From an uncultured Oscillospiraceae bacterium (GTDB lineage Bacteria > Bacillota > Clostridia > Oscillospirales > Oscillospiraceae), in contig CAYQMY010000001.1 in the NCBI GenBank assembly GCA_964418735.1, forward strand, positions 1 to 36,919: a DNA stretch of 36,919 bases, written 5' to 3'. The notes under the pieces are model-generated. The model made no database searches. It was not told the DNA's origin and saw only the letters and a list, made by a program, of their open reading frames with translations. The translations under genes were made by a program, and so were the position numbers. Numbering within the stretch: the stretch's first letter is position 1; each line of letters opens with the position of its first letter. Positions 1 to 36,919 of the stretch are shown here, piece by piece.

Positions 1-1362
1 CATTCTTGGGAAGCTTTGCGCCCCAAGAATGAGGACGGAAGCTACAGTGTTACACCAACCGGCCCTATGACAGCCATGATAGGCGTCGACTTGGACATTA
101 CGGTAAAGGTACGCCAGACTGCGGAGAAAAAGGGCGTAAAGATCATTGACAAGGTAGCCGTTTCCGATCTGATTACAAAAGACGGTAAAATTACAGGAGC
201 TACAGGCTACAGTATTCTTGACGGAACCTTCTACACCTTCTCTGCTAAGGCAGTTGTTCTTGCAACTGGCAGCCAGAATTATCGCATCGGACCGATGTGG
301 AGCAACGGCAGGGGAGACGGCATTGCGGCCGCCTATCGTGCCGGAGCCGAGCTTCGCAACACCGAGTTCGGAAATTTTGCTCAGCTTGTTCAGTCTCATA
401 GCCATCATGAGTGCGTTTTTGGCGAAAACTATATGTACAACTGCGCCGGAGAGAACGTTACCAAAAACTTCAGGTATTTCCCGGAGGCCGACATAAGCAG
501 CACCGCAATATCGGAGTGGTTTATTCAGATGTCCGCTGCAAGAGGACCGATTTCGCTGAGAATAAAGGAAGACAGAAGCAACGATGGCATGATGACACTG
601 TGGGATCGCCCATATGGTTTGCCATTCTGGAAGCTGAATCATAGGGGTAGCGAAAAGGATAACAACGAGGTTTGTCCGATGTTCATCGGAGAGCAGTCAC
701 CCGTCAAGGTCGGACACGATATGATGACAACCGTACAAGGGTTATATGCCATCGGAGACGTTAGCTACTGCGGCTCGGCGGCGCCGGGTGCGGTTCCCGC
801 ACCTCCCGGACGCAACCGTGGCTCCGGTATACTTAACGCTGTATTTGCCGGTATAGTATGCGCCGAAGGCGCCAGCGATACTGCGATATCCAAAAACGCT
901 TTGCCGCTTGATGAAAAGCAAATAGAGGCGAGCATAGAGCGCGTCTATTCGCCGCTTAGCCGTGAGTCGGGCTGCACCGCCAAGGATGTTATCCGTCTGG
1001 TGCAAAAAGCGGTCGGACCCATGGAGCAGTCCGTATACATGAGCGCCCAGCGCATAGCCATTGCTCTGCGCTATGTTGAAAAGGCTAAGGAGCTTCTTGG
1101 AACAATGAAGGCCGTAGATTTCCATGATCTGCTTGCTTGCCACGAAGCGGAGGCCATGGTGCTTTGCGCCGAAATGCAATTTCGGTCATCTGACATGCGC
1201 AAGGAGTCCAGAGGCTGGTTCCTGCGCGAGGATTATACTCAAATGGACAATAAAAACTGGCTGAAGTGGATAGTTGTTCAGTGCAAGAACGGCGAAATGA
1301 CTTTCCGCACAGAAGATGTGCCCTATAAGAAGTGGAAGGTACAGCCGTATATTGCTGACTAA
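1..1362 (+). CDS. FAD-binding flavoprotein of the succinate dehydrogenase/fumarate reductase/AprA-like superfamily, 5'-truncated by the window edge
   Basis: Frame 1 is open from base 1, with no stop before the TTG at 16, so the N-terminal dinucleotide-binding fold is probably off-window. The product has flavoprotein signatures VVLATGS, GRGDGIAAAYRAGAEL, LYAIGD and a C-terminal RKESRGWFLRED. Confidence 0.75.
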   Translation, partial: HSWEALRPKNEDGSYSVTPTGPMTAMIGVDLDITVKVRQTAEKKGVKIIDKVAVSDLITKDGKITGATGYSILDGTFYTFSAKAVVLATGSQNYRIGPMWSNGRGDGIAAAYRAGAELRNTEFGNFAQLVQSHSHHECVFGENYMYNCAGENVTKNFRYFPEADISSTAISEWFIQMSAARGPISLRIKEDRSNDGMMTLWDRPYGLPFWKLNHRGSEKDNNEVCPMFIGEQSPVKVGHDMMTTVQGLYAIGDVSYCGSAAPGAVPAPPGRNRGSGILNAVFAGIVCAEGASDTAISKNALPLDEKQIEASIERVYSPLSRESGCTAKDVIRLVQKAVGPMEQSVYMSAQRIAIALRYVEKAKELLGTMKAVDFHDLLACHEAEAMVLCAEMQFRSSDMRKESRGWFLREDYTQMDNKNWLKWIVVQCKNGEMTFRTEDVPYKKWKVQPYIAD

Positions 1363-1406
1363 TTTGTCACATCAGAGTCAAATATTGAAGAAAGGTGTTC
1401 GATTTT

Positions 1407-1754
1407 ATGGTAAAGCGTACGTTGGAAGAGCTTAAATCCTATGCCGCTCCCGGTCATTTTAATATGACGGCAATGCGGATACACGGCAAAGAGGAGACAG
1501 GCGCCGAAAAGTTCTGGGTGGGGCTTTCGACCTTTCTTCCGGGCGGAGGCGCGGAGTATGCTTACGAGGATAACCCGCTTGAGAAGTTCTACTATGTTCT
1601 TGAGGGAGAGATGACCGTGGCCGATAAGGCAGGTAACAAATATGTTATCCATGCCGGAGAATCAATATCCTTTGCTCCTAACGAAGGCCGTCATCTCATA
1701 AACGCCTCCAATAAGCCGGCTGTGATGCTTGTAGTCATAAACTATCCGAATTAA
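1407..1754 (+). CDS. small cupin-domain protein (no obvious HxH metal motif)
   Basis: A beta-barrel cupin pattern is visible (FYYVLEGEMTV ... IHAGESISF ... GRHLINAS). I prefer the ATG at 1407, preceded by GAAAGGTG, over the GTG at 1395 in the ORF track. Confidence 0.65.
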   Translation: MVKRTLEELKSYAAPGHFNMTAMRIHGKEETGAEKFWVGLSTFLPGGGAEYAYEDNPLEKFYYVLEGEMTVADKAGNKYVIHAGESISFAPNEGRHLINASNKPAVMLVVINYPN

Positions 1755-1872
1755 CAGTTAACTGAATTATAGTGCGTGTTGCCTGCCCAGCGGGTAACAC
1801 GCAGCACATGCACAATATGTGACCATTATATATGGTTGAACTTGTGTTTAAGCAAAAGGAAGGGTGATAAAA

Positions 1873-2664
1873 ATGGTCAAAGTTGAAAAGGATTTTGCTC
1901 AAAACATGTTTGGTATTCGCGGCAAGGTTGCGCTTGTAACCGGTGCCACGGGCGCTTTGGGCGGCGCAGTTGCCAAGGCTTACGGCTATCAGGGTGCGAA
2001 GGTCGTAATGACTGCCCGAAACGCTGAAAAGCTCAGGGAGCTGGAGGCTGAGTTCAAGACCGAAGGTATAGAGTGCTCGATCTATGCTGCCGATCCCGGG
2101 TCCGAATCCGATGTTAATAAGCTAATAGGCTTTGCGATTGAGAAATACGGTGAACTCAACATCCTCGCGGTCTGCCATGGATACAACAGCCCCAAGGGAA
2201 TTCTGGAGCAGAGCGTTGAGGAATGGCAGAAGATTATGGACGCCGACCTTAAGAGCGTTTACGTTGTCTGCAAGGCAGCGGCCGAGCAAATGGTGGCGCA
2301 GAACAAGGGCGGAAAGCTTGTCGTTACCTCGTCCGCGCGCAGCAAGATGGGCATGAAGGGCTACACGGGCTACTGCGCGTCCAAGGGCGGCTGTGATCTG
2401 ATGATTCAGTCTATGGCAATTGATCTTGCCCCCTATCACATAAACGTCAACACAATTAATCCGACCGTTTTCCGTTCTGAGCTTACAGCGTGGATGTTTG
2501 ACCCCGAGTCCGCAGTCTACCAGAACTTCTTAAAGCGCCTTCCAATTGGGCGTCTGGGCGAGGTGCAGGACTTTATTGGGCTTGCAACCTTCCTCGCGTC
2601 ACCGGCATCGGACTTTTTGACGGGCGGAAACTATGACGCCACTGGCGGATACTGGAGCAACTGA
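1873..2664 (+). CDS. short-chain dehydrogenase/reductase (SDR); candidate phloroglucinol reductase by context
   Basis: It has the Rossmann motif TGATGALGG, a catalytic Ser (SSARS) and the YxxxK motif (YCASK). AAGGAAGGG lies 8 nt before the ATG at 1873. The functional sub-call rests only on neighbourhood. Confidence 0.85.
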
Positions 2665-2665
2665 T

Positions 2666-3604
2666 ATGAAAGAGATAAAAAATGTTGTCGTAGTCGGAGC
2701 TGGCATGATGGGCAATGCCCTGGCTCAGGTTTTTGCCTCCGACGCTAAGCTGAACGTAGTTCTTAAGACCCGTTCTTTGAAGGACGACCGCTATGAGGCG
2801 ATAGAAAACAACCTCGACATTATGATTGCCAGAGGAGCCGCGACAGAGGAAGAAAAGAAGGCCATAATAAGCCGCATTAACTTTGTAACAGACGATGCGC
2901 AAGCGTACACAGATGCAGATTTCGTCATCGAGTGCTATCCGGAGGTTATGGAGACAAAGCAGGAGCTTTTTGCCTGCGTGGAAAAATACTGCCGCGACGA
3001 TTGCATCCTCGCAACAAACACCTCGGTTATGAGCCCGACGGAGATTTCCGCAAAATGCAAGCACAGAGAACGTGTGGTCGGCGCTCACTTCTGGAATCCG
3101 GGACATTTGATACCGCTTGTTGAGGTGGTAAAGTCTGACTTCACCAGCGAGGAGGTTATGCAGGCCACCATAGAGCTTCTAAACCGCGTTGGCAAGAAAC
3201 CTATTTATTGCAAAAAGGATGTTCCCGGCTTTGTCGCTAACCGCCTGCAGCACGCCCTCTGGAGAGAAGCGTTTTACATGGTTGAAAACGGTATCGCAGA
3301 CCCCGAAACCGTTGACGACGCCTGCAAATACGGTCCTGGTCTGCGCTGGCCGGTCATGGGTCCGATGGAAAATTCGGATCTGGTCGGCATAGAGCTTACA
3401 AACAACATTCATAAATACATACTTAAGCACCTTGCCGACAACCACGAGCCCTCTCATATTCTCGAAGAGATGCTGGCGAGGGGAGATCTCGGTTTCAAAA
3501 GCGGTAAGGGCTGGCAGGAGTGGACGCCCTCGCAGATGAAGGCCTCCGCTAACGGCCTTAAGGAGTACCTCATAGACTACGCCGCCTCAAAGCGCAAGAA
3601 ATAG
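2666..3604 (+). CDS. 3-hydroxyacyl-CoA dehydrogenase-fold NAD(P) oxidoreductase; candidate 3-hydroxy-5-oxohexanoate dehydrogenase by context
   Basis: It has VVVVGAGMMGNALA (GxGxxG) and GAHFWNPGHLIPLVEV (the HxFxP/E signature of the 3HCDH family). The ATG at 2666 sits 2 nt after the SDR stop. The 2633 start in the ORF track would overlap the SDR gene. Confidence 0.85.
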   Translation: MKEIKNVVVVGAGMMGNALAQVFASDAKLNVVLKTRSLKDDRYEAIENNLDIMIARGAATEEEKKAIISRINFVTDDAQAYTDADFVIECYPEVMETKQELFACVEKYCRDDCILATNTSVMSPTEISAKCKHRERVVGAHFWNPGHLIPLVEVVKSDFTSEEVMQATIELLNRVGKKPIYCKKDVPGFVANRLQHALWREAFYMVENGIADPETVDDACKYGPGLRWPVMGPMENSDLVGIELTNNIHKYILKHLADNHEPSHILEEMLARGDLGFKSGKGWQEWTPSQMKASANGLKEYLIDYAASKRKK

Positions 3605-3645
3605 CTTTACGTGGCGCAAATTAATAATTTTGGAGTGAAATAACA

Positions 3646-4584
3646 ATGGGAAAGAAAGTATTCGTAGATTTGTCACATCCGTTTAGTGCGGAAATACCGC
3701 GCTGGCCATATTTTGACAAGCCGGTAATTGATAATAACCACACCATGGCAAAGGGCGGAGTTCTGACACAGAAGATTACCTGCACCATGCACACGGGCAC
3801 ACACGCCGATGCTCCCCGTCACGTTATGGAAAAGGAATTCGACGGCAGAAGAGCCCGTTACACCCACGAAATGCCTGTTGACGCTTACACCGGTGATGCC
3901 GTGTGCCTTCCGATAGAGGTTGAGCGCTGGGGACTTATCGGACCGGAGCATCTTGAAGCGGCCTGCAAAAAGGTCGGCATCAAGCCGGAAGAGCTTGAGG
4001 GCATGGTCGTCTGCCTCAACACAGGAATGCACCGCAAGTTTGATGATTCCAAGGAGTACTATCACTATTCCTGCGGAACGGGTGTTGAAGCCGGAAAATG
4101 GTTTGTCAAGCACAAGGTTAAGTGCGTCGCTATGGACAGCCAGGCACTGGATCATCCGCTGCACACCGCGATGGGCAATAACGGAATGACCCGCATGAAC
4201 CTTTTAGGCGCTTCGGGCAAACCCATCACCGAGGAGTACGCAGAGCAGTTTGGCGAAGAGGCTTATGCCGAATTTGATAAAGAGGTCTACATCAAGCTTC
4301 ACGGCAAGGAAGCCTATGACAAGAAGTTCGGAGATTTAGAGGAGCTTGGCTGCTGGGGCACTTGGGAGCCCTGCCATAAGCAGATGCTGGGCCACGGCAT
4401 AGTCGGCGTTGAAAACCTCGGCGGAGATTTGGATAAGGTCTCCGGAAAGCGCTTCCGTTTCTACTGCTTCCCGCTTCGATGGTATCTGGGCGACGGCTCC
4501 ATGGTTCGCTGCGTAGCCGAAATCGACGAGGGCGATATAAATGACGTTCCTGACAGGACCTATACCTACGGCGGAAATATTTAG
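3646..4584 (+). CDS. cyclase-family metal-dependent hydrolase (kynurenine formamidase-like fold); candidate dihydrophloroglucinol cyclohydrolase by context
   Basis: It carries the HTGTHADAPRH metal-binding motif (HxGTHxDxPxH) typical of the putative-cyclase family. A GGAG lies upstream of the ATG. Confidence 0.8.
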   Translation: MGKKVFVDLSHPFSAEIPRWPYFDKPVIDNNHTMAKGGVLTQKITCTMHTGTHADAPRHVMEKEFDGRRARYTHEMPVDAYTGDAVCLPIEVERWGLIGPEHLEAACKKVGIKPEELEGMVVCLNTGMHRKFDDSKEYYHYSCGTGVEAGKWFVKHKVKCVAMDSQALDHPLHTAMGNNGMTRMNLLGASGKPITEEYAEQFGEEAYAEFDKEVYIKLHGKEAYDKKFGDLEELGCWGTWEPCHKQMLGHGIVGVENLGGDLDKVSGKRFRFYCFPLRWYLGDGSMVRCVAEIDEGDINDVPDRTYTYGGNI

Positions 4585-4620
4585 GTAAACACTGAATTTT
4601 ATTAAAAAGGAGAACTTAAA

Positions 4621-5466
4621 ATGGCAGATATTAAAAATAAGAGAATTATAACCGTTGCCACGACGGGAGCTTGGCCAACAAAGGATAACACTCCGAATGT
4701 GCCTATAGAGCCGGCTGAAATTGCCGAGGAAATCTATAATTGCTGGAAAGCTGGCGCGGCGATTGCTCACATCCATTGCAGAGACAACGAAGGAAAGGCT
4801 GCAATGATTTTTGAGAAGTTTGAGGAGACGGTAAAACTTCTGCGTGCCAAAAAGGACTGTGACATAATAATCAACCTCACCACCTCGGGCGGTGTTAACC
4901 TCCTTGAGGAGGACAGAATAAAGCCTTTCTACGAGCTTGTGCCGGATATGGCCTCCTATGACTGCGGAACTATGAACTGGCAGAATGTCACGGTATTCGA
5001 GAACAATCCCAAGTTCCTTGAAAAGCTCGGAACACTTATGCAGGAAAAGGGAGTCAAGCCTGAAATTGAGGTTTTTGATCCCGGTATGATTTACAACGCA
5101 GGATATCTTTTGAAAAAGGGCTTTATTAAAGCGCCGCTCCACTTCCAGTTTTGCATGGGCGTGCCCGGCGGAATCGGAGCTTCGACTAAAAACCTCGTAT
5201 TCATGAAGGACACGATGGAAGCGGTAGCACCCGGCTCCACATGGTCCGCGTTCGGCGTTGGCGCTGGAGCAATGGAAATTCTTTACGCGACTATAGCAAT
5301 GGGCGGTAATATCCGTGTGGGCATGGAGGACAATGTCTATTACAAAAAGGGCGTTTTGGCGGACAGCAACATGCAGTTTGTTTCCCGTGCAAAGCGGATT
5401 ATAGAGGAATTCGGCTGCGAAGCGGCTACGCCCGCCGAAGCCAGAGAAATACTTGGCCTTAAATAA
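4621..5466 (+). CDS. beta-keto acid cleavage enzyme (BKACE/DUF849, Kce family); candidate triacetate acetoacetate-lyase by context
   Basis: The N-terminus ITVATTGAWPTKDNTPNVPIEPAEIAEE, the IAHIHCRD motif (His-x-His zinc ligands) and IRVGMEDN (Glu ligand) are hallmarks of the 3-keto-5-aminohexanoate cleavage enzyme family. An AAAGGAGAA RBS is present. Confidence 0.85.
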   Translation: MADIKNKRIITVATTGAWPTKDNTPNVPIEPAEIAEEIYNCWKAGAAIAHIHCRDNEGKAAMIFEKFEETVKLLRAKKDCDIIINLTTSGGVNLLEEDRIKPFYELVPDMASYDCGTMNWQNVTVFENNPKFLEKLGTLMQEKGVKPEIEVFDPGMIYNAGYLLKKGFIKAPLHFQFCMGVPGGIGASTKNLVFMKDTMEAVAPGSTWSAFGVGAGAMEILYATIAMGGNIRVGMEDNVYYKKGVLADSNMQFVSRAKRIIEEFGCEAATPAEAREILGLK

Positions 5467-5471
5467 AGGGA

Positions 5472-5514
5472 TTCAGATGAAGCGGCATCTATTCTGTATG
5501 CCGCTTCATCTGAA
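5472..5514 (+). other. perfect 17-bp stem / 9-nt loop hairpin between the BKACE and thiolase genes (intra-operon stem-loop or leaky terminator)
   Basis: ttcagatgaagcggcat (5472-5488) pairs perfectly with atgccgcttcatctgaa (5498-5514). No U-tract follows on the + strand. Confidence 0.5.
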
Positions 5515-5582
5515 AAGCCGTGCTGAATATAAAAAAGCAAACGGATTAGCCCTAACTAGATAAATAGTGTGGAGGTTCTTCA

Positions 5583-6773
5583 GTGAAAGAAATATATATA
5601 GTAAACTGCTGCAGAACTGCCGTAGGCAGTTTCGGAGGAAGCTTAAAAGATACGAAGGCAGCGGAATTGGGTGCTGTCGTGATTAAGGAAGTTTTGGAAC
5701 GCAGCGGTGTAAAGGCCGAGCAGGTAGATGAGGTTGTGTTCGGATGTGTGCTTACGGCTGGACAGGGACAGAATGTTGCCCGTCAGGCCGCAATAGGGGC
5801 TGGTCTGCCCGTAGAGGTTCCTGCATTTACGCTGGATATGGTCTGCGGCTCCGGAATGAAAGCTGTCATTGAGGCAGCGAGAGCGATAATCGCGGGAGAT
5901 GCCGATATTGTTGTTGCGGGCGGTACCGAAAACATGTCCGCCGCACCATATGCCGTACCTGCTGCCCGCTGGGGCGCAAGAATGGGTGAGAGCAAAATGG
6001 TTGACACTATGGTCAACGACGCGCTTTGGGATGCTTTCAACAATTACCACATGGGCATTACCGCCGAAAACGTGTGCCAGCAGTGGGGCCTCACGCGTGA
6101 AGAGCTGGATGAGCTTGCACTTTCCTCTCAGGTTAAAGCGGGCGCCGCAAAAGCTGCCGGAAAATTTGAAAATGAAATAGTGCCTGTAGCAATCAAGACG
6201 AAAAAAGGTACATTAAGCTTTGAGGCCGATGAGTACCCGAGAAGCGATACCAGCGCGGAAATGCTTGCAAAGCTAAGGCCCGCTTTTAAAACCGACGGGG
6301 GCAAGGTGACAGCCGGAAACGCCTCCGGAATCAACGACGGAGCAGCGGCTATTCTGGTCGCATCGGAAGAAGCTGTTAAAAAATACGGACTGAAACCAAT
6401 GGCAAAGCTTGTAGGCTGGGGACAGGGCGGAGTAGACCCAAAGATCATGGGAGTCGGGCCGGTGCCTGCGTCGAAAAACGCTCTCAAAAAAGCTGGGCTG
6501 ACGATTTCGGACATCGACCTTGTGGAAGCGAACGAGGCTTTTGCCGCGCAGGCTCTTGCCGTGTCACGGGAACTGGGCTTTGACATGAAAAAGGTCAACG
6601 TAAACGGTGGAGCGATTGCCATAGGTCATCCTGTTGGTGCCTCCGGTGCTCGCATTATTGTTACTCTCCTCCATGAGATGCAGAAGCGGCCGGACGCAAA
6701 GCGCGGACTCGCAACACTTTGTATCGGCGGAGGAATGGGAACAGCGACCGTATTTGAAAAGTGCGGTTCATAA
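5583..6773 (+). CDS. atoB: acetyl-CoA C-acetyltransferase (thiolase II)
   Basis: It has the nucleophile Cys motif [21 protein letters not shown] (His) and CIGGGMG (the second catalytic Cys). The GTG start lies 7 nt after GGAGG. Confidence 0.93.
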
Positions 6774-6792
6774 AACTAGCAGGAGGAAATTA

Positions 6793-7482
6793 ATGCCAAA
6801 GTTTATTACACTTAAGGAAGCTGTCGCCATGATCCCGGACGGGGCGTCAATAATGGTGGGCGGTTTTATGGGTTGCCGCAATCCGCACAATGTCATCGAT
6901 GAACTGTCGAAAAGCGGAAAGGGCAACTTTACACTGATATGCAACGACGGCGCGAAGCCCGGCGGCCCCACTGGCGAGGAGTATTACGGTGTAGCCAAGC
7001 TTATACATAATCACCAGGTTAAGCATCTGGTTGCGACACATGTGGGCCTCAATCCCGAGGTTGGAGCTCAGATGAACGACGGGTCGATGAAGGTCGACCT
7101 GATTCCCCAAGGCTCATTTGCTGAAATGATACGTGCCGGGGGAGCCGGACTCGGAGGCGTGCTAACGCCGACGGGCGTCGGAACCATAATTGAGGACAAC
7201 AAGGAATTCACCCATTCCGTACAGGAAATCGACGGAAAGAAGTATCTGCTGATGAGACCGATACGCGCTGATTTTGCTCTTATCAGCGGCTTTAATGTGG
7301 ATAAAGCGGGCAACGTTTGGTACAAGGGCGCTACCCGCAACTTCGCTCTCGCGATGGCGACAGCAGCGGATGTGGTTATTGTTGAGGCCGACAATGTCGT
7401 CGAGATCGGCGAAATAGAGCCTGAAAACGTAATGACGCCGGGTGTTATCGTGGATTATGTCATTGACGGGGGTAAAGCCTAA
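6793..7482 (+). CDS. atoD: 3-oxoacid/acetoacetate CoA-transferase subunit A
   Basis: MPKFITLKEAVAMIPDGASIMVGGFMGC is a typical subunit A N-terminus. The ATG at 6793 follows AGGAGGAAA. The ORF-track start at 6634 would overlap the thiolase by 140 nt. Confidence 0.9.
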   Translation: MPKFITLKEAVAMIPDGASIMVGGFMGCRNPHNVIDELSKSGKGNFTLICNDGAKPGGPTGEEYYGVAKLIHNHQVKHLVATHVGLNPEVGAQMNDGSMKVDLIPQGSFAEMIRAGGAGLGGVLTPTGVGTIIEDNKEFTHSVQEIDGKKYLLMRPIRADFALISGFNVDKAGNVWYKGATRNFALAMATAADVVIVEADNVVEIGEIEPENVMTPGVIVDYVIDGGKA

Positions 7483-8141
7483 TGGAAAAAGAGAAGATAA
7501 AAAGCTATATTATCGCCCGTGCCGCGAAGGAATTAAAGGACGGCGATGTAGTTAACCTTGGAATAGGTATGCCAACAATGATTCCATCGTTCCTTCCGGA
7601 AAACGTTAAGGTCACAGTTCAGGCCGAAAACGGTCTGATGGGAGTCGTACCCTGTGTGGGGGAATCCTTGGAGCACAGCCTTTACAGCGTCGACGCGGGT
7701 GCTACGCCTGTTATGGTATCGCCCGGCGGGTGCTATTTTGATTCGTGTGTATCCTTCGGCCTCATCAGGGGCGGACACATAGACGCTACAATGCTGGGTG
7801 CGCTTGAGGTTGACGAGAAGGGCAATATTTCAAACTGGATTATACCTGGCAAAAAGCTTCCCGGCATGGGCGGTGCCATGGATCTCGTGGTGGGAGCCAA
7901 AAAGGTAATCGTCACAATGGAACATACCCAAAAGGGGGAGCCCAAGATACTTAAAAATTGCCGGTTGCCCTTGACGGCGCTTAATTGCGTAGACTTGATT
8001 ATCACGGAAATGGGTGTAATGGAGGTTACGGATAAGGGTCTTGTGCTTACGGAAATAAACCCCGAGTATACACCGGAAGAGGTGCAGAGGGTTACCGAGG
8101 CCGAGCTCATTATTTCTCCCGAGCTTAAACCCATGGCCTGA
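7482..8141 (+). CDS. atoA: 3-oxoacid/acetoacetate CoA-transferase subunit B
   Basis: The catalytic glutamate motif is AENG (VQAENGLMG). The start overlaps the subunit A stop (TAATG), which suggests translational coupling. Confidence 0.9.
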   Translation: MEKEKIKSYIIARAAKELKDGDVVNLGIGMPTMIPSFLPENVKVTVQAENGLMGVVPCVGESLEHSLYSVDAGATPVMVSPGGCYFDSCVSFGLIRGGHIDATMLGALEVDEKGNISNWIIPGKKLPGMGGAMDLVVGAKKVIVTMEHTQKGEPKILKNCRLPLTALNCVDLIITEMGVMEVTDKGLVLTEINPEYTPEEVQRVTEAELIISPELKPMA

Positions 8142-8253
8142 ATAACGTCAAAAAGACGAGCCCGCGGTATATCTTTTTCTCTCGCATTCGCTCCGCTCTC
8201 CATAGCTTAAGGAGAAAATGTTTTATTAAAGACTTTTTATTAGGAGAAAGAAC

Positions 8254-9762
8254 ATGTCTGATAAGGTATATATTGAATCGCAAAACACACTGCCTGTTTA
8301 CGACGAGTGCGACATTCTTGTCGTAGGCGGCGGCTCGGCAGGACATTCGGCGGCAATAGCAGCAGCGCGCGCGGGCTCGAAGAACATCATTCTAATGGAG
8401 CGTTACGGCTACATGGGCGGCGATGTTACGGGCGGCTACGTCATCATGGTGCCGAAGCTCTCATGGTATGGCAAGTCCTTCGTGCGCGGCATTCAGGAGG
8501 AATGGTTCACAAGAATGAATCCTATACCAAACGCTGTTCTGGGACCCGACCTCAGCAAAATCGGCAAGGACGACGACCAGGCGCTTATTGGTACATGGAC
8601 TCGTATCCATGGCTGCGTCAGTGAAAGCGAGCCTAAGCGGCTCGTGCGCGCTGTCTATTATGAGCCGAACCAGCTGAAAATCGAAATGGACAAAATGCTC
8701 CTTGAGCACAAGGATGCTATCCGCGTAATGTGCCACAGCTGGGGCACAAAGCCGATAATGGATGGAAACGAGGTCAAGGGCGTTATCTTTGAAAGCAAGG
8801 AAGGACGCAAGGCTATCTTGGCAAAGACTGTTATCGACGCCACCGGAGACGGCGACATTTTCAAACAGACAGGCGCTCCGTTCTCAACTCTTGCCGACGG
8901 GGAAACACGTTCAAGCACCACGGCTCTCGTATGGCGCATAGGCGGAGTAAACTATGATCTTTTCTATGAATGGCAGAAAGCAAATCCGAATGAATTTACT
9001 GGGCTGCGCCGAAGCTTACCCAAGATCGCGGGCTTCCAATGCGCTCCGCTCCCAAGCGCACAAAACGATATCTGCTGGGTAAACAACTGGCATCCGAATC
9101 GTGACTGCGCAACGATAAAGGACGCAACCGAAACTGAAATGAATACAAGAAATACCATGCGCGACGTGCTGGACTACCTCAAGGAGGTTTGCCCAGTAGC
9201 GTTCAGAAACTCATTCATATATGATATAGCGCCGCAGCTCGGCACACGCGGCAGTTGCCGCCTGAAGGGCGAATACGTTATTACATCAAACGATTTTGCA
9301 TTTGCGACAAAGCACGATGACGTTATCGCTTGGCACTCAACTATATGTATGATAAACGACTGCGCTCCCGTTGAAATTCCTTACCGCTCGCTGCTGCCTC
9401 AGAAGGTTGAAAACCTGCTTGCGGCGGGCCGCCATATCTCCGCTGACAATGTGGCTATTGACTGGGTTAACCTGATACCACAGTGCGTGGGCACCGGCCA
9501 GGCCGCCGGCATTGCTGCTGCAGTAGCCGCAAAGGACGGCGTAAACGTTCGCAATGTGGATATCCGCAAGGTGCAGAACATTCTAATAGATCAGGACGTT
9601 CCGCTGCCCCGAAACGACCGTGTCGACAAGTCCTACACCGAGGTTTGTGAGGCTTATGAATACGGGCTTTATACCGAGCTTGCAAGAAAAGCAAAGGCCG
9701 ATGCCGAGGGACTTAGAGAATATCGCCAATCCAGCATTCCGACTGTTCCCAGTAATCATTAA
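8254..9762 (+). CDS. FAD-dependent oxidoreductase (FAD_oxidored/PF12831-like), substrate unknown
   Basis: It has the N-terminal dinucleotide fold DILVVGGGSAGHSAAIAAARAG ... ERYGYMGG. TAGGAGAAAG precedes the ATG. Confidence 0.75.
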   Translation: MSDKVYIESQNTLPVYDECDILVVGGGSAGHSAAIAAARAGSKNIILMERYGYMGGDVTGGYVIMVPKLSWYGKSFVRGIQEEWFTRMNPIPNAVLGPDLSKIGKDDDQALIGTWTRIHGCVSESEPKRLVRAVYYEPNQLKIEMDKMLLEHKDAIRVMCHSWGTKPIMDGNEVKGVIFESKEGRKAILAKTVIDATGDGDIFKQTGAPFSTLADGETRSSTTALVWRIGGVNYDLFYEWQKANPNEFTGLRRSLPKIAGFQCAPLPSAQNDICWVNNWHPNRDCATIKDATETEMNTRNTMRDVLDYLKEVCPVAFRNSFIYDIAPQLGTRGSCRLKGEYVITSNDFAFATKHDDVIAWHSTICMINDCAPVEIPYRSLLPQKVENLLAAGRHISADNVAIDWVNLIPQCVGTGQAAGIAAAVAAKDGVNVRNVDIRKVQNILIDQDVPLPRNDRVDKSYTEVCEAYEYGLYTELARKAKADAEGLREYRQSSIPTVPSNH

Positions 9763-9805
9763 CAAATTATTTTGGAACGGGCAATATAGAAAGGAATAGT
9801 AGTAT

Positions 9806-10300
9806 ATGGATTTTGTTATGAACACAGAGGGCGAATACGGCAAGTACATGGTTCAGGAGTTAAAAGCGCCGAAGTTTTCGCCCGGGTTTGAAGAATTCTA
9901 TAATACCTTCGCGAAGAGGGTTCTGTGGGTTGACAGCAATGTTGTTCCGGGCGCATTTCAATTCAGCTCCTCTTGGTATATGAAGGCATCGGATGTACGC
10001 CCCCTGATAAAGCATGACGAGCATTTACATGATGTTGACGAGCTTATCGGCTTTTACGGCTCAAATCCGGAAGATCCGAACGATCTCGGCGGCACAATAG
10101 AGATAGGCATAGGCGGCGAGACGCACCGTATCACGAAAAGCACGCTGATTTTTCTCCCCGCCGGACTTAAGCATTTGCCGCTTTCTATTATAGAGCTACA
10201 TCGCCCCATCTTTCATTTCTCAGTTGTAATGTCCCCGGTTTACAGCACTACTCACACAAATACCGGTGAAACGAGTGTGCTGAACCAGCCACGCGATTAA
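9806..10300 (+). CDS. metal-site cupin-like protein, paralog A (unknown function)
   Basis: It has the HLHDVDE-LIGFYG motif (HxHxxxE cupin motif 1) and FLPAGLKHLP (motif 2 His). It is clearly homologous to the next ORF (GFYGS.P.DP.NLGG ... RPIFHFSVVM). Confidence 0.7.
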   Translation: MDFVMNTEGEYGKYMVQELKAPKFSPGFEEFYNTFAKRVLWVDSNVVPGAFQFSSSWYMKASDVRPLIKHDEHLHDVDELIGFYGSNPEDPNDLGGTIEIGIGGETHRITKSTLIFLPAGLKHLPLSIIELHRPIFHFSVVMSPVYSTTHTNTGETSVLNQPRD

Positions 10301-10499
10301 GAAATATTAACCAAAAGAACCGTTGATTAATTCGACAATCGGCGGATGAGCAGATTAATTTCCTCAATTTCGCAAAAAGCAATGCTGATACATACTGTAT
10401 TCCTGCGTTTTTTTGATCGAACTGATAAATTTCTCTGCATCATCCCTCAATGCGATTTAATCAGCGGTATTTTTATTTTTCGTGAAGGGAAAATTTGTT

Positions 10500-10976
10500 A
10501 TGCCAATCAATACTGACGGTAAGCATGGCAATCTTGTCATGCAGGATTTGATATTGCCCGTAACGCATACAACTCCCGCTGCTACGGAGGCCTATGCGCG
10601 TTTTGGTAAGCGCTTGCATTGGGTCGACGGCAATAATATGCCCGGCGCATTTCAAATGAACACCTCGTGGTGGTATAAGGCAAACCGAGAATCCGTACTA
10701 TCAAATACCGAAAGCCCTGTAGGAAGACCGCATACGCACAGCTATCCCGAAATACTGGGTTTTTACGGCAGCGACCCCGATGACCCGGATAATCTCGGAG
10801 GAGAGGTAGAGCTCTATTTAGACGGAGAAGTGCAAGTTATCACAAAAAGCAGCATGGTTTTTATTCCGCCGAATATGCCGCACTGCCCTTTACTAGTGAA
10901 CCGTGTTGACCGGCCAATATTTCATTTTTCAGTTGTGATGAACAATGAATATACCTTTAGCCGAGATAACGGGTGA
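10500..10976 (+). CDS. metal-site cupin-like protein, paralog B (unknown function)
   Basis: It has PHTHSYPE-ILGFYG (HxHxxxE) and FIPPNMPHCP. I prefer the ATG at 10500, about 9 nt after GAAGGGA, over the GTG at 10482. Confidence 0.7.
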   Translation: MPINTDGKHGNLVMQDLILPVTHTTPAATEAYARFGKRLHWVDGNNMPGAFQMNTSWWYKANRESVLSNTESPVGRPHTHSYPEILGFYGSDPDDPDNLGGEVELYLDGEVQVITKSSMVFIPPNMPHCPLLVNRVDRPIFHFSVVMNNEYTFSRDNG

Positions 10977-11027
10977 GCGCATTATTAAACAAATAGTATA
11001 TTGTCAAGTATAAGGAGAGTGATAGAA

Positions 11028-11636
11028 ATGAAGATAATCCGTGGCATATCCAGGTTTTTTACATGGCTTTGCATGGGCTTTATAGCGGCCCTCATGCTGC
11101 TTATGGTAGCGGAGGTTCTGGACCGAGCAATTTTTAACAGGTCAATTATGGGTTCTACCGAGTGGGCGCAGGTGCTGCTGCTTTGCAACATGACAGCACT
11201 GAGCTCCTCAATCCTCTGCAACCGTCAAATTAAAATTGACATGGTGACCTCCAGGCTCAGCCCCAAAGCACAGGTCATAATTGACACCGTAATGCTGACG
11301 CTGACCTTTGCTACCATAGCTTTCATTTCATGGCAGCAGCTCAGTTACACCATTGAGAGCTTTACGAACAAGATTTTCTATAATACCATAGGCCTTCCCC
11401 AGTGGCCGTTTATAGCTATGTTCACATTTGCTTATGCAGTTGGTGCGCTGACCACCCTTTCTCTTGTCGTAAGGAAAATAGCTTCTATGGCTAGCGGCAA
11501 TTGGGAGCTTGAGGCGAAGCTTGAAGACATGGACGAGATATTTGTATTCGGCAGTAAAAAAAATGCTGAAATGCAGGGCGTCAATAGAGATAATGCCTCC
11601 GACGGTTCGGAAGGCGGAAAGGGGGACGAAAAATGA
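11028..11636 (+). CDS. dctQ: TRAP transporter small permease (DctQ-type) with a hydrophilic acidic C-terminal tail
   Basis: The product has four hydrophobic segments and sits directly before and overlapping (ATGA at 11633) a DctM-type large permease. The ATG at 11028 lies 8 nt after AAGGAGAG. Confidence 0.75.
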   Translation: MKIIRGISRFFTWLCMGFIAALMLLMVAEVLDRAIFNRSIMGSTEWAQVLLLCNMTALSSSILCNRQIKIDMVTSRLSPKAQVIIDTVMLTLTFATIAFISWQQLSYTIESFTNKIFYNTIGLPQWPFIAMFTFAYAVGALTTLSLVVRKIASMASGNWELEAKLEDMDEIFVFGSKKNAEMQGVNRDNASDGSEGGKGDEK

Positions 11637-12931
11637 GTCCGGAGCTTATCGGCCTTCTTGGCATTATTGCACTACTCGTTCTGATGGCACTGAAAATGTG
11701 GGTGGGTGCGGCCCTGACGCTTGTGAGCGTCATAGGTATAATCATCCTCAGAAATTTAGACGTAGCCATGGCTGTTTCAGGGGCGTCGGCGTTTACAAAC
11801 CTGAATACATATACCTTTACTGTTATCCCTATGTTTACCCTTATGGGCATGGTAATTGCTGAAAGTACTATGGGAAAGGACCTTTACGCCGCGGCTTACG
11901 CATGGGTAGGGCGTTTCAGAGGTGGTCTTGCCTCGGCAACTATAGTGGCCTGCGGTGTATTGGGTGCTATATGCGGTTCGACACAGGTGGCCGTGCTCGT
12001 TATGTCCCGTGTTGCAATGCCCGAGATGAAAAAGAACAATTATGAAGAATCGTTGGCAGCCGGTTGCGTTGCCGCAGGAGCGCCGCTCAGCATACTGATA
12101 CCGCCCAGCATGGGGTTCATAATGTACGGCATACTAACGGAAAATTCAATTGGCAAGCTTTTTGCGTCGGGTATTGGTGTCGGCGTACTACAGATGCTCC
12201 TATATATCGTGGTTGTTGTGATCTTGTGCCGTCTAAAGCCGGAGCTTGGACCGCGCGGACCGAAGCTTGAGCTTAAGATAATGCTCAAAACGCTGCTCAA
12301 AATCCTGCCGGTGATGCTCCTCATGCTTCTCGTGCTTGGCGGAATATACTTAGGATTCTTCACCACTACCGAGGCGGGGGCTGTAGGTGCTCTTGGTGCA
12401 ATAGTAATCTCTTTTGCGTTCCGCCAGATAACCGTTAAAAAGTTTAAAAAGGCGCTTAAGGATACCGCTGTGCTCTGCGGAATGGTGTTCTTCCTCGTTG
12501 CCGCTACTTATTTGTTCGTCACCTTTATGAGCCTTAGCCGCGTTCCGATGCTGCTCGCGAAAGTAATTATCGGCATGGCGGTCCCCAAGTGGGTACTGGC
12601 CTGTGCGCTCATAGTTTTATACTTTATTCTTGGCATGTTCCTTCCGGAGGTGCCCATGGTGGCTCTTACCATTCCCGTGTTTTATTCGGCACTGGTTAAA
12701 GTGGGCTTCGACCCAATCTGGCTTGGCGCATTTGTAGTTAAGCTTATGGCTGTCGGCTCCATTTCGCCTCCGGTCGGAATGACTGTGTTCACGATGGCCG
12801 GGGTAAGCGGCATAAAGGTTGAGAAAATATTCAAGGGCGTTCTGCCGTTTCTTGCTGTCGACGTTATAATACTCGCGCTTATGATCATTTTCCCGCAAAT
12901 AGCGACTTTCATCCCCAGCCTGATGAAGTAA
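11633..12931 (+). CDS. dctM: TRAP transporter large permease (DctM-type)
   Basis: It is a 432-aa polytopic membrane protein with DctM-like segments (GGLASATIVACGVLGAICGS, PPSMGFIMYGILTE). It is flanked by Q- and P-type partners. Confidence 0.85.
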   Translation: MSPELIGLLGIIALLVLMALKMWVGAALTLVSVIGIIILRNLDVAMAVSGASAFTNLNTYTFTVIPMFTLMGMVIAESTMGKDLYAAAYAWVGRFRGGLASATIVACGVLGAICGSTQVAVLVMSRVAMPEMKKNNYEESLAAGCVAAGAPLSILIPPSMGFIMYGILTENSIGKLFASGIGVGVLQMLLYIVVVVILCRLKPELGPRGPKLELKIMLKTLLKILPVMLLMLLVLGGIYLGFFTTTEAGAVGALGAIVISFAFRQITVKKFKKALKDTAVLCGMVFFLVAATYLFVTFMSLSRVPMLLAKVIIGMAVPKWVLACALIVLYFILGMFLPEVPMVALTIPVFYSALVKVGFDPIWLGAFVVKLMAVGSISPPVGMTVFTMAGVSGIKVEKIFKGVLPFLAVDVIILALMIIFPQIATFIPSLMK

Positions 12932-12971
12932 CTATTGAAGAAATAGTATAAAAATTAAGGGAGGAAAAACA

Positions 12972-14105
12972 ATGAAAAAACTACTGTCAATTATTCTTAG
13001 CGCGGTCATGCTGCTCTCACTTTTCAGTGCCTGCGGCAGCAAGCCGGTCACAAGCGCGCCCCCGGCGCAGAGCCCGCAGGCAAGTGCACAGCCTTCCGGA
13101 GCACCCAAGGATCTCGTCTATAACGGTCCCAAGATGGAGCTTACAGTCAATTTCTCCTCAGCAGAACCCGTAGCAAAGATTTATACCGATACTTTAAAGA
13201 GAATAACCGAGCGTACTGGAGGAAAAGTAACATTTGTTAATTATTTCAGCAACTCGCTTCTCTCCCCTGCCGAGGCGCTTAAGGGCGTCGGAACAGGCGT
13301 TTGCGACATCTCCGACGTCACAATGGCGAACTTCCCTGAACAGTTCGTATACAGCCAGCAGGTAATGAGCTACCCCTTCCTTGGCTTTACCAGCATTGCA
13401 ATGGCCTCCGATATTATGAACAAAAACATCTACAATAATAAGCTTATGATGGATGAGTTCAAGGCCGCGAAAGTCTATCCCTTATTCTTTTTAGGAGTAT
13501 GGGGAACAGCGATGGTACTAAAGAATGACGTTAAGATAACCACTCCTGATTCAGTTAAAGGACTTAAGCTCATTACAGACAACCGCATACTCAGCAAGTT
13601 CCTTGCCGACAAGGGAGCAACCCCTGTTGCACAGCCTCCCACGGAGTTTTTCTCCAGCATGAGCAACGGCGTTGTTGACGGAGTCATAAACGGTCTTCAC
13701 GTTGTAAACATTTTTGGAGCGCTTTCAATTGCAAAGACGGTTTACATGTTTGAGAGAAGCTTCTCGACTGGCTGCCGCGCTATCTGCATCAATGACGCAA
13801 AATGGAACAGCTTTGACAGCACTTTAAAGCAAATATTCACAGAAGAGATGCTGGGCGACCAGCTTATTACCGAAGGTGCGGCATACTGGAAGGTGTCTGA
13901 CCAGAGCCATCTCGACGATGCAAAAAAATGGAACATTCCGGTGAATTACATTAAGGGCGCAGATATGGAGGCATGGGCCGATGCTCTCAAGCCCTACGGA
14001 GACGAGACTTTGAAGCAGCTTAAAGACAAGGGCTATAAAGAGGTTGACAGTGTCCTTGAATTCTGGAAAAAATCAATATCTGAATACAACGGTAAGTACA
14101 AATAA
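12972..14105 (+). CDS. dctP: TRAP transporter solute-binding protein (DctP-type), lipoprotein
   Basis: A signal peptide with lipobox LFSACGS is followed by a Pro/Ser/Ala-rich linker and a periplasmic-binding-protein-like body. It is the last gene of the Q-M-P triplet. The RBS is AAGGGAGGAAA. Confidence 0.75.
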   Translation: MKKLLSIILSAVMLLSLFSACGSKPVTSAPPAQSPQASAQPSGAPKDLVYNGPKMELTVNFSSAEPVAKIYTDTLKRITERTGGKVTFVNYFSNSLLSPAEALKGVGTGVCDISDVTMANFPEQFVYSQQVMSYPFLGFTSIAMASDIMNKNIYNNKLMMDEFKAAKVYPLFFLGVWGTAMVLKNDVKITTPDSVKGLKLITDNRILSKFLADKGATPVAQPPTEFFSSMSNGVVDGVINGLHVVNIFGALSIAKTVYMFERSFSTGCRAICINDAKWNSFDSTLKQIFTEEMLGDQLITEGAAYWKVSDQSHLDDAKKWNIPVNYIKGADMEAWADALKPYGDETLKQLKDKGYKEVDSVLEFWKKSISEYNGKYK

Positions 14106-14156
14106 ACCATATAATACATAAACCATAATTTATATACATTTGGTTTAACAAACGAA

Positions 14157-14190
14157 GCGGGCTGAAAAATACTTTTCAGCCCGCTTTGTA
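14157..14190. terminator. bidirectional rho-independent terminator between convergent dctP and metF
   Basis: gcgggctgaaaa (14157-14168) pairs with ttttcagcccgc (14173-14184). T-rich tracts follow on both strands. Confidence 0.8.
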
Positions 14191-14213
14191 TTTGTATTTG
14201 GTTTTTGCAGAGA

Positions 14214-15098
14214 TTACTTAAGTCCGGAGAGCTTGAGAATGTCGGGAATCTTGGACTCCCAGCCAAGAGCCATGATGTGTACGCCCTGGCAGTAGTCCTT
14301 ACACTCTTTGATCAGACGGGCTGAAATCTCAACACCGGTGATGCCGGCCTTGGTCTTTTCCTTGTCGGCCTTAAGCTCCTCGATCATCTCGTCGGGAACG
14401 CTGATTCCGGCGACATTGGCGTTCATGTATTTAACCATGCCGACGTTCTTCGGAATAACGATTCCAAGCTGTACAGGTACGCCGAACTGCTTGGCTCTCT
14501 CCATGAATTTTATGAACTTCTCGGGCTCGTAAACAGCCTGAGTCTGGAAGTATTCAGCGCCGGCCTTAACCTTTGCTTCCATCTTTGCAAGCTGTACGTC
14601 AACGGAGTCGCTGCAGGGGGACACGACAGCGCCCTTAGAAAACTTCGGGGGCTCGCCGTCAAGCGGATTTCCGGCCATGTCTTCTCCACCCTCCATCTTC
14701 CTGATCATGTGCAGGAGGGATACGGAGTCCAGATCGAAAACAGGCTTTGCCTGAGGATTGTCACCAAGAGTGGTGTGGTCGCCGGTAAGGCAGAGAATAT
14801 TGTCAATACCGAACATAGCCGCGCTCAAAATGTCAGACATAAGACCAATGCGGTTCCTGTCACGGCAGGTCATCTGGAAAATCGGGTTGAGACCCTTATC
14901 CTTCAGAGCCTTGCATGTTGCCAAGGAGCCGAGACGCATAACGGAAGACTGGTTATCCGTTACGTTGACCGCATGGACGTTGCCCTTCAAAAATTCATCT
15001 GCTTCGTGCAGCAAATGATCAATATTATAGCCCTTAGGGGGGCCTACTTCAGCCGTAACTACAAATTCGCCGCGCTGAAATAACTCGGATAGCATCAT
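14214..15098 (-). CDS. metF: methylenetetrahydrofolate reductase catalytic subunit
   Basis: It has a typical MTHFR N-terminus and core (FVVTAEVGPPKG, AVNVTDN, MTCRDRNR, ILCLTGDH). It is followed in the operon by metV. An AAGGAG RBS is present. Confidence 0.9.
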   Translation of the reverse strand: MMLSELFQRGEFVVTAEVGPPKGYNIDHLLHEADEFLKGNVHAVNVTDNQSSVMRLGSLATCKALKDKGLNPIFQMTCRDRNRIGLMSDILSAAMFGIDNILCLTGDHTTLGDNPQAKPVFDLDSVSLLHMIRKMEGGEDMAGNPLDGEPPKFSKGAVVSPCSDSVDVQLAKMEAKVKAGAEYFQTQAVYEPEKFIKFMERAKQFGVPVQLGIVIPKNVGMVKYMNANVAGISVPDEMIEELKADKEKTKAGITGVEISARLIKECKDYCQGVHIMALGWESKIPDILKLSGLK

Positions 15099-15135
15099 TT
15101 CTTATCGCTCCTTATAAAAATTATCATTAGCAAAA

Positions 15136-15765
15136 TTAGGCCTCGTCCTGAGACTCTTTGAAGGGCTTCGCGTAATCGCGCACTTTTGCCTCGTATTTAA
15201 GAGTGTCGAGCTTGCCGAGCTTTTCGAGCTTGCGGTAAATACGCTCCCAGCCGCACTCCATGTCTTTGTTAACTTCGCACTTGCCGTTTTTCGCTCCGCC
15301 GCACTGACCGTTCACGAGGCTCTTTGAGCAGGCTGTTATCGGGCAGATTCCGCCGGTGCTGTTAAGATAGCATTCGCCGCACTGGCCGCAGTCAAACTCT
15401 AGCGGAGTAACGCCCTGGAAGCCCGGAAGCGGGCAGGTGTCACAGCAGGCGACGACTCTTTTGTTCTCGAGAAATGCCGCGACGGTCTGTACGCCGACGC
15501 CGCAGGAAAATACCAGTACCGTGTCAGCAGCTTCGATCTTATCTGCGAACTTTTTGAGCTGGAAACGCAGATTATCGGGATTGCAGATATAGTCTCTGGT
15601 AATTATTTCGGTTACATTTCCGCCTGCGGAAAGCTCCTTTTGAAGCTCTTCGGCCTCATGCTCGGGGAAATATACTTCCTTACAGCCGTGGCAGTTTATG
15701 ATAACGGTTTTTCCCTTTGCCAGAGCTTCGATGGTTTCCTTTGATTTCAGTTGGGTAATGAGCAT
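15136..15765 (-). CDS. metV: MetV (MTHFR C-terminal-like Cys-rich subunit)
   Basis: It has the Cys-rich block CGQCGECYLNSTGGICPITACSKSLVNGQCGGAKNGKCEV characteristic of MetV. Its ATG lies 1 nt after the rnfC2 stop. Confidence 0.85.
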   Translation of the reverse strand: MLITQLKSKETIEALAKGKTVIINCHGCKEVYFPEHEAEELQKELSAGGNVTEIITRDYICNPDNLRFQLKKFADKIEAADTVLVFSCGVGVQTVAAFLENKRVVACCDTCPLPGFQGVTPLEFDCGQCGECYLNSTGGICPITACSKSLVNGQCGGAKNGKCEVNKDMECGWERIYRKLEKLGKLDTLKYEAKVRDYAKPFKESQDEA

Positions 15766-15766
15766 T

Positions 15767-17728
15767 TTATTTACCCTCCCTTATAGCTTTTTTTCCGATT
15801 TTTATCATGGTGACAATCGGAATTTTAGACGAACAAATTGTCTGGCAGCATCCGCACTCGATGCAGTCCATAACGCTCTGGTCCTTAAAGCCCTGCCAGT
15901 TCGAGGTGCCGGCGTACTTGGTGAAGTACAGGGGCTTCAGCTCCATCGGACAAACGTCGGCGCAGCGGCCGCACTTGATGCAGGGATAGGGCTCAGAGGT
16001 GACAGGCTCAACTGCGATGACGCCGTTTGTGCCCTTCATTACGGGAACAGAAAGATCACTGAGCACAAAGCCCATCATCAGACCGCCCATTTTAATGGTT
16101 ACATCGTCAGTAGTTACGCCGCCGCAGTAGTCGACGAGCGCCTTGACGGGAGTACCGATTTTAACAATATAGTTGGCGGGGTTTTTGATTCTCTCGCCGG
16201 TCACGGTTACAACGCGCTCGATAAGCGGCATACCGGTTTTGATGGCGTCGGAAATGGCCTTGACGGTGCTGACGTTGCTAACAACCGCGCCAACATCGGC
16301 GGGCAGTCCGCCGGACGGAACGCTGCGTCCCAAAACCCTCTTGATAAGCATTTTTTCCGCGCCCTGCGGGTACTTGGTTTTAGCTACGACAACCTCGATG
16401 TTGTCTATATCGGCCGTCTTTGCCTGCATAACCTCGATAGCGTCGGGCTTGTTGTCTTCGATTGCGATGATGCCCTTTTCAGCGCCGGAAGCCTTAAGCA
16501 TAGCCTTAAGTCCGTAGATGATGTCATCTGCATACTCGACCATAACGCGGTGGTCGGCGGTGAGAAGCGGCTCGCATTCGCAGCCGTTGAGAAGAACGGT
16601 ATCGACCGGCTTCGGCGGCTTCATCTTGACGGAGGTCGGGAAGCCTGCGCCGCCCATGCCAACGATGCCCTTTTCGCGGACAAGCTCGACGAGCTCATCT
16701 GCAGTCATGGAATCAAGATCTCCGGCGGGCCTTACGGACTCGTGCAGAGTGTTCTTTCCGTCAGACTCGATTACAACGGACATTACGTTTCCGTTTGTGG
16801 CATGAAGTCTCGGCTCAACAGCGAGTACCTTACCGCTGACGCTTGAGTGAATGTTTGCGCTGATAAAGCCCTTGGCCTCACCGATCTTCTGGCCGACCTT
16901 GACGAGGTCTCCGGCGGCAACAATCGGCTCTGCGGGTGCGCCGGCGTGCTGACACATGGGTATAACAACGGTATGTACCTCGGGGAAGACCTTAAGAGAG
17001 AGGTGCTCGCTGTATTCCTTGTGCTCCGAGGGGTGAATTCCGCCGTAGTAACCCTCAAAACGCTTTTCTCGGACAGATTTGACGTATTCGTTGATTAGCT
17101 TGAAGTTTACCTTTGAGTAGTCGCGAACCTGAACCGGCTGATTGAGAAATTCCTGAAGCATACCTTGCTTGTCGAGCTTCTCATAGATCTTCTGCCAGCC
17201 GCAGTCCATGTTCTTGTTGACTTCGCATTTGCCGTTTTTTGCGCCGCCGCACTGACCGTTGATGAGGCTCTTCGAGCAGTCAACAATGGGACAGATGCCG
17301 CCGGTAAGGTTTAAGTAGCACTGGCCGCAGGCGTCGCAGAGCGTTTTTGTCAGTGCCATGCCGTGATTGCCCCTGAAAGCTGTAGAATCGCTGGCAGCAT
17401 AAACAGGCTTTTCTGATAAATCGGCAACCGTCTGTATGCCGAGACCGCAGGAAATAACAAAAATGTTATCTACGCCCTCAGGCAAAACGGACTGAAGCTT
17501 CTTCTCAGTCGTTGTCTTGTTGCACAGAAAATCTACCTTTGCGCAGCCTACGAAAGTTTTGCCCTGCTCCTTGGCAAGCTCCTCAAATTTGTCGCATTCC
17601 GGCTCTTCAAATGTTTCAAGTTCCTTGAAGCATTTGTTGCAGGCTACAACAAAAATGTTTTGCTTATCGGCAAGTAGTGGGGCCAACTCTTCAGCCCTTT
17701 TCAGCTTGAACTTGGTGTAATCTTCCAA
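15767..17728 (-). CDS. rnfC2: RnfC-like NADH-binding iron-sulfur flavoprotein with an N-terminal MetV-like module (RnfC2-type MTHFR subunit)
   Basis: The N-terminal roughly 200 aa are paralogous to MetV (CDACGQCYLNLTGGICPIVDCSKSLINGQCGGAKNGKCEV). The central region has the VGMGGAGFPT motif (RnfC/NuoF-type nucleotide/FMN site). The C-terminus has two ferredoxin motifs, CIKCGRCADVCP and CIECGCCQTICS. A TTG start lies 7 nt after GGGGGG. Confidence 0.8.
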   Translation of the reverse strand: MEDYTKFKLKRAEELAPLLADKQNIFVVACNKCFKELETFEEPECDKFEELAKEQGKTFVGCAKVDFLCNKTTTEKKLQSVLPEGVDNIFVISCGLGIQTVADLSEKPVYAASDSTAFRGNHGMALTKTLCDACGQCYLNLTGGICPIVDCSKSLINGQCGGAKNGKCEVNKNMDCGWQKIYEKLDKQGMLQEFLNQPVQVRDYSKVNFKLINEYVKSVREKRFEGYYGGIHPSEHKEYSEHLSLKVFPEVHTVVIPMCQHAGAPAEPIVAAGDLVKVGQKIGEAKGFISANIHSSVSGKVLAVEPRLHATNGNVMSVVIESDGKNTLHESVRPAGDLDSMTADELVELVREKGIVGMGGAGFPTSVKMKPPKPVDTVLLNGCECEPLLTADHRVMVEYADDIIYGLKAMLKASGAEKGIIAIEDNKPDAIEVMQAKTADIDNIEVVVAKTKYPQGAEKMLIKRVLGRSVPSGGLPADVGAVVSNVSTVKAISDAIKTGMPLIERVVTVTGERIKNPANYIVKIGTPVKALVDYCGGVTTDDVTIKMGGLMMGFVLSDLSVPVMKGTNGVIAVEPVTSEPYPCIKCGRCADVCPMELKPLYFTKYAGTSNWQGFKDQSVMDCIECGCCQTICSSKIPIVTMIKIGKKAIREGK

Positions 17729-17875
17729 TTATATTCCCCCCTAGACAATGTAAAAAGATCCTCGCTATATTAATAAAATATTTCGCGAAAATAAACAATG
17801 GCGCGCTCTTCCAGAGCGCCTGAACTAAGCGTACATACGCTAAGTTCCTACATGTACAATATATTAACAGCCGTT

Positions 17876-17905
17876 ATTATATCATAAAATGTTTTTTATC
17901 AACAA
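17876..17905 (-). promoter_or_regulatory. candidate sigma-A promoter for rnfC2-metV-metF
   Basis: On the minus strand the sequence reads TTGTTGATA-N-TGATATAAT (extended -10). It would give a 5' UTR of about 140 nt. This is read by eye only. Confidence 0.35.
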
Positions 17906-17996
17906 TAATCAGAAAAAGTTCGGTTGATTTTTATATAAAAACAAAATAATTTTCATTTGGAACTGGCGAATGTGTTCAGCATATGGATTTATAGGC

Positions 17997-18021
17997 AAAA
18001 ACCGCCGGTTTAAAGGCGGAC
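17997..18021 (-). terminator. candidate rho-independent terminator after the radical SAM gene
   Basis: On the minus strand, a CCGCC/GGCGG stem is followed by TTTTTG. The stem is short, only 5 bp. Confidence 0.45.
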
Positions 18022-18048
18022 TTTGTATTTCGAATGCTTGAACAGCAT

Positions 18049-19056
18049 TTATAAGCGTTCCAGCAGCATTTCAGCAAACTCGTCCAGATCCTCGGGCATG
18101 CCCTGCTTTAGCTCCCCGCATTTTGAGCAGAAGGGGCGCGCGTTGCGTTCTCCGCGCAGAAACATGGATTGAAGTCTCCATAGGTGGATGCTGTTCCAGA
18201 CCTTTTTGGGAGACTTGTAAGCACCGAACTCATTTCCAAGAGGCAGGACGCGCTTCCAGTCAAAGCGGCACATGCTGTAGCTGCCATCGGAGTTTATCGC
18301 AAACTCATAAAAAATATAGGGACAGACCTTAACTTCATGGGCTTCATAGCCGAGTATGCCCACATTTTCGTTTATTTCCACCTTTTCCTGCTTGAAGGTG
18401 GGCCAATAATCGATGGCATGCTCAACGGATATGCCGTCGGTTATGTCGCCGAAGGTGTCGTAAAATTGCTGTATTTGTTCCTCTGTCAAAATGTCGCCGT
18501 TTATTTTTATGTTCATTTCACACTGCTTGCGGTTTTCGTAAAAAAAGGCGATGTTTTCGACAAATTTTTCGTAGTCTATCTTGTATCGTGAAAAATCCTC
18601 ATACTGCTCAGCATTTATGCCCTCAACTGATATGTTGATACGGTCAAGTCCAGCTTCTATTATTTTTAAGCTCAGCTCAGGAGTCAAAAGCGAGCCGTTT
18701 GTGGTGGTGTCAACCTTTTCGCAGCAGCCGGATTCCTTTGCATAGCGCACCATGTCGGGGAAATGGGGATTAAGCAGGGGCTCACCGTCCTTATATAGGC
18801 GTATTACCCTTACCTTGTCATCAAATTCGCAAACGCCGTCGATAATGCGCTTATACAGCTCGAAGTCCATTATTCCGTGTCCGCGGCCCCTGGTGGATTT
18901 CATTATCTCGGGGTCACCCGTCGGACAGAATTTGCACTGGAAGTTGCACTTATCGCAGGGGTCAATATATATGACATAAGGCGTTCTAAGTGGAATGGCG
19001 TCCTTAAGCTCATTGCGATCGTATAAATCTATGCGTGGTTTTATCTGCGCTTTCAT
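18049..19056 (-). CDS. radical SAM protein with a C-terminal Cys-containing (SPASM/twitch-like) extension
   Basis: It has the CNFQCKFCP motif (CxxxCxxC) near the N-terminus and a GEPLL motif. C-terminal cysteines occur in VCPYIFYEF ... SMCRFDW ... PFCSKCGE. A GGAGG RBS is present. Confidence 0.85.
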   Translation of the reverse strand: MKAQIKPRIDLYDRNELKDAIPLRTPYVIYIDPCDKCNFQCKFCPTGDPEIMKSTRGRGHGIMDFELYKRIIDGVCEFDDKVRVIRLYKDGEPLLNPHFPDMVRYAKESGCCEKVDTTTNGSLLTPELSLKIIEAGLDRINISVEGINAEQYEDFSRYKIDYEKFVENIAFFYENRKQCEMNIKINGDILTEEQIQQFYDTFGDITDGISVEHAIDYWPTFKQEKVEINENVGILGYEAHEVKVCPYIFYEFAINSDGSYSMCRFDWKRVLPLGNEFGAYKSPKKVWNSIHLWRLQSMFLRGERNARPFCSKCGELKQGMPEDLDEFAEMLLERL

Positions 19057-19185
19057 GTTTGCCTCCGATTATTGGATAGAGCTGAGAGACCTGAAGAAAA
19101 TTCAAGTGGGCTCCAAATTGCCTCGATTATAATATATAAGCTAGCAAATGACAAGGCAATAATCTGGATGGAGCAGTACAAAGCT

Positions 19186-19221
19186 AAAAGCAGTCACCCC
19201 TCAAGAAATGAAGGATGACTG
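19186..19221 (-). terminator. candidate terminator after the MaoC-family gene
   Basis: An imperfect hairpin, cagtcacc/ggatgactg, is followed on the minus strand by CTTTT. Confidence 0.45.
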
Positions 19222-19232
19222 ATTTTTTAACA

Positions 19233-19688
19233 TCACTCGGTTTTTGGCTCTCTGGCTTTCATCATTAAAACCCATTCACATTCGCATATCACCTTGCCGC
19301 CGTGGTTTACGAGATTCGCGCTCATCTTCAGAACACCTCGCCCGGGCTTTTTGCTCGGAACAAGCTCTGTAGGCGTCATTTCAAGGTGAACCGTATCCCC
19401 GATTTCAAGAGGAGCCTTATACTTGATGCTGAGCTCCATGAAGGCGATAGTGGTTCCGGCAAACATACCAGTTTGATTGGACATACCTGTCATTATGACG
19501 GGGCCGAGCATGCCGTGGGCAATTCTTTTTCCGAACATGTTGAGCTTTCCGAATTCCTCGTCTGTGTGAAGAGGGTTGAAATCGCCCGAAAGTCCGGCGA
19601 AATTTATTACGTCGGTCTCAGTTATAGTTCTTGCCTGACTTTTATAGCACTTGCCTACCTCAAAATCCTCAAGATAAAAGCCTTCCAT
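19233..19688 (-). CDS. MaoC-family (R-specific) enoyl-CoA hydratase/dehydratase
   Basis: It carries the hydratase-2 motif FAGLSGDFNPLHTDEEFG and is a single hot-dog-fold-sized protein of 151 aa. Confidence 0.85.
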   Translation of the reverse strand: MEGFYLEDFEVGKCYKSQARTITETDVINFAGLSGDFNPLHTDEEFGKLNMFGKRIAHGMLGPVIMTGMSNQTGMFAGTTIAFMELSIKYKAPLEIGDTVHLEMTPTELVPSKKPGRGVLKMSANLVNHGGKVICECEWVLMMKAREPKTE

Positions 19689-19721
19689 TTTAACGTTCCT
19701 TTCTTGTATGTGTACTATTGA

Positions 19722-20495
19722 TTAATAATATTTCGGAGGGCGTTTCTCCTTAAATGCCTTGAAACCCTCGATTTGGTCAGATGTTCCGAAGCTGGCGGTC
19801 ATATAGCCGAGCTCGATATCCTTGCCGACATCGACACCGACGCTCTCTCCCGCTGCAAGCGCGGCCTTGAGAAGGGATATGGCGGAGGCGGAATTTTTTG
19901 CGATAATTTCGGCTTCTGCCTTGACCTCGGCGGCAAACGCGTCCGCGGGTACGACCTTGTTTATAAGCCCAATCGAGAGAGCCTCGTCAGCCTTAATACG
20001 GCGGCCGGTAAACAAGAGCTCCTTAGCCCTAATCGTGCCAATGCACTTTGGGAGGCGCTGCGTTCCGTTAAAGCCGGGCACGATTCCGAGCGTGACCTCC
20101 GGCATCGCAAAGGAAGCCTTCTCGTGCGCAATCCTAATGTCGGTGCAAAGCACAAACTCACAGCCGCCGCCGAAGGCGTAACCGTTTATCGCGGCTATTG
20201 TGGGCTTGGGCATGGTTTCAATGCGGCGAAAGAGAGCCGCGCCCCTGCGGGAATACTCGATTATGCCCATTGTGTCCTTGCTTTCCATCTCGGCAATGTC
20301 AGCACCTGCAATAAACGCCTTGCCCTCGCCTGTGAAAACGACGACGCGAACTTCCTTGTCGGCAGATGCTTCTTCGACAGCTGCGGAAAGCTCGTCTAAA
20401 AGCTGTGAGTTAAGGGCGTTCATCGCCTCGGGTCTATGAAAGGTTATGGTAGCGATACCGTTTTCCCTGGCGTAAAGTATATACTTATAGTCCAT
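19722..20495 (-). CDS. enoyl-CoA hydratase/isomerase (crotonase family)
   Basis: It has FTGEGKAFIAGADIAEM and GYAFGGGCEFVLCTDIRIA. I prefer the ATG at 20495 (MDYKYILY), preceded by GGGAGGAACAA, because the 20573 start would overlap the upstream gene. Confidence 0.9.
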   Translation of the reverse strand: MDYKYILYARENGIATITFHRPEAMNALNSQLLDELSAAVEEASADKEVRVVVFTGEGKAFIAGADIAEMESKDTMGIIEYSRRGAALFRRIETMPKPTIAAINGYAFGGGCEFVLCTDIRIAHEKASFAMPEVTLGIVPGFNGTQRLPKCIGTIRAKELLFTGRRIKADEALSIGLINKVVPADAFAAEVKAEAEIIAKNSASAISLLKAALAAGESVGVDVGKDIELGYMTASFGTSDQIEGFKAFKEKRPPKYY

Positions 20496-20508
20496 TTGTT
20501 CCTCCCAA

Positions 20509-21744
20509 TTATTTATCCGATTTCCAGACATAAAGCGCGCCGTTTTCGAGCATCGACTCAATCTTATTATCATCGTAGCCGAGCTCCTTTAAAACCTCCG
20601 GGCCGTTTTCACCTATGAGAGGGGCGACCTTCGGCATGGCTTTTTCTATGGAATCGAAGTAGCCGGGCGTGCGGGTTATGCGGCGGACGTTTCCATTAGG
20701 ACACTCAAGGTCGTAGTAGCAGCCCATGGCCTCCGCCTGCGGGTCCTCGAGCATTTCCTGCCAGTTAAAGGCAAGGGCGTGGGGGATATCGCCGTCAACG
20801 AGGATGGTTTTCCACTCAGACCATTTTTTGGTTTTGAAATATGTAAGCAGTATATCGGTAAACTCATGCAGGAAGCCACTCTTGACCATGTCTGCCTGAG
20901 GCCAGTACTTGCCGCAGTCAACGAGGTCCTGCCGTCCGATAGCCTTGCAGAAGTGCTTAAAGCGCTGGTCGTAATCGGGCATTGCTATCTGAACTATACG
21001 GTCGTCGGCTGTGGTATAACCGCCGTTGAGCGGGTTCGTGTTGTTGTACATGCCGATGGGGAAGGTGCGGGCGTAGCCGTCGTACTGGGAGGCCATCAGC
21101 ATGATGGAGTGGTTCCATATAGCGTTCTCATATAGGCTTGCGACGACGAGATCACCTTTTCCGGTTTTCTGAGAGCGGAGATAAGCGGTCAGAACGTTGA
21201 GAGCAAGCACAAGACCCACGTTGTTGTCTCCGATGCCGGGAATAGCGGGATGCGGAGGCCCTCCGGCGCGGCGGTTGACATGTATGTATCCGCCGCGGCT
21301 TAAAAAGGCAGTCATGTCGTAGCCCGGCAGATCCTTGTCCGGCCCCTTTACTCCGTAGCCGGTGCACATGCCGTAGATAAGCTTAGGAAAGCGCTCCTTT
21401 ATAGAATTATAGTCAAGCCCTGCGCGCATTAAAGCTTGCTCGCGCCAGTTTGTGATGAGAATGTCCGCCGTAGCTAGGAGCTTTAAAAACGCTTCCTTGC
21501 CCTCGGGATTTTTCATATCGAGGGAAATGCAGCGCTTGTTTCCGTTGAGGTATTCCCAGGTGGTATTCTCCAGCATATCCTGCGGACGCCCCTCGTTTAC
21601 GCCGGTATAGCGGAGAGGGTCACCCTGTGCGCTTTCGATAATTATTACGTCTGCGCCGTGGTCGGCAAAGTATCTTGCGGCGGCGGGGGCCGCTACGAAA
21701 TTGGCGAGCTGTATTACTCTGACTCCTGATAAGGCCAGGTCCAT
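20509..21744 (-). CDS. family III CoA-transferase (CaiB/BaiF family)
   Basis: It has the N-terminus LSGVRVIQLANFVAAPAAARYFADHGADVIIIESAQGDPLR, typical of CaiB/BaiF/Frc-type transferases. A GAGGAGG RBS is present. Confidence 0.85.
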   Translation of the reverse strand: MDLALSGVRVIQLANFVAAPAAARYFADHGADVIIIESAQGDPLRYTGVNEGRPQDMLENTTWEYLNGNKRCISLDMKNPEGKEAFLKLLATADILITNWREQALMRAGLDYNSIKERFPKLIYGMCTGYGVKGPDKDLPGYDMTAFLSRGGYIHVNRRAGGPPHPAIPGIGDNNVGLVLALNVLTAYLRSQKTGKGDLVVASLYENAIWNHSIMLMASQYDGYARTFPIGMYNNTNPLNGGYTTADDRIVQIAMPDYDQRFKHFCKAIGRQDLVDCGKYWPQADMVKSGFLHEFTDILLTYFKTKKWSEWKTILVDGDIPHALAFNWQEMLEDPQAEAMGCYYDLECPNGNVRRITRTPGYFDSIEKAMPKVAPLIGENGPEVLKELGYDDNKIESMLENGALYVWKSDK

Positions 21745-21814
21745 TTTTTTTCCTCCTCAAGTATTATTAATAAGCGAAACGAAGACATTTGTTTATATTA
21801 TACTACATTATTTC

Positions 21815-21855
21815 ACAATCAGGGCAAATTTTTATTATAAAATTGCCCTGATTGT
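21815..21855 (-). terminator. strong hairpin between the permease and the CoA-transferase genes (terminator or attenuator)
   Basis: acaatcagggcaaatt (21815-21830) pairs with aattgccctgattgt (21841-21855). The loop is AT-rich and the downstream U-tract is weak. A TATAAT-containing stretch follows before the CoA-transferase gene. Confidence 0.5.
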
Positions 21856-21894
21856 CGAAAAAGTCCCGAATAGGGCAGAAGCTCGTCAGAGCTT

Positions 21895-23220
21895 TTATGC
21901 GTAGCCGAACAAATAACAAAGCGGTATGAGCAGACATAGCGAGATTGTAGGTATGACAACATTGGTGACACCTGCCGCTATGTAAGAGGTCTTGTGGGTG
22001 TTTCCTGTGTAATTAATAACCGATACAACCAGACCGCAGTGGGGGAGGGAGTCTAGTGTGAGCGCGGCGAGCGATACGCATCTCGCAAGTCCTTCAAGCT
22101 GTGCTGTGGTCGTAATAAGGCCGGTATCTATGTAGTTCGCTTTTACGACCGGCAGAGCGATGCCCTCGCCGCCCGTACCTGAGCCAGTTATGCCCGCGAT
22201 GAGTCCTACCGCTATACTCGCAGAGATAAGCGGCGAGCCACCGATTTTGGTAATAGCGTCGGTCATTATCGTGAAGGCTGGCAGAGTTTTGACAACAGTG
22301 CCGAAGCCGACTATGGCAGCGGTGTTGAACAGTGTAATGAGGCCCCCCGTAGTGCCTGCGGTGAGGGTTTTCCAGATGTTTTTCCAATTAAGATTTGCGT
22401 AGAAGCATATGAGGGCCGCAACTATGCCTCCGGTAAGAGATGGGGCGACGCCAATCTTTGTTGCGTTGAGAAGTACAAGCAGGACTACCATTGGTACAAG
22501 GCTGAGCCAGAAGTTGGGGAGCTTTTTCCCCTCTATGGCCTTCATTGCCTCTTCGTCGGCCGCCGTAGCCTCGAAATGCTTGCCCTGCTTTTTGGCTCTG
22601 CGCACGCAGTAATATATCCAAATGAAAACAAGAACCATTTCAAAGGCGGCAGCAATCATGCCAGGAGCGAAGGCGGCAGTGGTGCTGACCTTGAGAAACT
22701 GAGTGGGAATTAAGTTGTGAGCCGCGGGGGAACCAGGCATCATCGCGGTAGCAGTACCGGCGCCGGCAAAATAAAGCGCAGGAAGGAGATGCCGAGTGAT
22801 GTCGGCCTTCTTAAACATAGAGAGCATGAGGGGATACATTGCGAAGAAGGCGACAAATACGGATACGCCGCCGTATGAAAGCAGGAAACCGGCAAGGATT
22901 ATGGAGGGAACTATCGCTTTTTCGCCAAGCTTATTTATTATGCCGCCTGCTATCGCGTCGGCAGCTCCCGACACTTCAAACAGCTTTCCGAATATGGCAC
23001 CAAGTATAAATAGCCAGAAATAGCTTCCGAAATAACCTGAAATTCCGCTGACATAGGTTGTGACTATCATATCCATAGCTTTAATATTCGCCGCTGTAAA
23101 AAGTGCGGTGGTGACAACTAAGAATAATGAGGAGATAAGCGCGGTGAAGAAAATTGGGACGCCTCGGAAAACTAGAACTATTAGCAGCGCTAAACCGAGA
23201 ACCATCAGTACGACCTGCAT
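21895..23220 (-). CDS. GntP-family-like organic anion permease
   Basis: It is a 441-aa polytopic membrane protein. Its N-terminus and length resemble gluconate/hydroxy-acid:H+ symporters. The family call was made by eye and needs an HMM check. Confidence 0.55.
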   Translation of the reverse strand: MQVVLMVLGLALLIVLVFRGVPIFFTALISSLFLVVTTALFTAANIKAMDMIVTTYVSGISGYFGSYFWLFILGAIFGKLFEVSGAADAIAGGIINKLGEKAIVPSIILAGFLLSYGGVSVFVAFFAMYPLMLSMFKKADITRHLLPALYFAGAGTATAMMPGSPAAHNLIPTQFLKVSTTAAFAPGMIAAAFEMVLVFIWIYYCVRRAKKQGKHFEATAADEEAMKAIEGKKLPNFWLSLVPMVVLLVLLNATKIGVAPSLTGGIVAALICFYANLNWKNIWKTLTAGTTGGLITLFNTAAIVGFGTVVKTLPAFTIMTDAITKIGGSPLISASIAVGLIAGITGSGTGGEGIALPVVKANYIDTGLITTTAQLEGLARCVSLAALTLDSLPHCGLVVSVINYTGNTHKTSYIAAGVTNVVIPTISLCLLIPLCYLFGYA

Positions 23221-23514
23221 TGCAAAAATCCTCCCTCTTCCATATTTAATTATGATTATGTAAATACGCTTTGAGAAAGGTGCGTTTTTAAATCCCCCCG
23301 TTTTAAAAAGGCACCATCTGCTTAGCGGCTTACGGAATAATTATATTTGCGGAAATGCAAAAAATGAACAATCCTCAGATTTTACTCAAAGGATTTAGCA
23401 TAGTGAAAAAGCTACACATAATACCACCGTTATCCTAATAGGATTAGTACAAGGCTTGTTTGGGGAAAATGCTTGCACATTCGTTTGACCTGTGCAAAAA
23501 TGGAGGGAAACAGG

Positions 23515-24603
23515 ATGTTAAATGCTCTGCAAATCAGGGACGAGTATTCTATGCGAGATGCCGAAGTCATGGAAGACAGGCTTATACTGTTGATCTTAAA
23601 GAAAATGAACTGCGTTTATGCGGGAAGGCTTCTAAGACTAGTCGAAGCGCTTACTTTACCTGTAATATTGTTTGTGCTTGCCGCAGTCACATTTTATGTC
23701 TTAAAAAACAAGCTCAGCCTTTATATTCTGCTGGCTCCGCTCGGGATTTTGTCGGTGTATATTCCTAGTGCTATTGGCAGTATGAAAACGCGTAGACAAA
23801 ATTCGGGGATAAGACACGATATCAAAAGGTGCGGTGAGCATTTTTTGATTGCTCAGGCAACCTGCATCGGTAAGAACGAGCAGACCTTTTTCTCTGGGAA
23901 GAAGCTTTGCAGCCTCAAGGTCGGCCTGCGCGGCGGGCAAAGAATTGAGAGCATTCCGATATTTGAGCCGTATTACAGGGGGATCAAGGTCGGCAGTGAA
24001 GTTGCGCTGATTATTTCTTCGAGCGAGGGGGCGGAGGTGCTGTTCGCTATCCCTAAGTATGTGCTGAAGCCGCACACCAAAACAGCAAAGCTGGAAGCGG
24101 ATAAGACGGCGCCGATTTCTGAAGAGCTTCTGCGTCCCTTGAGTGAAGAGGACAGAAAAATGGCGCTGGAATTCGGGGCTTATAGGAATAGGCTGAGAGT
24201 CATACACTACGGAAGAGCTTATATTATCTGCTCGCTCCTCTCGGCAGCCTTTTTTGTGACAGCGGTCATACTTAATAGTGTATATATAAATCTTTCAATC
24301 GTCATTTTGTGCTGCATCGCCGCTGCGGTAGTGATGTATTTTGCGGAGTGGAGGCAGTATAAGAAAATGGTTTTGGAAAAATGGGATAAGCTGAGTTGTC
24401 TTGACGGAAAGGTGTCAACCAAGACGGAAGATTCTGAAAACAAGGGAAAATACATCGAGATAGAAGACCTCGGCGGAAAGAGGATTTTTCGCTCAACCTC
24501 GCAGGAGGATTATATAATCTTCGAAAAAGGCAGCCCCGTCCTGCTTATTTATAAGGACGGAAAGGATAAACCGATAATTTGCATGAAAAGTCTGCCGGCA
24601 TAA
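23515..24603 (+). CDS. hypothetical membrane protein (two TM hairpins, each followed by a soluble module)
   Basis: The ATG at 23515 lies 8 nt after GGAGGG. Hydrophobic pairs occur near residues 40-95 and 235-290. I recognised no family. Confidence 0.6.
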   Translation: MLNALQIRDEYSMRDAEVMEDRLILLILKKMNCVYAGRLLRLVEALTLPVILFVLAAVTFYVLKNKLSLYILLAPLGILSVYIPSAIGSMKTRRQNSGIRHDIKRCGEHFLIAQATCIGKNEQTFFSGKKLCSLKVGLRGGQRIESIPIFEPYYRGIKVGSEVALIISSSEGAEVLFAIPKYVLKPHTKTAKLEADKTAPISEELLRPLSEEDRKMALEFGAYRNRLRVIHYGRAYIICSLLSAAFFVTAVILNSVYINLSIVILCCIAAAVVMYFAEWRQYKKMVLEKWDKLSCLDGKVSTKTEDSENKGKYIEIEDLGGKRIFRSTSQEDYIIFEKGSPVLLIYKDGKDKPIICMKSLPA

Positions 24604-24635
24604 GCCGCTATTTGTTTAGCAGAAAGGAAATACTT

Positions 24636-25475
24636 ATGAAAGAGTGCAACTGGGAAACAGCAATAAACAGCAGACGTTCGACCAGAAGCTTTGAGACGCG
24701 GGGGCTTGATCGTGATACTATCGAAGCCCTAAAGCGCAGAGTTGCCGAGCTTGAGGTTCCGTTCGAGCATGCTGTTGAGGTGAAGTTTTTTAAGGCCGCT
24801 CCGACGAAGAAGCTCTATATGGCTTTCGATTCGCCTGCGGACAATATGGCGTTCATGTCCGAAACCGACTATGTATCAATATCCAAGGCCGGCTTTGTTG
24901 GCGAGCTTGCCGTCCTGCTTGCAACGGAGCTTGGCATTTCAACCTGCTGGTACGGGCACTATAATATGGAGGAAATGGAAAGGCTGCTCCCCCATCTTGG
25001 CGAGCACGCTAAGGAAAAGCAGCCTAAATGGGGCTACGGAAAGGATGTCGTCGAAGGGCGGCGTGTAATTGCTGTTTCGCCGCTTGGCTATTGGAGCAAA
25101 AAGGGGCTGAGGCTTTTTGACCGCATACAGGAAAATGCGGTAAGCTTTAAGCGCAAGGCCATAGATGAGCTTTTGCTGGGAGATGTTCGTGAATCACATC
25201 TATCTGAGCCGATAACATTTGCTTTAGATCTTGCCAGAAAAGCTCCGTCAGCCGCGAACTTTCAGTTCTGGCGCTTCAAGGTTGAGCCTGACCAGAAGAC
25301 TATATATGTTTCCATGCCGGAGGGCTACAAGCACCCGAAGTGGGAGCACCCGAATGTGGATATCGGCATAACGGCGTGTCAATTGTGGCTTGGATTATTG
25401 ATTAAGGGCATTGAATGTGAAATAGATATTGAAGAAGTCAAAGGCTGCGCCGTTTGGAAATTCAGTTTAAAGTAA
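24636..25475 (+). CDS. nitroreductase-family-like protein (atypically long)
   Basis: It has the N-terminal INSRRSTRSF motif typical of the nitroreductase fold. The ATG at 24636 follows GAAAGGAAA. The ORF-track start at 24579 overlaps the upstream gene. Confidence 0.55.
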   Translation: MKECNWETAINSRRSTRSFETRGLDRDTIEALKRRVAELEVPFEHAVEVKFFKAAPTKKLYMAFDSPADNMAFMSETDYVSISKAGFVGELAVLLATELGISTCWYGHYNMEEMERLLPHLGEHAKEKQPKWGYGKDVVEGRRVIAVSPLGYWSKKGLRLFDRIQENAVSFKRKAIDELLLGDVRESHLSEPITFALDLARKAPSAANFQFWRFKVEPDQKTIYVSMPEGYKHPKWEHPNVDIGITACQLWLGLLIKGIECEIDIEEVKGCAVWKFSLK

Positions 25476-25494
25476 TAATCTCTGCATATAAAAA

Positions 25495-25527
25495 CAGGGC
25501 TTCGAGAATTTCTCGAAGCCCTGTTTA
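25495..25527 (+). terminator. rho-independent terminator after the nitroreductase-like gene
   Basis: A perfect 13-bp stem, cagggcttcgaga / tctcgaagccctg, is followed by TTT. Confidence 0.7.
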
Positions 25528-25537
25528 GCGTGCAAAA

Positions 25538-25672
25538 CTCCCTCGCAGGGATATTTGAATCATTTTTCCGGGAATTCACTTCTCGGAAAAATACCACAGC
25601 CCGCGCAAATCGTGCGCGACCGGGGGTATCGCGGCCAAGGCCGCGTATCTAGGGGGTATTGGATACCCCCTG
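25538..25672. repeat. left copy of an approximately 135-bp multi-hairpin repeat (inverted relative to 26939-27075)
   Basis: The reverse complement of 25597-25656 is identical to 26956-27015 (60/60). The flanks align with scattered mismatches. The unit is a chain of five short hairpins. Confidence 0.9.
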
Positions 25673-25682
25673 GAGATTGTTC

Positions 25683-26846
25683 TTATGTTGAGCAAATCAG
25701 TATGATTTCAGATACCCTTCCGTAAGCTATGCTAAAAACAATAGAGCACCAGGGTGAGGCTGTTCCGGGATAGTACGCATAGCCGAAATCCACTCCGGAT
25801 GAGGGGTCAAACTCATATTGCTGAAGCGCGTCTCCGTAGACCGCAATAAGATCCTGCCTCGTGCTTCCGCAGCGGATTCCGTTTTTAAGTTTGTAGTCCG
25901 TGGAGGTTACATATATGCCGAAGACGTAGATTCCGCCCGCAGAATAGTCGGCGCGCAGATAGTTGAGCCTTCCGAAACCCTGATAATCGGAGTAATAGCT
26001 GCCGGTGCCTTGAGCAAAGTCGCTTCTTTCACTTACCATGGGCAGATACTTAAATAATTCCAGTACATATTCGGACTGATAGCCGAGGCCAATGCCTCTC
26101 CCATAAAGGTCATAAAGGACATACTCGGGGCCGTGGTACTTGATATCAGTGTTGGTTGGCAGTATTTCAAAACGCCTGCGATATTCCGGCAGGGCAAGTC
26201 TCATAATAATTGCGGCAGACTCGGCGCGGGATATCATGTCGTAGGGACGAAAATTAAGCGTTCCTGCGTCCCCGCTGAGGACTCCGGCCCGATAAAGCGT
26301 AAATATGCTCTCGGAGTTCGGTGTGTTTATGGATACGCCCGGTATAGAATTAATAGTGTTAATCTGCCAAAGCTCCCCGAAGGGAAGTGTGTTTTCGAAT
26401 ATGTAAGCAACATCGGCTCTCGAAGCATAGGCGTCGTAATTTGAGAAATGATCTGCGGCAATTATGCCGTTTCTGATTGCATAGTCAACATAGTCGATAT
26501 ACCAGGGCTGTTTAGAGATATCAAACGAAGCTCCGTAATCGGAATATATGCTGTGCACCACGGCGGCCATTTTTATAGCCTCGCAGAGTCTAAGCCCATC
26601 CTCCGGATAAAAAGCGCCGGTTTCCGTGCCGTTCATTATTCCAAGCTCATAGGCTGTCTTTATGACCGCCTGACTCTTCATGCCATACCACTCTGATTCG
26701 TTTACATCCCAAAACCTGCCTTCCGTGTACGTATAGCGGAGAGTGAAATTATACATTGACGGGCGTCCCACGCTGCCCTCGGCTGTCGCGGAGAAGCCCG
26801 TCAAAATTATGGTGAGGGCTAATAATAGGGTAACTATTTTTTTCAC
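25683..26846 (-). CDS. secreted SLH-domain (S-layer homology) protein
   Basis: It has a signal peptide MKKIVTLLLALTIILTGFSATAEG. SLH-like repeats are present (FWDVNESEWYG...AYELGIMNGTETGAFYPEDGL, and RPYDMISRAESAAIIMRLA). A GTG start follows AAAGGA. Confidence 0.7.
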   Translation of the reverse strand: MKKIVTLLLALTIILTGFSATAEGSVGRPSMYNFTLRYTYTEGRFWDVNESEWYGMKSQAVIKTAYELGIMNGTETGAFYPEDGLRLCEAIKMAAVVHSIYSDYGASFDISKQPWYIDYVDYAIRNGIIAADHFSNYDAYASRADVAYIFENTLPFGELWQINTINSIPGVSINTPNSESIFTLYRAGVLSGDAGTLNFRPYDMISRAESAAIIMRLALPEYRRRFEILPTNTDIKYHGPEYVLYDLYGRGIGLGYQSEYVLELFKYLPMVSERSDFAQGTGSYYSDYQGFGRLNYLRADYSAGGIYVFGIYVTSTDYKLKNGIRCGSTRQDLIAVYGDALQQYEFDPSSGVDFGYAYYPGTASPWCSIVFSIAYGRVSEIILICST

Positions 26847-26938
26847 TGATTTATCCTTTCTGTAGGGTATAGTTTACATAAATACTATTACAGAAAGGAC
26901 GCCGCTTCAAATGCAATTACTGGTATCGTGCTATGCTT

Positions 26939-27075
26939 CTAGGGGGAATCCAATTCCCCCTAGATACGCGGCCTTGGCCGCGATACCCCCGGTCGCGCAC
27001 GATTTGCGCGGGCTGAGGAATTTTTCCGAGAAGTAAATTCTCGGAAAAATACATTTAATTTTCCCTGCGAGGGAG
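26939..27075. repeat. right copy of the approximately 135-bp multi-hairpin repeat
   Basis: See the left copy. The hairpin order is reversed relative to 25538-25672, so the pair is inverted. Confidence 0.9.
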
Positions 27076-27137
27076 TATTTTGACAGTTAAAGGCGTCCGG
27101 GGTGTTCCCGAACGCCTTTTTATATATGATATATATA

Positions 27138-28412
27138 TCAGACCAGCGCGCCGAGCAGGAGGATTTCCTCGTTTTGGCGGTATATAGTCGGGAACTGTGA
27201 GATGGGTAGGGGGTTTACGCCTCTGCCAACCTCAACTGTGAAGCCGGGGCGCCTGAAGTCCTGAATGAACCAATCCTTGTACCCTGCGTAAGAGGCCTCG
27301 CCCGGATTTTCCGAAACGATATAACCGCTCACCCTTGAAAACAATCTCGCGATGTCGAGAGACTCGGGGGGCTGAAGGTCTAGGAACGTATAGAAAATGA
27401 CCTCGCCCTGGGTATGGTAAGCGATTACCAGCCTAAAATTGCGCCCTCTCGTGAAATCGTACATTCCTGCGGATTCAGGCTCTGTGAGGGGGGCCTCGCC
27501 GCCGTAATCCCTCGGCGCGGGGCCTGTGATGCCCTGCTCTAATTCAAGATCCTTTTCTCTTTGCCACTCGGCGGGATAATTAAGGTTAATATCCACACCC
27601 CGGATATTTGCCTTCCAAACTCTCGGGAGAGGAAGGCCGGTTTTGTTAAGGCGCGCCGCCTGTATGTATGCGGGATCGGAGTAGTTTGGCCAGTAATTTA
27701 CCAGATCGACGCCGTCGGGATTGACCATAGGCACTATGTAGATGCTTGATTTGTTAAAGATATCTCTGACGCTGTAGTTTCCAAGACGGGTTCCGGTGGA
27801 ATAGGCTTTGGAGAAGTTTTCGATGAATTTCATAAGCAAGGTTGTCGTTATCCACTCGTTAGCGTGATGTGAGGCGTTGTACGAAACCTCGTTCGGACCG
27901 TTTCCAAGCCTTATAACGAAAAGGCTTTTGCCCATTACGCTCTTTTTTTCAAGTGCTGTTACCTCTAAAAATGGGTATCTTACTTTTAGGGCACGAATCT
28001 GTCTTTCCATTATTTCGTAGGTGTAATCTATATCAGTAAAGACGACATCAATTCCGTAAGGAACTATAATTTGCTGTCCTATACGCAGAGAATTGGGATC
28101 GATTCCGGGGTTCGCGGTCTGTATCGCGGAGACGGTAGTATAAAACTTCCTTGCTATGCTGTAAAGTGTGTCGCCAGATCGGATAGTATAGGTGGCGTAG
28201 CCGAGCAGGAGCCTTTCGAATTCAGCCCAAGTCAAGGGGCCTACAACTCCGTCGGGAGTAAGCCCGTTGTCGCTTTGAAAATCAATTACAGCCTGACGGG
28301 TTCTTGGGCCAAAGCTGCCGTCAACCGCGCCGGGGTCGTAGCCTATCCGGTTCAAAAGACTCTGGACTAATTTCACGTTGGGGCCCGTCGAGCCCAATGT
28401 TAATATTTCCAT
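27138..28412 (-). CDS. gamma-D-glutamyl-meso-diaminopimelate-type peptidase (PG_binding_1 + LysM + M14 carboxypeptidase domains)
   Basis: It has the peptidoglycan-binding repeat (GSTGPNVKLVQSLLNRIGYDPGAVDGSFGPRTRQAVIDFQ), a LysM domain (YTIRSGDTLYSIARKFYTTVSAIQTANP) and the M14 zinc motif HANEWIT. Confidence 0.8.
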   Translation of the reverse strand: MEILTLGSTGPNVKLVQSLLNRIGYDPGAVDGSFGPRTRQAVIDFQSDNGLTPDGVVGPLTWAEFERLLLGYATYTIRSGDTLYSIARKFYTTVSAIQTANPGIDPNSLRIGQQIIVPYGIDVVFTDIDYTYEIMERQIRALKVRYPFLEVTALEKKSVMGKSLFVIRLGNGPNEVSYNASHHANEWITTTLLMKFIENFSKAYSTGTRLGNYSVRDIFNKSSIYIVPMVNPDGVDLVNYWPNYSDPAYIQAARLNKTGLPLPRVWKANIRGVDINLNYPAEWQREKDLELEQGITGPAPRDYGGEAPLTEPESAGMYDFTRGRNFRLVIAYHTQGEVIFYTFLDLQPPESLDIARLFSRVSGYIVSENPGEASYAGYKDWFIQDFRRPGFTVEVGRGVNPLPISQFPTIYRQNEEILLLGALV

Positions 28413-28470
28413 TTAAATTCACTACCTTTAAATTATTATTGTTATTTCGCAACCATTATATTTTATTGTG

Positions 28471-28516
28471 AAAAAACAAAAACAGTGCCTATCCGCTTGG
28501 CAGATAAGCACTGTTT
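28471..28516 (-). terminator. rho-independent terminator after the D-Ala-D-Ala carboxypeptidase gene
   Basis: On the minus strand, the hairpin acagtgcttatc/gataggcactgt (1 mismatch) is followed by TTTTTGTTTTTT. Confidence 0.75.
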
Positions 28517-28533
28517 AGTCCCCCGAGAAATCA

Positions 28534-29646
28534 TTAGCTCAGTATAGACTTCCAGAACATTTTGAATTTATCGGGCTTTTCTCGGTCAGACGGCTCAGCC
28601 GCAAGAATATCGGTTTCGGCGAGAACACTGCCGTCCATTTCAAATATTATCCGTCCGACCTTTTGACCAACGTTTACGGGGGCATATATAAAGCTTGGAA
28701 AGTAAACCTTCATCTTTACCTGCTGCTTTTCTTCTGAGCTCAGGTATGCCGTGATGTCCTTGTCGTAGCGGCATTTTATGCTCTCCTTGTCTCCGCCGAT
28801 TATATTTACTGAAAGCTCAGGAGGCTCGGTGAACAGCGATTGCCTTTTGAGCTTTTCAAAGCCGTAATTTAAAAGCTCGGTGTGGCCGTTCCAGTCGTCA
28901 TGACAGTTAAGGGTAGCGGCGACAAGCATCAAACCTTCGCGCTCGGCGCAGGTAACGAGGCATCTTCCGCTTTTTTTCGTGTAGCCTGTTTTGACGCCGA
29001 TACAGCCCTTGTAGAGCTTTAGCATTTCGTTGTGATTGCACAGGAGCCGCCCGTCCTTGACTCCGTTATAGCTAACCCTTTTTGCATAAGTTGAAGCGAT
29101 TTTTTTAAAATCCTCGTTTTGCATTGCTGCCGCGCCAAGCCGCGCTAGGTCAGACGCGGTGGTATAGTGCTTTGCGCCGTCAAGCCCCGAGGGGTTCTCA
29201 AAACTGGTGTTTAAAAGACCAAGCTCGACGGCTCGGGCGTTCATCCTCTCGGCAAATTTTGCTATCGAACCGTCAAGGCAATATGCGACTGCGTTAGCCG
29301 CGTCGTTTCCGGATTCGAGCAGCAGCCCGTACACTATTTCCCTTAAGCTGATTTTTTCGTCGGGAAGAAGACCCATTGAGGAGCCCTCAACCTTTAAAGC
29401 TTCCTTAGGAACAGTGACTATCGTGTCAAGCTTTCCCGATTCACAGGCCAGAAGCCCTGTCATGATCTTGGTTGTAGACGCCATGGGAAAACGTCCATCA
29501 GAATTCTGGTTTTTAATCACGCGTCCGGTGGACGCTTCTATGAGTGCATAGCTGCCCGCCGATATTGCGTAGCATTTTGAGGTTAATACAAAAACCATTA
29601 TAATTAACAAACTGATTTTTCTGAAAAAATTATACAAGATAAACAC
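28534..29646 (-). CDS. D-alanyl-D-alanine carboxypeptidase (S11, PBP5-type)
   Basis: It has SxxK (ASTTKIMT), SxN (ESGND) and KTG (KTGYT) motifs, an N-terminal signal/anchor and a C-terminal PBP5_C-like region. The start codon is uncertain: GTG at 29646 or ATG at 29598. Confidence 0.88.
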   Translation of the reverse strand: MFILYNFFRKISLLIIMVFVLTSKCYAISAGSYALIEASTGRVIKNQNSDGRFPMASTTKIMTGLLACESGKLDTIVTVPKEALKVEGSSMGLLPDEKISLREIVYGLLLESGNDAANAVAYCLDGSIAKFAERMNARAVELGLLNTSFENPSGLDGAKHYTTASDLARLGAAAMQNEDFKKIASTYAKRVSYNGVKDGRLLCNHNEMLKLYKGCIGVKTGYTKKSGRCLVTCAEREGLMLVAATLNCHDDWNGHTELLNYGFEKLKRQSLFTEPPELSVNIIGGDKESIKCRYDKDITAYLSSEEKQQVKMKVYFPSFIYAPVNVGQKVGRIIFEMDGSVLAETDILAAEPSDREKPDKFKMFWKSILS

Positions 29647-29785
29647 CTACCCTTGATATAAACAGTTTTAACAGCTGACTATTTTATTATTAAGGTTGTG
29701 TTTTAAAAAATATTGGCAATTTCGAGGTTTGAACTCATAAGCTTTTAATGGTATTTATAAAGCGCTAAGCTATGGGGGTGCCAAT

Positions 29786-30403
29786 ATGGAAACCGAAAAA
29801 ATCAGCATGGTCGCGAGGCTTTGCGAAGTTCAGAAAAAAATCGAAGCCGAAAATATGCCGCTGAGCAGCCCGTGCGGGGAGTGGTGTAAGCGCTGTCTCT
29901 GCGTATCGGAAACTGAATTTGTACAAATTGTGGACTTTCTTTTAAACAACTTTGCTAAAGAAGAAATCCTGAAAATAATAAGAGAGTCAAAAAGACAAAT
30001 GAATATGCTTGAAAAAGAGCGGCCCGAGACAGCAGAAAAAATTAAAGGAACTATACTTTTGAAAGACCTCTTAAAATTGGACAAAACGGAGCTTCCGTTC
30101 AGCTGCGTATTTTGTGATGAAAGAGATGGATGCATGATAGAAAAGGTCAGACCTTTGAAATGCAGAACCGCCGAACATGGAGAAGCAGAGGAGCGTGCAG
30201 ACTTCGAAAAGGATATTTATAGTTTCATTTTCCTGAAGAAGGATGATGCTGTAATAATAAGAAGGCCGGAGCCGCTTTTCTACTACTTCGCTATGATTTT
30301 CAGAGACGAAAGAGAGCTTGATGAAATAAGAGAGGCGGCCTTTTTTCGGGGGATATTAAGCCTCGATGAAGCCGCGTACATAAGTGAGCTTTGCGGCGGA
30401 TAA
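29786..30403 (+). CDS. Cys-cluster protein, possibly YkgJ/UPF0153-like
   Basis: The patterns PCGEWCKRCLC and FSCVFCDERDGCMIEKVRPLKCR resemble the zinc/iron-chelating CxxCxxCC family. GGGGGTG precedes the ATG. Confidence 0.45.
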   Translation: METEKISMVARLCEVQKKIEAENMPLSSPCGEWCKRCLCVSETEFVQIVDFLLNNFAKEEILKIIRESKRQMNMLEKERPETAEKIKGTILLKDLLKLDKTELPFSCVFCDERDGCMIEKVRPLKCRTAEHGEAEERADFEKDIYSFIFLKKDDAVIIRRPEPLFYYFAMIFRDERELDEIREAAFFRGILSLDEAAYISELCGG

Positions 30404-30407
30404 AAAG

Positions 30408-30443
30408 CAGATGACCCCGGCCAAGCCGCGGTCATCTGTTTTC
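30408..30443 (+). terminator. rho-independent terminator
   Basis: cagatgacc / ggtcatctg forms a stem with a GC-rich interior and is followed by TTTTCG. Confidence 0.7.
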
Positions 30444-30486
30444 GCTTGTGAAGCCTTAGAATATTAGAAAGGAGGAAAATAGAAAG

Positions 30487-31029
30487 TTATCGTGTACGCA
30501 GACGTAGCTCTAGCCAGTCGAGCCCGAGCCAGTCGCCTGCGCCCGCGGTGGAGGTGTTTTCTATGGTGACAAGGTTGCTTGGCCTCGCAGGTATGCTGAA
30601 CGTTAAATCACGCCAGTTGTTAAAGATTCCGCCGAAGGGCACGCCATGCTCCAGAAAAAGCCTGCCGTTATGAACCACGTTCCCGTTGATTGTTATTTTT
30701 GCGCAATAGCGGTTTAAGGGCACGTTTAAATGGTCGTCAAGTACGGCGCGTATGATCAGCTTTGCGTCAAGCCCGCCGGAAAGCAGTAAGAACGAAGGAA
30801 GGTTTAAAGTCCACGCTCCGAGATTTCCGGTGTATAGGATATCCGCGTTTCTGCTGGGATTGCCGTAATTTGGATAGCCTGAAAGCTGCTTGAATACAAC
30901 TACTTCATTTTCGGCGCGGTTGTCGCTTAGAATCGGAGCGCGTGCGGCAGCTGCGCAGCCGGCAGCAACGCGCGCCGTATCCGCTGCGCTTAAAATTGAA
31001 GTTCTACATCTGCGATGGCATGACGGCAT
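30487..31029 (-). CDS. hypothetical protein (Cys/Arg/Ala-rich N-terminus, beta-rich body)
   Basis: It is an open frame with an ATG at 31029, 8 nt after GGGAG. I recognised no family. Confidence 0.5.
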   Translation of the reverse strand: MPSCHRRCRTSILSAADTARVAAGCAAAARAPILSDNRAENEVVVFKQLSGYPNYGNPSRNADILYTGNLGAWTLNLPSFLLLSGGLDAKLIIRAVLDDHLNVPLNRYCAKITINGNVVHNGRLFLEHGVPFGGIFNNWRDLTFSIPARPSNLVTIENTSTAGAGDWLGLDWLELRLRTR

Positions 31030-31225
31030 GTTATCAGCTCCCAAATAGATTGCATTACATATTATTCCGTCAGCGTCTTAGTTGCCATCAAAGCAGAGAG
31101 TTTTATTTTTTTAATTTCAAATAATTTTATTAATAAAAGGAAATATAATGGTAAGAATATTGTGAAGGAGCAGCCTCAAATATTATTCCAGAGCTCAAAG
31201 CTTTGGGAACGGATGGAGTAGAAAT

Positions 31226-31435
31226 ATGGACAGATTATCATTGGCTTTGGTTATAATCGGCGCACTGAACTGGGGAAGCGTTGGCATTTTCGGCTTCGAT
31301 TTTGTAGGAGCGTTATTCGGCGGACAGCTTTCCACGGTAAGCAGAGTTATTTTTGCTATTGTTGGACTTGCTGGTCTATGGTGTATTTCGCTGCTTTTCA
31401 GAGAGCGCGAGGTCGTAAGAAGAAAGCATGAATAA
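31226..31435 (+). CDS. DUF378-family small membrane protein
   Basis: LALVIIGALNWGSVGIFGFDFVGALFGG matches the conserved NWG ... F.FD.V signature of DUF378. A GGAG RBS is present. Confidence 0.85.
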   Translation: MDRLSLALVIIGALNWGSVGIFGFDFVGALFGGQLSTVSRVIFAIVGLAGLWCISLLFREREVVRRKHE

Positions 31436-31471
31436 ACAAAAAGGCAGCGAGGGAGTTCTTTTACAGTATGC

Positions 31472-31498
31472 AAAAGGCAGCGGATTCGCTGCCTTTTT
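31472..31498. terminator. bidirectional terminator between convergent genes
   Basis: The ggcagcg / cgctgcc stem is flanked by an A-run and a T-run. Confidence 0.7.
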
Positions 31499-31516
31499 AT
31501 TTATCTAAAAGTGTTT

Positions 31517-33049
31517 TTATTCTGAAACAAGATCTGAAAATGTCCCTTCGAAGTATATTTTGAGGGGGTTTTTTGGAGGGCCTTCAAGAAGCTCCCCGCT
31601 TGTGCTGAATCTGCCGCCGTGCGCCGGGCAGTCCCAGGTCTTTTCGGCGCTGTTGAAATTAAGCTCGGTTGACATATGAGTGCAGGAAACGTCGAGAATA
31701 GTCACGCTGTCGTCAAAGTCCCTGTAAATTCCGGCCTTGTGCCCGTCAAAGTTTATTACGCGCCCCTCGCCCTGCTTGAGGTCTTTAATGCTTTCGGGCG
31801 CTTCAAGCTTGGATTTAATAAGTTCAACAATCGGGCTGATAACGCCGTAGAGCGTCTTGCCCGGGGAGCTTAAAAGGTCCCTCCGGTCCCTTGAGTAAAA
31901 TTCTTCAAATTCGCACCTGCCGTCTGAAATCAATTCCGATATCATAATTCCGGCAAGTGTTCCGGTGGAAAGACCCCATTTTTTATAGCCTGTTCCGACA
32001 TAGATGTTAGACTTGTCTGAAATTCTTCCTATATAGGGGATGCTGTCGGGGGTATCGTAATCCTGCGCCGACCATCGAGCGAGTAGCTTGTCAACTCCCG
32101 CAATGCTCTCTGCAAAGCCTAAAAGATTATCGTAATGAGTCTGCGTTTCTTCTTTGCTTCGGCCGGTTGTGTGATCCTCTCCGACTACAATCAAAATCCG
32201 CTCCCCGTTTTCCTCGTGTGTCCTTATTGAACGGCTGGGTCCGCTGAGATTTATATAGCTCCCGTCCTCCCAAGGCCTTTTTGCCATTACCGCTATGCCG
32301 TAAGACCTTTTTGGGTAAAGGCGCGCAAAAAACAGGTTGGGCCCGTCGTAGATCGGGTACTGGGTAGCCTGTACAAGATGTTTTGTTTTGATTTTAATGC
32401 CGTTGTCGCAGTAGACGACTATTTCTTCGCCGTCTTCAACCTTGGAGGCCTTTGTATCGCAGTATATTTTTGCTCCCATTGCTACTGCGGCCTTCGCAAG
32501 GGAATTTACATATCTGACGGGATGGATTACCGCCTGATTTCTAAAGCCGACCATCCCAAAGTTTTCGTTTGGAAATTCAGGATTTTTTATCAGCACCGCG
32601 TCTATGCCCGCCTTAAGCGCGGTCCTATACTCGTCCTCAATCTTGCGGACGTCTGCCTCTGACGAGGCGTAAAGATAGGCTGTGGAGTCTGAAAGCTGAC
32701 ATTCGATAGACTGCTTTTTTACGACGTTTTTTACGAATTCAAGAGCGGAGCTTTGCGACCTTGCATAAATCTTCGCCGAGTCCAGACCGTATTTCTTTTC
32801 AAGAGAGCTGTATATATCGTCGTGCTGTATCGTGACCTTTCCCGTCGTATTGCCTGTGGTTCCGTCACAGAGGGCACCGGCCTCGATTACAACGGGGTGC
32901 AGGCCCTTTTCGGCAAGGCAATAGGTGCAGGTGATGCCCGTTATTCCAGCGCCGACTATCAGAACCGAGGTCTCAATACTTTTTTCGAGAGCCGGATAAA
33001 CAGATTTTTCACAGGTATTGTTCCAATATGATACCGTGTTGTTGTTCAT
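31517..33049 (-). CDS. FAD-dependent oxidoreductase fused to a C-terminal Rieske [2Fe-2S] domain (YhfW-like architecture)
   Basis: It has the N-terminal VLIVGAGITGITCTYCLAEKG (DAO-type fold) and a C-terminal Rieske ligand motif CTHMSTELNF...WDCPAHGGRF (CxH...CxxH). Confidence 0.85.
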   Translation of the reverse strand: MNNNTVSYWNNTCEKSVYPALEKSIETSVLIVGAGITGITCTYCLAEKGLHPVVIEAGALCDGTTGNTTGKVTIQHDDIYSSLEKKYGLDSAKIYARSQSSALEFVKNVVKKQSIECQLSDSTAYLYASSEADVRKIEDEYRTALKAGIDAVLIKNPEFPNENFGMVGFRNQAVIHPVRYVNSLAKAAVAMGAKIYCDTKASKVEDGEEIVVYCDNGIKIKTKHLVQATQYPIYDGPNLFFARLYPKRSYGIAVMAKRPWEDGSYINLSGPSRSIRTHEENGERILIVVGEDHTTGRSKEETQTHYDNLLGFAESIAGVDKLLARWSAQDYDTPDSIPYIGRISDKSNIYVGTGYKKWGLSTGTLAGIMISELISDGRCEFEEFYSRDRRDLLSSPGKTLYGVISPIVELIKSKLEAPESIKDLKQGEGRVINFDGHKAGIYRDFDDSVTILDVSCTHMSTELNFNSAEKTWDCPAHGGRFSTSGELLEGPPKNPLKIYFEGTFSDLVSE

Positions 33050-33240
33050 AATTTTTGTTCCCAGAACAGTTTGTCGGATGCTTCACCAGTTTTTTCCTTG
33101 ATACTTTCGTTTGTCTTGGAAATTTGCTCAAGAACTGCATTTCTTTCGCTTTGAGGAAGCTGATAAAAAGCCTGCATTGCCCTGCCGTTTCTGTAGATTT
33201 CCCTTTTCAAATCGTAGGGAAGATCAGAGTTGTTCTTCAC
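33046..33240 (-). CDS. small hypothetical protein, translationally coupled to the FAD-Rieske gene
   Basis: A GTG start follows GAAAGGA. Its stop overlaps the downstream start (ATGA at 33046-33049). It shows weak resemblance to YdeI/OmdA-type C-terminal domains (LPYDLKREI...AFYQLPQSERNAVLEQI). Confidence 0.5.
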   Translation of the reverse strand: MKNNSDLPYDLKREIYRNGRAMQAFYQLPQSERNAVLEQISKTNESIKEKTGEASDKLFWEQKL

Positions 33241-33345
33241 TTACACATAATCCTTTCAAAGTATATGTACATATTATTAGCGATAAAGAAAAGAATATAA
33301 GCAGGATAATGTTTTGTGTGTGGTTACCTGAGAAAGGATTATAAA

Positions 33346-33798
33346 ATGATAAAAGATATTTTCCCGCCCACTTCGGAGCGGGTTGCGCTAAATAGCAGCG
33401 ATGTGGCAAACGCGTCAATAAGGGCGGAAACGCTCATGTGCCTAAATATTTTTAAAAACTGCAACGAAAATATGCTAACAGAGAAAATCAGAAGGCTGAG
33501 CAGGGAATGGGATATAGAAAGGGTTCTAGAAACAAACGCAGCCGCACTTATACTTTTAAGCTCAATCAAGGGATTCAAAAAGAGCAAGTGCTTTCTTGTC
33601 ACGGGAGCGGTAAGCTTCTTCCTTCTGCAGCACGCGCTGCAGGGATGGTGCCCTCCGCTTCCGATACTGAGAAAGCTGGGGGTCAGGACGTCTGAGGAAA
33701 TATACAACGAAAAGACGGTGCTTAAAATCCTCAGGGGAGACTTCACGCAGCCCTCGGACAATGTTGAGGAGCTTCTGATGAACGCGGAAAGGCAGTAA
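33346..33798 (+). CDS. DUF2892 (YgaP-like membrane domain) protein
   Basis: Two hydrophobic segments end in QGWCPP, the conserved G-x-C-P signature of DUF2892. The ATG at 33346 lies 7 nt after GAAAGGA. Confidence 0.65.
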   Translation: MIKDIFPPTSERVALNSSDVANASIRAETLMCLNIFKNCNENMLTEKIRRLSREWDIERVLETNAAALILLSSIKGFKKSKCFLVTGAVSFFLLQHALQGWCPPLPILRKLGVRTSEEIYNEKTVLKILRGDFTQPSDNVEELLMNAERQ

Positions 33799-33809
33799 GG
33801 AGAATAAGA

Positions 33810-34028
33810 ATGATTGAACAAAGATTTCCCATTGATGAGCAGGACGATATCTATAACCAGTTCTACAATTTAACATCTGTGGCTTCGACTAATGAACTCA
33901 CAGGACTTACTCCCGCGCTTCCTGTTTCGGAAGAAGAGGTCATAGCTTATGAACAACTCTACAGCATGCCGGTACCAGAGGGTATTGACAACAACAGTAA
34001 AAAAGAAAAGAAAACGAAAGGGAAATAA
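33810..34028 (+). CDS. small acidic hypothetical protein with a Lys-rich tail
   Basis: It has a strong RBS (AAGGAGAA) and sits tightly between two same-strand genes. I recognised no family. Confidence 0.5.
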   Translation: MIEQRFPIDEQDDIYNQFYNLTSVASTNELTGLTPALPVSEEEVIAYEQLYSMPVPEGIDNNSKKEKKTKGK

Positions 34029-34031
34029 ATT

Positions 34032-34382
34032 ATGGGAGTAGTAACCGAACTTACAAACAAATACCAAAAGTGCATAGACGCATGCAATAAGTGCGCACAG
34101 GCCTGTGAGGAGTGTCATATGCTCTGTATGCAAAGCCCCGATGTACAGGCAAGGATTAACAGCATGAAGCTGCTGATGGAATGCGCAGCGATTTGCAGGC
34201 AATCCTCTTGCTTTATGTCAATGGACGCTCAACACTCTAAAAATATGTGTGCCTTATGCGCGGATGTCTGCGATAAATGCGCGATGGAATGCGGAAAGCA
34301 TAAGGACGACCACAGCCAAAAATGTGCCGCCGAGTGCAAGGCCTGCGCCGCCGAGTGCAGGACGATGTCACAAGCGCAGTAA
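34032..34382 (+). CDS. Cys-rich four-helix-bundle protein (DUF326, Csp3/YhjQ-like candidate copper storage protein)
   Basis: It has 18 Cys in 116 aa, arranged in CxxxC/CxxC heptad-like repeats (CIDACNKCAQACEECHMLC ... CALCADVCDKCAMEC ... CAAECKACAAEC). Confidence 0.8.
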   Translation: MGVVTELTNKYQKCIDACNKCAQACEECHMLCMQSPDVQARINSMKLLMECAAICRQSSCFMSMDAQHSKNMCALCADVCDKCAMECGKHKDDHSQKCAAECKACAAECRTMSQAQ

Positions 34383-34401
34383 GCGATATGCGCAAAACAA
34401 A

Positions 34402-34448
34402 AAGAGGGTCGGTATCACACCTCAGAGGTGCGAGATACTGACCCTCTT
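34402..34448. terminator. long hairpin between convergent genes (bidirectional terminator)
   Basis: agagggtcggtatc / gatactgaccctct forms a stem (one G-U position) with an inner cacct/aggtg stem. Confidence 0.65.
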
Positions 34449-34454
34449 CAATTA

Positions 34455-34898
34455 TTAAAACTGTACTCTGGGGATTTGCGCTTCTTTTATGTTCCAGGAC
34501 ATGTTCCATATGTAGGCAGATCCCTTTGTGATTCTGAAGATCACGCAGTTGCTTTTGAAACCAGAGCTTTTGATGTTGTCCCAAAGCCAGGGCCTTTCTC
34601 TGAAGAGCCTTTCCTCAAGTTCCTTGTCCTTGACCTCCTCGGCGATTCCCGTCACATGAAGGGTTTCGAAGTTGATTGGGTCATTAGGATTGCGGATAAA
34701 GGCCACTTCCACCTTTGGATTTGACATAATATGGCGGTAGAGCCTCTTGGCGTCTGAGGTGTGGTAGTAAAAGCCGGTTTCGTCGGCATACCACATCAGC
34801 ATTCCCCGGACATGGGGCTGGTTGTTTTCGCTTGTGGCAAGCCAGCTGGATGGGTTTTGATTTGCAAAAAGTAATACGTCGTTTAATGTAGTGCTCAT
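34455..34898 (-). CDS. pyridoxamine 5'-phosphate oxidase-family (FMN-binding split-barrel) protein
   Basis: It has the pattern SWLATSENNQPHVRGM ... GFYYHTSDAKRLYRHIMSNPKVEVAF, typical of PNPOx-like proteins. A GGGAGGAAAA RBS is present. Confidence 0.75.
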   Translation of the reverse strand: MSTTLNDVLLFANQNPSSWLATSENNQPHVRGMLMWYADETGFYYHTSDAKRLYRHIMSNPKVEVAFIRNPNDPINFETLHVTGIAEEVKDKELEERLFRERPWLWDNIKSSGFKSNCVIFRITKGSAYIWNMSWNIKEAQIPRVQF

Positions 34899-34998
34899 AT
34901 TATTTTCCTCCCGATTAATTTTGTTAACCGAATTTTAACGCTGTTTTTTTGTTTTCACTTTCAAAATTCGGAGGAAAAATGTCATTATTCTGAGATGA

Positions 34999-35898
34999 CT
35001 ATGTATTTTGCAGCTTCTGTCTGTAAGCGGAGGGCGTCATGCGGTATTTTTCAAGAAAGCAGGCGGAAAAGTAGGAGGAGCTGTTAAATCCGCACCGAAG
35101 CGCAATATCCGTCAAGCTCGCCGTTTCGTTAATGAGCATTATACGCGCCTTTTGAAGCCGGAGCAGGTTCAAAAAACCAATGGGTGTATCGCCTGTAACC
35201 GTCTTGAACAGTTTTGAGAAATGCCCGGCGGAAAGACCGACAAGCCCTGCGAGTTCCTCGACTGTTATCTTTTCAGAGAAACGACTGTTCATATATGAGA
35301 TTGCGCGGTCGATTTCAAAGCGGTCGTATAGAGGAACCGAATCACGGGTGTCGGAAATTACCGAAAGCACAGTTAAATGTGTTATAACCTGCACCAGACT
35401 GTCAAGAATTGGTGAAGGGGCCTGTCTGCTTGATTCAAGCATGAAGCAGCGCAGAAGCCCGATAAGCTCGGGGTGCGGAGCAAAGGCCTCTCCGCGAAAA
35501 AGCGGAACTGCTTTTGAGTATTGCGAAAGCACTTCCCGAAAAAGCCCGGCCTCTATCACTATTGCGATATAGCTCTGATAAAAATCCTCTGCGACCTCCT
35601 GATGGGGGATTTCGGGAGACATAGCGGAAAGACACTTGCCCTCGGCGAGGTCGTATGACATATGCCGGCCTTCAACAATAATATCGCTGACAGGCTGAAA
35701 ATAGTAGATGAAGGAGTAGGCCGGATGCGTATGATTCTCCGTCAGCGCATATTCGCACTGACCGCGGGAGGGGATGAAAAGGCTGAGCTTCGGATGCAAA
35801 AAGCAGTCCAGGTTGCGGCTCATCATCTCGGCGGTATGCGCTGTAACGCTCCCAACCAAATTATTTATAATTTCAATCCTTGCGGCGTCGAGCTTCAT
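34999..35898 (-). CDS. AraC-family transcriptional regulator
   Basis: It has the C-terminal double HTH (ITVEELAGLVGLSAGHFSKLFK ... LTDIALRCGFNSSSYFSACFLEKYRMTPSAYR). I prefer the ATG at 35898, after GAGGTGAAG, because the 35964 start overlaps the upstream gene. Confidence 0.9.
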   Translation of the reverse strand: MKLDAARIEIINNLVGSVTAHTAEMMSRNLDCFLHPKLSLFIPSRGQCEYALTENHTHPAYSFIYYFQPVSDIIVEGRHMSYDLAEGKCLSAMSPEIPHQEVAEDFYQSYIAIVIEAGLFREVLSQYSKAVPLFRGEAFAPHPELIGLLRCFMLESSRQAPSPILDSLVQVITHLTVLSVISDTRDSVPLYDRFEIDRAISYMNSRFSEKITVEELAGLVGLSAGHFSKLFKTVTGDTPIGFLNLLRLQKARIMLINETASLTDIALRCGFNSSSYFSACFLEKYRMTPSAYRQKLQNT

Positions 35899-35921
35899 TT
35901 TCTTCACCTCGCTGACGGCGT

Positions 35922-36905
35922 TCAGACGCAGGGGTGGGGGCAATCGGTACATTCGGTGAGACAAGCGGAGGAGATTACCCGAAATTCGTTTCCGTCATTT
36001 AAAATCACGGGCTTATCCTTTCCCTTTTGGCATTTGACGTCTTTAAATGAGACGGATTTCCCGCTGCGGTCGGCTGTGGTGAGCTCAAGATGATTTCGGA
36101 CCAGCTTCCAGCCCTTCTCGGACATGATGTGGACGGGGATTTTCACTCCGACCTGCGCTATGGCGTTCGGCTCGATACTGCTTCTGACAACCTTGGACGC
36201 GCAGGACCAGATAAGATCGGCGTGCTTCTCCATTGAAAGCGCCGCGCTGTCATCTATCCCTGTGGAGCAGAGCCCAAATCTGTATATTGTAACTCCGTCC
36301 TTTTCAAGCTTGGATATTTCGTCCAGTAAAAGATTGTCCATCCATGCTACGGAGACGGCAATTTTCTTATAGCCGAGGGATATAGCAAGCTTAACTCCCT
36401 CAAGCTGATCAATCAAGGCGGTGTGCGGGAAAACAGGGATAATCCCAGCTTCAGCCGCAGTTTTCATGATTTCTTCGGAGGGACTCGAGAGAAACAGCCC
36501 AGTCATGCGCTTGACGGCGCCCTGAGTATTGCTTGAATCAGTCGTAATTATGGTTCCAAGGTTATTGGACACGATGACTGCGGCATCGATAATGCCGCTT
36601 CTGAAAGCGGTGCTCATGGTTTCCGAAGCTCCGAACAGAACATTAGCCTCGCAGGAATTGAGAGGACGGGAGGTGTCAAAGAAGCCGCCCCTTATTACTA
36701 TCTCGTTTATCAGATCGCACATCTTCTCGGTCTGACCGGAGGCGTCTCCCGACTCAACAGACGCTAAAAAGGTTTCGGCGGCCTTGCCTCCGACCTCCTT
36801 TAAGAGCTGTCTCATAAGGGGGCAATAGCGCAGCGGCACGGGGGTGGCCTTTACCGCCTGAAGCTCGCCGTTTATTCTTTTGATAAGCACAAAGCTTCCG
36901 AACAT
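35922..36905 (-). CDS. hypothetical protein, possibly DUF2099-like, with a C-terminal CxxxCxxCxxxC tail
   Basis: It is a long open frame with normal composition. The frame stays open to the window edge beyond the ATG at 36905, so the true start may lie off-window. The family name comes from memory only and is low confidence. Confidence 0.6.
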   Translation of the reverse strand: MFGSFVLIKRINGELQAVKATPVPLRYCPLMRQLLKEVGGKAAETFLASVESGDASGQTEKMCDLINEIVIRGGFFDTSRPLNSCEANVLFGASETMSTAFRSGIIDAAVIVSNNLGTIITTDSSNTQGAVKRMTGLFLSSPSEEIMKTAAEAGIIPVFPHTALIDQLEGVKLAISLGYKKIAVSVAWMDNLLLDEISKLEKDGVTIYRFGLCSTGIDDSAALSMEKHADLIWSCASKVVRSSIEPNAIAQVGVKIPVHIMSEKGWKLVRNHLELTTADRSGKSVSFKDVKCQKGKDKPVILNDGNEFRVISSACLTECTDCPHPCV

Positions 36906-36919
36906 TCTCGTGATATGGA

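Follow-up and report, generated by a model that had tools for sequence, protein, structure and literature searches.

The window, by which we mean the whole analysed stretch of 36,919 nucleotides, derives from an uncultured Clostridia bacterium that is most closely related to MAGs from anaerobic digesters bearing the labels Clostridiales, Sporobacter or Papillibacter. An ORF check found seven intact ORFs between positions 1873 and 8141, all on the + strand. The first-pass annotation had described them as genes for an SDR, an enzyme with the 3-hydroxyacyl-CoA dehydrogenase (3HCDH) fold, a cyclase, a BKACE, a thiolase and both subunits of a CoA-transferase. Pfam assigned all seven products to the families named there (E-values 1e-33 to 1e-104), and all quoted motifs, including RVGMEDN, were located. 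With a cupin gene preceding them, the gene order is cupin-PGR-TfD-DPGC-TAL-thiolase-CtfAB, and the features are as follows:

1..1362, + strand: FRD/AprA-like flavoprotein, 3' part of the gene, ~450 codons of ~560 aa (Pfam FAD_binding_2, Succ_DH_flav_C)
1407..1754, + strand: single-domain cupin of 115 aa, a conserved companion of PGR (Pfam Cupin_2)
1873..2664, + strand: phloroglucinol reductase (PGR), predicted NADPH-dependent SDR (Pfam adh_short; match to PDB 5g4k)
2666..3604, + strand: predicted (S)-3-hydroxy-5-oxohexanoate dehydrogenase (TfD) (Pfam 3HCDH_N, 3HCDH; ~56% to CsTfD)
3646..4584, + strand: dihydrophloroglucinol cyclohydrolase (DPGC), predicted Mn-dependent cyclase-family C-C hydrolase (Pfam Cyclase, 8.7e-33)
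4621..5466, + strand: triacetate acetoacetate-lyase (TAL), predicted Zn-dependent BKACE (Pfam BKACE, 3.3e-104)
5472..5514, + strand: intercistronic hairpin between TAL and thiolase, 17-bp perfect stem and 9-nt loop
5583..6773, + strand: acetyl-CoA C-acetyltransferase (thiolase) (Pfam Thiolase_N, Thiolase_C; TIGR01930 501.5, cutoff 240.55)
6790..7482, + strand: acetoacetate:acyl-CoA CoA-transferase subunit A, CtfA/AtoD-like (Pfam CoA_trans; TIGR02429 183.8, cutoff 128.5)
7482..8141, + strand: CoA-transferase subunit B, CtfB/AtoA-like (Pfam CoA_trans; TIGR02428 279.4, cutoff 243.55)

Uncharacterised oxidoreductase, cupin and TRAP-transporter genes lie downstream of these genes. No dedicated regulator or MFS transporter adjoining the operon was seen inside the window.

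The products of the first four genes (PGR/TfD/DPGC/TAL) are 263/312/312/281 aa long, compared with 262/311/312/281 aa for CsPGR/CsTfD/CsDPGC/CsTAL of Clostridium scatologenes. The window SDR matched PDB 5g4k/5g4l with E = 5e-113 and 66.7% identity; these entries, which carry a generic molecule name in the database, we take to be the crystallised phloroglucinol reductase (Conradt et al. 2016). Its residues T47-A-R-N50 are aligned to TGRN of 5g4k, the TxRN NADPH-binding motif, and over 150 residues of mass-spectrometry peptides it is 56% identical to CsPGR.

The cyclase has 83.6% identity to CsDPGC, a value that is approximate because the CsDPGC sequence (from the supplement of the paper), like that of CsTfD, was obtained from machine-read figures and peptides. 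The window enzyme has the substrate-contact residues W20 and Y22 and retains the metal motif H49-TGT-H53-A-D55 as well as H244 and E256, and its identity to the DPGCs of 80 genome loci is 86-94%.

The ATG of the TfD gene at 2666 is located 1 nt past the PGR stop, and there is an alternative upstream start at 2633. The identity to CsTfD is ~56%, again approximate for the reason given above. Numbered from the 2633 start, the catalytic residues S131/H152/N203 are retained, and the CoA-contacting residues K56 and N221 of CbHBD are replaced by Ala and Gly, respectively. The same loss of both CoA-binding residues has been described for CsTfD (PMC10470551). These data support the role given to the dehydrogenase by the first-pass annotation; its name, HOHD, gives way to TfD, which is used in the paper.

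The 3HCDH fold is common to carnitine dehydrogenases, and the BKACE family cleaves many beta-keto acids. The dehydrogenase and the BKACE could thus be a carnitine dehydrogenase/dehydrocarnitine cleavage pair, or could act on some other beta-hydroxy/beta-keto acid, and the window dehydrogenase does match the carnitine dehydrogenase models of NCBIfam, if only weakly (151 and 149 bits). However, the carnitine dehydrogenase scores are far under the cutoffs of 414 and 592, a TfD-specific insertion and a C-terminal extension are common to the window enzyme and CsTfD, and the two genes are set among a PGR and a DPGC that are 67% and 84% identical to reference enzymes. We consider this explanation extremely unlikely.

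The window BKACE is 54% identical to CsTAL over 138 residues of peptides and 39% identical to Kce, the BKACE of lysine fermentation. Residues H50, H52 and E236 are conserved and aligned with the His, His and Glu of Kce that are presumably its Zn ligands. The amine-binding Glu14 of Kce is replaced by W18, a Glu-to-Trp change that serves the authors of the pathway study as the marker separating TAL from Kce (PMC10470551). Trp occupies this site in 53 of the 63 DPGC-linked BKACEs and Glu in none. In a neighbour-joining tree of 174 BKACEs, built without bootstrap support, the window enzyme fell into a 58-member Trp/Tyr clade of DPGC-linked BKACEs, and Kce into a separate 20-member clade with Glu in 17 members. 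The first-pass annotation had named grouping with the Kce clade as evidence against its reading; the enzyme was placed in the Trp clade instead.

Lysine fermentation likewise ends in acetoacetate handling via CoA-transferase and thiolase, so that the BKACE, thiolase, CoA-transferase and 3HCDH-fold genes could be read as a Kce module with the SDR and cyclase genes as unrelated neighbours. Indeed, Lys_ferment_KCE is the NCBIfam model that scores highest with the BKACE (307.7 bits), and Kce 2y7d is the PDB entry that it matches best (E = 1e-61), but this score falls short of the curated cutoff (382), Trp stands in place of the Glu that contacts the 5-amino group, and the enzyme lies outside the Glu-bearing clade. 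Pfam scans of 30 large ORFs between window positions 16 and 33049 brought up none of the families of lysine aminomutase, 3,5-diaminohexanoate dehydrogenase and 3-aminobutyryl-CoA ammonia-lyase. Nor are the SDR and cyclase random neighbours, as they co-occur with such a BKACE in dozens of genomes. A lysine-fermentation module is therefore hardly credible. What window TAL and Kce share is the BKACE TIM-barrel and Claisen-type chemistry with acetyl-CoA; they differ in sequence, in the Trp18/Glu14 position, in clade and in genomic context.

None of the NCBIfam equivalog cutoffs was reached by the window BKACE, and the nearest CsTAL relative compared showed an equally sub-threshold pattern. The model NF053538, '3,5-dioxohexanoate:acetyl-CoA acetone transferase' (~310 aa), nominally describes the same reaction as window TAL, triacetate + acetyl-CoA, and suits a different, longer BKACE clade whose members are also DPGC-linked, in Dehalococcoidia loci. 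Since the window BKACE scored 233.5 with this model (cutoff 430) and is 34-39% identical to the long Dehalococcoidia BKACEs, it belongs to a different lineage that probably does the same job.

Among 60 related loci in which the cyclase gene is flanked by 3 kb or more on each side, an SDR gene was found within 6 kb of the cyclase gene in 58, a dehydrogenase gene in 54 and a BKACE gene in 55, which shows that the co-location is not due to chance. Synteny of the cluster holds in most of 80 loci, which span several phyla and bear the labels Clostridia, Spirochaetia, Dehalococcoidia and Proteobacteria; dozens of them show the order cupin-PGR-TfD-DPGC-TAL. Three loci (L012, L016 and L020) carry the whole set through thiolase-CtfAB in unchanged order. 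Compared with the window, L020 has 89-96% identity in cupin, PGR, DPGC and TAL and 82-92% in thiolase and CtfAB, but its TfD is only 54% identical. PGR and TfD show a mosaic of alleles across close relatives. Cluster-linked TfDs are ~50-60% identical among themselves, and the divergence of the window TfD is therefore normal for the family.

Phloroglucinol is a ring compound of plant polyphenols, and a cluster of this kind lets anaerobic bacteria degrade it to acetyl-CoA. The pathway was published in 2023, with 12,225 gene clusters reported (Zhou et al. 2023, mBio, PMC10470551). In phloroglucinol-grown C. scatologenes PGR, DPGC, TfD, TAL and thiolase were among the prominent protein bands, and the cluster CSCA_1081-1091 includes thiolase (CSCA_1087) and CtfAB, with CtfA as CSCA_1085 (PMC10470551). 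The seven-gene extent proposed by the first-pass annotation, including thiolase and CtfAB, is thus right, as the published cluster has these genes too. The two clusters have in common the four core families, the diagnostic residues, thiolase, CtfA/B and the PGR-adjacent cupin. DPGC is ~84% identical between them; PGR, TfD and TAL are ~55% identical. The gene order differs: in C. scatologenes the locus-tag numbers give cupin-PGR-DPGC, followed by CtfA (and presumably CtfB), thiolase and TAL, and TfD comes later in the cluster. Clostridium sp. ATCC BAA-442 has the order PGR-TfD-DPGC-TAL, as in the window (cblaster table of the paper, PMC10470551).

Judged by these comparisons, region 1873-8141 is very probably a complete TAL-type anaerobic phloroglucinol operon of the type first characterised in C. 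scatologenes. The first-pass annotation had made this assignment from family and gene context; it is now backed by the identities to 5g4k, CsDPGC, CsTfD and CsTAL, and all four proposed comparisons with the C. scatologenes proteins agree with it. The window cluster is an intact new copy of a published, widespread pathway, and the system is ordinary.

By homology to the assayed enzymes, the cluster is predicted to be induced by phloroglucinol and to have the following activities and cofactor preferences. PGR would convert phloroglucinol to dihydrophloroglucinol with NADPH, and DPGC, with Mn2+, would open the ring by retro-Claisen hydrolysis to yield (S)-3-hydroxy-5-oxohexanoate. TfD would oxidise this product with NAD(P)+ to 3,5-dioxohexanoate (triacetate), from which TAL, as a Zn2+ BKACE, would form acetoacetate and acetoacetyl-CoA with acetyl-CoA. 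CtfAB could then convert acetoacetate to acetoacetyl-CoA, and thiolase could cleave acetoacetyl-CoA to two acetyl-CoA, which would enter acetate/butyrate fermentation. An aldolase-dependent phloroglucinol pathway is reported for Collinsella, in which 3-hydroxy-5-oxohexanoate is split by an aldolase, with no TfD and TAL. That variant begins with PGR and DPGC, as the window pathway does; the presence of TfD and TAL makes the window cluster TAL type rather than Collinsella-like.

The substrate might also be a substituted or related 1,3,5-trihydroxy or 1,3-dioxo ring, such as a methyl- or acyl-phloroglucinol or a resorcinol-type compound, instead of phloroglucinol itself. The modest identity of TfD and TAL to the assayed enzymes (only ~55%), the mosaic alleles, including the L020 TfD, and the genes downstream of the operon are compatible with such a substrate. 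Nevertheless, the conservation of the ring-opening DPGC, with W20/Y22 intact, and the usual spread among cluster-linked TfDs make it very unlikely, and phloroglucinol is the preferred substrate.

The phloroglucinol module probably starts at 1407 and not, as first annotated, at 1873, so as to take in the conserved cupin. In 49 of 60 loci a cupin homologue lies no more than 6 kb from DPGC, and in 39 of 55 it is directly upstream of PGR. The AF2 model of the window cupin (pLDDT 92) is closest in structure to the TM1459 cupin, and the HxH metal motif is absent from the protein. The C. scatologenes homologue CSCA_1081 adjoins CsPGR (CSCA_1082) and was found by MS in excised gel bands of phloroglucinol-grown cells (PMC10470551). 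The truncated flavoprotein gene, whose reading frame stays open up to the first nucleotide of the window, is operon context outside the core module; among PDB chains its product comes closest to 8a8o, the alpha subunit of PAPS reductase. In related loci full-length homologues are found upstream of PGR beside a phloretin/DAPG hydrolase, a ferredoxin-like ORF and a LysR regulator, the hydrolase, which releases phloroglucinol, directly adjoining the flavoprotein gene.

The stem-loop noted after the BKACE gene in the first-pass annotation is real: a perfect 17-nt inverted repeat with arms 5472-5488/5498-5514, the sole inverted repeat of at least 12 nt in 1300-8400, with a folding energy of -31.8 kcal/mol (z = -6.0 vs shuffles). 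A T-run is absent 3' of it. At the TAL-thiolase position no hairpin was found in L020, and L012 and L016 have a different one.

The first-pass annotation had read positions 1873-8141 as a complete module for anaerobic phloroglucinol degradation of the TAL (triacetate acetoacetate-lyase) type. The ORF list and the Pfam search bore out a run of seven intact genes of the proposed families, which extend over 6.3 kb of one strand from PGR to CtfB. These genes, and that of a small cupin upstream, are the following:

1407-1754, + strand: cupin, 115 aa (ORF list, Pfam)
1873-2664, + strand: SDR, the putative phloroglucinol reductase PGR (ORF list, Pfam)
2666-3604, + strand: 3-hydroxyacyl-CoA-dehydrogenase-fold protein, 312 aa, the putative TfD (ORF list, Pfam)
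3646-4584, + strand: cyclase-family protein, the putative DPGC (Pfam PF04199)
4621-5466, + strand: BKACE, the putative TAL (ORF list, Pfam)
5583-6773, + strand: thiolase (ORF list, Pfam, TIGRFAM)
6790-7482, + strand: CoA-transferase subunit A (ORF list, Pfam, TIGRFAM)
7482-8141, + strand: CoA-transferase subunit B (ORF list, Pfam, TIGRFAM)

The Pfam families of the run were matched with E-values between 1e-33 and 1e-104, the thiolase and both CoA-transferase subunits (CtfAB) passed the TIGRFAM cutoffs, and every sequence motif quoted in the first-pass annotation was present in the window proteins. An alternative start of the TfD gene, the in-frame ATG at 2633, lies within the SDR gene; the ATG at 2666, one base past the SDR stop codon, gives the 312 aa product. 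The stem-loop noted after the BKACE gene proved to be a perfect 17-nt inverted repeat (5472-5488/5498-5514), the only one of at least 12 nt in the gene region, with a folding energy of -31.8 kcal/mol (z = -6.0). As it lacks a T-run, it is not a canonical terminator. A different hairpin occupies this site in two close relatives, and a third yielded none. These properties fit an ordinary intercistronic hairpin. No RNA family was matched anywhere in the window (Rfam), and promoter-like and terminator-like sites were no more numerous than in shuffled sequence.

The reference for the four core enzymes is the Clostridium scatologenes pathway, which was characterised and rebuilt in vitro by Zhou et al. 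2023 (PMC10470551). It consists of CsPGR, an SDR acting as phloroglucinol reductase; CsDPGC, a Mn2+-dependent dihydrophloroglucinol cyclohydrolase of the cyclase family; CsTfD, a (S)-3-hydroxy-5-oxohexanoate dehydrogenase with the 3HCDH fold; and CsTAL, the triacetate acetoacetate-lyase, a BKACE (PMC10470551). The same work names a discriminating feature for each enzyme: the TR(S/N) NADPH motif of PGR; Trp20/Tyr22 of DPGC, which replace Ile/Leu of isatin hydrolase; in TfD, retention of the His/Ser/Asn residues of the 3-hydroxyacyl-CoA-type dehydrogenase HBD with loss of its CoA-binding Lys56 and Asn221; and in TAL a Trp in place of Glu14 of Kce, the BKACE of lysine fermentation, where this Glu contacts the 5-amino group (PMC10470551). 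The C. scatologenes cluster also carries thiolase and acetoacetate CoA-transferase genes (PMC10470551), so that in both systems thiolase and CtfAB stand beside the core genes.

The window cyclase was 83.6% identical to CsDPGC over 311 columns, a value that is approximate because the CsDPGC sequence was machine-read from a supplementary alignment, and 84% identical over 166 residues of CsDPGC peptides. It carries W20 and Y22 as well as the metal-site residues H49, H53, D55, H244 and E256. A PDB sequence search with this protein returned only remote kynurenine formamidase matches and no DPGC structure. The window SDR matched PDB entries 5g4k/5g4l (E = 5e-113, 66.7% identity over 261 columns), which we take to be the phloroglucinol reductase of Conradt et al. 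2016, the database name being only generic. Its NADPH 2'-phosphate motif T-x-R-(S/N) reads TARN (residues 47-50) and is aligned to TGRN of 5g4k, and over 150 residues of mass-spectrometry peptides the protein was 56% identical to CsPGR.

The window TfD was about 56% identical to CsTfD. Both have a TfD-specific insertion (YGPGLRWP in the window protein, YSFGLRLP in CsTfD) and a C-terminal extension. In the alignment with HBD of C. butyricum, the catalytic residues S117/H138/N188 were kept as S131/H152/N203, and the CoA-binding residues K56 and N221 were replaced by Ala69 and Gly236 (numbered from the alternative start at 2633). At the sequence level this is exactly the residue pattern described for CsTfD. 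These comparisons strengthen the earlier assignment of the three proteins to PGR, DPGC and (S)-3-hydroxy-5-oxohexanoate dehydrogenase. Very low scores on the carnitine dehydrogenase models, together with the TfD-specific features, exclude the possibility that the dehydrogenase and the BKACE form a pair of the carnitine type.

The BKACE was compared more closely with Kce (PDB 2y7d). In the alignment the window sequence GAW stands opposite GAE of Kce, with W18 at the Glu14 position. H50, H52 and E236 are conserved and aligned with the Zn ligands of Kce, two His and a Glu. Over 138 residues of CsTAL peptides the window protein was 54% identical to CsTAL; Kce was 41% identical to the same peptides and 39% to the window BKACE. 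Among the DPGC-adjacent BKACEs of related loci, the Glu14 position was occupied by Trp in 53 of 63 proteins, by Tyr in two and by Ile in eight, and Glu did not occur. A neighbour-joining tree without bootstrap was built from 174 sequences comprising the window protein, the BKACEs of the loci, Kce, and 50%-identity cluster representatives from an exhaustive HMMER search. In this tree the window BKACE fell into a clade of 58 members (56 with Trp, two with Tyr), and Kce into a separate clade of 20 members, 17 of which have Glu. The first-pass annotation had named grouping with the Kce or dehydrocarnitine clades as a result that would refute the TAL assignment; no grouping with the Kce clade was observed. 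Residue, context and distances agree in placing the window BKACE outside the Kce clade, and with the resemblance to CsTAL they uphold its identification as TAL. The missing Glu and the clade placement rule out a lysine-fermentation module, as does the absence of kamA/kamDE/kdd/kal families from the Pfam matches of the 30 large ORFs in window 16-33049.

The NCBIfam models gave a different picture. The best model for the window BKACE was Lys_ferment_KCE (307.7 bits, under the cutoff of 382), and NF053538, a model of 3,5-dioxohexanoate:acetyl-CoA transferase built on long BKACEs, gave 233.5 bits in two stretches, below its cutoff of 430. This result was rejected as evidence against TAL, because the same sub-threshold pattern was obtained with the BKACE of an Anaerostipes hominis locus (L068), which among the collected loci is the closest to CsTAL (77% over the CsTAL peptides). 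A DPGC-linked Dehalococcoidia BKACE of about 300 aa reached 396 bits on NF053538, still below 430, with a partial tblastn segment as the query. Together with the L068 pattern, this score indicates that NF053538 fits another BKACE lineage and that the CsTAL type has no NCBIfam model. The window TAL is not a member of NF053538, and we infer that it resembles that family in its action. At present the NCBIfam models leave BKACEs of the CsTAL type unnamed or Kce-like; Trp for Glu at the Kce Glu14 position, combined with DPGC linkage, offers a simple discriminator for TAL.

In eight Dehalococcoidia loci (L031, L037, L041, L042, L047, L056, L059 and L060) DPGC was paired with a longer BKACE, 34-39% identical to the window TAL. 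These eight proteins are the ones with Ile at the Glu14 position, and the SDR beside DPGC in these loci shared only about 31% identity with the window PGR. Judged by sequence, the loci appear to carry a non-orthologous version of the pathway.

A genome scan with the window DPGC found 454 relatives, the best 80 of which (86-94% identical) were used; their record labels included Clostridia, Spirochaetia, Dehalococcoidia and even Proteobacteria. An assembly index queried for exact copies of the window DPGC and TAL gave no match. Of the 60 loci with at least 3 kb of flank on both sides, tblastn placed PGR no more than 6 kb from DPGC in 58, TfD in 54 and TAL in 55; CtfAB was present in 28 of them, thiolase in 19. 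Three loci from Clostridiales MAGs (L012, L016 and L020) match the window in all eight genes and in their order, with identities of 81-96% save for TfD in L020, so that the arrangement of four core genes with thiolase and CtfAB claimed for the window recurs elsewhere. Clostridium intestinale and Anaerobacterium chartisolvens, both in the locus set, are also in the list of DPGC-bearing organisms of Zhou et al. 2023, and Christensenella is a genus common to both (C. minuta in the paper); that study reported 12,225 homologous clusters from a cblaster search (PMC10470551). The window operon is a further instance of a known, widely distributed and published pathway.

The PGR and TfD alleles were mosaic among close relatives. 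Relative to the window, L020 had cupin, PGR, DPGC and TAL at 89-96% identity, thiolase and CtfAB at 82-92%, and TfD at merely 54%; two other loci (L001 and L014) had a TfD of the window type (85-86%) and a PGR of just 62-64%. This pattern suggests that genes may have been replaced one by one inside the phloroglucinol operon.

By homology, the window very probably encodes the TAL-type anaerobic phloroglucinol pathway; activities, cofactors and regulation of its enzymes are predictions. PGR would reduce phloroglucinol with NADPH to dihydrophloroglucinol, the ring of which would be opened by DPGC with Mn2+ in a retro-Claisen reaction to (S)-3-hydroxy-5-oxohexanoate. TfD would oxidise this compound with NAD(P)+ to triacetate, and TAL, with Zn2+, would convert triacetate and acetyl-CoA to acetoacetate and acetoacetyl-CoA, from which CtfAB and thiolase would form acetyl-CoA. 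The cluster might instead act on a substituted phloroglucinol; this is unlikely, because the DPGC is 84% identical to the reference enzyme and because the TfDs of all clusters differ from one another by about 45-50%. With the phloroglucinol pathway as the preferred reading, this uncultured anaerobe is likely to consume phloroglucinol. Flavonoids and tannins share phloroglucinol as the end product of their anaerobic breakdown, and the assignment can be of use where the flow of polyphenol carbon is to be annotated, as in digesters, guts and anoxic soils. Existing knowledge is unchanged by it: the pathway, its enzymes and its wide distribution were published in 2023 and are included in annotation tools such as CAMPER.

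A homologue of the 115-aa cupin was linked to DPGC in 49 of the 60 loci, which are labelled as several phyla and include rearranged gene orders. It was located directly upstream of PGR in 39 of 55 loci, and just after DPGC in the Dehalococcoidia loci. The C. scatologenes homologue, CSCA_1081, adjoins CsPGR and is among the proteins that MS identified in the excised-gel-band data set of Zhou et al. 2023, in the main text of which the word 'cupin' does not occur (PMC10470551). Literature searches yielded nothing on a role of a cupin in phloroglucinol degradation. The window cupin is without the HxH metal motif; residues invariant across 38 aligned homologues include Y12, H17, E30, W37, E59, K60, Y62, E93, R95 and N99, and each of these is conserved in 95% or more of the homologues from the loci. 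The AF2 model of the window cupin, a confident one (pLDDT 92), is a minimal cupin nearest to TM1459. Because the fold search found generic small cupins only (TM1459, RemF, DddK), no function was drawn from it. Tentatively, and with some doubt on our part, the cupin may be an unrecognised fifth component of the pathway. It might act on dihydrophloroglucinol, 3-hydroxy-5-oxohexanoate or triacetate in a tautomeric or stereoisomeric form, or serve to bind substrate; as the pathway was rebuilt in vitro without it, the chemistry does not depend on it.

The first gene (1-1362, + strand), truncated at the window edge, codes for an FRD/AprA-like flavoprotein, with the PAPS reductase alpha subunit 8a8o as its closest PDB chain. 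Full-length homologues in relatives lie directly upstream of the phloroglucinol genes, in a group with a ferredoxin-like ORF of about 110 aa with 2x[4Fe-4S], a DAPG/phloretin hydrolase (PF18089) and a LysR regulator (L002, 4497-8236; L016, 76-3868). Since phloroglucinol is released by phloretin hydrolase, this context fits a supply of phloroglucinol from flavonoids, and the flavoprotein may be a reductase of a feeder module for dihydrochalcones or flavonoids.

Directly after CtfB, positions 8254-14105 hold the following genes:

within 8254-14105, + strand: PF12831 FAD-dependent oxidoreductase, 502 aa
within 8254-14105, + strand: two paralogous cupin-like proteins, 164 aa each, 43% identical to each other
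within 8254-14105, + strand: TRAP transporter DctQ, DctM and DctP

These genes were absent from all of the best 80 of the 454 related loci. For the FAD oxidoreductase and the two 164-aa proteins neither PDB nor NCBIfam gave an informative match, and for the latter two Pfam gave none either; for these reasons the three proteins were left out of the module.

Further downstream, on the - strand, a methylenetetrahydrofolate reductase (MTHFR) gene set was found at 14214-17728. It comprises a MetF-like gene, a MetV-like gene with the C-terminal MTHFR domain, and a third component in which that domain is fused to RnfC/Nuo51-like FMN and 4Fe-4S domains, and the set resembles the acetogen-type electron-transferring MTHFR. 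A second acyl-CoA module, likewise on the strand opposite to the phloroglucinol genes (18049-23220, - strand), contains genes for a radical SAM/SPASM protein, a MaoC dehydratase, an enoyl-CoA hydratase, a family III CoA-transferase and a GntP-type permease.

Follow-up and report, generated by a model that had tools for sequence, protein, structure and literature searches.

What does a set of six genes for a flavoprotein, two cupins and a transporter do at the end of a phloroglucinol gene array? The question is raised by a window of 36,919 nucleotides (the whole stretch of DNA analysed) from an uncultured Oscillospiraceae bacterium, an anaerobic Clostridia-type host in which the set closes an operon for plant-polyphenol breakdown. 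An earlier note on this DNA had placed an FAD flavoprotein, two cupins and a DctQMP transporter after the phloroglucinol (PG) genes on one strand, and had proposed that they feed a carboxylated precursor into the pathway. All six genes are confirmed (8254-14105, plus strand), downstream of the PG genes. They match none of the families PGR, DPGC, TfD and TAL, which make up the anaerobic phloroglucinol cluster of Clostridium scatologenes (mBio 2023, PMC10470551), and they are absent from that account; as the note had held, they are extra to the described pathway.

All genes of the array lie on the plus strand. The window opens with a gene for an APS-reductase/fumarate-reductase-like flavoprotein, truncated by the window start (16-1362), and one for a Cupin_2 protein of 119 amino acids (1395-1754), both assigned with Pfam. 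The PG core (1873..8141, start codons refined) follows, each gene again assigned by Pfam family: PGR, an SDR (1873-2664; match to PDB 5g4k, E 2e-113), TfD (2666-3604), DPGC (3646-4584), TAL (4621-5466), and a thiolase (5583-6773) that forms an acetoacetate-handling block with CtfA (6793-7482) and CtfB (7482-8141). We take 5g4k, which has a generic name in the PDB, to be the phloroglucinol reductase of Clostridium sp. ATCC BAA-442. From PGR to DctP we count 13 genes, not the 14 previously reported, and the two genes further upstream bring the co-directional total in the window to 15. The gaps from CtfB through FADox, cupA, cupB, DctQ and DctM to DctP are 112, 43, 199 and 51 bp, a 4-bp overlap and 40 bp; they agree with those listed before, given an ATG start at 10500 for cupB and at 11028 for DctQ, both with good ribosome-binding sites. 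The single canonical terminator is also real: a bidirectional intrinsic terminator (14152-14189, plus strand; a 17-bp stem, 8 of its pairs G-C, with a T-tract behind it) closes the array, and no other strong terminator lies between 1300 and 14400. From the common strand, the short gaps and the lack of internal terminators we infer that the array is co-transcribed. The array had been said to hold no regulator; however, a LysR gene heads it in the closest full-length relative (L010), and the window is without one because its edge cuts the array.

The first of the six genes, FADox (8254..9762, plus strand), encodes a 502 amino acid FAD-dependent oxidoreductase that matches Pfam PF12831 over its full length (E 5e-72; score 243.8 bits, cut-off 27; all 416 profile positions covered). 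It has a single, N-terminal Rossmann GxGxxG motif (VVGGGSAG, residues 23-30), in which G25, G27, A29 and G30 are invariant among 22 homologues; a second dinucleotide-binding domain is absent. This branch of PF12831 is exceptionally conserved (mean column identity 73%), and identity within the FADox family is at least 64% across 79 GTDB loci. FADox has no NCBIfam equivalog and no full-length match among PDB sequences, and Foldseek matches its AlphaFold model (pLDDT 70) to the generic GR2 FAD fold alone (TM approximately 0.38). The top matches are single-domain GR2 flavoproteins (geranylgeranyl reductase, FixC/EtfQO-like proteins, PHBH-type monooxygenases). FADox shares with them the FAD-binding fold and the N-terminal GxGxxG, but TM scores reach only approximately 0.35-0.39, identity is 10-15%, and the FADox branch has no studied member. 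Tetrahydrodaidzein reductase (THDR; 486 amino acids, FAD-type; UniProt E7FL40) is a possible relative. This enzyme of the equol pathway has been described in papers as fumarate-reductase-like, with a mass of 52.5 kDa.

The next two genes encode paralogous metal cupins (43% identity, BLASTP E 6e-45). The length of 164 amino acids previously given to both is right for cupA (9806..10300, plus strand; no Pfam or NCBIfam match), while cupB (10500..10976, plus strand) most likely has 158, its ATG at 10500 following a GAAGGG ribosome-binding site (alternative start 10482). We assign both to an unnamed cupin family because they fall below the threshold of Pfam Cupin_2 (PF07883): cupA has no match and cupB reaches 20.9 bits where 27.2 are required. 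The family comprises 684 clusters (50% identity, E<=1e-10). The metal sites are intact, as had been claimed: the pattern HxHx3Ex6G plus PxGxxH is found (HLHDVDE...PAGLKH in cupA, HTHSYPE...PPNMPH in cupB), and none of the metal ligands H73, H75, E79 and H123 varies among 29 homologues of the family. The AlphaFold model of cupA (pLDDT 82) is a cupin barrel (double-stranded beta-helix) with 45 Foldseek matches at E<=0.001, nearly all of them cupins. The nearest folds are the small non-redox metal cupins MarH (an epimerase), an Fe epimerase/lyase (7eqk), KdgF and DddK. These, like the bicupin quercetinases, have the barrel and the His-His-Glu-His site in common with cupA, and fused two-domain relatives exist; in contrast, identity is just 10-20%, TM scores are 0.4-0.6, and cupA and cupB carry approximately 50 extra N-terminal residues. 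No shared substrate can be inferred from the fold match. Fused bicupins are frequent among the homologues, each half with both metal motifs. It is thus probable from sequence that cupA and cupB are a split bicupin, and the two products may form a heterodimer.

The remaining three genes encode a TRAP transporter of the DctP type, with DctQ and DctM adjacent to a family-7 solute-binding protein. All lie on the plus strand: DctQ, the small membrane subunit (11028..11636, alternative start 11001; PF04290, E 7.5e-13; ribosome-binding site AAGGAGA), DctM, the large membrane subunit (11633..12931; PF06808, E 5e-87; TIGR00786 above cut-off), and DctP, the lipoprotein solute-binding subunit (12972..14105; PF03480 and NF037995; signal ...LFSAC), a member of a narrow subfamily. 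The canonical Q, M, P order, the Q/M overlap and the strong Pfam/TIGRFAM matches are shared with systems such as SiaPQM. DctP itself differs: at the arginine column of the GLKxR motif (Arg-147 in SiaP) it has Ile, and across approximately 50 clusters of its subfamily the column holds I, V, G, M, A, L or S, never Arg. All distant DctPs compared keep the Arg, as do the nearest crystal structures (PDB 4n6d and 4pgn). Since the carboxylate-clamp Arg, the mark of the carboxylate-specific DctPs, is replaced in the window protein and throughout the subfamily, the earlier argument from a TRAP system to a carboxylated or acidic substrate fails. The residue is retained by 96.8% of DctPs; the window protein thus joins the approximately 3% without it (cf. 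Tp0957, Csal_0678), which bind, or are suspected of binding, non-carboxylate or hydrophobic ligands (PMC4646407). The loss suggests, without proving, a non-carboxylate ligand.

Do the six genes belong together? Their order is repeated in relatives. The cassette directly follows the PG core in four loci of the window lineage (L010, L028, L088, L001), and three lineages (L010/L002-4, L028, L088) share the CtfB-FADox junction, with gaps of approximately 90-112 bp. Wherever cupA and cupB occur together, a PF12831 flavoprotein gene lies nearby, and its product is 25% to 100% identical to the window FADox. It adjoins the pair in the window, L001, L002-4, L009, L010 and L088; in L089 it lies approximately 1 kb away, with a divergent LysR gene between; in L103 a transporter gene separates cupA from cupB and FADox directly follows cupB. 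A single cupin adjoins PF12831 in L129. FADox is also adjacent in 8 of the 9 examined contexts of the Arg-less DctP subfamily. By their conserved arrangement the six genes form a genuine functional unit, and one separable from the PG core, since in L009 (FADox 90% identical) the cassette is preceded by a MatE gene and the 10 kb upstream contain no PG-core gene.

The relatives also point to a partner. In L010 the array opens with LysR, Phy (a homologue of DAPG/phloretin hydrolase), a small ferredoxin and a flavoprotein that is the full-length orthologue of the truncated gene at 16-1362. In close relatives this Phy-ferredoxin-flavoprotein module lies just upstream of the point that matches the left edge of the window, which suggests that it is part of the window's own island. 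In the FADox tree the window clade neighbours FADox genes tied to Phy, ferredoxin, flavoprotein and TRAP genes (L015, L017, L025, L056), and L168 has all of these together in yet another order; four arrangements link the FADox lineage to the module. Genes for OYE-type enoate reductases, URO-D-like proteins, esterases and 2-hydroxyacid dehydrogenases abound near members of the flavoprotein and cupin families, a company characteristic of anaerobic polyphenol metabolism. The hosts come from guts, rumen and digesters and belong to lineages of strict anaerobes (Oscillospiraceae, Lachnospiraceae, Clostridiales, Dehalococcoidales, Sphaerochaeta).

We favour, at slightly less than an even chance, the reading that the cassette is a conserved, separable set for uptake and first conversion within a LysR-controlled polyphenol island. 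The island would run LysR, phloretin-hydrolase homologue, ferredoxin, APS-reductase-like flavoprotein, Cupin_2, PGR, TfD, DPGC, TAL, thiolase, CtfAB, FADox, cupA, cupB, DctQMP. The TRAP system would import a phenolic, probably a non-carboxylate; our best guess is a flavonoid aglycone or other acyl-phloroglucinol precursor. FADox would then carry out a redox step, most likely a reduction, with NAD(P)H (binding transiently) or a low-potential donor such as the island ferredoxin. The cupA/cupB heterodimer, through its 3His-1Glu sites, might catalyse an oxygen-independent, metal-assisted isomerisation, epimerisation or ring-opening/retro-Claisen reaction on a 1,3-dicarbonyl or enol intermediate. 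The phloretin-hydrolase homologue would cleave the product to phloroglucinol and an aryl acid, and the PG core would ferment phloroglucinol to acetoacetate and acetyl-CoA. Since searches of NCBIfam, PDB sequences and Foldseek found no characterised homologue of FADox or of cupA and cupB, we infer their chemistry, including the redox direction and the cupin reaction, and the substrate class from fold and context. The earlier idea of a feeder to phloroglucinol is supported in outline because comparative genomics ties the cassette to the phloretin-hydrolase module; its carboxylated precursor is not. The neighbourhood survey it called for shows a cassette that is not tied to PG clusters alone: only 4 of the 79 GTDB FADox loci have cupins or PG genes, and L009 has the cassette apart from a PG core. 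These findings count against the proposal, as do the commonest FADox context (an unnamed transporter plus LysR), single cupins of the family in unrelated housekeeping contexts, and the position of the Phy module beyond the window, where relatives place it. Most family members are without a PG link.

The alternative that survives best, though we consider it unlikely, is a parallel dearomatising entry. FADox would reduce the ring of a phenol of the resorcinol or substituted-phloroglucinol type, hydrolysis or epimerisation of the cyclic 1,3-dione would fall to the cupins, and what they release would feed into TfD, TAL, Ctf and thiolase, skipping PGR and DPGC. The cassette directly follows the TAL-thiolase-CtfAB genes, and a neutral phenol would suit the Arg-less binding protein. 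Single cupins of the family also occur inside operons of the form LysR|BKACE-3HCDH-cupin-CoA-transferase without PGR or DPGC (L172, L155, L159, L164, L165, L166; L172 has a divergent cyclase gene approximately 4.5 kb upstream), but BKACE and 3HCDH genes are absent from most FADox contexts. In fold FADox is similar to geranylgeranyl reductases and FixC, which draw on protein donors. The resorcinol reductase of fermenting clostridia contains FAD and has a subunit of roughly 50 kDa. Against this alternative, no sequence of that enzyme is known for comparison, the array holds no acyl-CoA dehydrogenase or other 5-oxohexanoate-handling gene, and the tie of the FADox lineage to Phy-type C-C hydrolases favours acyl-phloroglucinol substrates.

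It is rather improbable that the cassette merely adjoins the PG genes as an independent unit, that is, an inducible importer and reductase (electron sink or detoxification) for a different plant or host compound, without flux into phloroglucinol. The commonest FADox context would fit such a role: an unnamed transporter, FADox and LysR, unaccompanied by further catabolic genes (27-29 of 79 loci). So would the position of the cassette in L009, the contigs L089 and L103, which carry cupins, FADox, transporter and LysR and no PG genes, and the two or three FADox paralogues in genomes carrying them. Against it, the CtfB-FADox junction is kept in three lineages without a terminator, and the linkage of FADox/TRAP with Phy arose in four different arrangements.

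Import of an acidic precursor, as first proposed, now looks quite doubtful. Here TRAP would bring in phloroglucinol carboxylate, gallate, a hydroxybenzoate or a ring-fission acid, which the flavoprotein and cupins would convert, e.g., by decarboxylation, to phloroglucinol or an intermediate. The nearest crystal structure to the window DctP is 4n6d, and the second-nearest are 4pgn, 4pgp and 4nap; their PDB names are generic, and the latter three reportedly bind aromatic acids. In other genomes FADox-TRAP is paired, in place of cupins, with MmgE/PrpD-family proteins, whose known members act on polycarboxylates; these partners could point to organic-acid substrates, which counts against our proposal. 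Organic acids are the overwhelming cargo of DctP-type TRAP systems (PMC4646407), but every member of this subfamily has a hydrophobic or small residue for the clamp Arg, the array has no decarboxylase family (UbiD, amidohydrolase-type or similar), and the enzyme that keeps recurring as a partner is of the phloretin-hydrolase type, which acts on neutral acyl-phloroglucinols. An oxygen-dependent pair, with FADox a group-A-like aromatic hydroxylase and cupA/cupB a ring-cleaving bicupin like quercetinase or gentisate dioxygenase, is scarcely credible: the 3His-1Glu site is of the quercetinase type, Ni-quercetinase is among the weak Foldseek matches of cupA and single-domain flavin monooxygenases among those of FADox, but these matches are generic (TM approximately 0.35-0.45), both families occur in strict-anaerobe lineages, and the array neighbours include oxygen-sensitive functions (radical SAM, ferredoxins and an MTHFR/RnfC-like cluster, which we read as acetogen-type).

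How does the cassette compare with known pathways? The window holds all four enzyme families of the C. scatologenes cluster in one array, plus thiolase and CtfAB; that study names an MFS-type transporter and a regulator, adds a phloretin hydrolase for some species, and mentions no PF12831 flavoprotein, cupins or TRAP system (PMC10470551). The resorcinol reductase/cyclohexanedione hydrolase route resembles the dearomatising alternative in that a flavin-dependent, ferredoxin-linked step reduces the ring of a meta-diphenol and hydrolysis then opens it (PMC10470551), but its downstream 5-oxohexanoate genes are not evident in the array, and a full-text literature search found the activity alone mentioned, with no gene or sequence described for the reductase. 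Closest to our preferred reading is the gut flavone/flavanone route (FLR, CHI, Fcr/EnoR and Phy; Eubacterium ramulus, Flavonifractor plautii). Its logic (reduce, isomerise or open the C-ring, hydrolyse to phloroglucinol, ferment) fits the gene content of the window, whose relatives open the array with the Phy homologue. In contrast to that route, the array has no FMN-type FLR, no OYE-type Fcr and no gene with a chalcone-isomerase assignment; Pfam finds no Oxidored_FMN, flavodoxin-type or DAPG_hydrolase domain in the six genes, and the Phy homologue is seen only upstream in relatives. By functional analogy to FLR, CHI, Fcr and Phy, the PF12831 flavoprotein and the APS-reductase-like flavoprotein with its ferredoxin are possible candidates for the redox enzymes, and the cupin pair for the isomerase. 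If they do perform FLR- and CHI-type jobs, they would be non-homologous replacements. Because the set recurs in other gut and digester bacteria, the six genes make good candidates for steps still missing in flavonoid degradation, and the cassette offers a solid lead for gut polyphenol enzymology.

The window opens on the + strand inside the 3' part of a fumarate/APS-reductase-like flavoprotein gene (16-1362), which is cut by the window start. Next come the genes for a 119 amino acid Cupin_2 protein (1395-1754; Pfam/NCBIfam scan) and for an SDR (1873-2664) that matches PDB entry 5g4k (E-value 2e-113). We take this entry, whose PDB title is generic, to be the phloroglucinol reductase of Clostridium sp. 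ATCC BAA-442. Pfam and NCBIfam scans assign the following + strand genes to the 3-hydroxyacyl-CoA dehydrogenase (3HCDH) family (2666-3604), the "cyclase" family (3646-4584), BKACE (4621-5466), thiolase (5583-6773) and the CoA-transferases A (6793-7482) and B (7482-8141). The SDR, 3HCDH, cyclase and BKACE families are those of the published phloroglucinol pathway (PMC10470551); we call these four genes (PGR, TfD, DPGC and TAL) the phloroglucinol core. The same strand then carries the six genes of interest: FADox, a 502 amino acid flavoprotein with a full-length PF12831 match (8254-9762; E-value 5e-72); cupA (9806-10300) and cupB (10500-10976), cupin-like genes of an unnamed family; and the TRAP transporter genes DctQ (11028-11636; PF04290), DctM (11633-12931; PF06808) and DctP (12972-14105; PF03480), the last with a lipoprotein signal peptide.

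The ORF listing and the domain scans confirm the gene map of the earlier note, and its inter-gene gaps are correct once start codons are refined via ribosome-binding sites. Two of its figures change: there are 13 genes from SDR to DctP rather than 14, and cupB is probably 158 amino acids long, not 164 like its neighbor. The terminator, with a 17-bp stem at 14152-14189, is the sole strong one across 1300-14400. We infer an operon structure for the array. A promoter scan gave signals at background level, an Rfam search of the window returned no matches, and in an alignment of the CtfB-FADox spacer with four relatives conservation is limited to the ribosome-binding site. The 199 bp spacer between cupA and cupB (10301-10499) is AT-rich, as it is in an identical contig (L001), and contains no promoter-like site on the + strand, no terminator and no Rfam match; in two relatives (L009 and L010) it is just 25-35 bp or so in length.

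An orthologous array occurs in a digester MAG (DUPK01000016, our L003/L010). Its order is LysR, a homologue of the DAPG/phloretin hydrolases (Phy), an 81 amino acid ferredoxin, a 559 amino acid APS-reductase-like flavoprotein, Cupin_2, PGR, TfD, DPGC, TAL, CtfAB, FADox, cupA, cupB and DctQMP. Because this array extends further upstream, we take the window to begin within a longer island. The earlier note had found no regulator in the array; by this comparison a LysR gene lies just off the left edge of the window, and so, it appears, does a putative phloroglucinol-releasing hydrolase. The regions considered at this edge are 16-1754 in the window and 564-4714 in L010. The best PDB match of the 559 amino acid flavoprotein is the alpha subunit of a PAPS reductase (8a8o, E-value 9e-30), and the uncharacterised flavoprotein-ferredoxin pair recurs beside Phy in other genomes. 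The CtfB-FADox junction is also present in L028 and L088. In L009, whose FADox is 90% identical, a MatE gene precedes FADox-cupA-cupB-DctQMP and a 2-hydroxyacid dehydrogenase gene directly follows DctP. Genes of the phloroglucinol core are absent from the 10 kb upstream of this cassette, which marks it as a separable unit.

FADox belongs to a large family (2,555 matches at E-value ≤ 0.001) that is unusually conserved, with a mean column identity of 73% across Clostridia; a protein from a Sphaerochaeta MAG is still 70% identical. It has no NCBIfam equivalog, and the Rossmann motif is the only match both in NCBIfam and in a sequence search of the PDB. The AlphaFold model is moderate (pLDDT 70). 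Foldseek places it among generic single-domain FAD folds (GR2; TM approximately 0.38), including geranylgeranyl reductase, FixC and PHBH-type monooxygenases, and a second dinucleotide-binding domain is absent. A relation to tetrahydrodaidzein reductase is a possible lead. That enzyme (52.5 kDa) is described in the literature as "fumarate-reductase-like."

Which genes accompany FADox elsewhere? The neighborhood surveys used a crude ORF caller and BLAST clustering on contigs many of which are short. A scan of GTDB species representatives yielded 79 loci with FADox relatives 64-91% identical. A tblastn search of these loci with all window proteins found cupins or phloroglucinol genes shared solely by L009, L010, L028 and L038 (the last with one cupin); at 4 of 79 loci, a specific association of FADox with phloroglucinol clusters is rejected. 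The most frequent neighbors are a LysR regulator (29 loci) and, directly upstream in 27 loci, an unnamed multi-pass membrane protein of approximately 497 amino acids, which has no Pfam match even at an E-value of 0.5 and probably represents an undescribed transporter family dedicated to the FADox substrate. Examples of the latter, usually accompanied by a LysR gene, are L041 211-1704 (among L009-L087) and L103 3913-5397. Further neighbors include OYE-type enoate reductases, URO-D-like proteins, FAD_binding_2 flavoproteins, 2-hydroxyacid dehydrogenases, MarR and PrpD-like proteins. In L015, L017, L025 and L056, a Phy homologue, a ferredoxin and an APS-reductase-like flavoprotein lie close to FADox, and the first three of these loci also carry a second hydrolase copy and a TRAP system whose DctP lacks the carboxylate-clamp arginine discussed below. 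In a neighbor-joining tree, the window clade ({window, L009, L088, L010} plus {L011, L038}) adjoins these four Phy-linked FADox genes. Of 86 FADox genes, 11 have a 2-hydroxyacid dehydrogenase gene within 9 kb, and every one of these 11 falls in the tree region around the window clade.

The two cupins are 43% identical, and neither reaches the Cupin_2 threshold of Pfam. In an alignment of 29 homologues, H73, H75, E79 and H123 are invariant. The AlphaFold model is a cupin barrel (pLDDT 82) whose best structural neighbors are small non-redox metal cupins (the MarH epimerase, an Fe epimerase/lyase, KdgF and DddK). A functional assignment was not obtained: there is no Pfam or NCBIfam match, PDB E-values are 0.036 or higher, and Foldseek returns generic small cupins. 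The family comprises approximately 700-1,200 clusters. Searching 1.84 billion representative proteins with a profile, we found 684 clusters at E-value ≤ 1e-10. Many of these 684 are proteins of 280-330 amino acids with the domain in two full copies, and in the four fused proteins that we checked each copy has both HxHxxxE and PxGxxH. In view of these fused homologues, the adjacent cupA and cupB look like a split bicupin, and their products probably form a heterodimer.

Scanning metagenomes with the cupin alignment, we obtained 80 loci. At every locus with the cupA+cupB pair (L088, L103, L089), a PF12831 flavoprotein is nearby; L096 is a truncated twin of L103. The two flavoproteins of L089 are only about 25% identical to that of the window, yet match PF12831 at E-values of 1e-88 to 1e-90, and lie approximately 1 kb from the cupin pair with a LysR gene between. 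A lone cupin adjoins PF12831 in L129. Single cupins also occur beside OYE-type reductases and esterases, and in compact, widespread operons of BKACE, 3HCDH, cupin and CoA-transferase genes next to LysR (L155, L159, L164-L166, L172; coordinates 4068-9179 in L172). Neither a PGR nor a cyclase gene is found inside these operons, which resemble a variant of the lower pathway acting on a beta-hydroxy or beta-keto acid; in L172 a divergently oriented cyclase gene lies approximately 4.5 kb upstream. Specificity of the cupins for phloroglucinol clusters is rejected as well, since single cupins are also found next to a glycyl-radical enzyme, among housekeeping genes and in uninformative contexts.

The DctP of the window belongs to a narrow subfamily (approximately 50 clusters at 42% identity or above). 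We placed these clusters in one alignment with distant DctPs and the two crystal structures that come nearest, 4n6d and 4pgn; the ligands of 4pgn and 4nap we take to be aromatic acids. The canonical GxKxR arginine is kept in all the distant DctPs and in both structures, and its column holds I, V, G, M, A, L or S in every member of the subfamily (GLKL-I-TD in the window). This arginine is kept by 96.8% of DctP proteins and is the carboxylate selectivity filter (Fischer et al., PMC4646407); among the approximately 3% of DctPs lacking it are some whose pocket is hydrophobic or whose ligand is not a carboxylate (PMC4646407). The earlier note had proposed that the transporter imports a carboxylated or otherwise acidic precursor, which the flavoprotein and cupins turn into phloroglucinol or a pathway intermediate. 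Loss of the filter residue across the subfamily removes the main premise of that proposal, although it does not prove a non-carboxylate ligand. Counting arrangements instead of loci, because related MAGs share ancestry, FADox adjoins this Arg-less subfamily in 8 of 9 distinct contexts (the sole exception is L171): with the cupins in the window, L009 and L010; with Phy in the L015 group; and with pairs of MmgE/PrpD-family proteins in L168-L170 and L175. In these last, sister cassettes, two MmgE/PrpD-family genes stand after FADox-DctQMP instead of the cupin pair, at times joined by a URO-D-like gene (L168 3406-10940; L170 5235-13969; L175 2093-10620; also L169). Their regulators are of the IclR or MerR types, and the Arg-less DctP is duplicated in L170. 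Functionally, the PrpD-like pair may stand in for the cupins.

The most robust couplings are those of FADox with an importer, of the cupin pair with a PF12831 flavoprotein, and of the FADox/TRAP lineage with the Phy-ferredoxin-flavoprotein module. From these, together with the direct attachment to the phloroglucinol core in the window lineage, we read the six genes as a putative cassette that serves uptake and first conversion in a flavonoid or acyl-phloroglucinol island. A phenolic would be imported by the atypical TRAP system, undergo a redox step by FADox, and pass to the split bicupin for metal-assisted, oxygen-independent enolate chemistry; C-C hydrolysis by the Phy homologue would then give phloroglucinol, which the core would ferment. 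On the same couplings and attachment, the feeder role advanced in the earlier note is likely, while its acidic substrate, given the arginine loss, is not. The reading can be narrowed to a testable version, the flavonol/auronol (alphitonin) branch, where the enzymes that cleave alphitonin to phloroglucinol and a hypothetical aryl-pyruvate are not known and a 3,4-dihydroxyphenylpyruvate intermediate is a hypothesis (PMC11170127).

The chief competing reading is a parallel branch of dearomatisation, in which FADox would resemble resorcinol reductase and a cupin would open the dione. It is favored by the BKACE-3HCDH-cupin operons and by the location of the cassette after TAL, thiolase and CtfAB; the properties of resorcinol reductase used in the comparison with FADox are those we presume it to have, and our literature search found no described gene for the enzyme. 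A more far-reaching joint reading, which we consider improbable as a whole, makes PF12831 a new class of O2-independent reductases of phenolic rings or the flavonoid C-ring, the cupins a new split bicupin, and the transporter the first TRAP system for a neutral phenolic, in view of the lost arginine. FADox would then be a candidate for a ferredoxin-dependent, resorcinol-type dearomatising reductase or for the missing alphitonin cleavage system yielding phloroglucinol and an aryl-pyruvate, with the bicupin as a candidate to open or isomerise the 1,3-dicarbonyl product. Less likely than the feeder cassette or the dearomatising branch are the acidic-precursor version and an unrelated cassette that merely neighbors the phloroglucinol genes. 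An oxygen-dependent hydroxylase/dioxygenase pair is very unlikely given the host ecology.

Directly downstream of the array, on the - strand, lie genes for a methylene-THF reductase, a MetV-like DUF5981 protein, a 653 amino acid fusion (DUF5981, RnfC/Nuo51-like and 4Fe-4S domains) and a radical-SAM/SPASM protein (14214-19056). The arrangement looks acetogen-type. Elsewhere URO-D-like genes often lie close to FADox, so that a link to the methyl groups released from methoxylated aromatics by O-demethylation is possible. The substrate of a - strand operon (19233-23220; GntP-family permease, family III CoA-transferase, enoyl-CoA hydratase and MaoC dehydratase) may be an organic or aryl acid, perhaps the aryl acid formed as co-product when polyphenols are cleaved. 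A TM1586-type nitroreductase-family gene (24579-25475) recurs in a Eubacterium MAG (L005 15020-15832), approximately 4.5 kb from a lone cupA-type gene that is itself beside a glycyl-radical enzyme; this co-occurrence may be coincidence. A 510 amino acid DAO-type FAD oxidoreductase fused to a C-terminal Rieske [2Fe-2S] domain (31517-33049, - strand), near an AraC regulator and a DUF2099 protein, is unrelated to the cassette.

Anaerobic polyphenol breakdown in the gut influences the set of bioactive metabolites available to the host, and affects the mobilisation of phenolic carbon in anoxic soils and digesters; several of its steps, such as alphitonin cleavage, lack an enzyme. The window offers three candidates. 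The flavoprotein family counts thousands of members in Oscillospiraceae and relatives, and its commonest neighbors are an importer and a regulator; the unnamed cupin family includes split or fused bicupins; and the TRAP binding-protein subfamily is without the residue thought to confine TRAP systems to organic acids. These candidate enzymes and the atypical transporter are well defined and widely distributed, and make the open gut flavonoid and phenol steps directly testable. Transport of a neutral phenolic, if real, would broaden the substrate range known for TRAP systems. Anaerobic polyphenol catabolism is a known theme, and the flavoprotein-cupin-TRAP module is an uncharacterised variant of it that no paper found by our literature search describes. 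The flavoprotein and cupins, should they prove to transform flavonoids or phenols, would represent alternatives to the known gut flavonoid-degradation enzymes FLR, CHI and Fcr without homology to them, and current metagenome screens for flavonoid-modifying enzymes would miss them.

Follow-up and report, generated by a model that had tools for sequence, protein, structure and literature searches.

Inverted copies of a five-hairpin repeat around an SLH-domain gene in an uncultured Oscillospiraceae bacterium: probable members of a dispersed family of small structured elements

A single gene for an SLH-domain protein lies between two inverted copies of a strongly folded intergenic repeat in a 36,919-nt stretch of an uncultured Oscillospiraceae genome (hereafter the window), and the locus raises the question of whether these repeats serve the gene that they enclose or lie beside it by chance. 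A preliminary description offered three readings: a REP- or MITE-like element whose position around the gene is fortuitous, a pair of arms allowing inversion of the cassette, and two transcribed arms that form a duplex between the ends of the mRNA. The comparisons described here favor the first, in that copies occur at unrelated intergenic sites, orthologous sites are empty in relatives and the two arms fall into separate sub-lineages. The arms are probably two separate copies of an ORF-less element of ~155 bp with five hairpins and conserved linkers, which belongs to a dispersed and apparently mobile family, and the bracketing of the SLH gene is most likely incidental.

The two window copies and the gene between them

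The arms (25526-25682 and 26934-27088, aligned with MAFFT) are inverted copies of ~155 nt each and ~92% identity, and are the only two copies in the whole window. Positions 25597-25656, once reverse-complemented, are identical to 26956-27015 over all 60 nt, as had been reported; this core is the longest exact match between the arms. A repeat search delimited arms of 113 nt at 25562-25674 and 26938-27050 (94% complementary) together with an outer extension at 25534-25567 and 27046-27079. The inverted similarity was correctly recognized in the preliminary description; its extent of ~135 bp was an underestimate, the unit length of ~155 nt having been set by comparison with a third copy. The G+C content of the unit is ~50–60%.

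Each arm is a row of five hairpins, as first described, and the fold z-scores of the arms range from -4.5 to -7.3, with equally good folding in none of 200 shuffles. The left copy is read on the minus strand from hairpin 5 to hairpin 1 (176 bits with covariance model R1) and its hairpins 1 to 5 occupy, in plus-strand coordinates, 25539-25551, 25562-25592, 25602-25618, 25630-25645, and 25648-25674. The right copy is read on the plus strand, also from hairpin 5 to hairpin 1 (193 bits with R1), with hairpins 5 to 1 at 26938-26964, 26967-26982, 26994-27010, 27020-27050, and 27062-27074 and a tail, TTTTGACAGT, at 27078-27087. The paired T/A to A/T change previously seen in the last hairpin proved real in the alignment. 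An independent Logan contig (L001) contains an identical M14 gene together with the outermost 69 nt of the right arm, so that this outer part is not an assembly artefact; the contig stops within hairpin 2, short of the core.

The enclosed gene (25683-26846, minus strand) encodes a secreted protein of 387 amino acids from a GTG start, with an SLH domain (Pfam, E 7e-11) and a signal-peptide-like N-terminus. The left arm starts directly past its stop codon (25683-25685) and is followed by a native bidirectional terminator hairpin (25492-25526) with 17-nt arms of 100% complementarity, which is common to the SLH gene and to a nitroreductase-family gene (TM1586_NiRdase; 24579-25475, plus strand) for which an ATG at 24636 is the probable true start. 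On the other side, the right arm ends ~88 nt upstream of the GTG and is placed between the native upstream region of the SLH gene and the native terminator hairpin (27089-27121) of an M14 carboxypeptidase gene with PG_binding_1 and LysM domains (27138-28412, minus strand). The native 5′ region of the SLH gene (26847-26933, minus strand), which comprises a ribosome-binding site and a presumed promoter, lies inside the arms and is conserved with L005, a relative devoid of them. Both terminators have homologous hairpins in L005. Look-ups of the SLH protein and of the last gene of the window returned no record, and the sole match to the M14 protein was a 1.8-kb contig.

This arrangement bears directly on the proposal that both arms are transcribed in the SLH mRNA and form a 5′/3′ duplex of ~135 bp, acting as an RNase III target or a stabilizer. 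The arms are complementary, and in the window the M14 terminator has a weak U-tract (GCCTTTAAC), which makes read-through into the right arm conceivable. The right arm is nevertheless located upstream of the conserved 87-nt 5′ region and downstream of the M14 terminator hairpin, and would enter the message only by read-through from the M14 gene; moreover, each arm folds stably by itself and the other members of the family occur as single copies, which leaves such a duplex highly improbable.

The syntenic relative L005 aligns with the window at 80–84% identity over most blocks (~80% nucleotide identity overall) and has an SLH ortholog at the same place (81% amino-acid identity) with neither arm present, being shorter by ~145 nt at the left site and by ~151 nt at the right site. 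At 80.2% nucleotide identity, the SLH block has diverged to the same degree as the genes on either side. Since the gene occurs at the same place without the arms, these are not a device built for it; relative to L005 the arms are insertions, and the SLH gene is an ordinary resident that was inherited vertically and is not carried by the repeat. A weak covariance-model match in L005 (20783-20919) corresponded to two ordinary terminator-like hairpins and not to a copy. A composite transposon or mobile insertion cassette with the arms as its ends would account for one gene enclosed by long inverted repeats, yet it is hardly credible given that the L005 gene lacks arms and has diverged like its neighbors, that SLH homologs in L008-L010 (~50% identity, not syntenic) have no copies either, and that the flanks of the two arms are of different sub-lineages (see below). 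Transposition of the element is proposed from presence and absence of copies only.

A dispersed family with separate arrivals at terminators

A six-frame search led to an FtsH protein (P0053) whose ORF runs into a copy of the element. The related contig L007 carries one full copy (A, 87–90% identity) and three partial copies (B, C, and D) that represent clean modules. Copy A, which has a 23-bp duplicated hairpin at its insertion site, is missing at the orthologous site in four relatives (L011, L012-14, and L015), and copies B and C are also missing in L011; no copies were found in the relatives by nhmmer or by covariance models R1 and R2, the latter a model of the 5′ half. Diverged copies are present in four phage- or plasmid-like contigs (L016, L017, L019, and L032; R1 56–64 bits, E 1e-13 to 1e-16), where they are associated with a rolling-circle replication (RCR) Rep gene, the spacer between terminase and portal genes, a phage head module and a tail module; three of them are in tailed-phage contigs. 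The remaining contig, L016, is plasmid- or ICE-like, with PcfJ, resolvase, and RelBE-like genes. These distant copies keep the order of the hairpins and the linkers TAGGGGG..CCCCCTA.ATACG and CGATACCCCCGG.CGCGC, and their stems differ in sequence yet stay complementary. Seven full and three partial copies are counted in total, none from a complete genome.

The family does not appear in the collections that were searched. GenBank phages and PLSDB plasmids gave no match to the window copy or to the diverged copies. The Rfam covariance-model search that had been suggested for the unit matched no family: there was no match at gathering score in the window, nothing relevant in 25400-27200 at E up to 10, and nothing relevant in L007, L016, L017, L019, and L032 at E up to 0.01. 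A literature search on the conserved linker motifs was likewise without relevant results. Scans of genome contigs with exact 20-mers and of metagenome contigs with 21-mers gave chance matches only, in unrelated high-GC contigs, so that the family is either rare or diverged beyond the reach of exact matching. Two further contigs, L034 and L035, were rejected as carriers on finding hairpin-5-like chance or fragment matches only.

Comparison with L007 indicates that the window arms have different histories. At informative sites of the flanks, L007 copy A sides with the right arm 14 times and with the left arm three times, and the window arms match one another once; the left arm resembles copies B and C. 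At informative sites of the core, by contrast, the two window arms agree at 7 of 7 (Fisher p = 4.7e-5 by sites and 0.045 by events). As the arms are of different sub-lineages outside the core, they arrived independently. The 60-nt core (25597-25656 and 26956-27015, exact reverse complements) is possibly a gene-conversion tract, and the pair would be able to undergo homologous exchange.

Inverted arms of 155 bp with a 60-bp perfect core, and a site mosaic suggestive of exchange between them, are also what an inversion device would present, flipping the SLH cassette either for phase variation or by occasional RecA-mediated recombination. Pfam scans of the main window ORFs revealed metabolic, transport, and cell-wall genes only, with no site-specific recombinase or transposase among them, and the native upstream region travels inside the arms, so that a flip would not obviously alter expression. 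In addition, the orientation of the SLH gene relative to the M14 gene is the same in L005, and the arms belong to a dispersed family whose other known sites hold single copies. An inversion switch, the second reading of the preliminary description, is accordingly very unlikely; apart from the repeat itself, it has the possible conversion tract in its favor.

The sites occupied by the family share a common context. Every copy that keeps its hairpin-1 end adjoins a native terminator hairpin with this end, as the left copy does at 25492-25526 and the right copy at 27089-27121, and both window copies have the same polarity relative to the adjoining hairpin. TA or TAA occurs on both sides of about three of five copies, at AT-rich gene ends, with no consistent target duplication. 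The inverted layout around the SLH gene is probably a by-product of two flanking terminators that face outward, each of which would have taken a copy in the same polarity.

DNA or RNA hairpins

Conservation of the structure is evident across the seven copies, in which 95.3% of cells are paired and both sides have changed in 23 of 41 pairs, values drawn from a structure-guided covariance-model alignment and hence biased towards pairing. The covariation score for these copies is 0.472, versus 0.130 for shuffles (none of 500 reaching the observed value) and at most 0.127 for slid partners. The close copies alone show no significant covariation (36 of 500 shuffles reach the observed value). Selection on structure, proposed earlier from the window arms, is in this way strongly reinforced by the distant copies, with the pair types pointing to DNA and not to RNA. 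The 275 cells comprise 260 Watson-Crick pairs, 2 G-U, 7 A-C, and 6 other combinations; because the pairs are almost exclusively Watson-Crick, selection appears to act on DNA hairpins, either in single-stranded DNA or as cruciforms. The seven A-C mismatches sit on the gene-sense strand, a distribution that matches neither RNA transcribed from that strand nor a simple single-stranded-DNA model.

A functional RNA motif is the foremost of the alternatives: transcribed between cistrons or at gene 3′ ends, the hairpins would work in cis as a 3′-end stabilizer, a processing or antitermination signal or a 3′-UTR-derived small RNA, and the copies would be kept for that role. The direction of the copies is that of the adjacent genes in 8 of 9 assessable cases (hand count; one-sided binomial ~0.02), these copies being directly past a stop codon or between co-directional genes, and both the strong covariation and the fold z-scores given above would be expected of such a motif. 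Against it stand the scarcity of G-U pairs, changes being nearly all from one Watson-Crick pair to another, the A-C nature of the mismatches on the gene-sense strand and the lack of an Rfam family. Furthermore, the unit has no conserved promoter ahead of it, its neighbor genes have unrelated functions, orthologous genes in relatives manage without the element and the right arm does not share the sense of any adjacent transcript. A function in RNA is regarded as unlikely.

The DNA-type conservation of the pairs would also suit a single-strand initiation site, either a new sso-like type or another substrate of rolling-circle HUH enzymes, that belongs to phages, plasmids, and integrative elements and of which the chromosomal copies are strays. 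Origins of the ssoA type offer a parallel: their length is ~160 nt, compared with ~155 nt for the unit, they act as folded single-stranded DNA with a function that depends on orientation, and they combine conserved short motifs with variable stems and are shuffled between replicons (PMC5703833, PMC4598088). Three copies reside in tailed-phage contigs, and the L016 copy is directly 3′ of a rolling-circle Rep gene (PF23343, phrog_3584). Nevertheless, the ssoA motifs RSB (TTATGCCGAGAAAATTT) and CS-6 (TAGCGT/A) (PMC4598088) are not conserved in the family. The heptamer CCGAGAA is confined to the copies of the window and of L007, just two copies have a hexamer similar to CS-6, each on another strand, and neither RSB nor CS-6 is found in L016, L017, and L019. 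A Rep gene adjoins just one of the seven copies. To our knowledge, single-strand origins do not multiply in housekeeping intergenic regions, as multi-copy chromosomal repeats or as modular fragments, and an sso-like origin of the family is even less probable than a function in RNA.

Other structured sequences were considered and set aside. A diversity-generating retroelement or retron does not fit, as the window contains no reverse transcriptase, the arms do not differ specifically at adenines and the repeats are outside coding sequence. For a group II intron fragment, an integron attC site and a mimic of a CRISPR type I-C repeat (hairpin 3), the shapes or key motifs do not seem to fit.

Relation to known small repeats and possible mode of spread

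In short length, absence of a transposase ORF, occurrence in several copies, and presence/absence among relatives (sites empty in L005 and L011-L015) the element behaves like a MITE, but terminal inverted repeats (TIRs) were not found at the ends of the unit. REP and BIME elements are likewise extragenic palindromes located 3′ of genes, between convergent or co-directional genes, and BIMEs are mosaic (PMC3733652, PMC3184786). A REP, in contrast, is a single imperfect palindrome of 20–40 nt that is tagged by GTAG or CGTC and present in many copies (PMC3733652), while the present unit has five different palindromes in fixed order and, by eye, no GTAG or CGTC tag by the hairpin feet. Neither the definition of a MITE nor that of a REP describes the family.

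The BOX, RUP, and SPRITE repeats of Streptococcus pneumoniae offer a close parallel among Gram-positive bacteria: they are intergenic, ORF-less, strongly folded and shorter than 200 bp, are enriched at the 3′ ends of genes, have an orientation that mirrors the coding strand and vary in their insertions between relatives (PMC3049150). BOX is built of modules (boxA/B/C), as the unit described here has clean partial modules (PMC3049150); no match to the boxA/B/C modules was found and the likeness, seen in partial copies B and C, is one of organization only. The pneumococcal elements also differ in being AT-rich and without sequence similarity to this unit, and in the case of BOX and RUP in having mutually pairing terminal inverted repeats in place of five independent local palindromes; the present family, unlike them, extends to phage- and plasmid-like contigs of other organisms. 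The bcr1 repeat of the Bacillus cereus group is comparable in length (~155 bp), occurs in a Firmicute, is uneven among close relatives, is transcribed and shows compensatory changes, but has 5-bp direct repeats and a two-armed, cruciform-like RNA structure (PMC3184786), whereas the pair types argue here for DNA. Correia (NEMIS) and ERIC elements are small repeats too, and their co-transcribed duplexes are cut by RNase III or RNase E (PMC3049150, PMC3184786). The third reading of the preliminary description follows this model. Those duplexes form between the TIRs of one element, while at the SLH locus a duplex would span a whole gene and need read-through, and Correia elements have TIRs with a TA duplication (PMC3049150, PMC3184786).

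The element described here probably represents a previously uncatalogued family of small dispersed structured repeats that are mobilized in trans. Its hairpins would be recognized by an enzyme encoded elsewhere, which may be a hairpin-recognizing transposase or nuclease or a replication protein that copies or moves the element. For REP/BIME sequences, the proposed substrate of the trans-acting HUH/Y1 enzyme (RAYT) is a hairpin in single-stranded DNA, and effects on mRNA 3′ ends are known (PMC3733652, PMC3184786). No RAYT gene was present in the loci examined, and no transposase in the ~37 kb and ~14 kb read from carrier genomes. A more specific proposal, which is doubtful in its entirety, is that of a new class of small mobile element active as single-stranded DNA. 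Its fixed row of hairpins and linkers (TAGGGGG..CCCCCTA.ATACG and CGATACCCCCGG) would be recognized in trans by a rolling-circle/HUH-type or other hairpin-binding enzyme of phages or plasmids; it would insert at the base of terminator hairpins, with occasional duplication of the entire target hairpin, as might be the case for L007 copy A, and be common to Clostridia chromosomes and their mobile elements. Inverted pairs such as that around the SLH gene would then be especially prone to conversion and inversion, and the mobilizing enzyme, if found, could reveal a new hairpin-directed mechanism of insertion that targets terminators.

What is new is a structured element of ~155 bp with strong compensatory variation, absent from Rfam, GenBank phages, and PLSDB, and common to an Oscillospiraceae-like chromosome lineage and to phage- and plasmid-like contigs. 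The finding is of minor consequence for the SLH gene itself, the bracketing being seen as a by-product of two insertions, yet the pair provides a substrate for inversion or gene conversion and the left copy places five stem-loops in the 3′ UTR, which may alter the stability of the transcript 3′ end in the manner of REP and BOX. The element also matters in practice as a place where contigs of short-read assemblies break off, as exemplified by L001.

The arms and the gene between them

The reverse complement of positions 25597–25656 is identical to 26956–27015 (60/60), as first described, and no longer exact match is present. An inverted-repeat search extended the arms to 113 nt at 94% complementarity plus a 34-nt outer extension, and all five hairpins named in the preliminary description formed in each arm on folding (z-scores -4.5 to -7.3; none of 200 shuffles folded equally well). 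The inverted copies themselves were confirmed, although their length, originally given as about 135 bp, is about 155 nt by comparison with further copies, which places the left arm at 25526–25682 (read on the minus strand) and the right arm at 26934–27088 (plus strand). Between them lies the SLH-domain ORF (25683–26846, minus strand); no third copy was found in the window. L001, an independent Logan contig (SRR8925824), carries an M14 gene identical to that of the window together with 69 nt from the outer side of the right arm (1744–1812, equal to window 27020–27088), and ends exactly inside hairpin 2 of that arm, a case of short-read assembly being broken by the palindromic repeat.

The SLH protein has its closest homologue (81% identity) in L005 (NCBI assembly GCA_029268065.1), where the gene neighbourhood matches that of the window (S11 carboxypeptidase, M14 peptidase, SLH gene). 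Nucleotide identity is 80–84% over most aligned blocks, the SLH block (80.2%) being like its flanks. At the arm sites L005 is missing about 145 nt (left) and about 151 nt (right); the native terminator hairpin at each site is retained, as are the 87 nt that precede the SLH start. Because L005 has the gene and its native flanking signals without the arms, the SLH gene is not cassette cargo; relative to L005 the arms are insertions and the gene is a resident. The same gene order contradicts a reading as a composite transposon.

These comparisons bear on the three readings proposed earlier for the repeat. That of a REP/MITE-like element merely flanking the SLH gene is borne out by the absence of the arms from L005 and by copies dispersed elsewhere. 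An inversion switch for the SLH gene, which an inverted pair might form, is highly improbable: no recombinase or transposase was found among the scanned window ORFs, which hold only metabolic, transport and cell-wall genes, and inversion would have no obvious consequence since the native upstream region travels with the gene. Pairing of the arms as a 5'/3' mRNA duplex is very unlikely: the native 5' region, which is conserved, lies between the right arm and the SLH gene, and the duplex would need read-through from the M14 gene past its terminator.

Two further differences and resemblances were noted in L005. Of the nitroreductase-family gene, about 700 bp (window 24727–25429) are missing there; about 66 bp are left, and a 67-aa ORF has been called on what remains of the C-terminal part. 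Two terminator-like hairpins occur between convergent genes (L005 20783–20919; a weak covariance-model match of 24 bits), the first of which (GGCGGGCGGAATTCAATTCCGCCCGCC) has a loop-proximal GGAATxCAATTCC in common with right-arm hairpin 5; the covariance-model match is probably due to chance.

Dispersed copies, empty sites and the origin of the arms

Exact 20- and 21-mer scans of genome and metagenome collections returned chance matches only. A six-frame protein search with both arms returned one protein, an FtsH whose ORF runs into a copy of the unit, on L007 (ENA ERZ21878172), a contig placed near Oscillospiraceae by FtsH similarities. This contig holds four copies: A (4002–4156; full length, 87–90% identical) between ftsH and ychF, B (9236–9308; hairpins 2 and 1) 3' of a cell-wall hydrolase gene, C (5304–5352; hairpin 5 and a variant hairpin 4) 3' of ychF, and the eroded D (11795–11892). 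Close to its 3' end the FtsH ORF (2045–4126, P0053) has lost the frame that leads to the conserved ending ...GAAACTAAAGAGGATTAA in the relative L011, probably through a long-read indel error, and therefore passes the real stop into the repeat, which is why the protein search could find copy A. L007 also has a T-box leader (6151–6370; 85 bits, gathering score 93) upstream of a threonyl-tRNA synthetase gene, as is expected in a Firmicute.

In four relatives of L007 (L011, L012-14, L015) the ftsH–ychF spacer is 57–66 nt long, with one native hairpin and no unit. L011, syntenic with L007 at 77–89% nucleotide identity in aligned blocks, also lacks copies B and C, and searches with nhmmer and two covariance models found no unit in the L007 relatives, L005 or three SLH-homologue loci. 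The native ftsH–ychF terminator hairpin (GGGCGGG..CCCGCCC), single in these relatives, stands in L007 on both sides (3952–3974, 4158–4181) of an insertion of about 183 nt holding copy A, so the whole hairpin was duplicated at the insertion site; we know of no standard small-element mechanism that accounts for this.

Outside the core, the right arm shares 14 informative sites with copy A, the left arm three, and the two arms share one with each other; inside the core the arms agree with each other at 7/7 (Fisher p 4.7e-5 by sites, 0.045 with clustered changes taken as single events). The left arm matches copies C and B in its leader, hairpin 5 and 2-1 linker, and the right arm matches copy A. 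These differing agreements make the arms independent copies from two sub-lineages and rule out local inverted duplication, the flanks resembling different L007 copies. The pattern of sites is best explained if the identical 60-nt core is a gene-conversion tract or is under stronger constraint. The hairpin-1 end is kept in four copies (both arms, A and B), all of which adjoin a native hairpin, that is, one also found in relatives without the unit. The pair at the SLH gene is inverted because the flanking terminators point outward and polarity is the same at each; its bracketing of the gene is most likely incidental.

Conserved structure and distant copies

Degenerate patterns from blocks common to the close copies, scanned against a viral contig collection, recovered diverged full copies in four contigs (56–64 bits with R1, one of the covariance models): directly 3' of a rolling-circle Rep gene in the plasmid- or ICE-like L016, between a terminase plus small ORF and a portal gene in L017, inside a phage head module in L019, where about 110 nt of additional sequence are inserted, and before a tail-fibre-like gene in L032. 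Besides these four, copies were found in L007 (four) and in the window (two). Hairpin order is preserved in the distant copies, as are the blocks TAGGGGG.AT..AT.CCCCCTA.ATACG and CGATACCCCCGG.CGCGC; hairpins 2, 4 and 1 have their stems swapped for unrelated, still complementary sequences. The viral contigs L034 (111–180) and L035 (5255–5316) show a hairpin-5-like palindrome, then ATACG and a second hairpin, at only 13–14 bits; they may be 5-4 modules like copy C. GenBank phages and PLSDB plasmids gave no match to the window, L016 or L017 copies, and the conserved motifs did not occur in the searchable literature.

In a seven-copy alignment, fitted to the structure by covariance model (the hairpins are nonetheless plain by eye), 95.3% of cells are paired and both sides change at 23 of the 41 pairs (44 cells). 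Covariation scores 0.472, compared with 0.130 for shuffles (0/500 reach the observed value) and no more than 0.127 for slid partners; in the close copies alone, covariation was confined to hairpin 5 and not significant. The pairs comprise 260 Watson-Crick, 2 G-U, 7 A-C and 6 other. In functional RNA helices, G-U pairs and single-sided intermediates usually make up a sizeable fraction. That both are nearly absent here points to DNA palindromes that would be selected or regenerated, as single-stranded DNA hairpins or cruciforms. By hand count, eight of nine assessable copies point the same way as the neighbouring genes (binomial p about 0.02, one-sided), as would be expected from co-transcription or from a replication-strand bias. 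TTGACA, the -35 consensus, faces outward at the hairpin-1 end of two copies, the right arm (27081–27086) and copy A (4148–4153), followed in L007 by TATACC 17 nt further, upstream of ychF; it is not kept in the left arm or distant copies.

Nature of the element

The unit is most likely a non-autonomous, probably mobile, DNA-structured repeat family, mobility being indicated by sites that are occupied in one relative and empty in another, by the modular nature of the fragments and by copies in unrelated phage modules. Conserved linkers and DNA-type covariation suggest a trans-acting protein that would recognise the folded DNA. In organisation the unit resembles pneumococcal BOX, RUP and SPRITE (PMC3049150), REP/BIME (PMC3733652, PMC3184786) and bcr1 (PMC3184786); it differs from MITEs in having no terminal inverted repeats, and from REPs in not being a single tagged palindrome. 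No consistent target duplication was found at the copies, and an Rfam search, also proposed initially, matched no family. The family is uncatalogued, with structure unusually clearly conserved at the DNA level, and occurs both on chromosomes and in phage or plasmid-like DNA.

The size of the unit, its dependence on orientation and its position next to a Rep gene in L016 suggest an sso-like role, but the RSB and CS-6 motifs, which define ssoA (PMC4598088, PMC5703833), are not conserved among copies. Hairpin 2 (25562–25592, 27020–27050) contains CCGAGAA amid T/A-rich sequence, similar to the RSB motif (TTATGCCGAGAAAATTT) of single-strand origins in plasmids, and the left arm has a CS-6-like hexamer, TAGCGT (25526–25531); neither is kept in the wider family.

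Two other repeats occur in the window. A 183-nt direct repeat (15209–15391 / 17157–17339; 76% identity) lies between adjacent genes (15136–15765 and 15767–17728, DUF5981-containing in L005) and, as the same pair is found in L005 (17633 / 19581), represents an ancient paralogous domain rather than a mobile repeat. Tandem 164-aa ORFs (9806–10300 / 10482–10976), the second with a weak cupin match, share a 63-nt stretch at 73% identity (9926–9988 / 10620–10682) and are likely paralogues.
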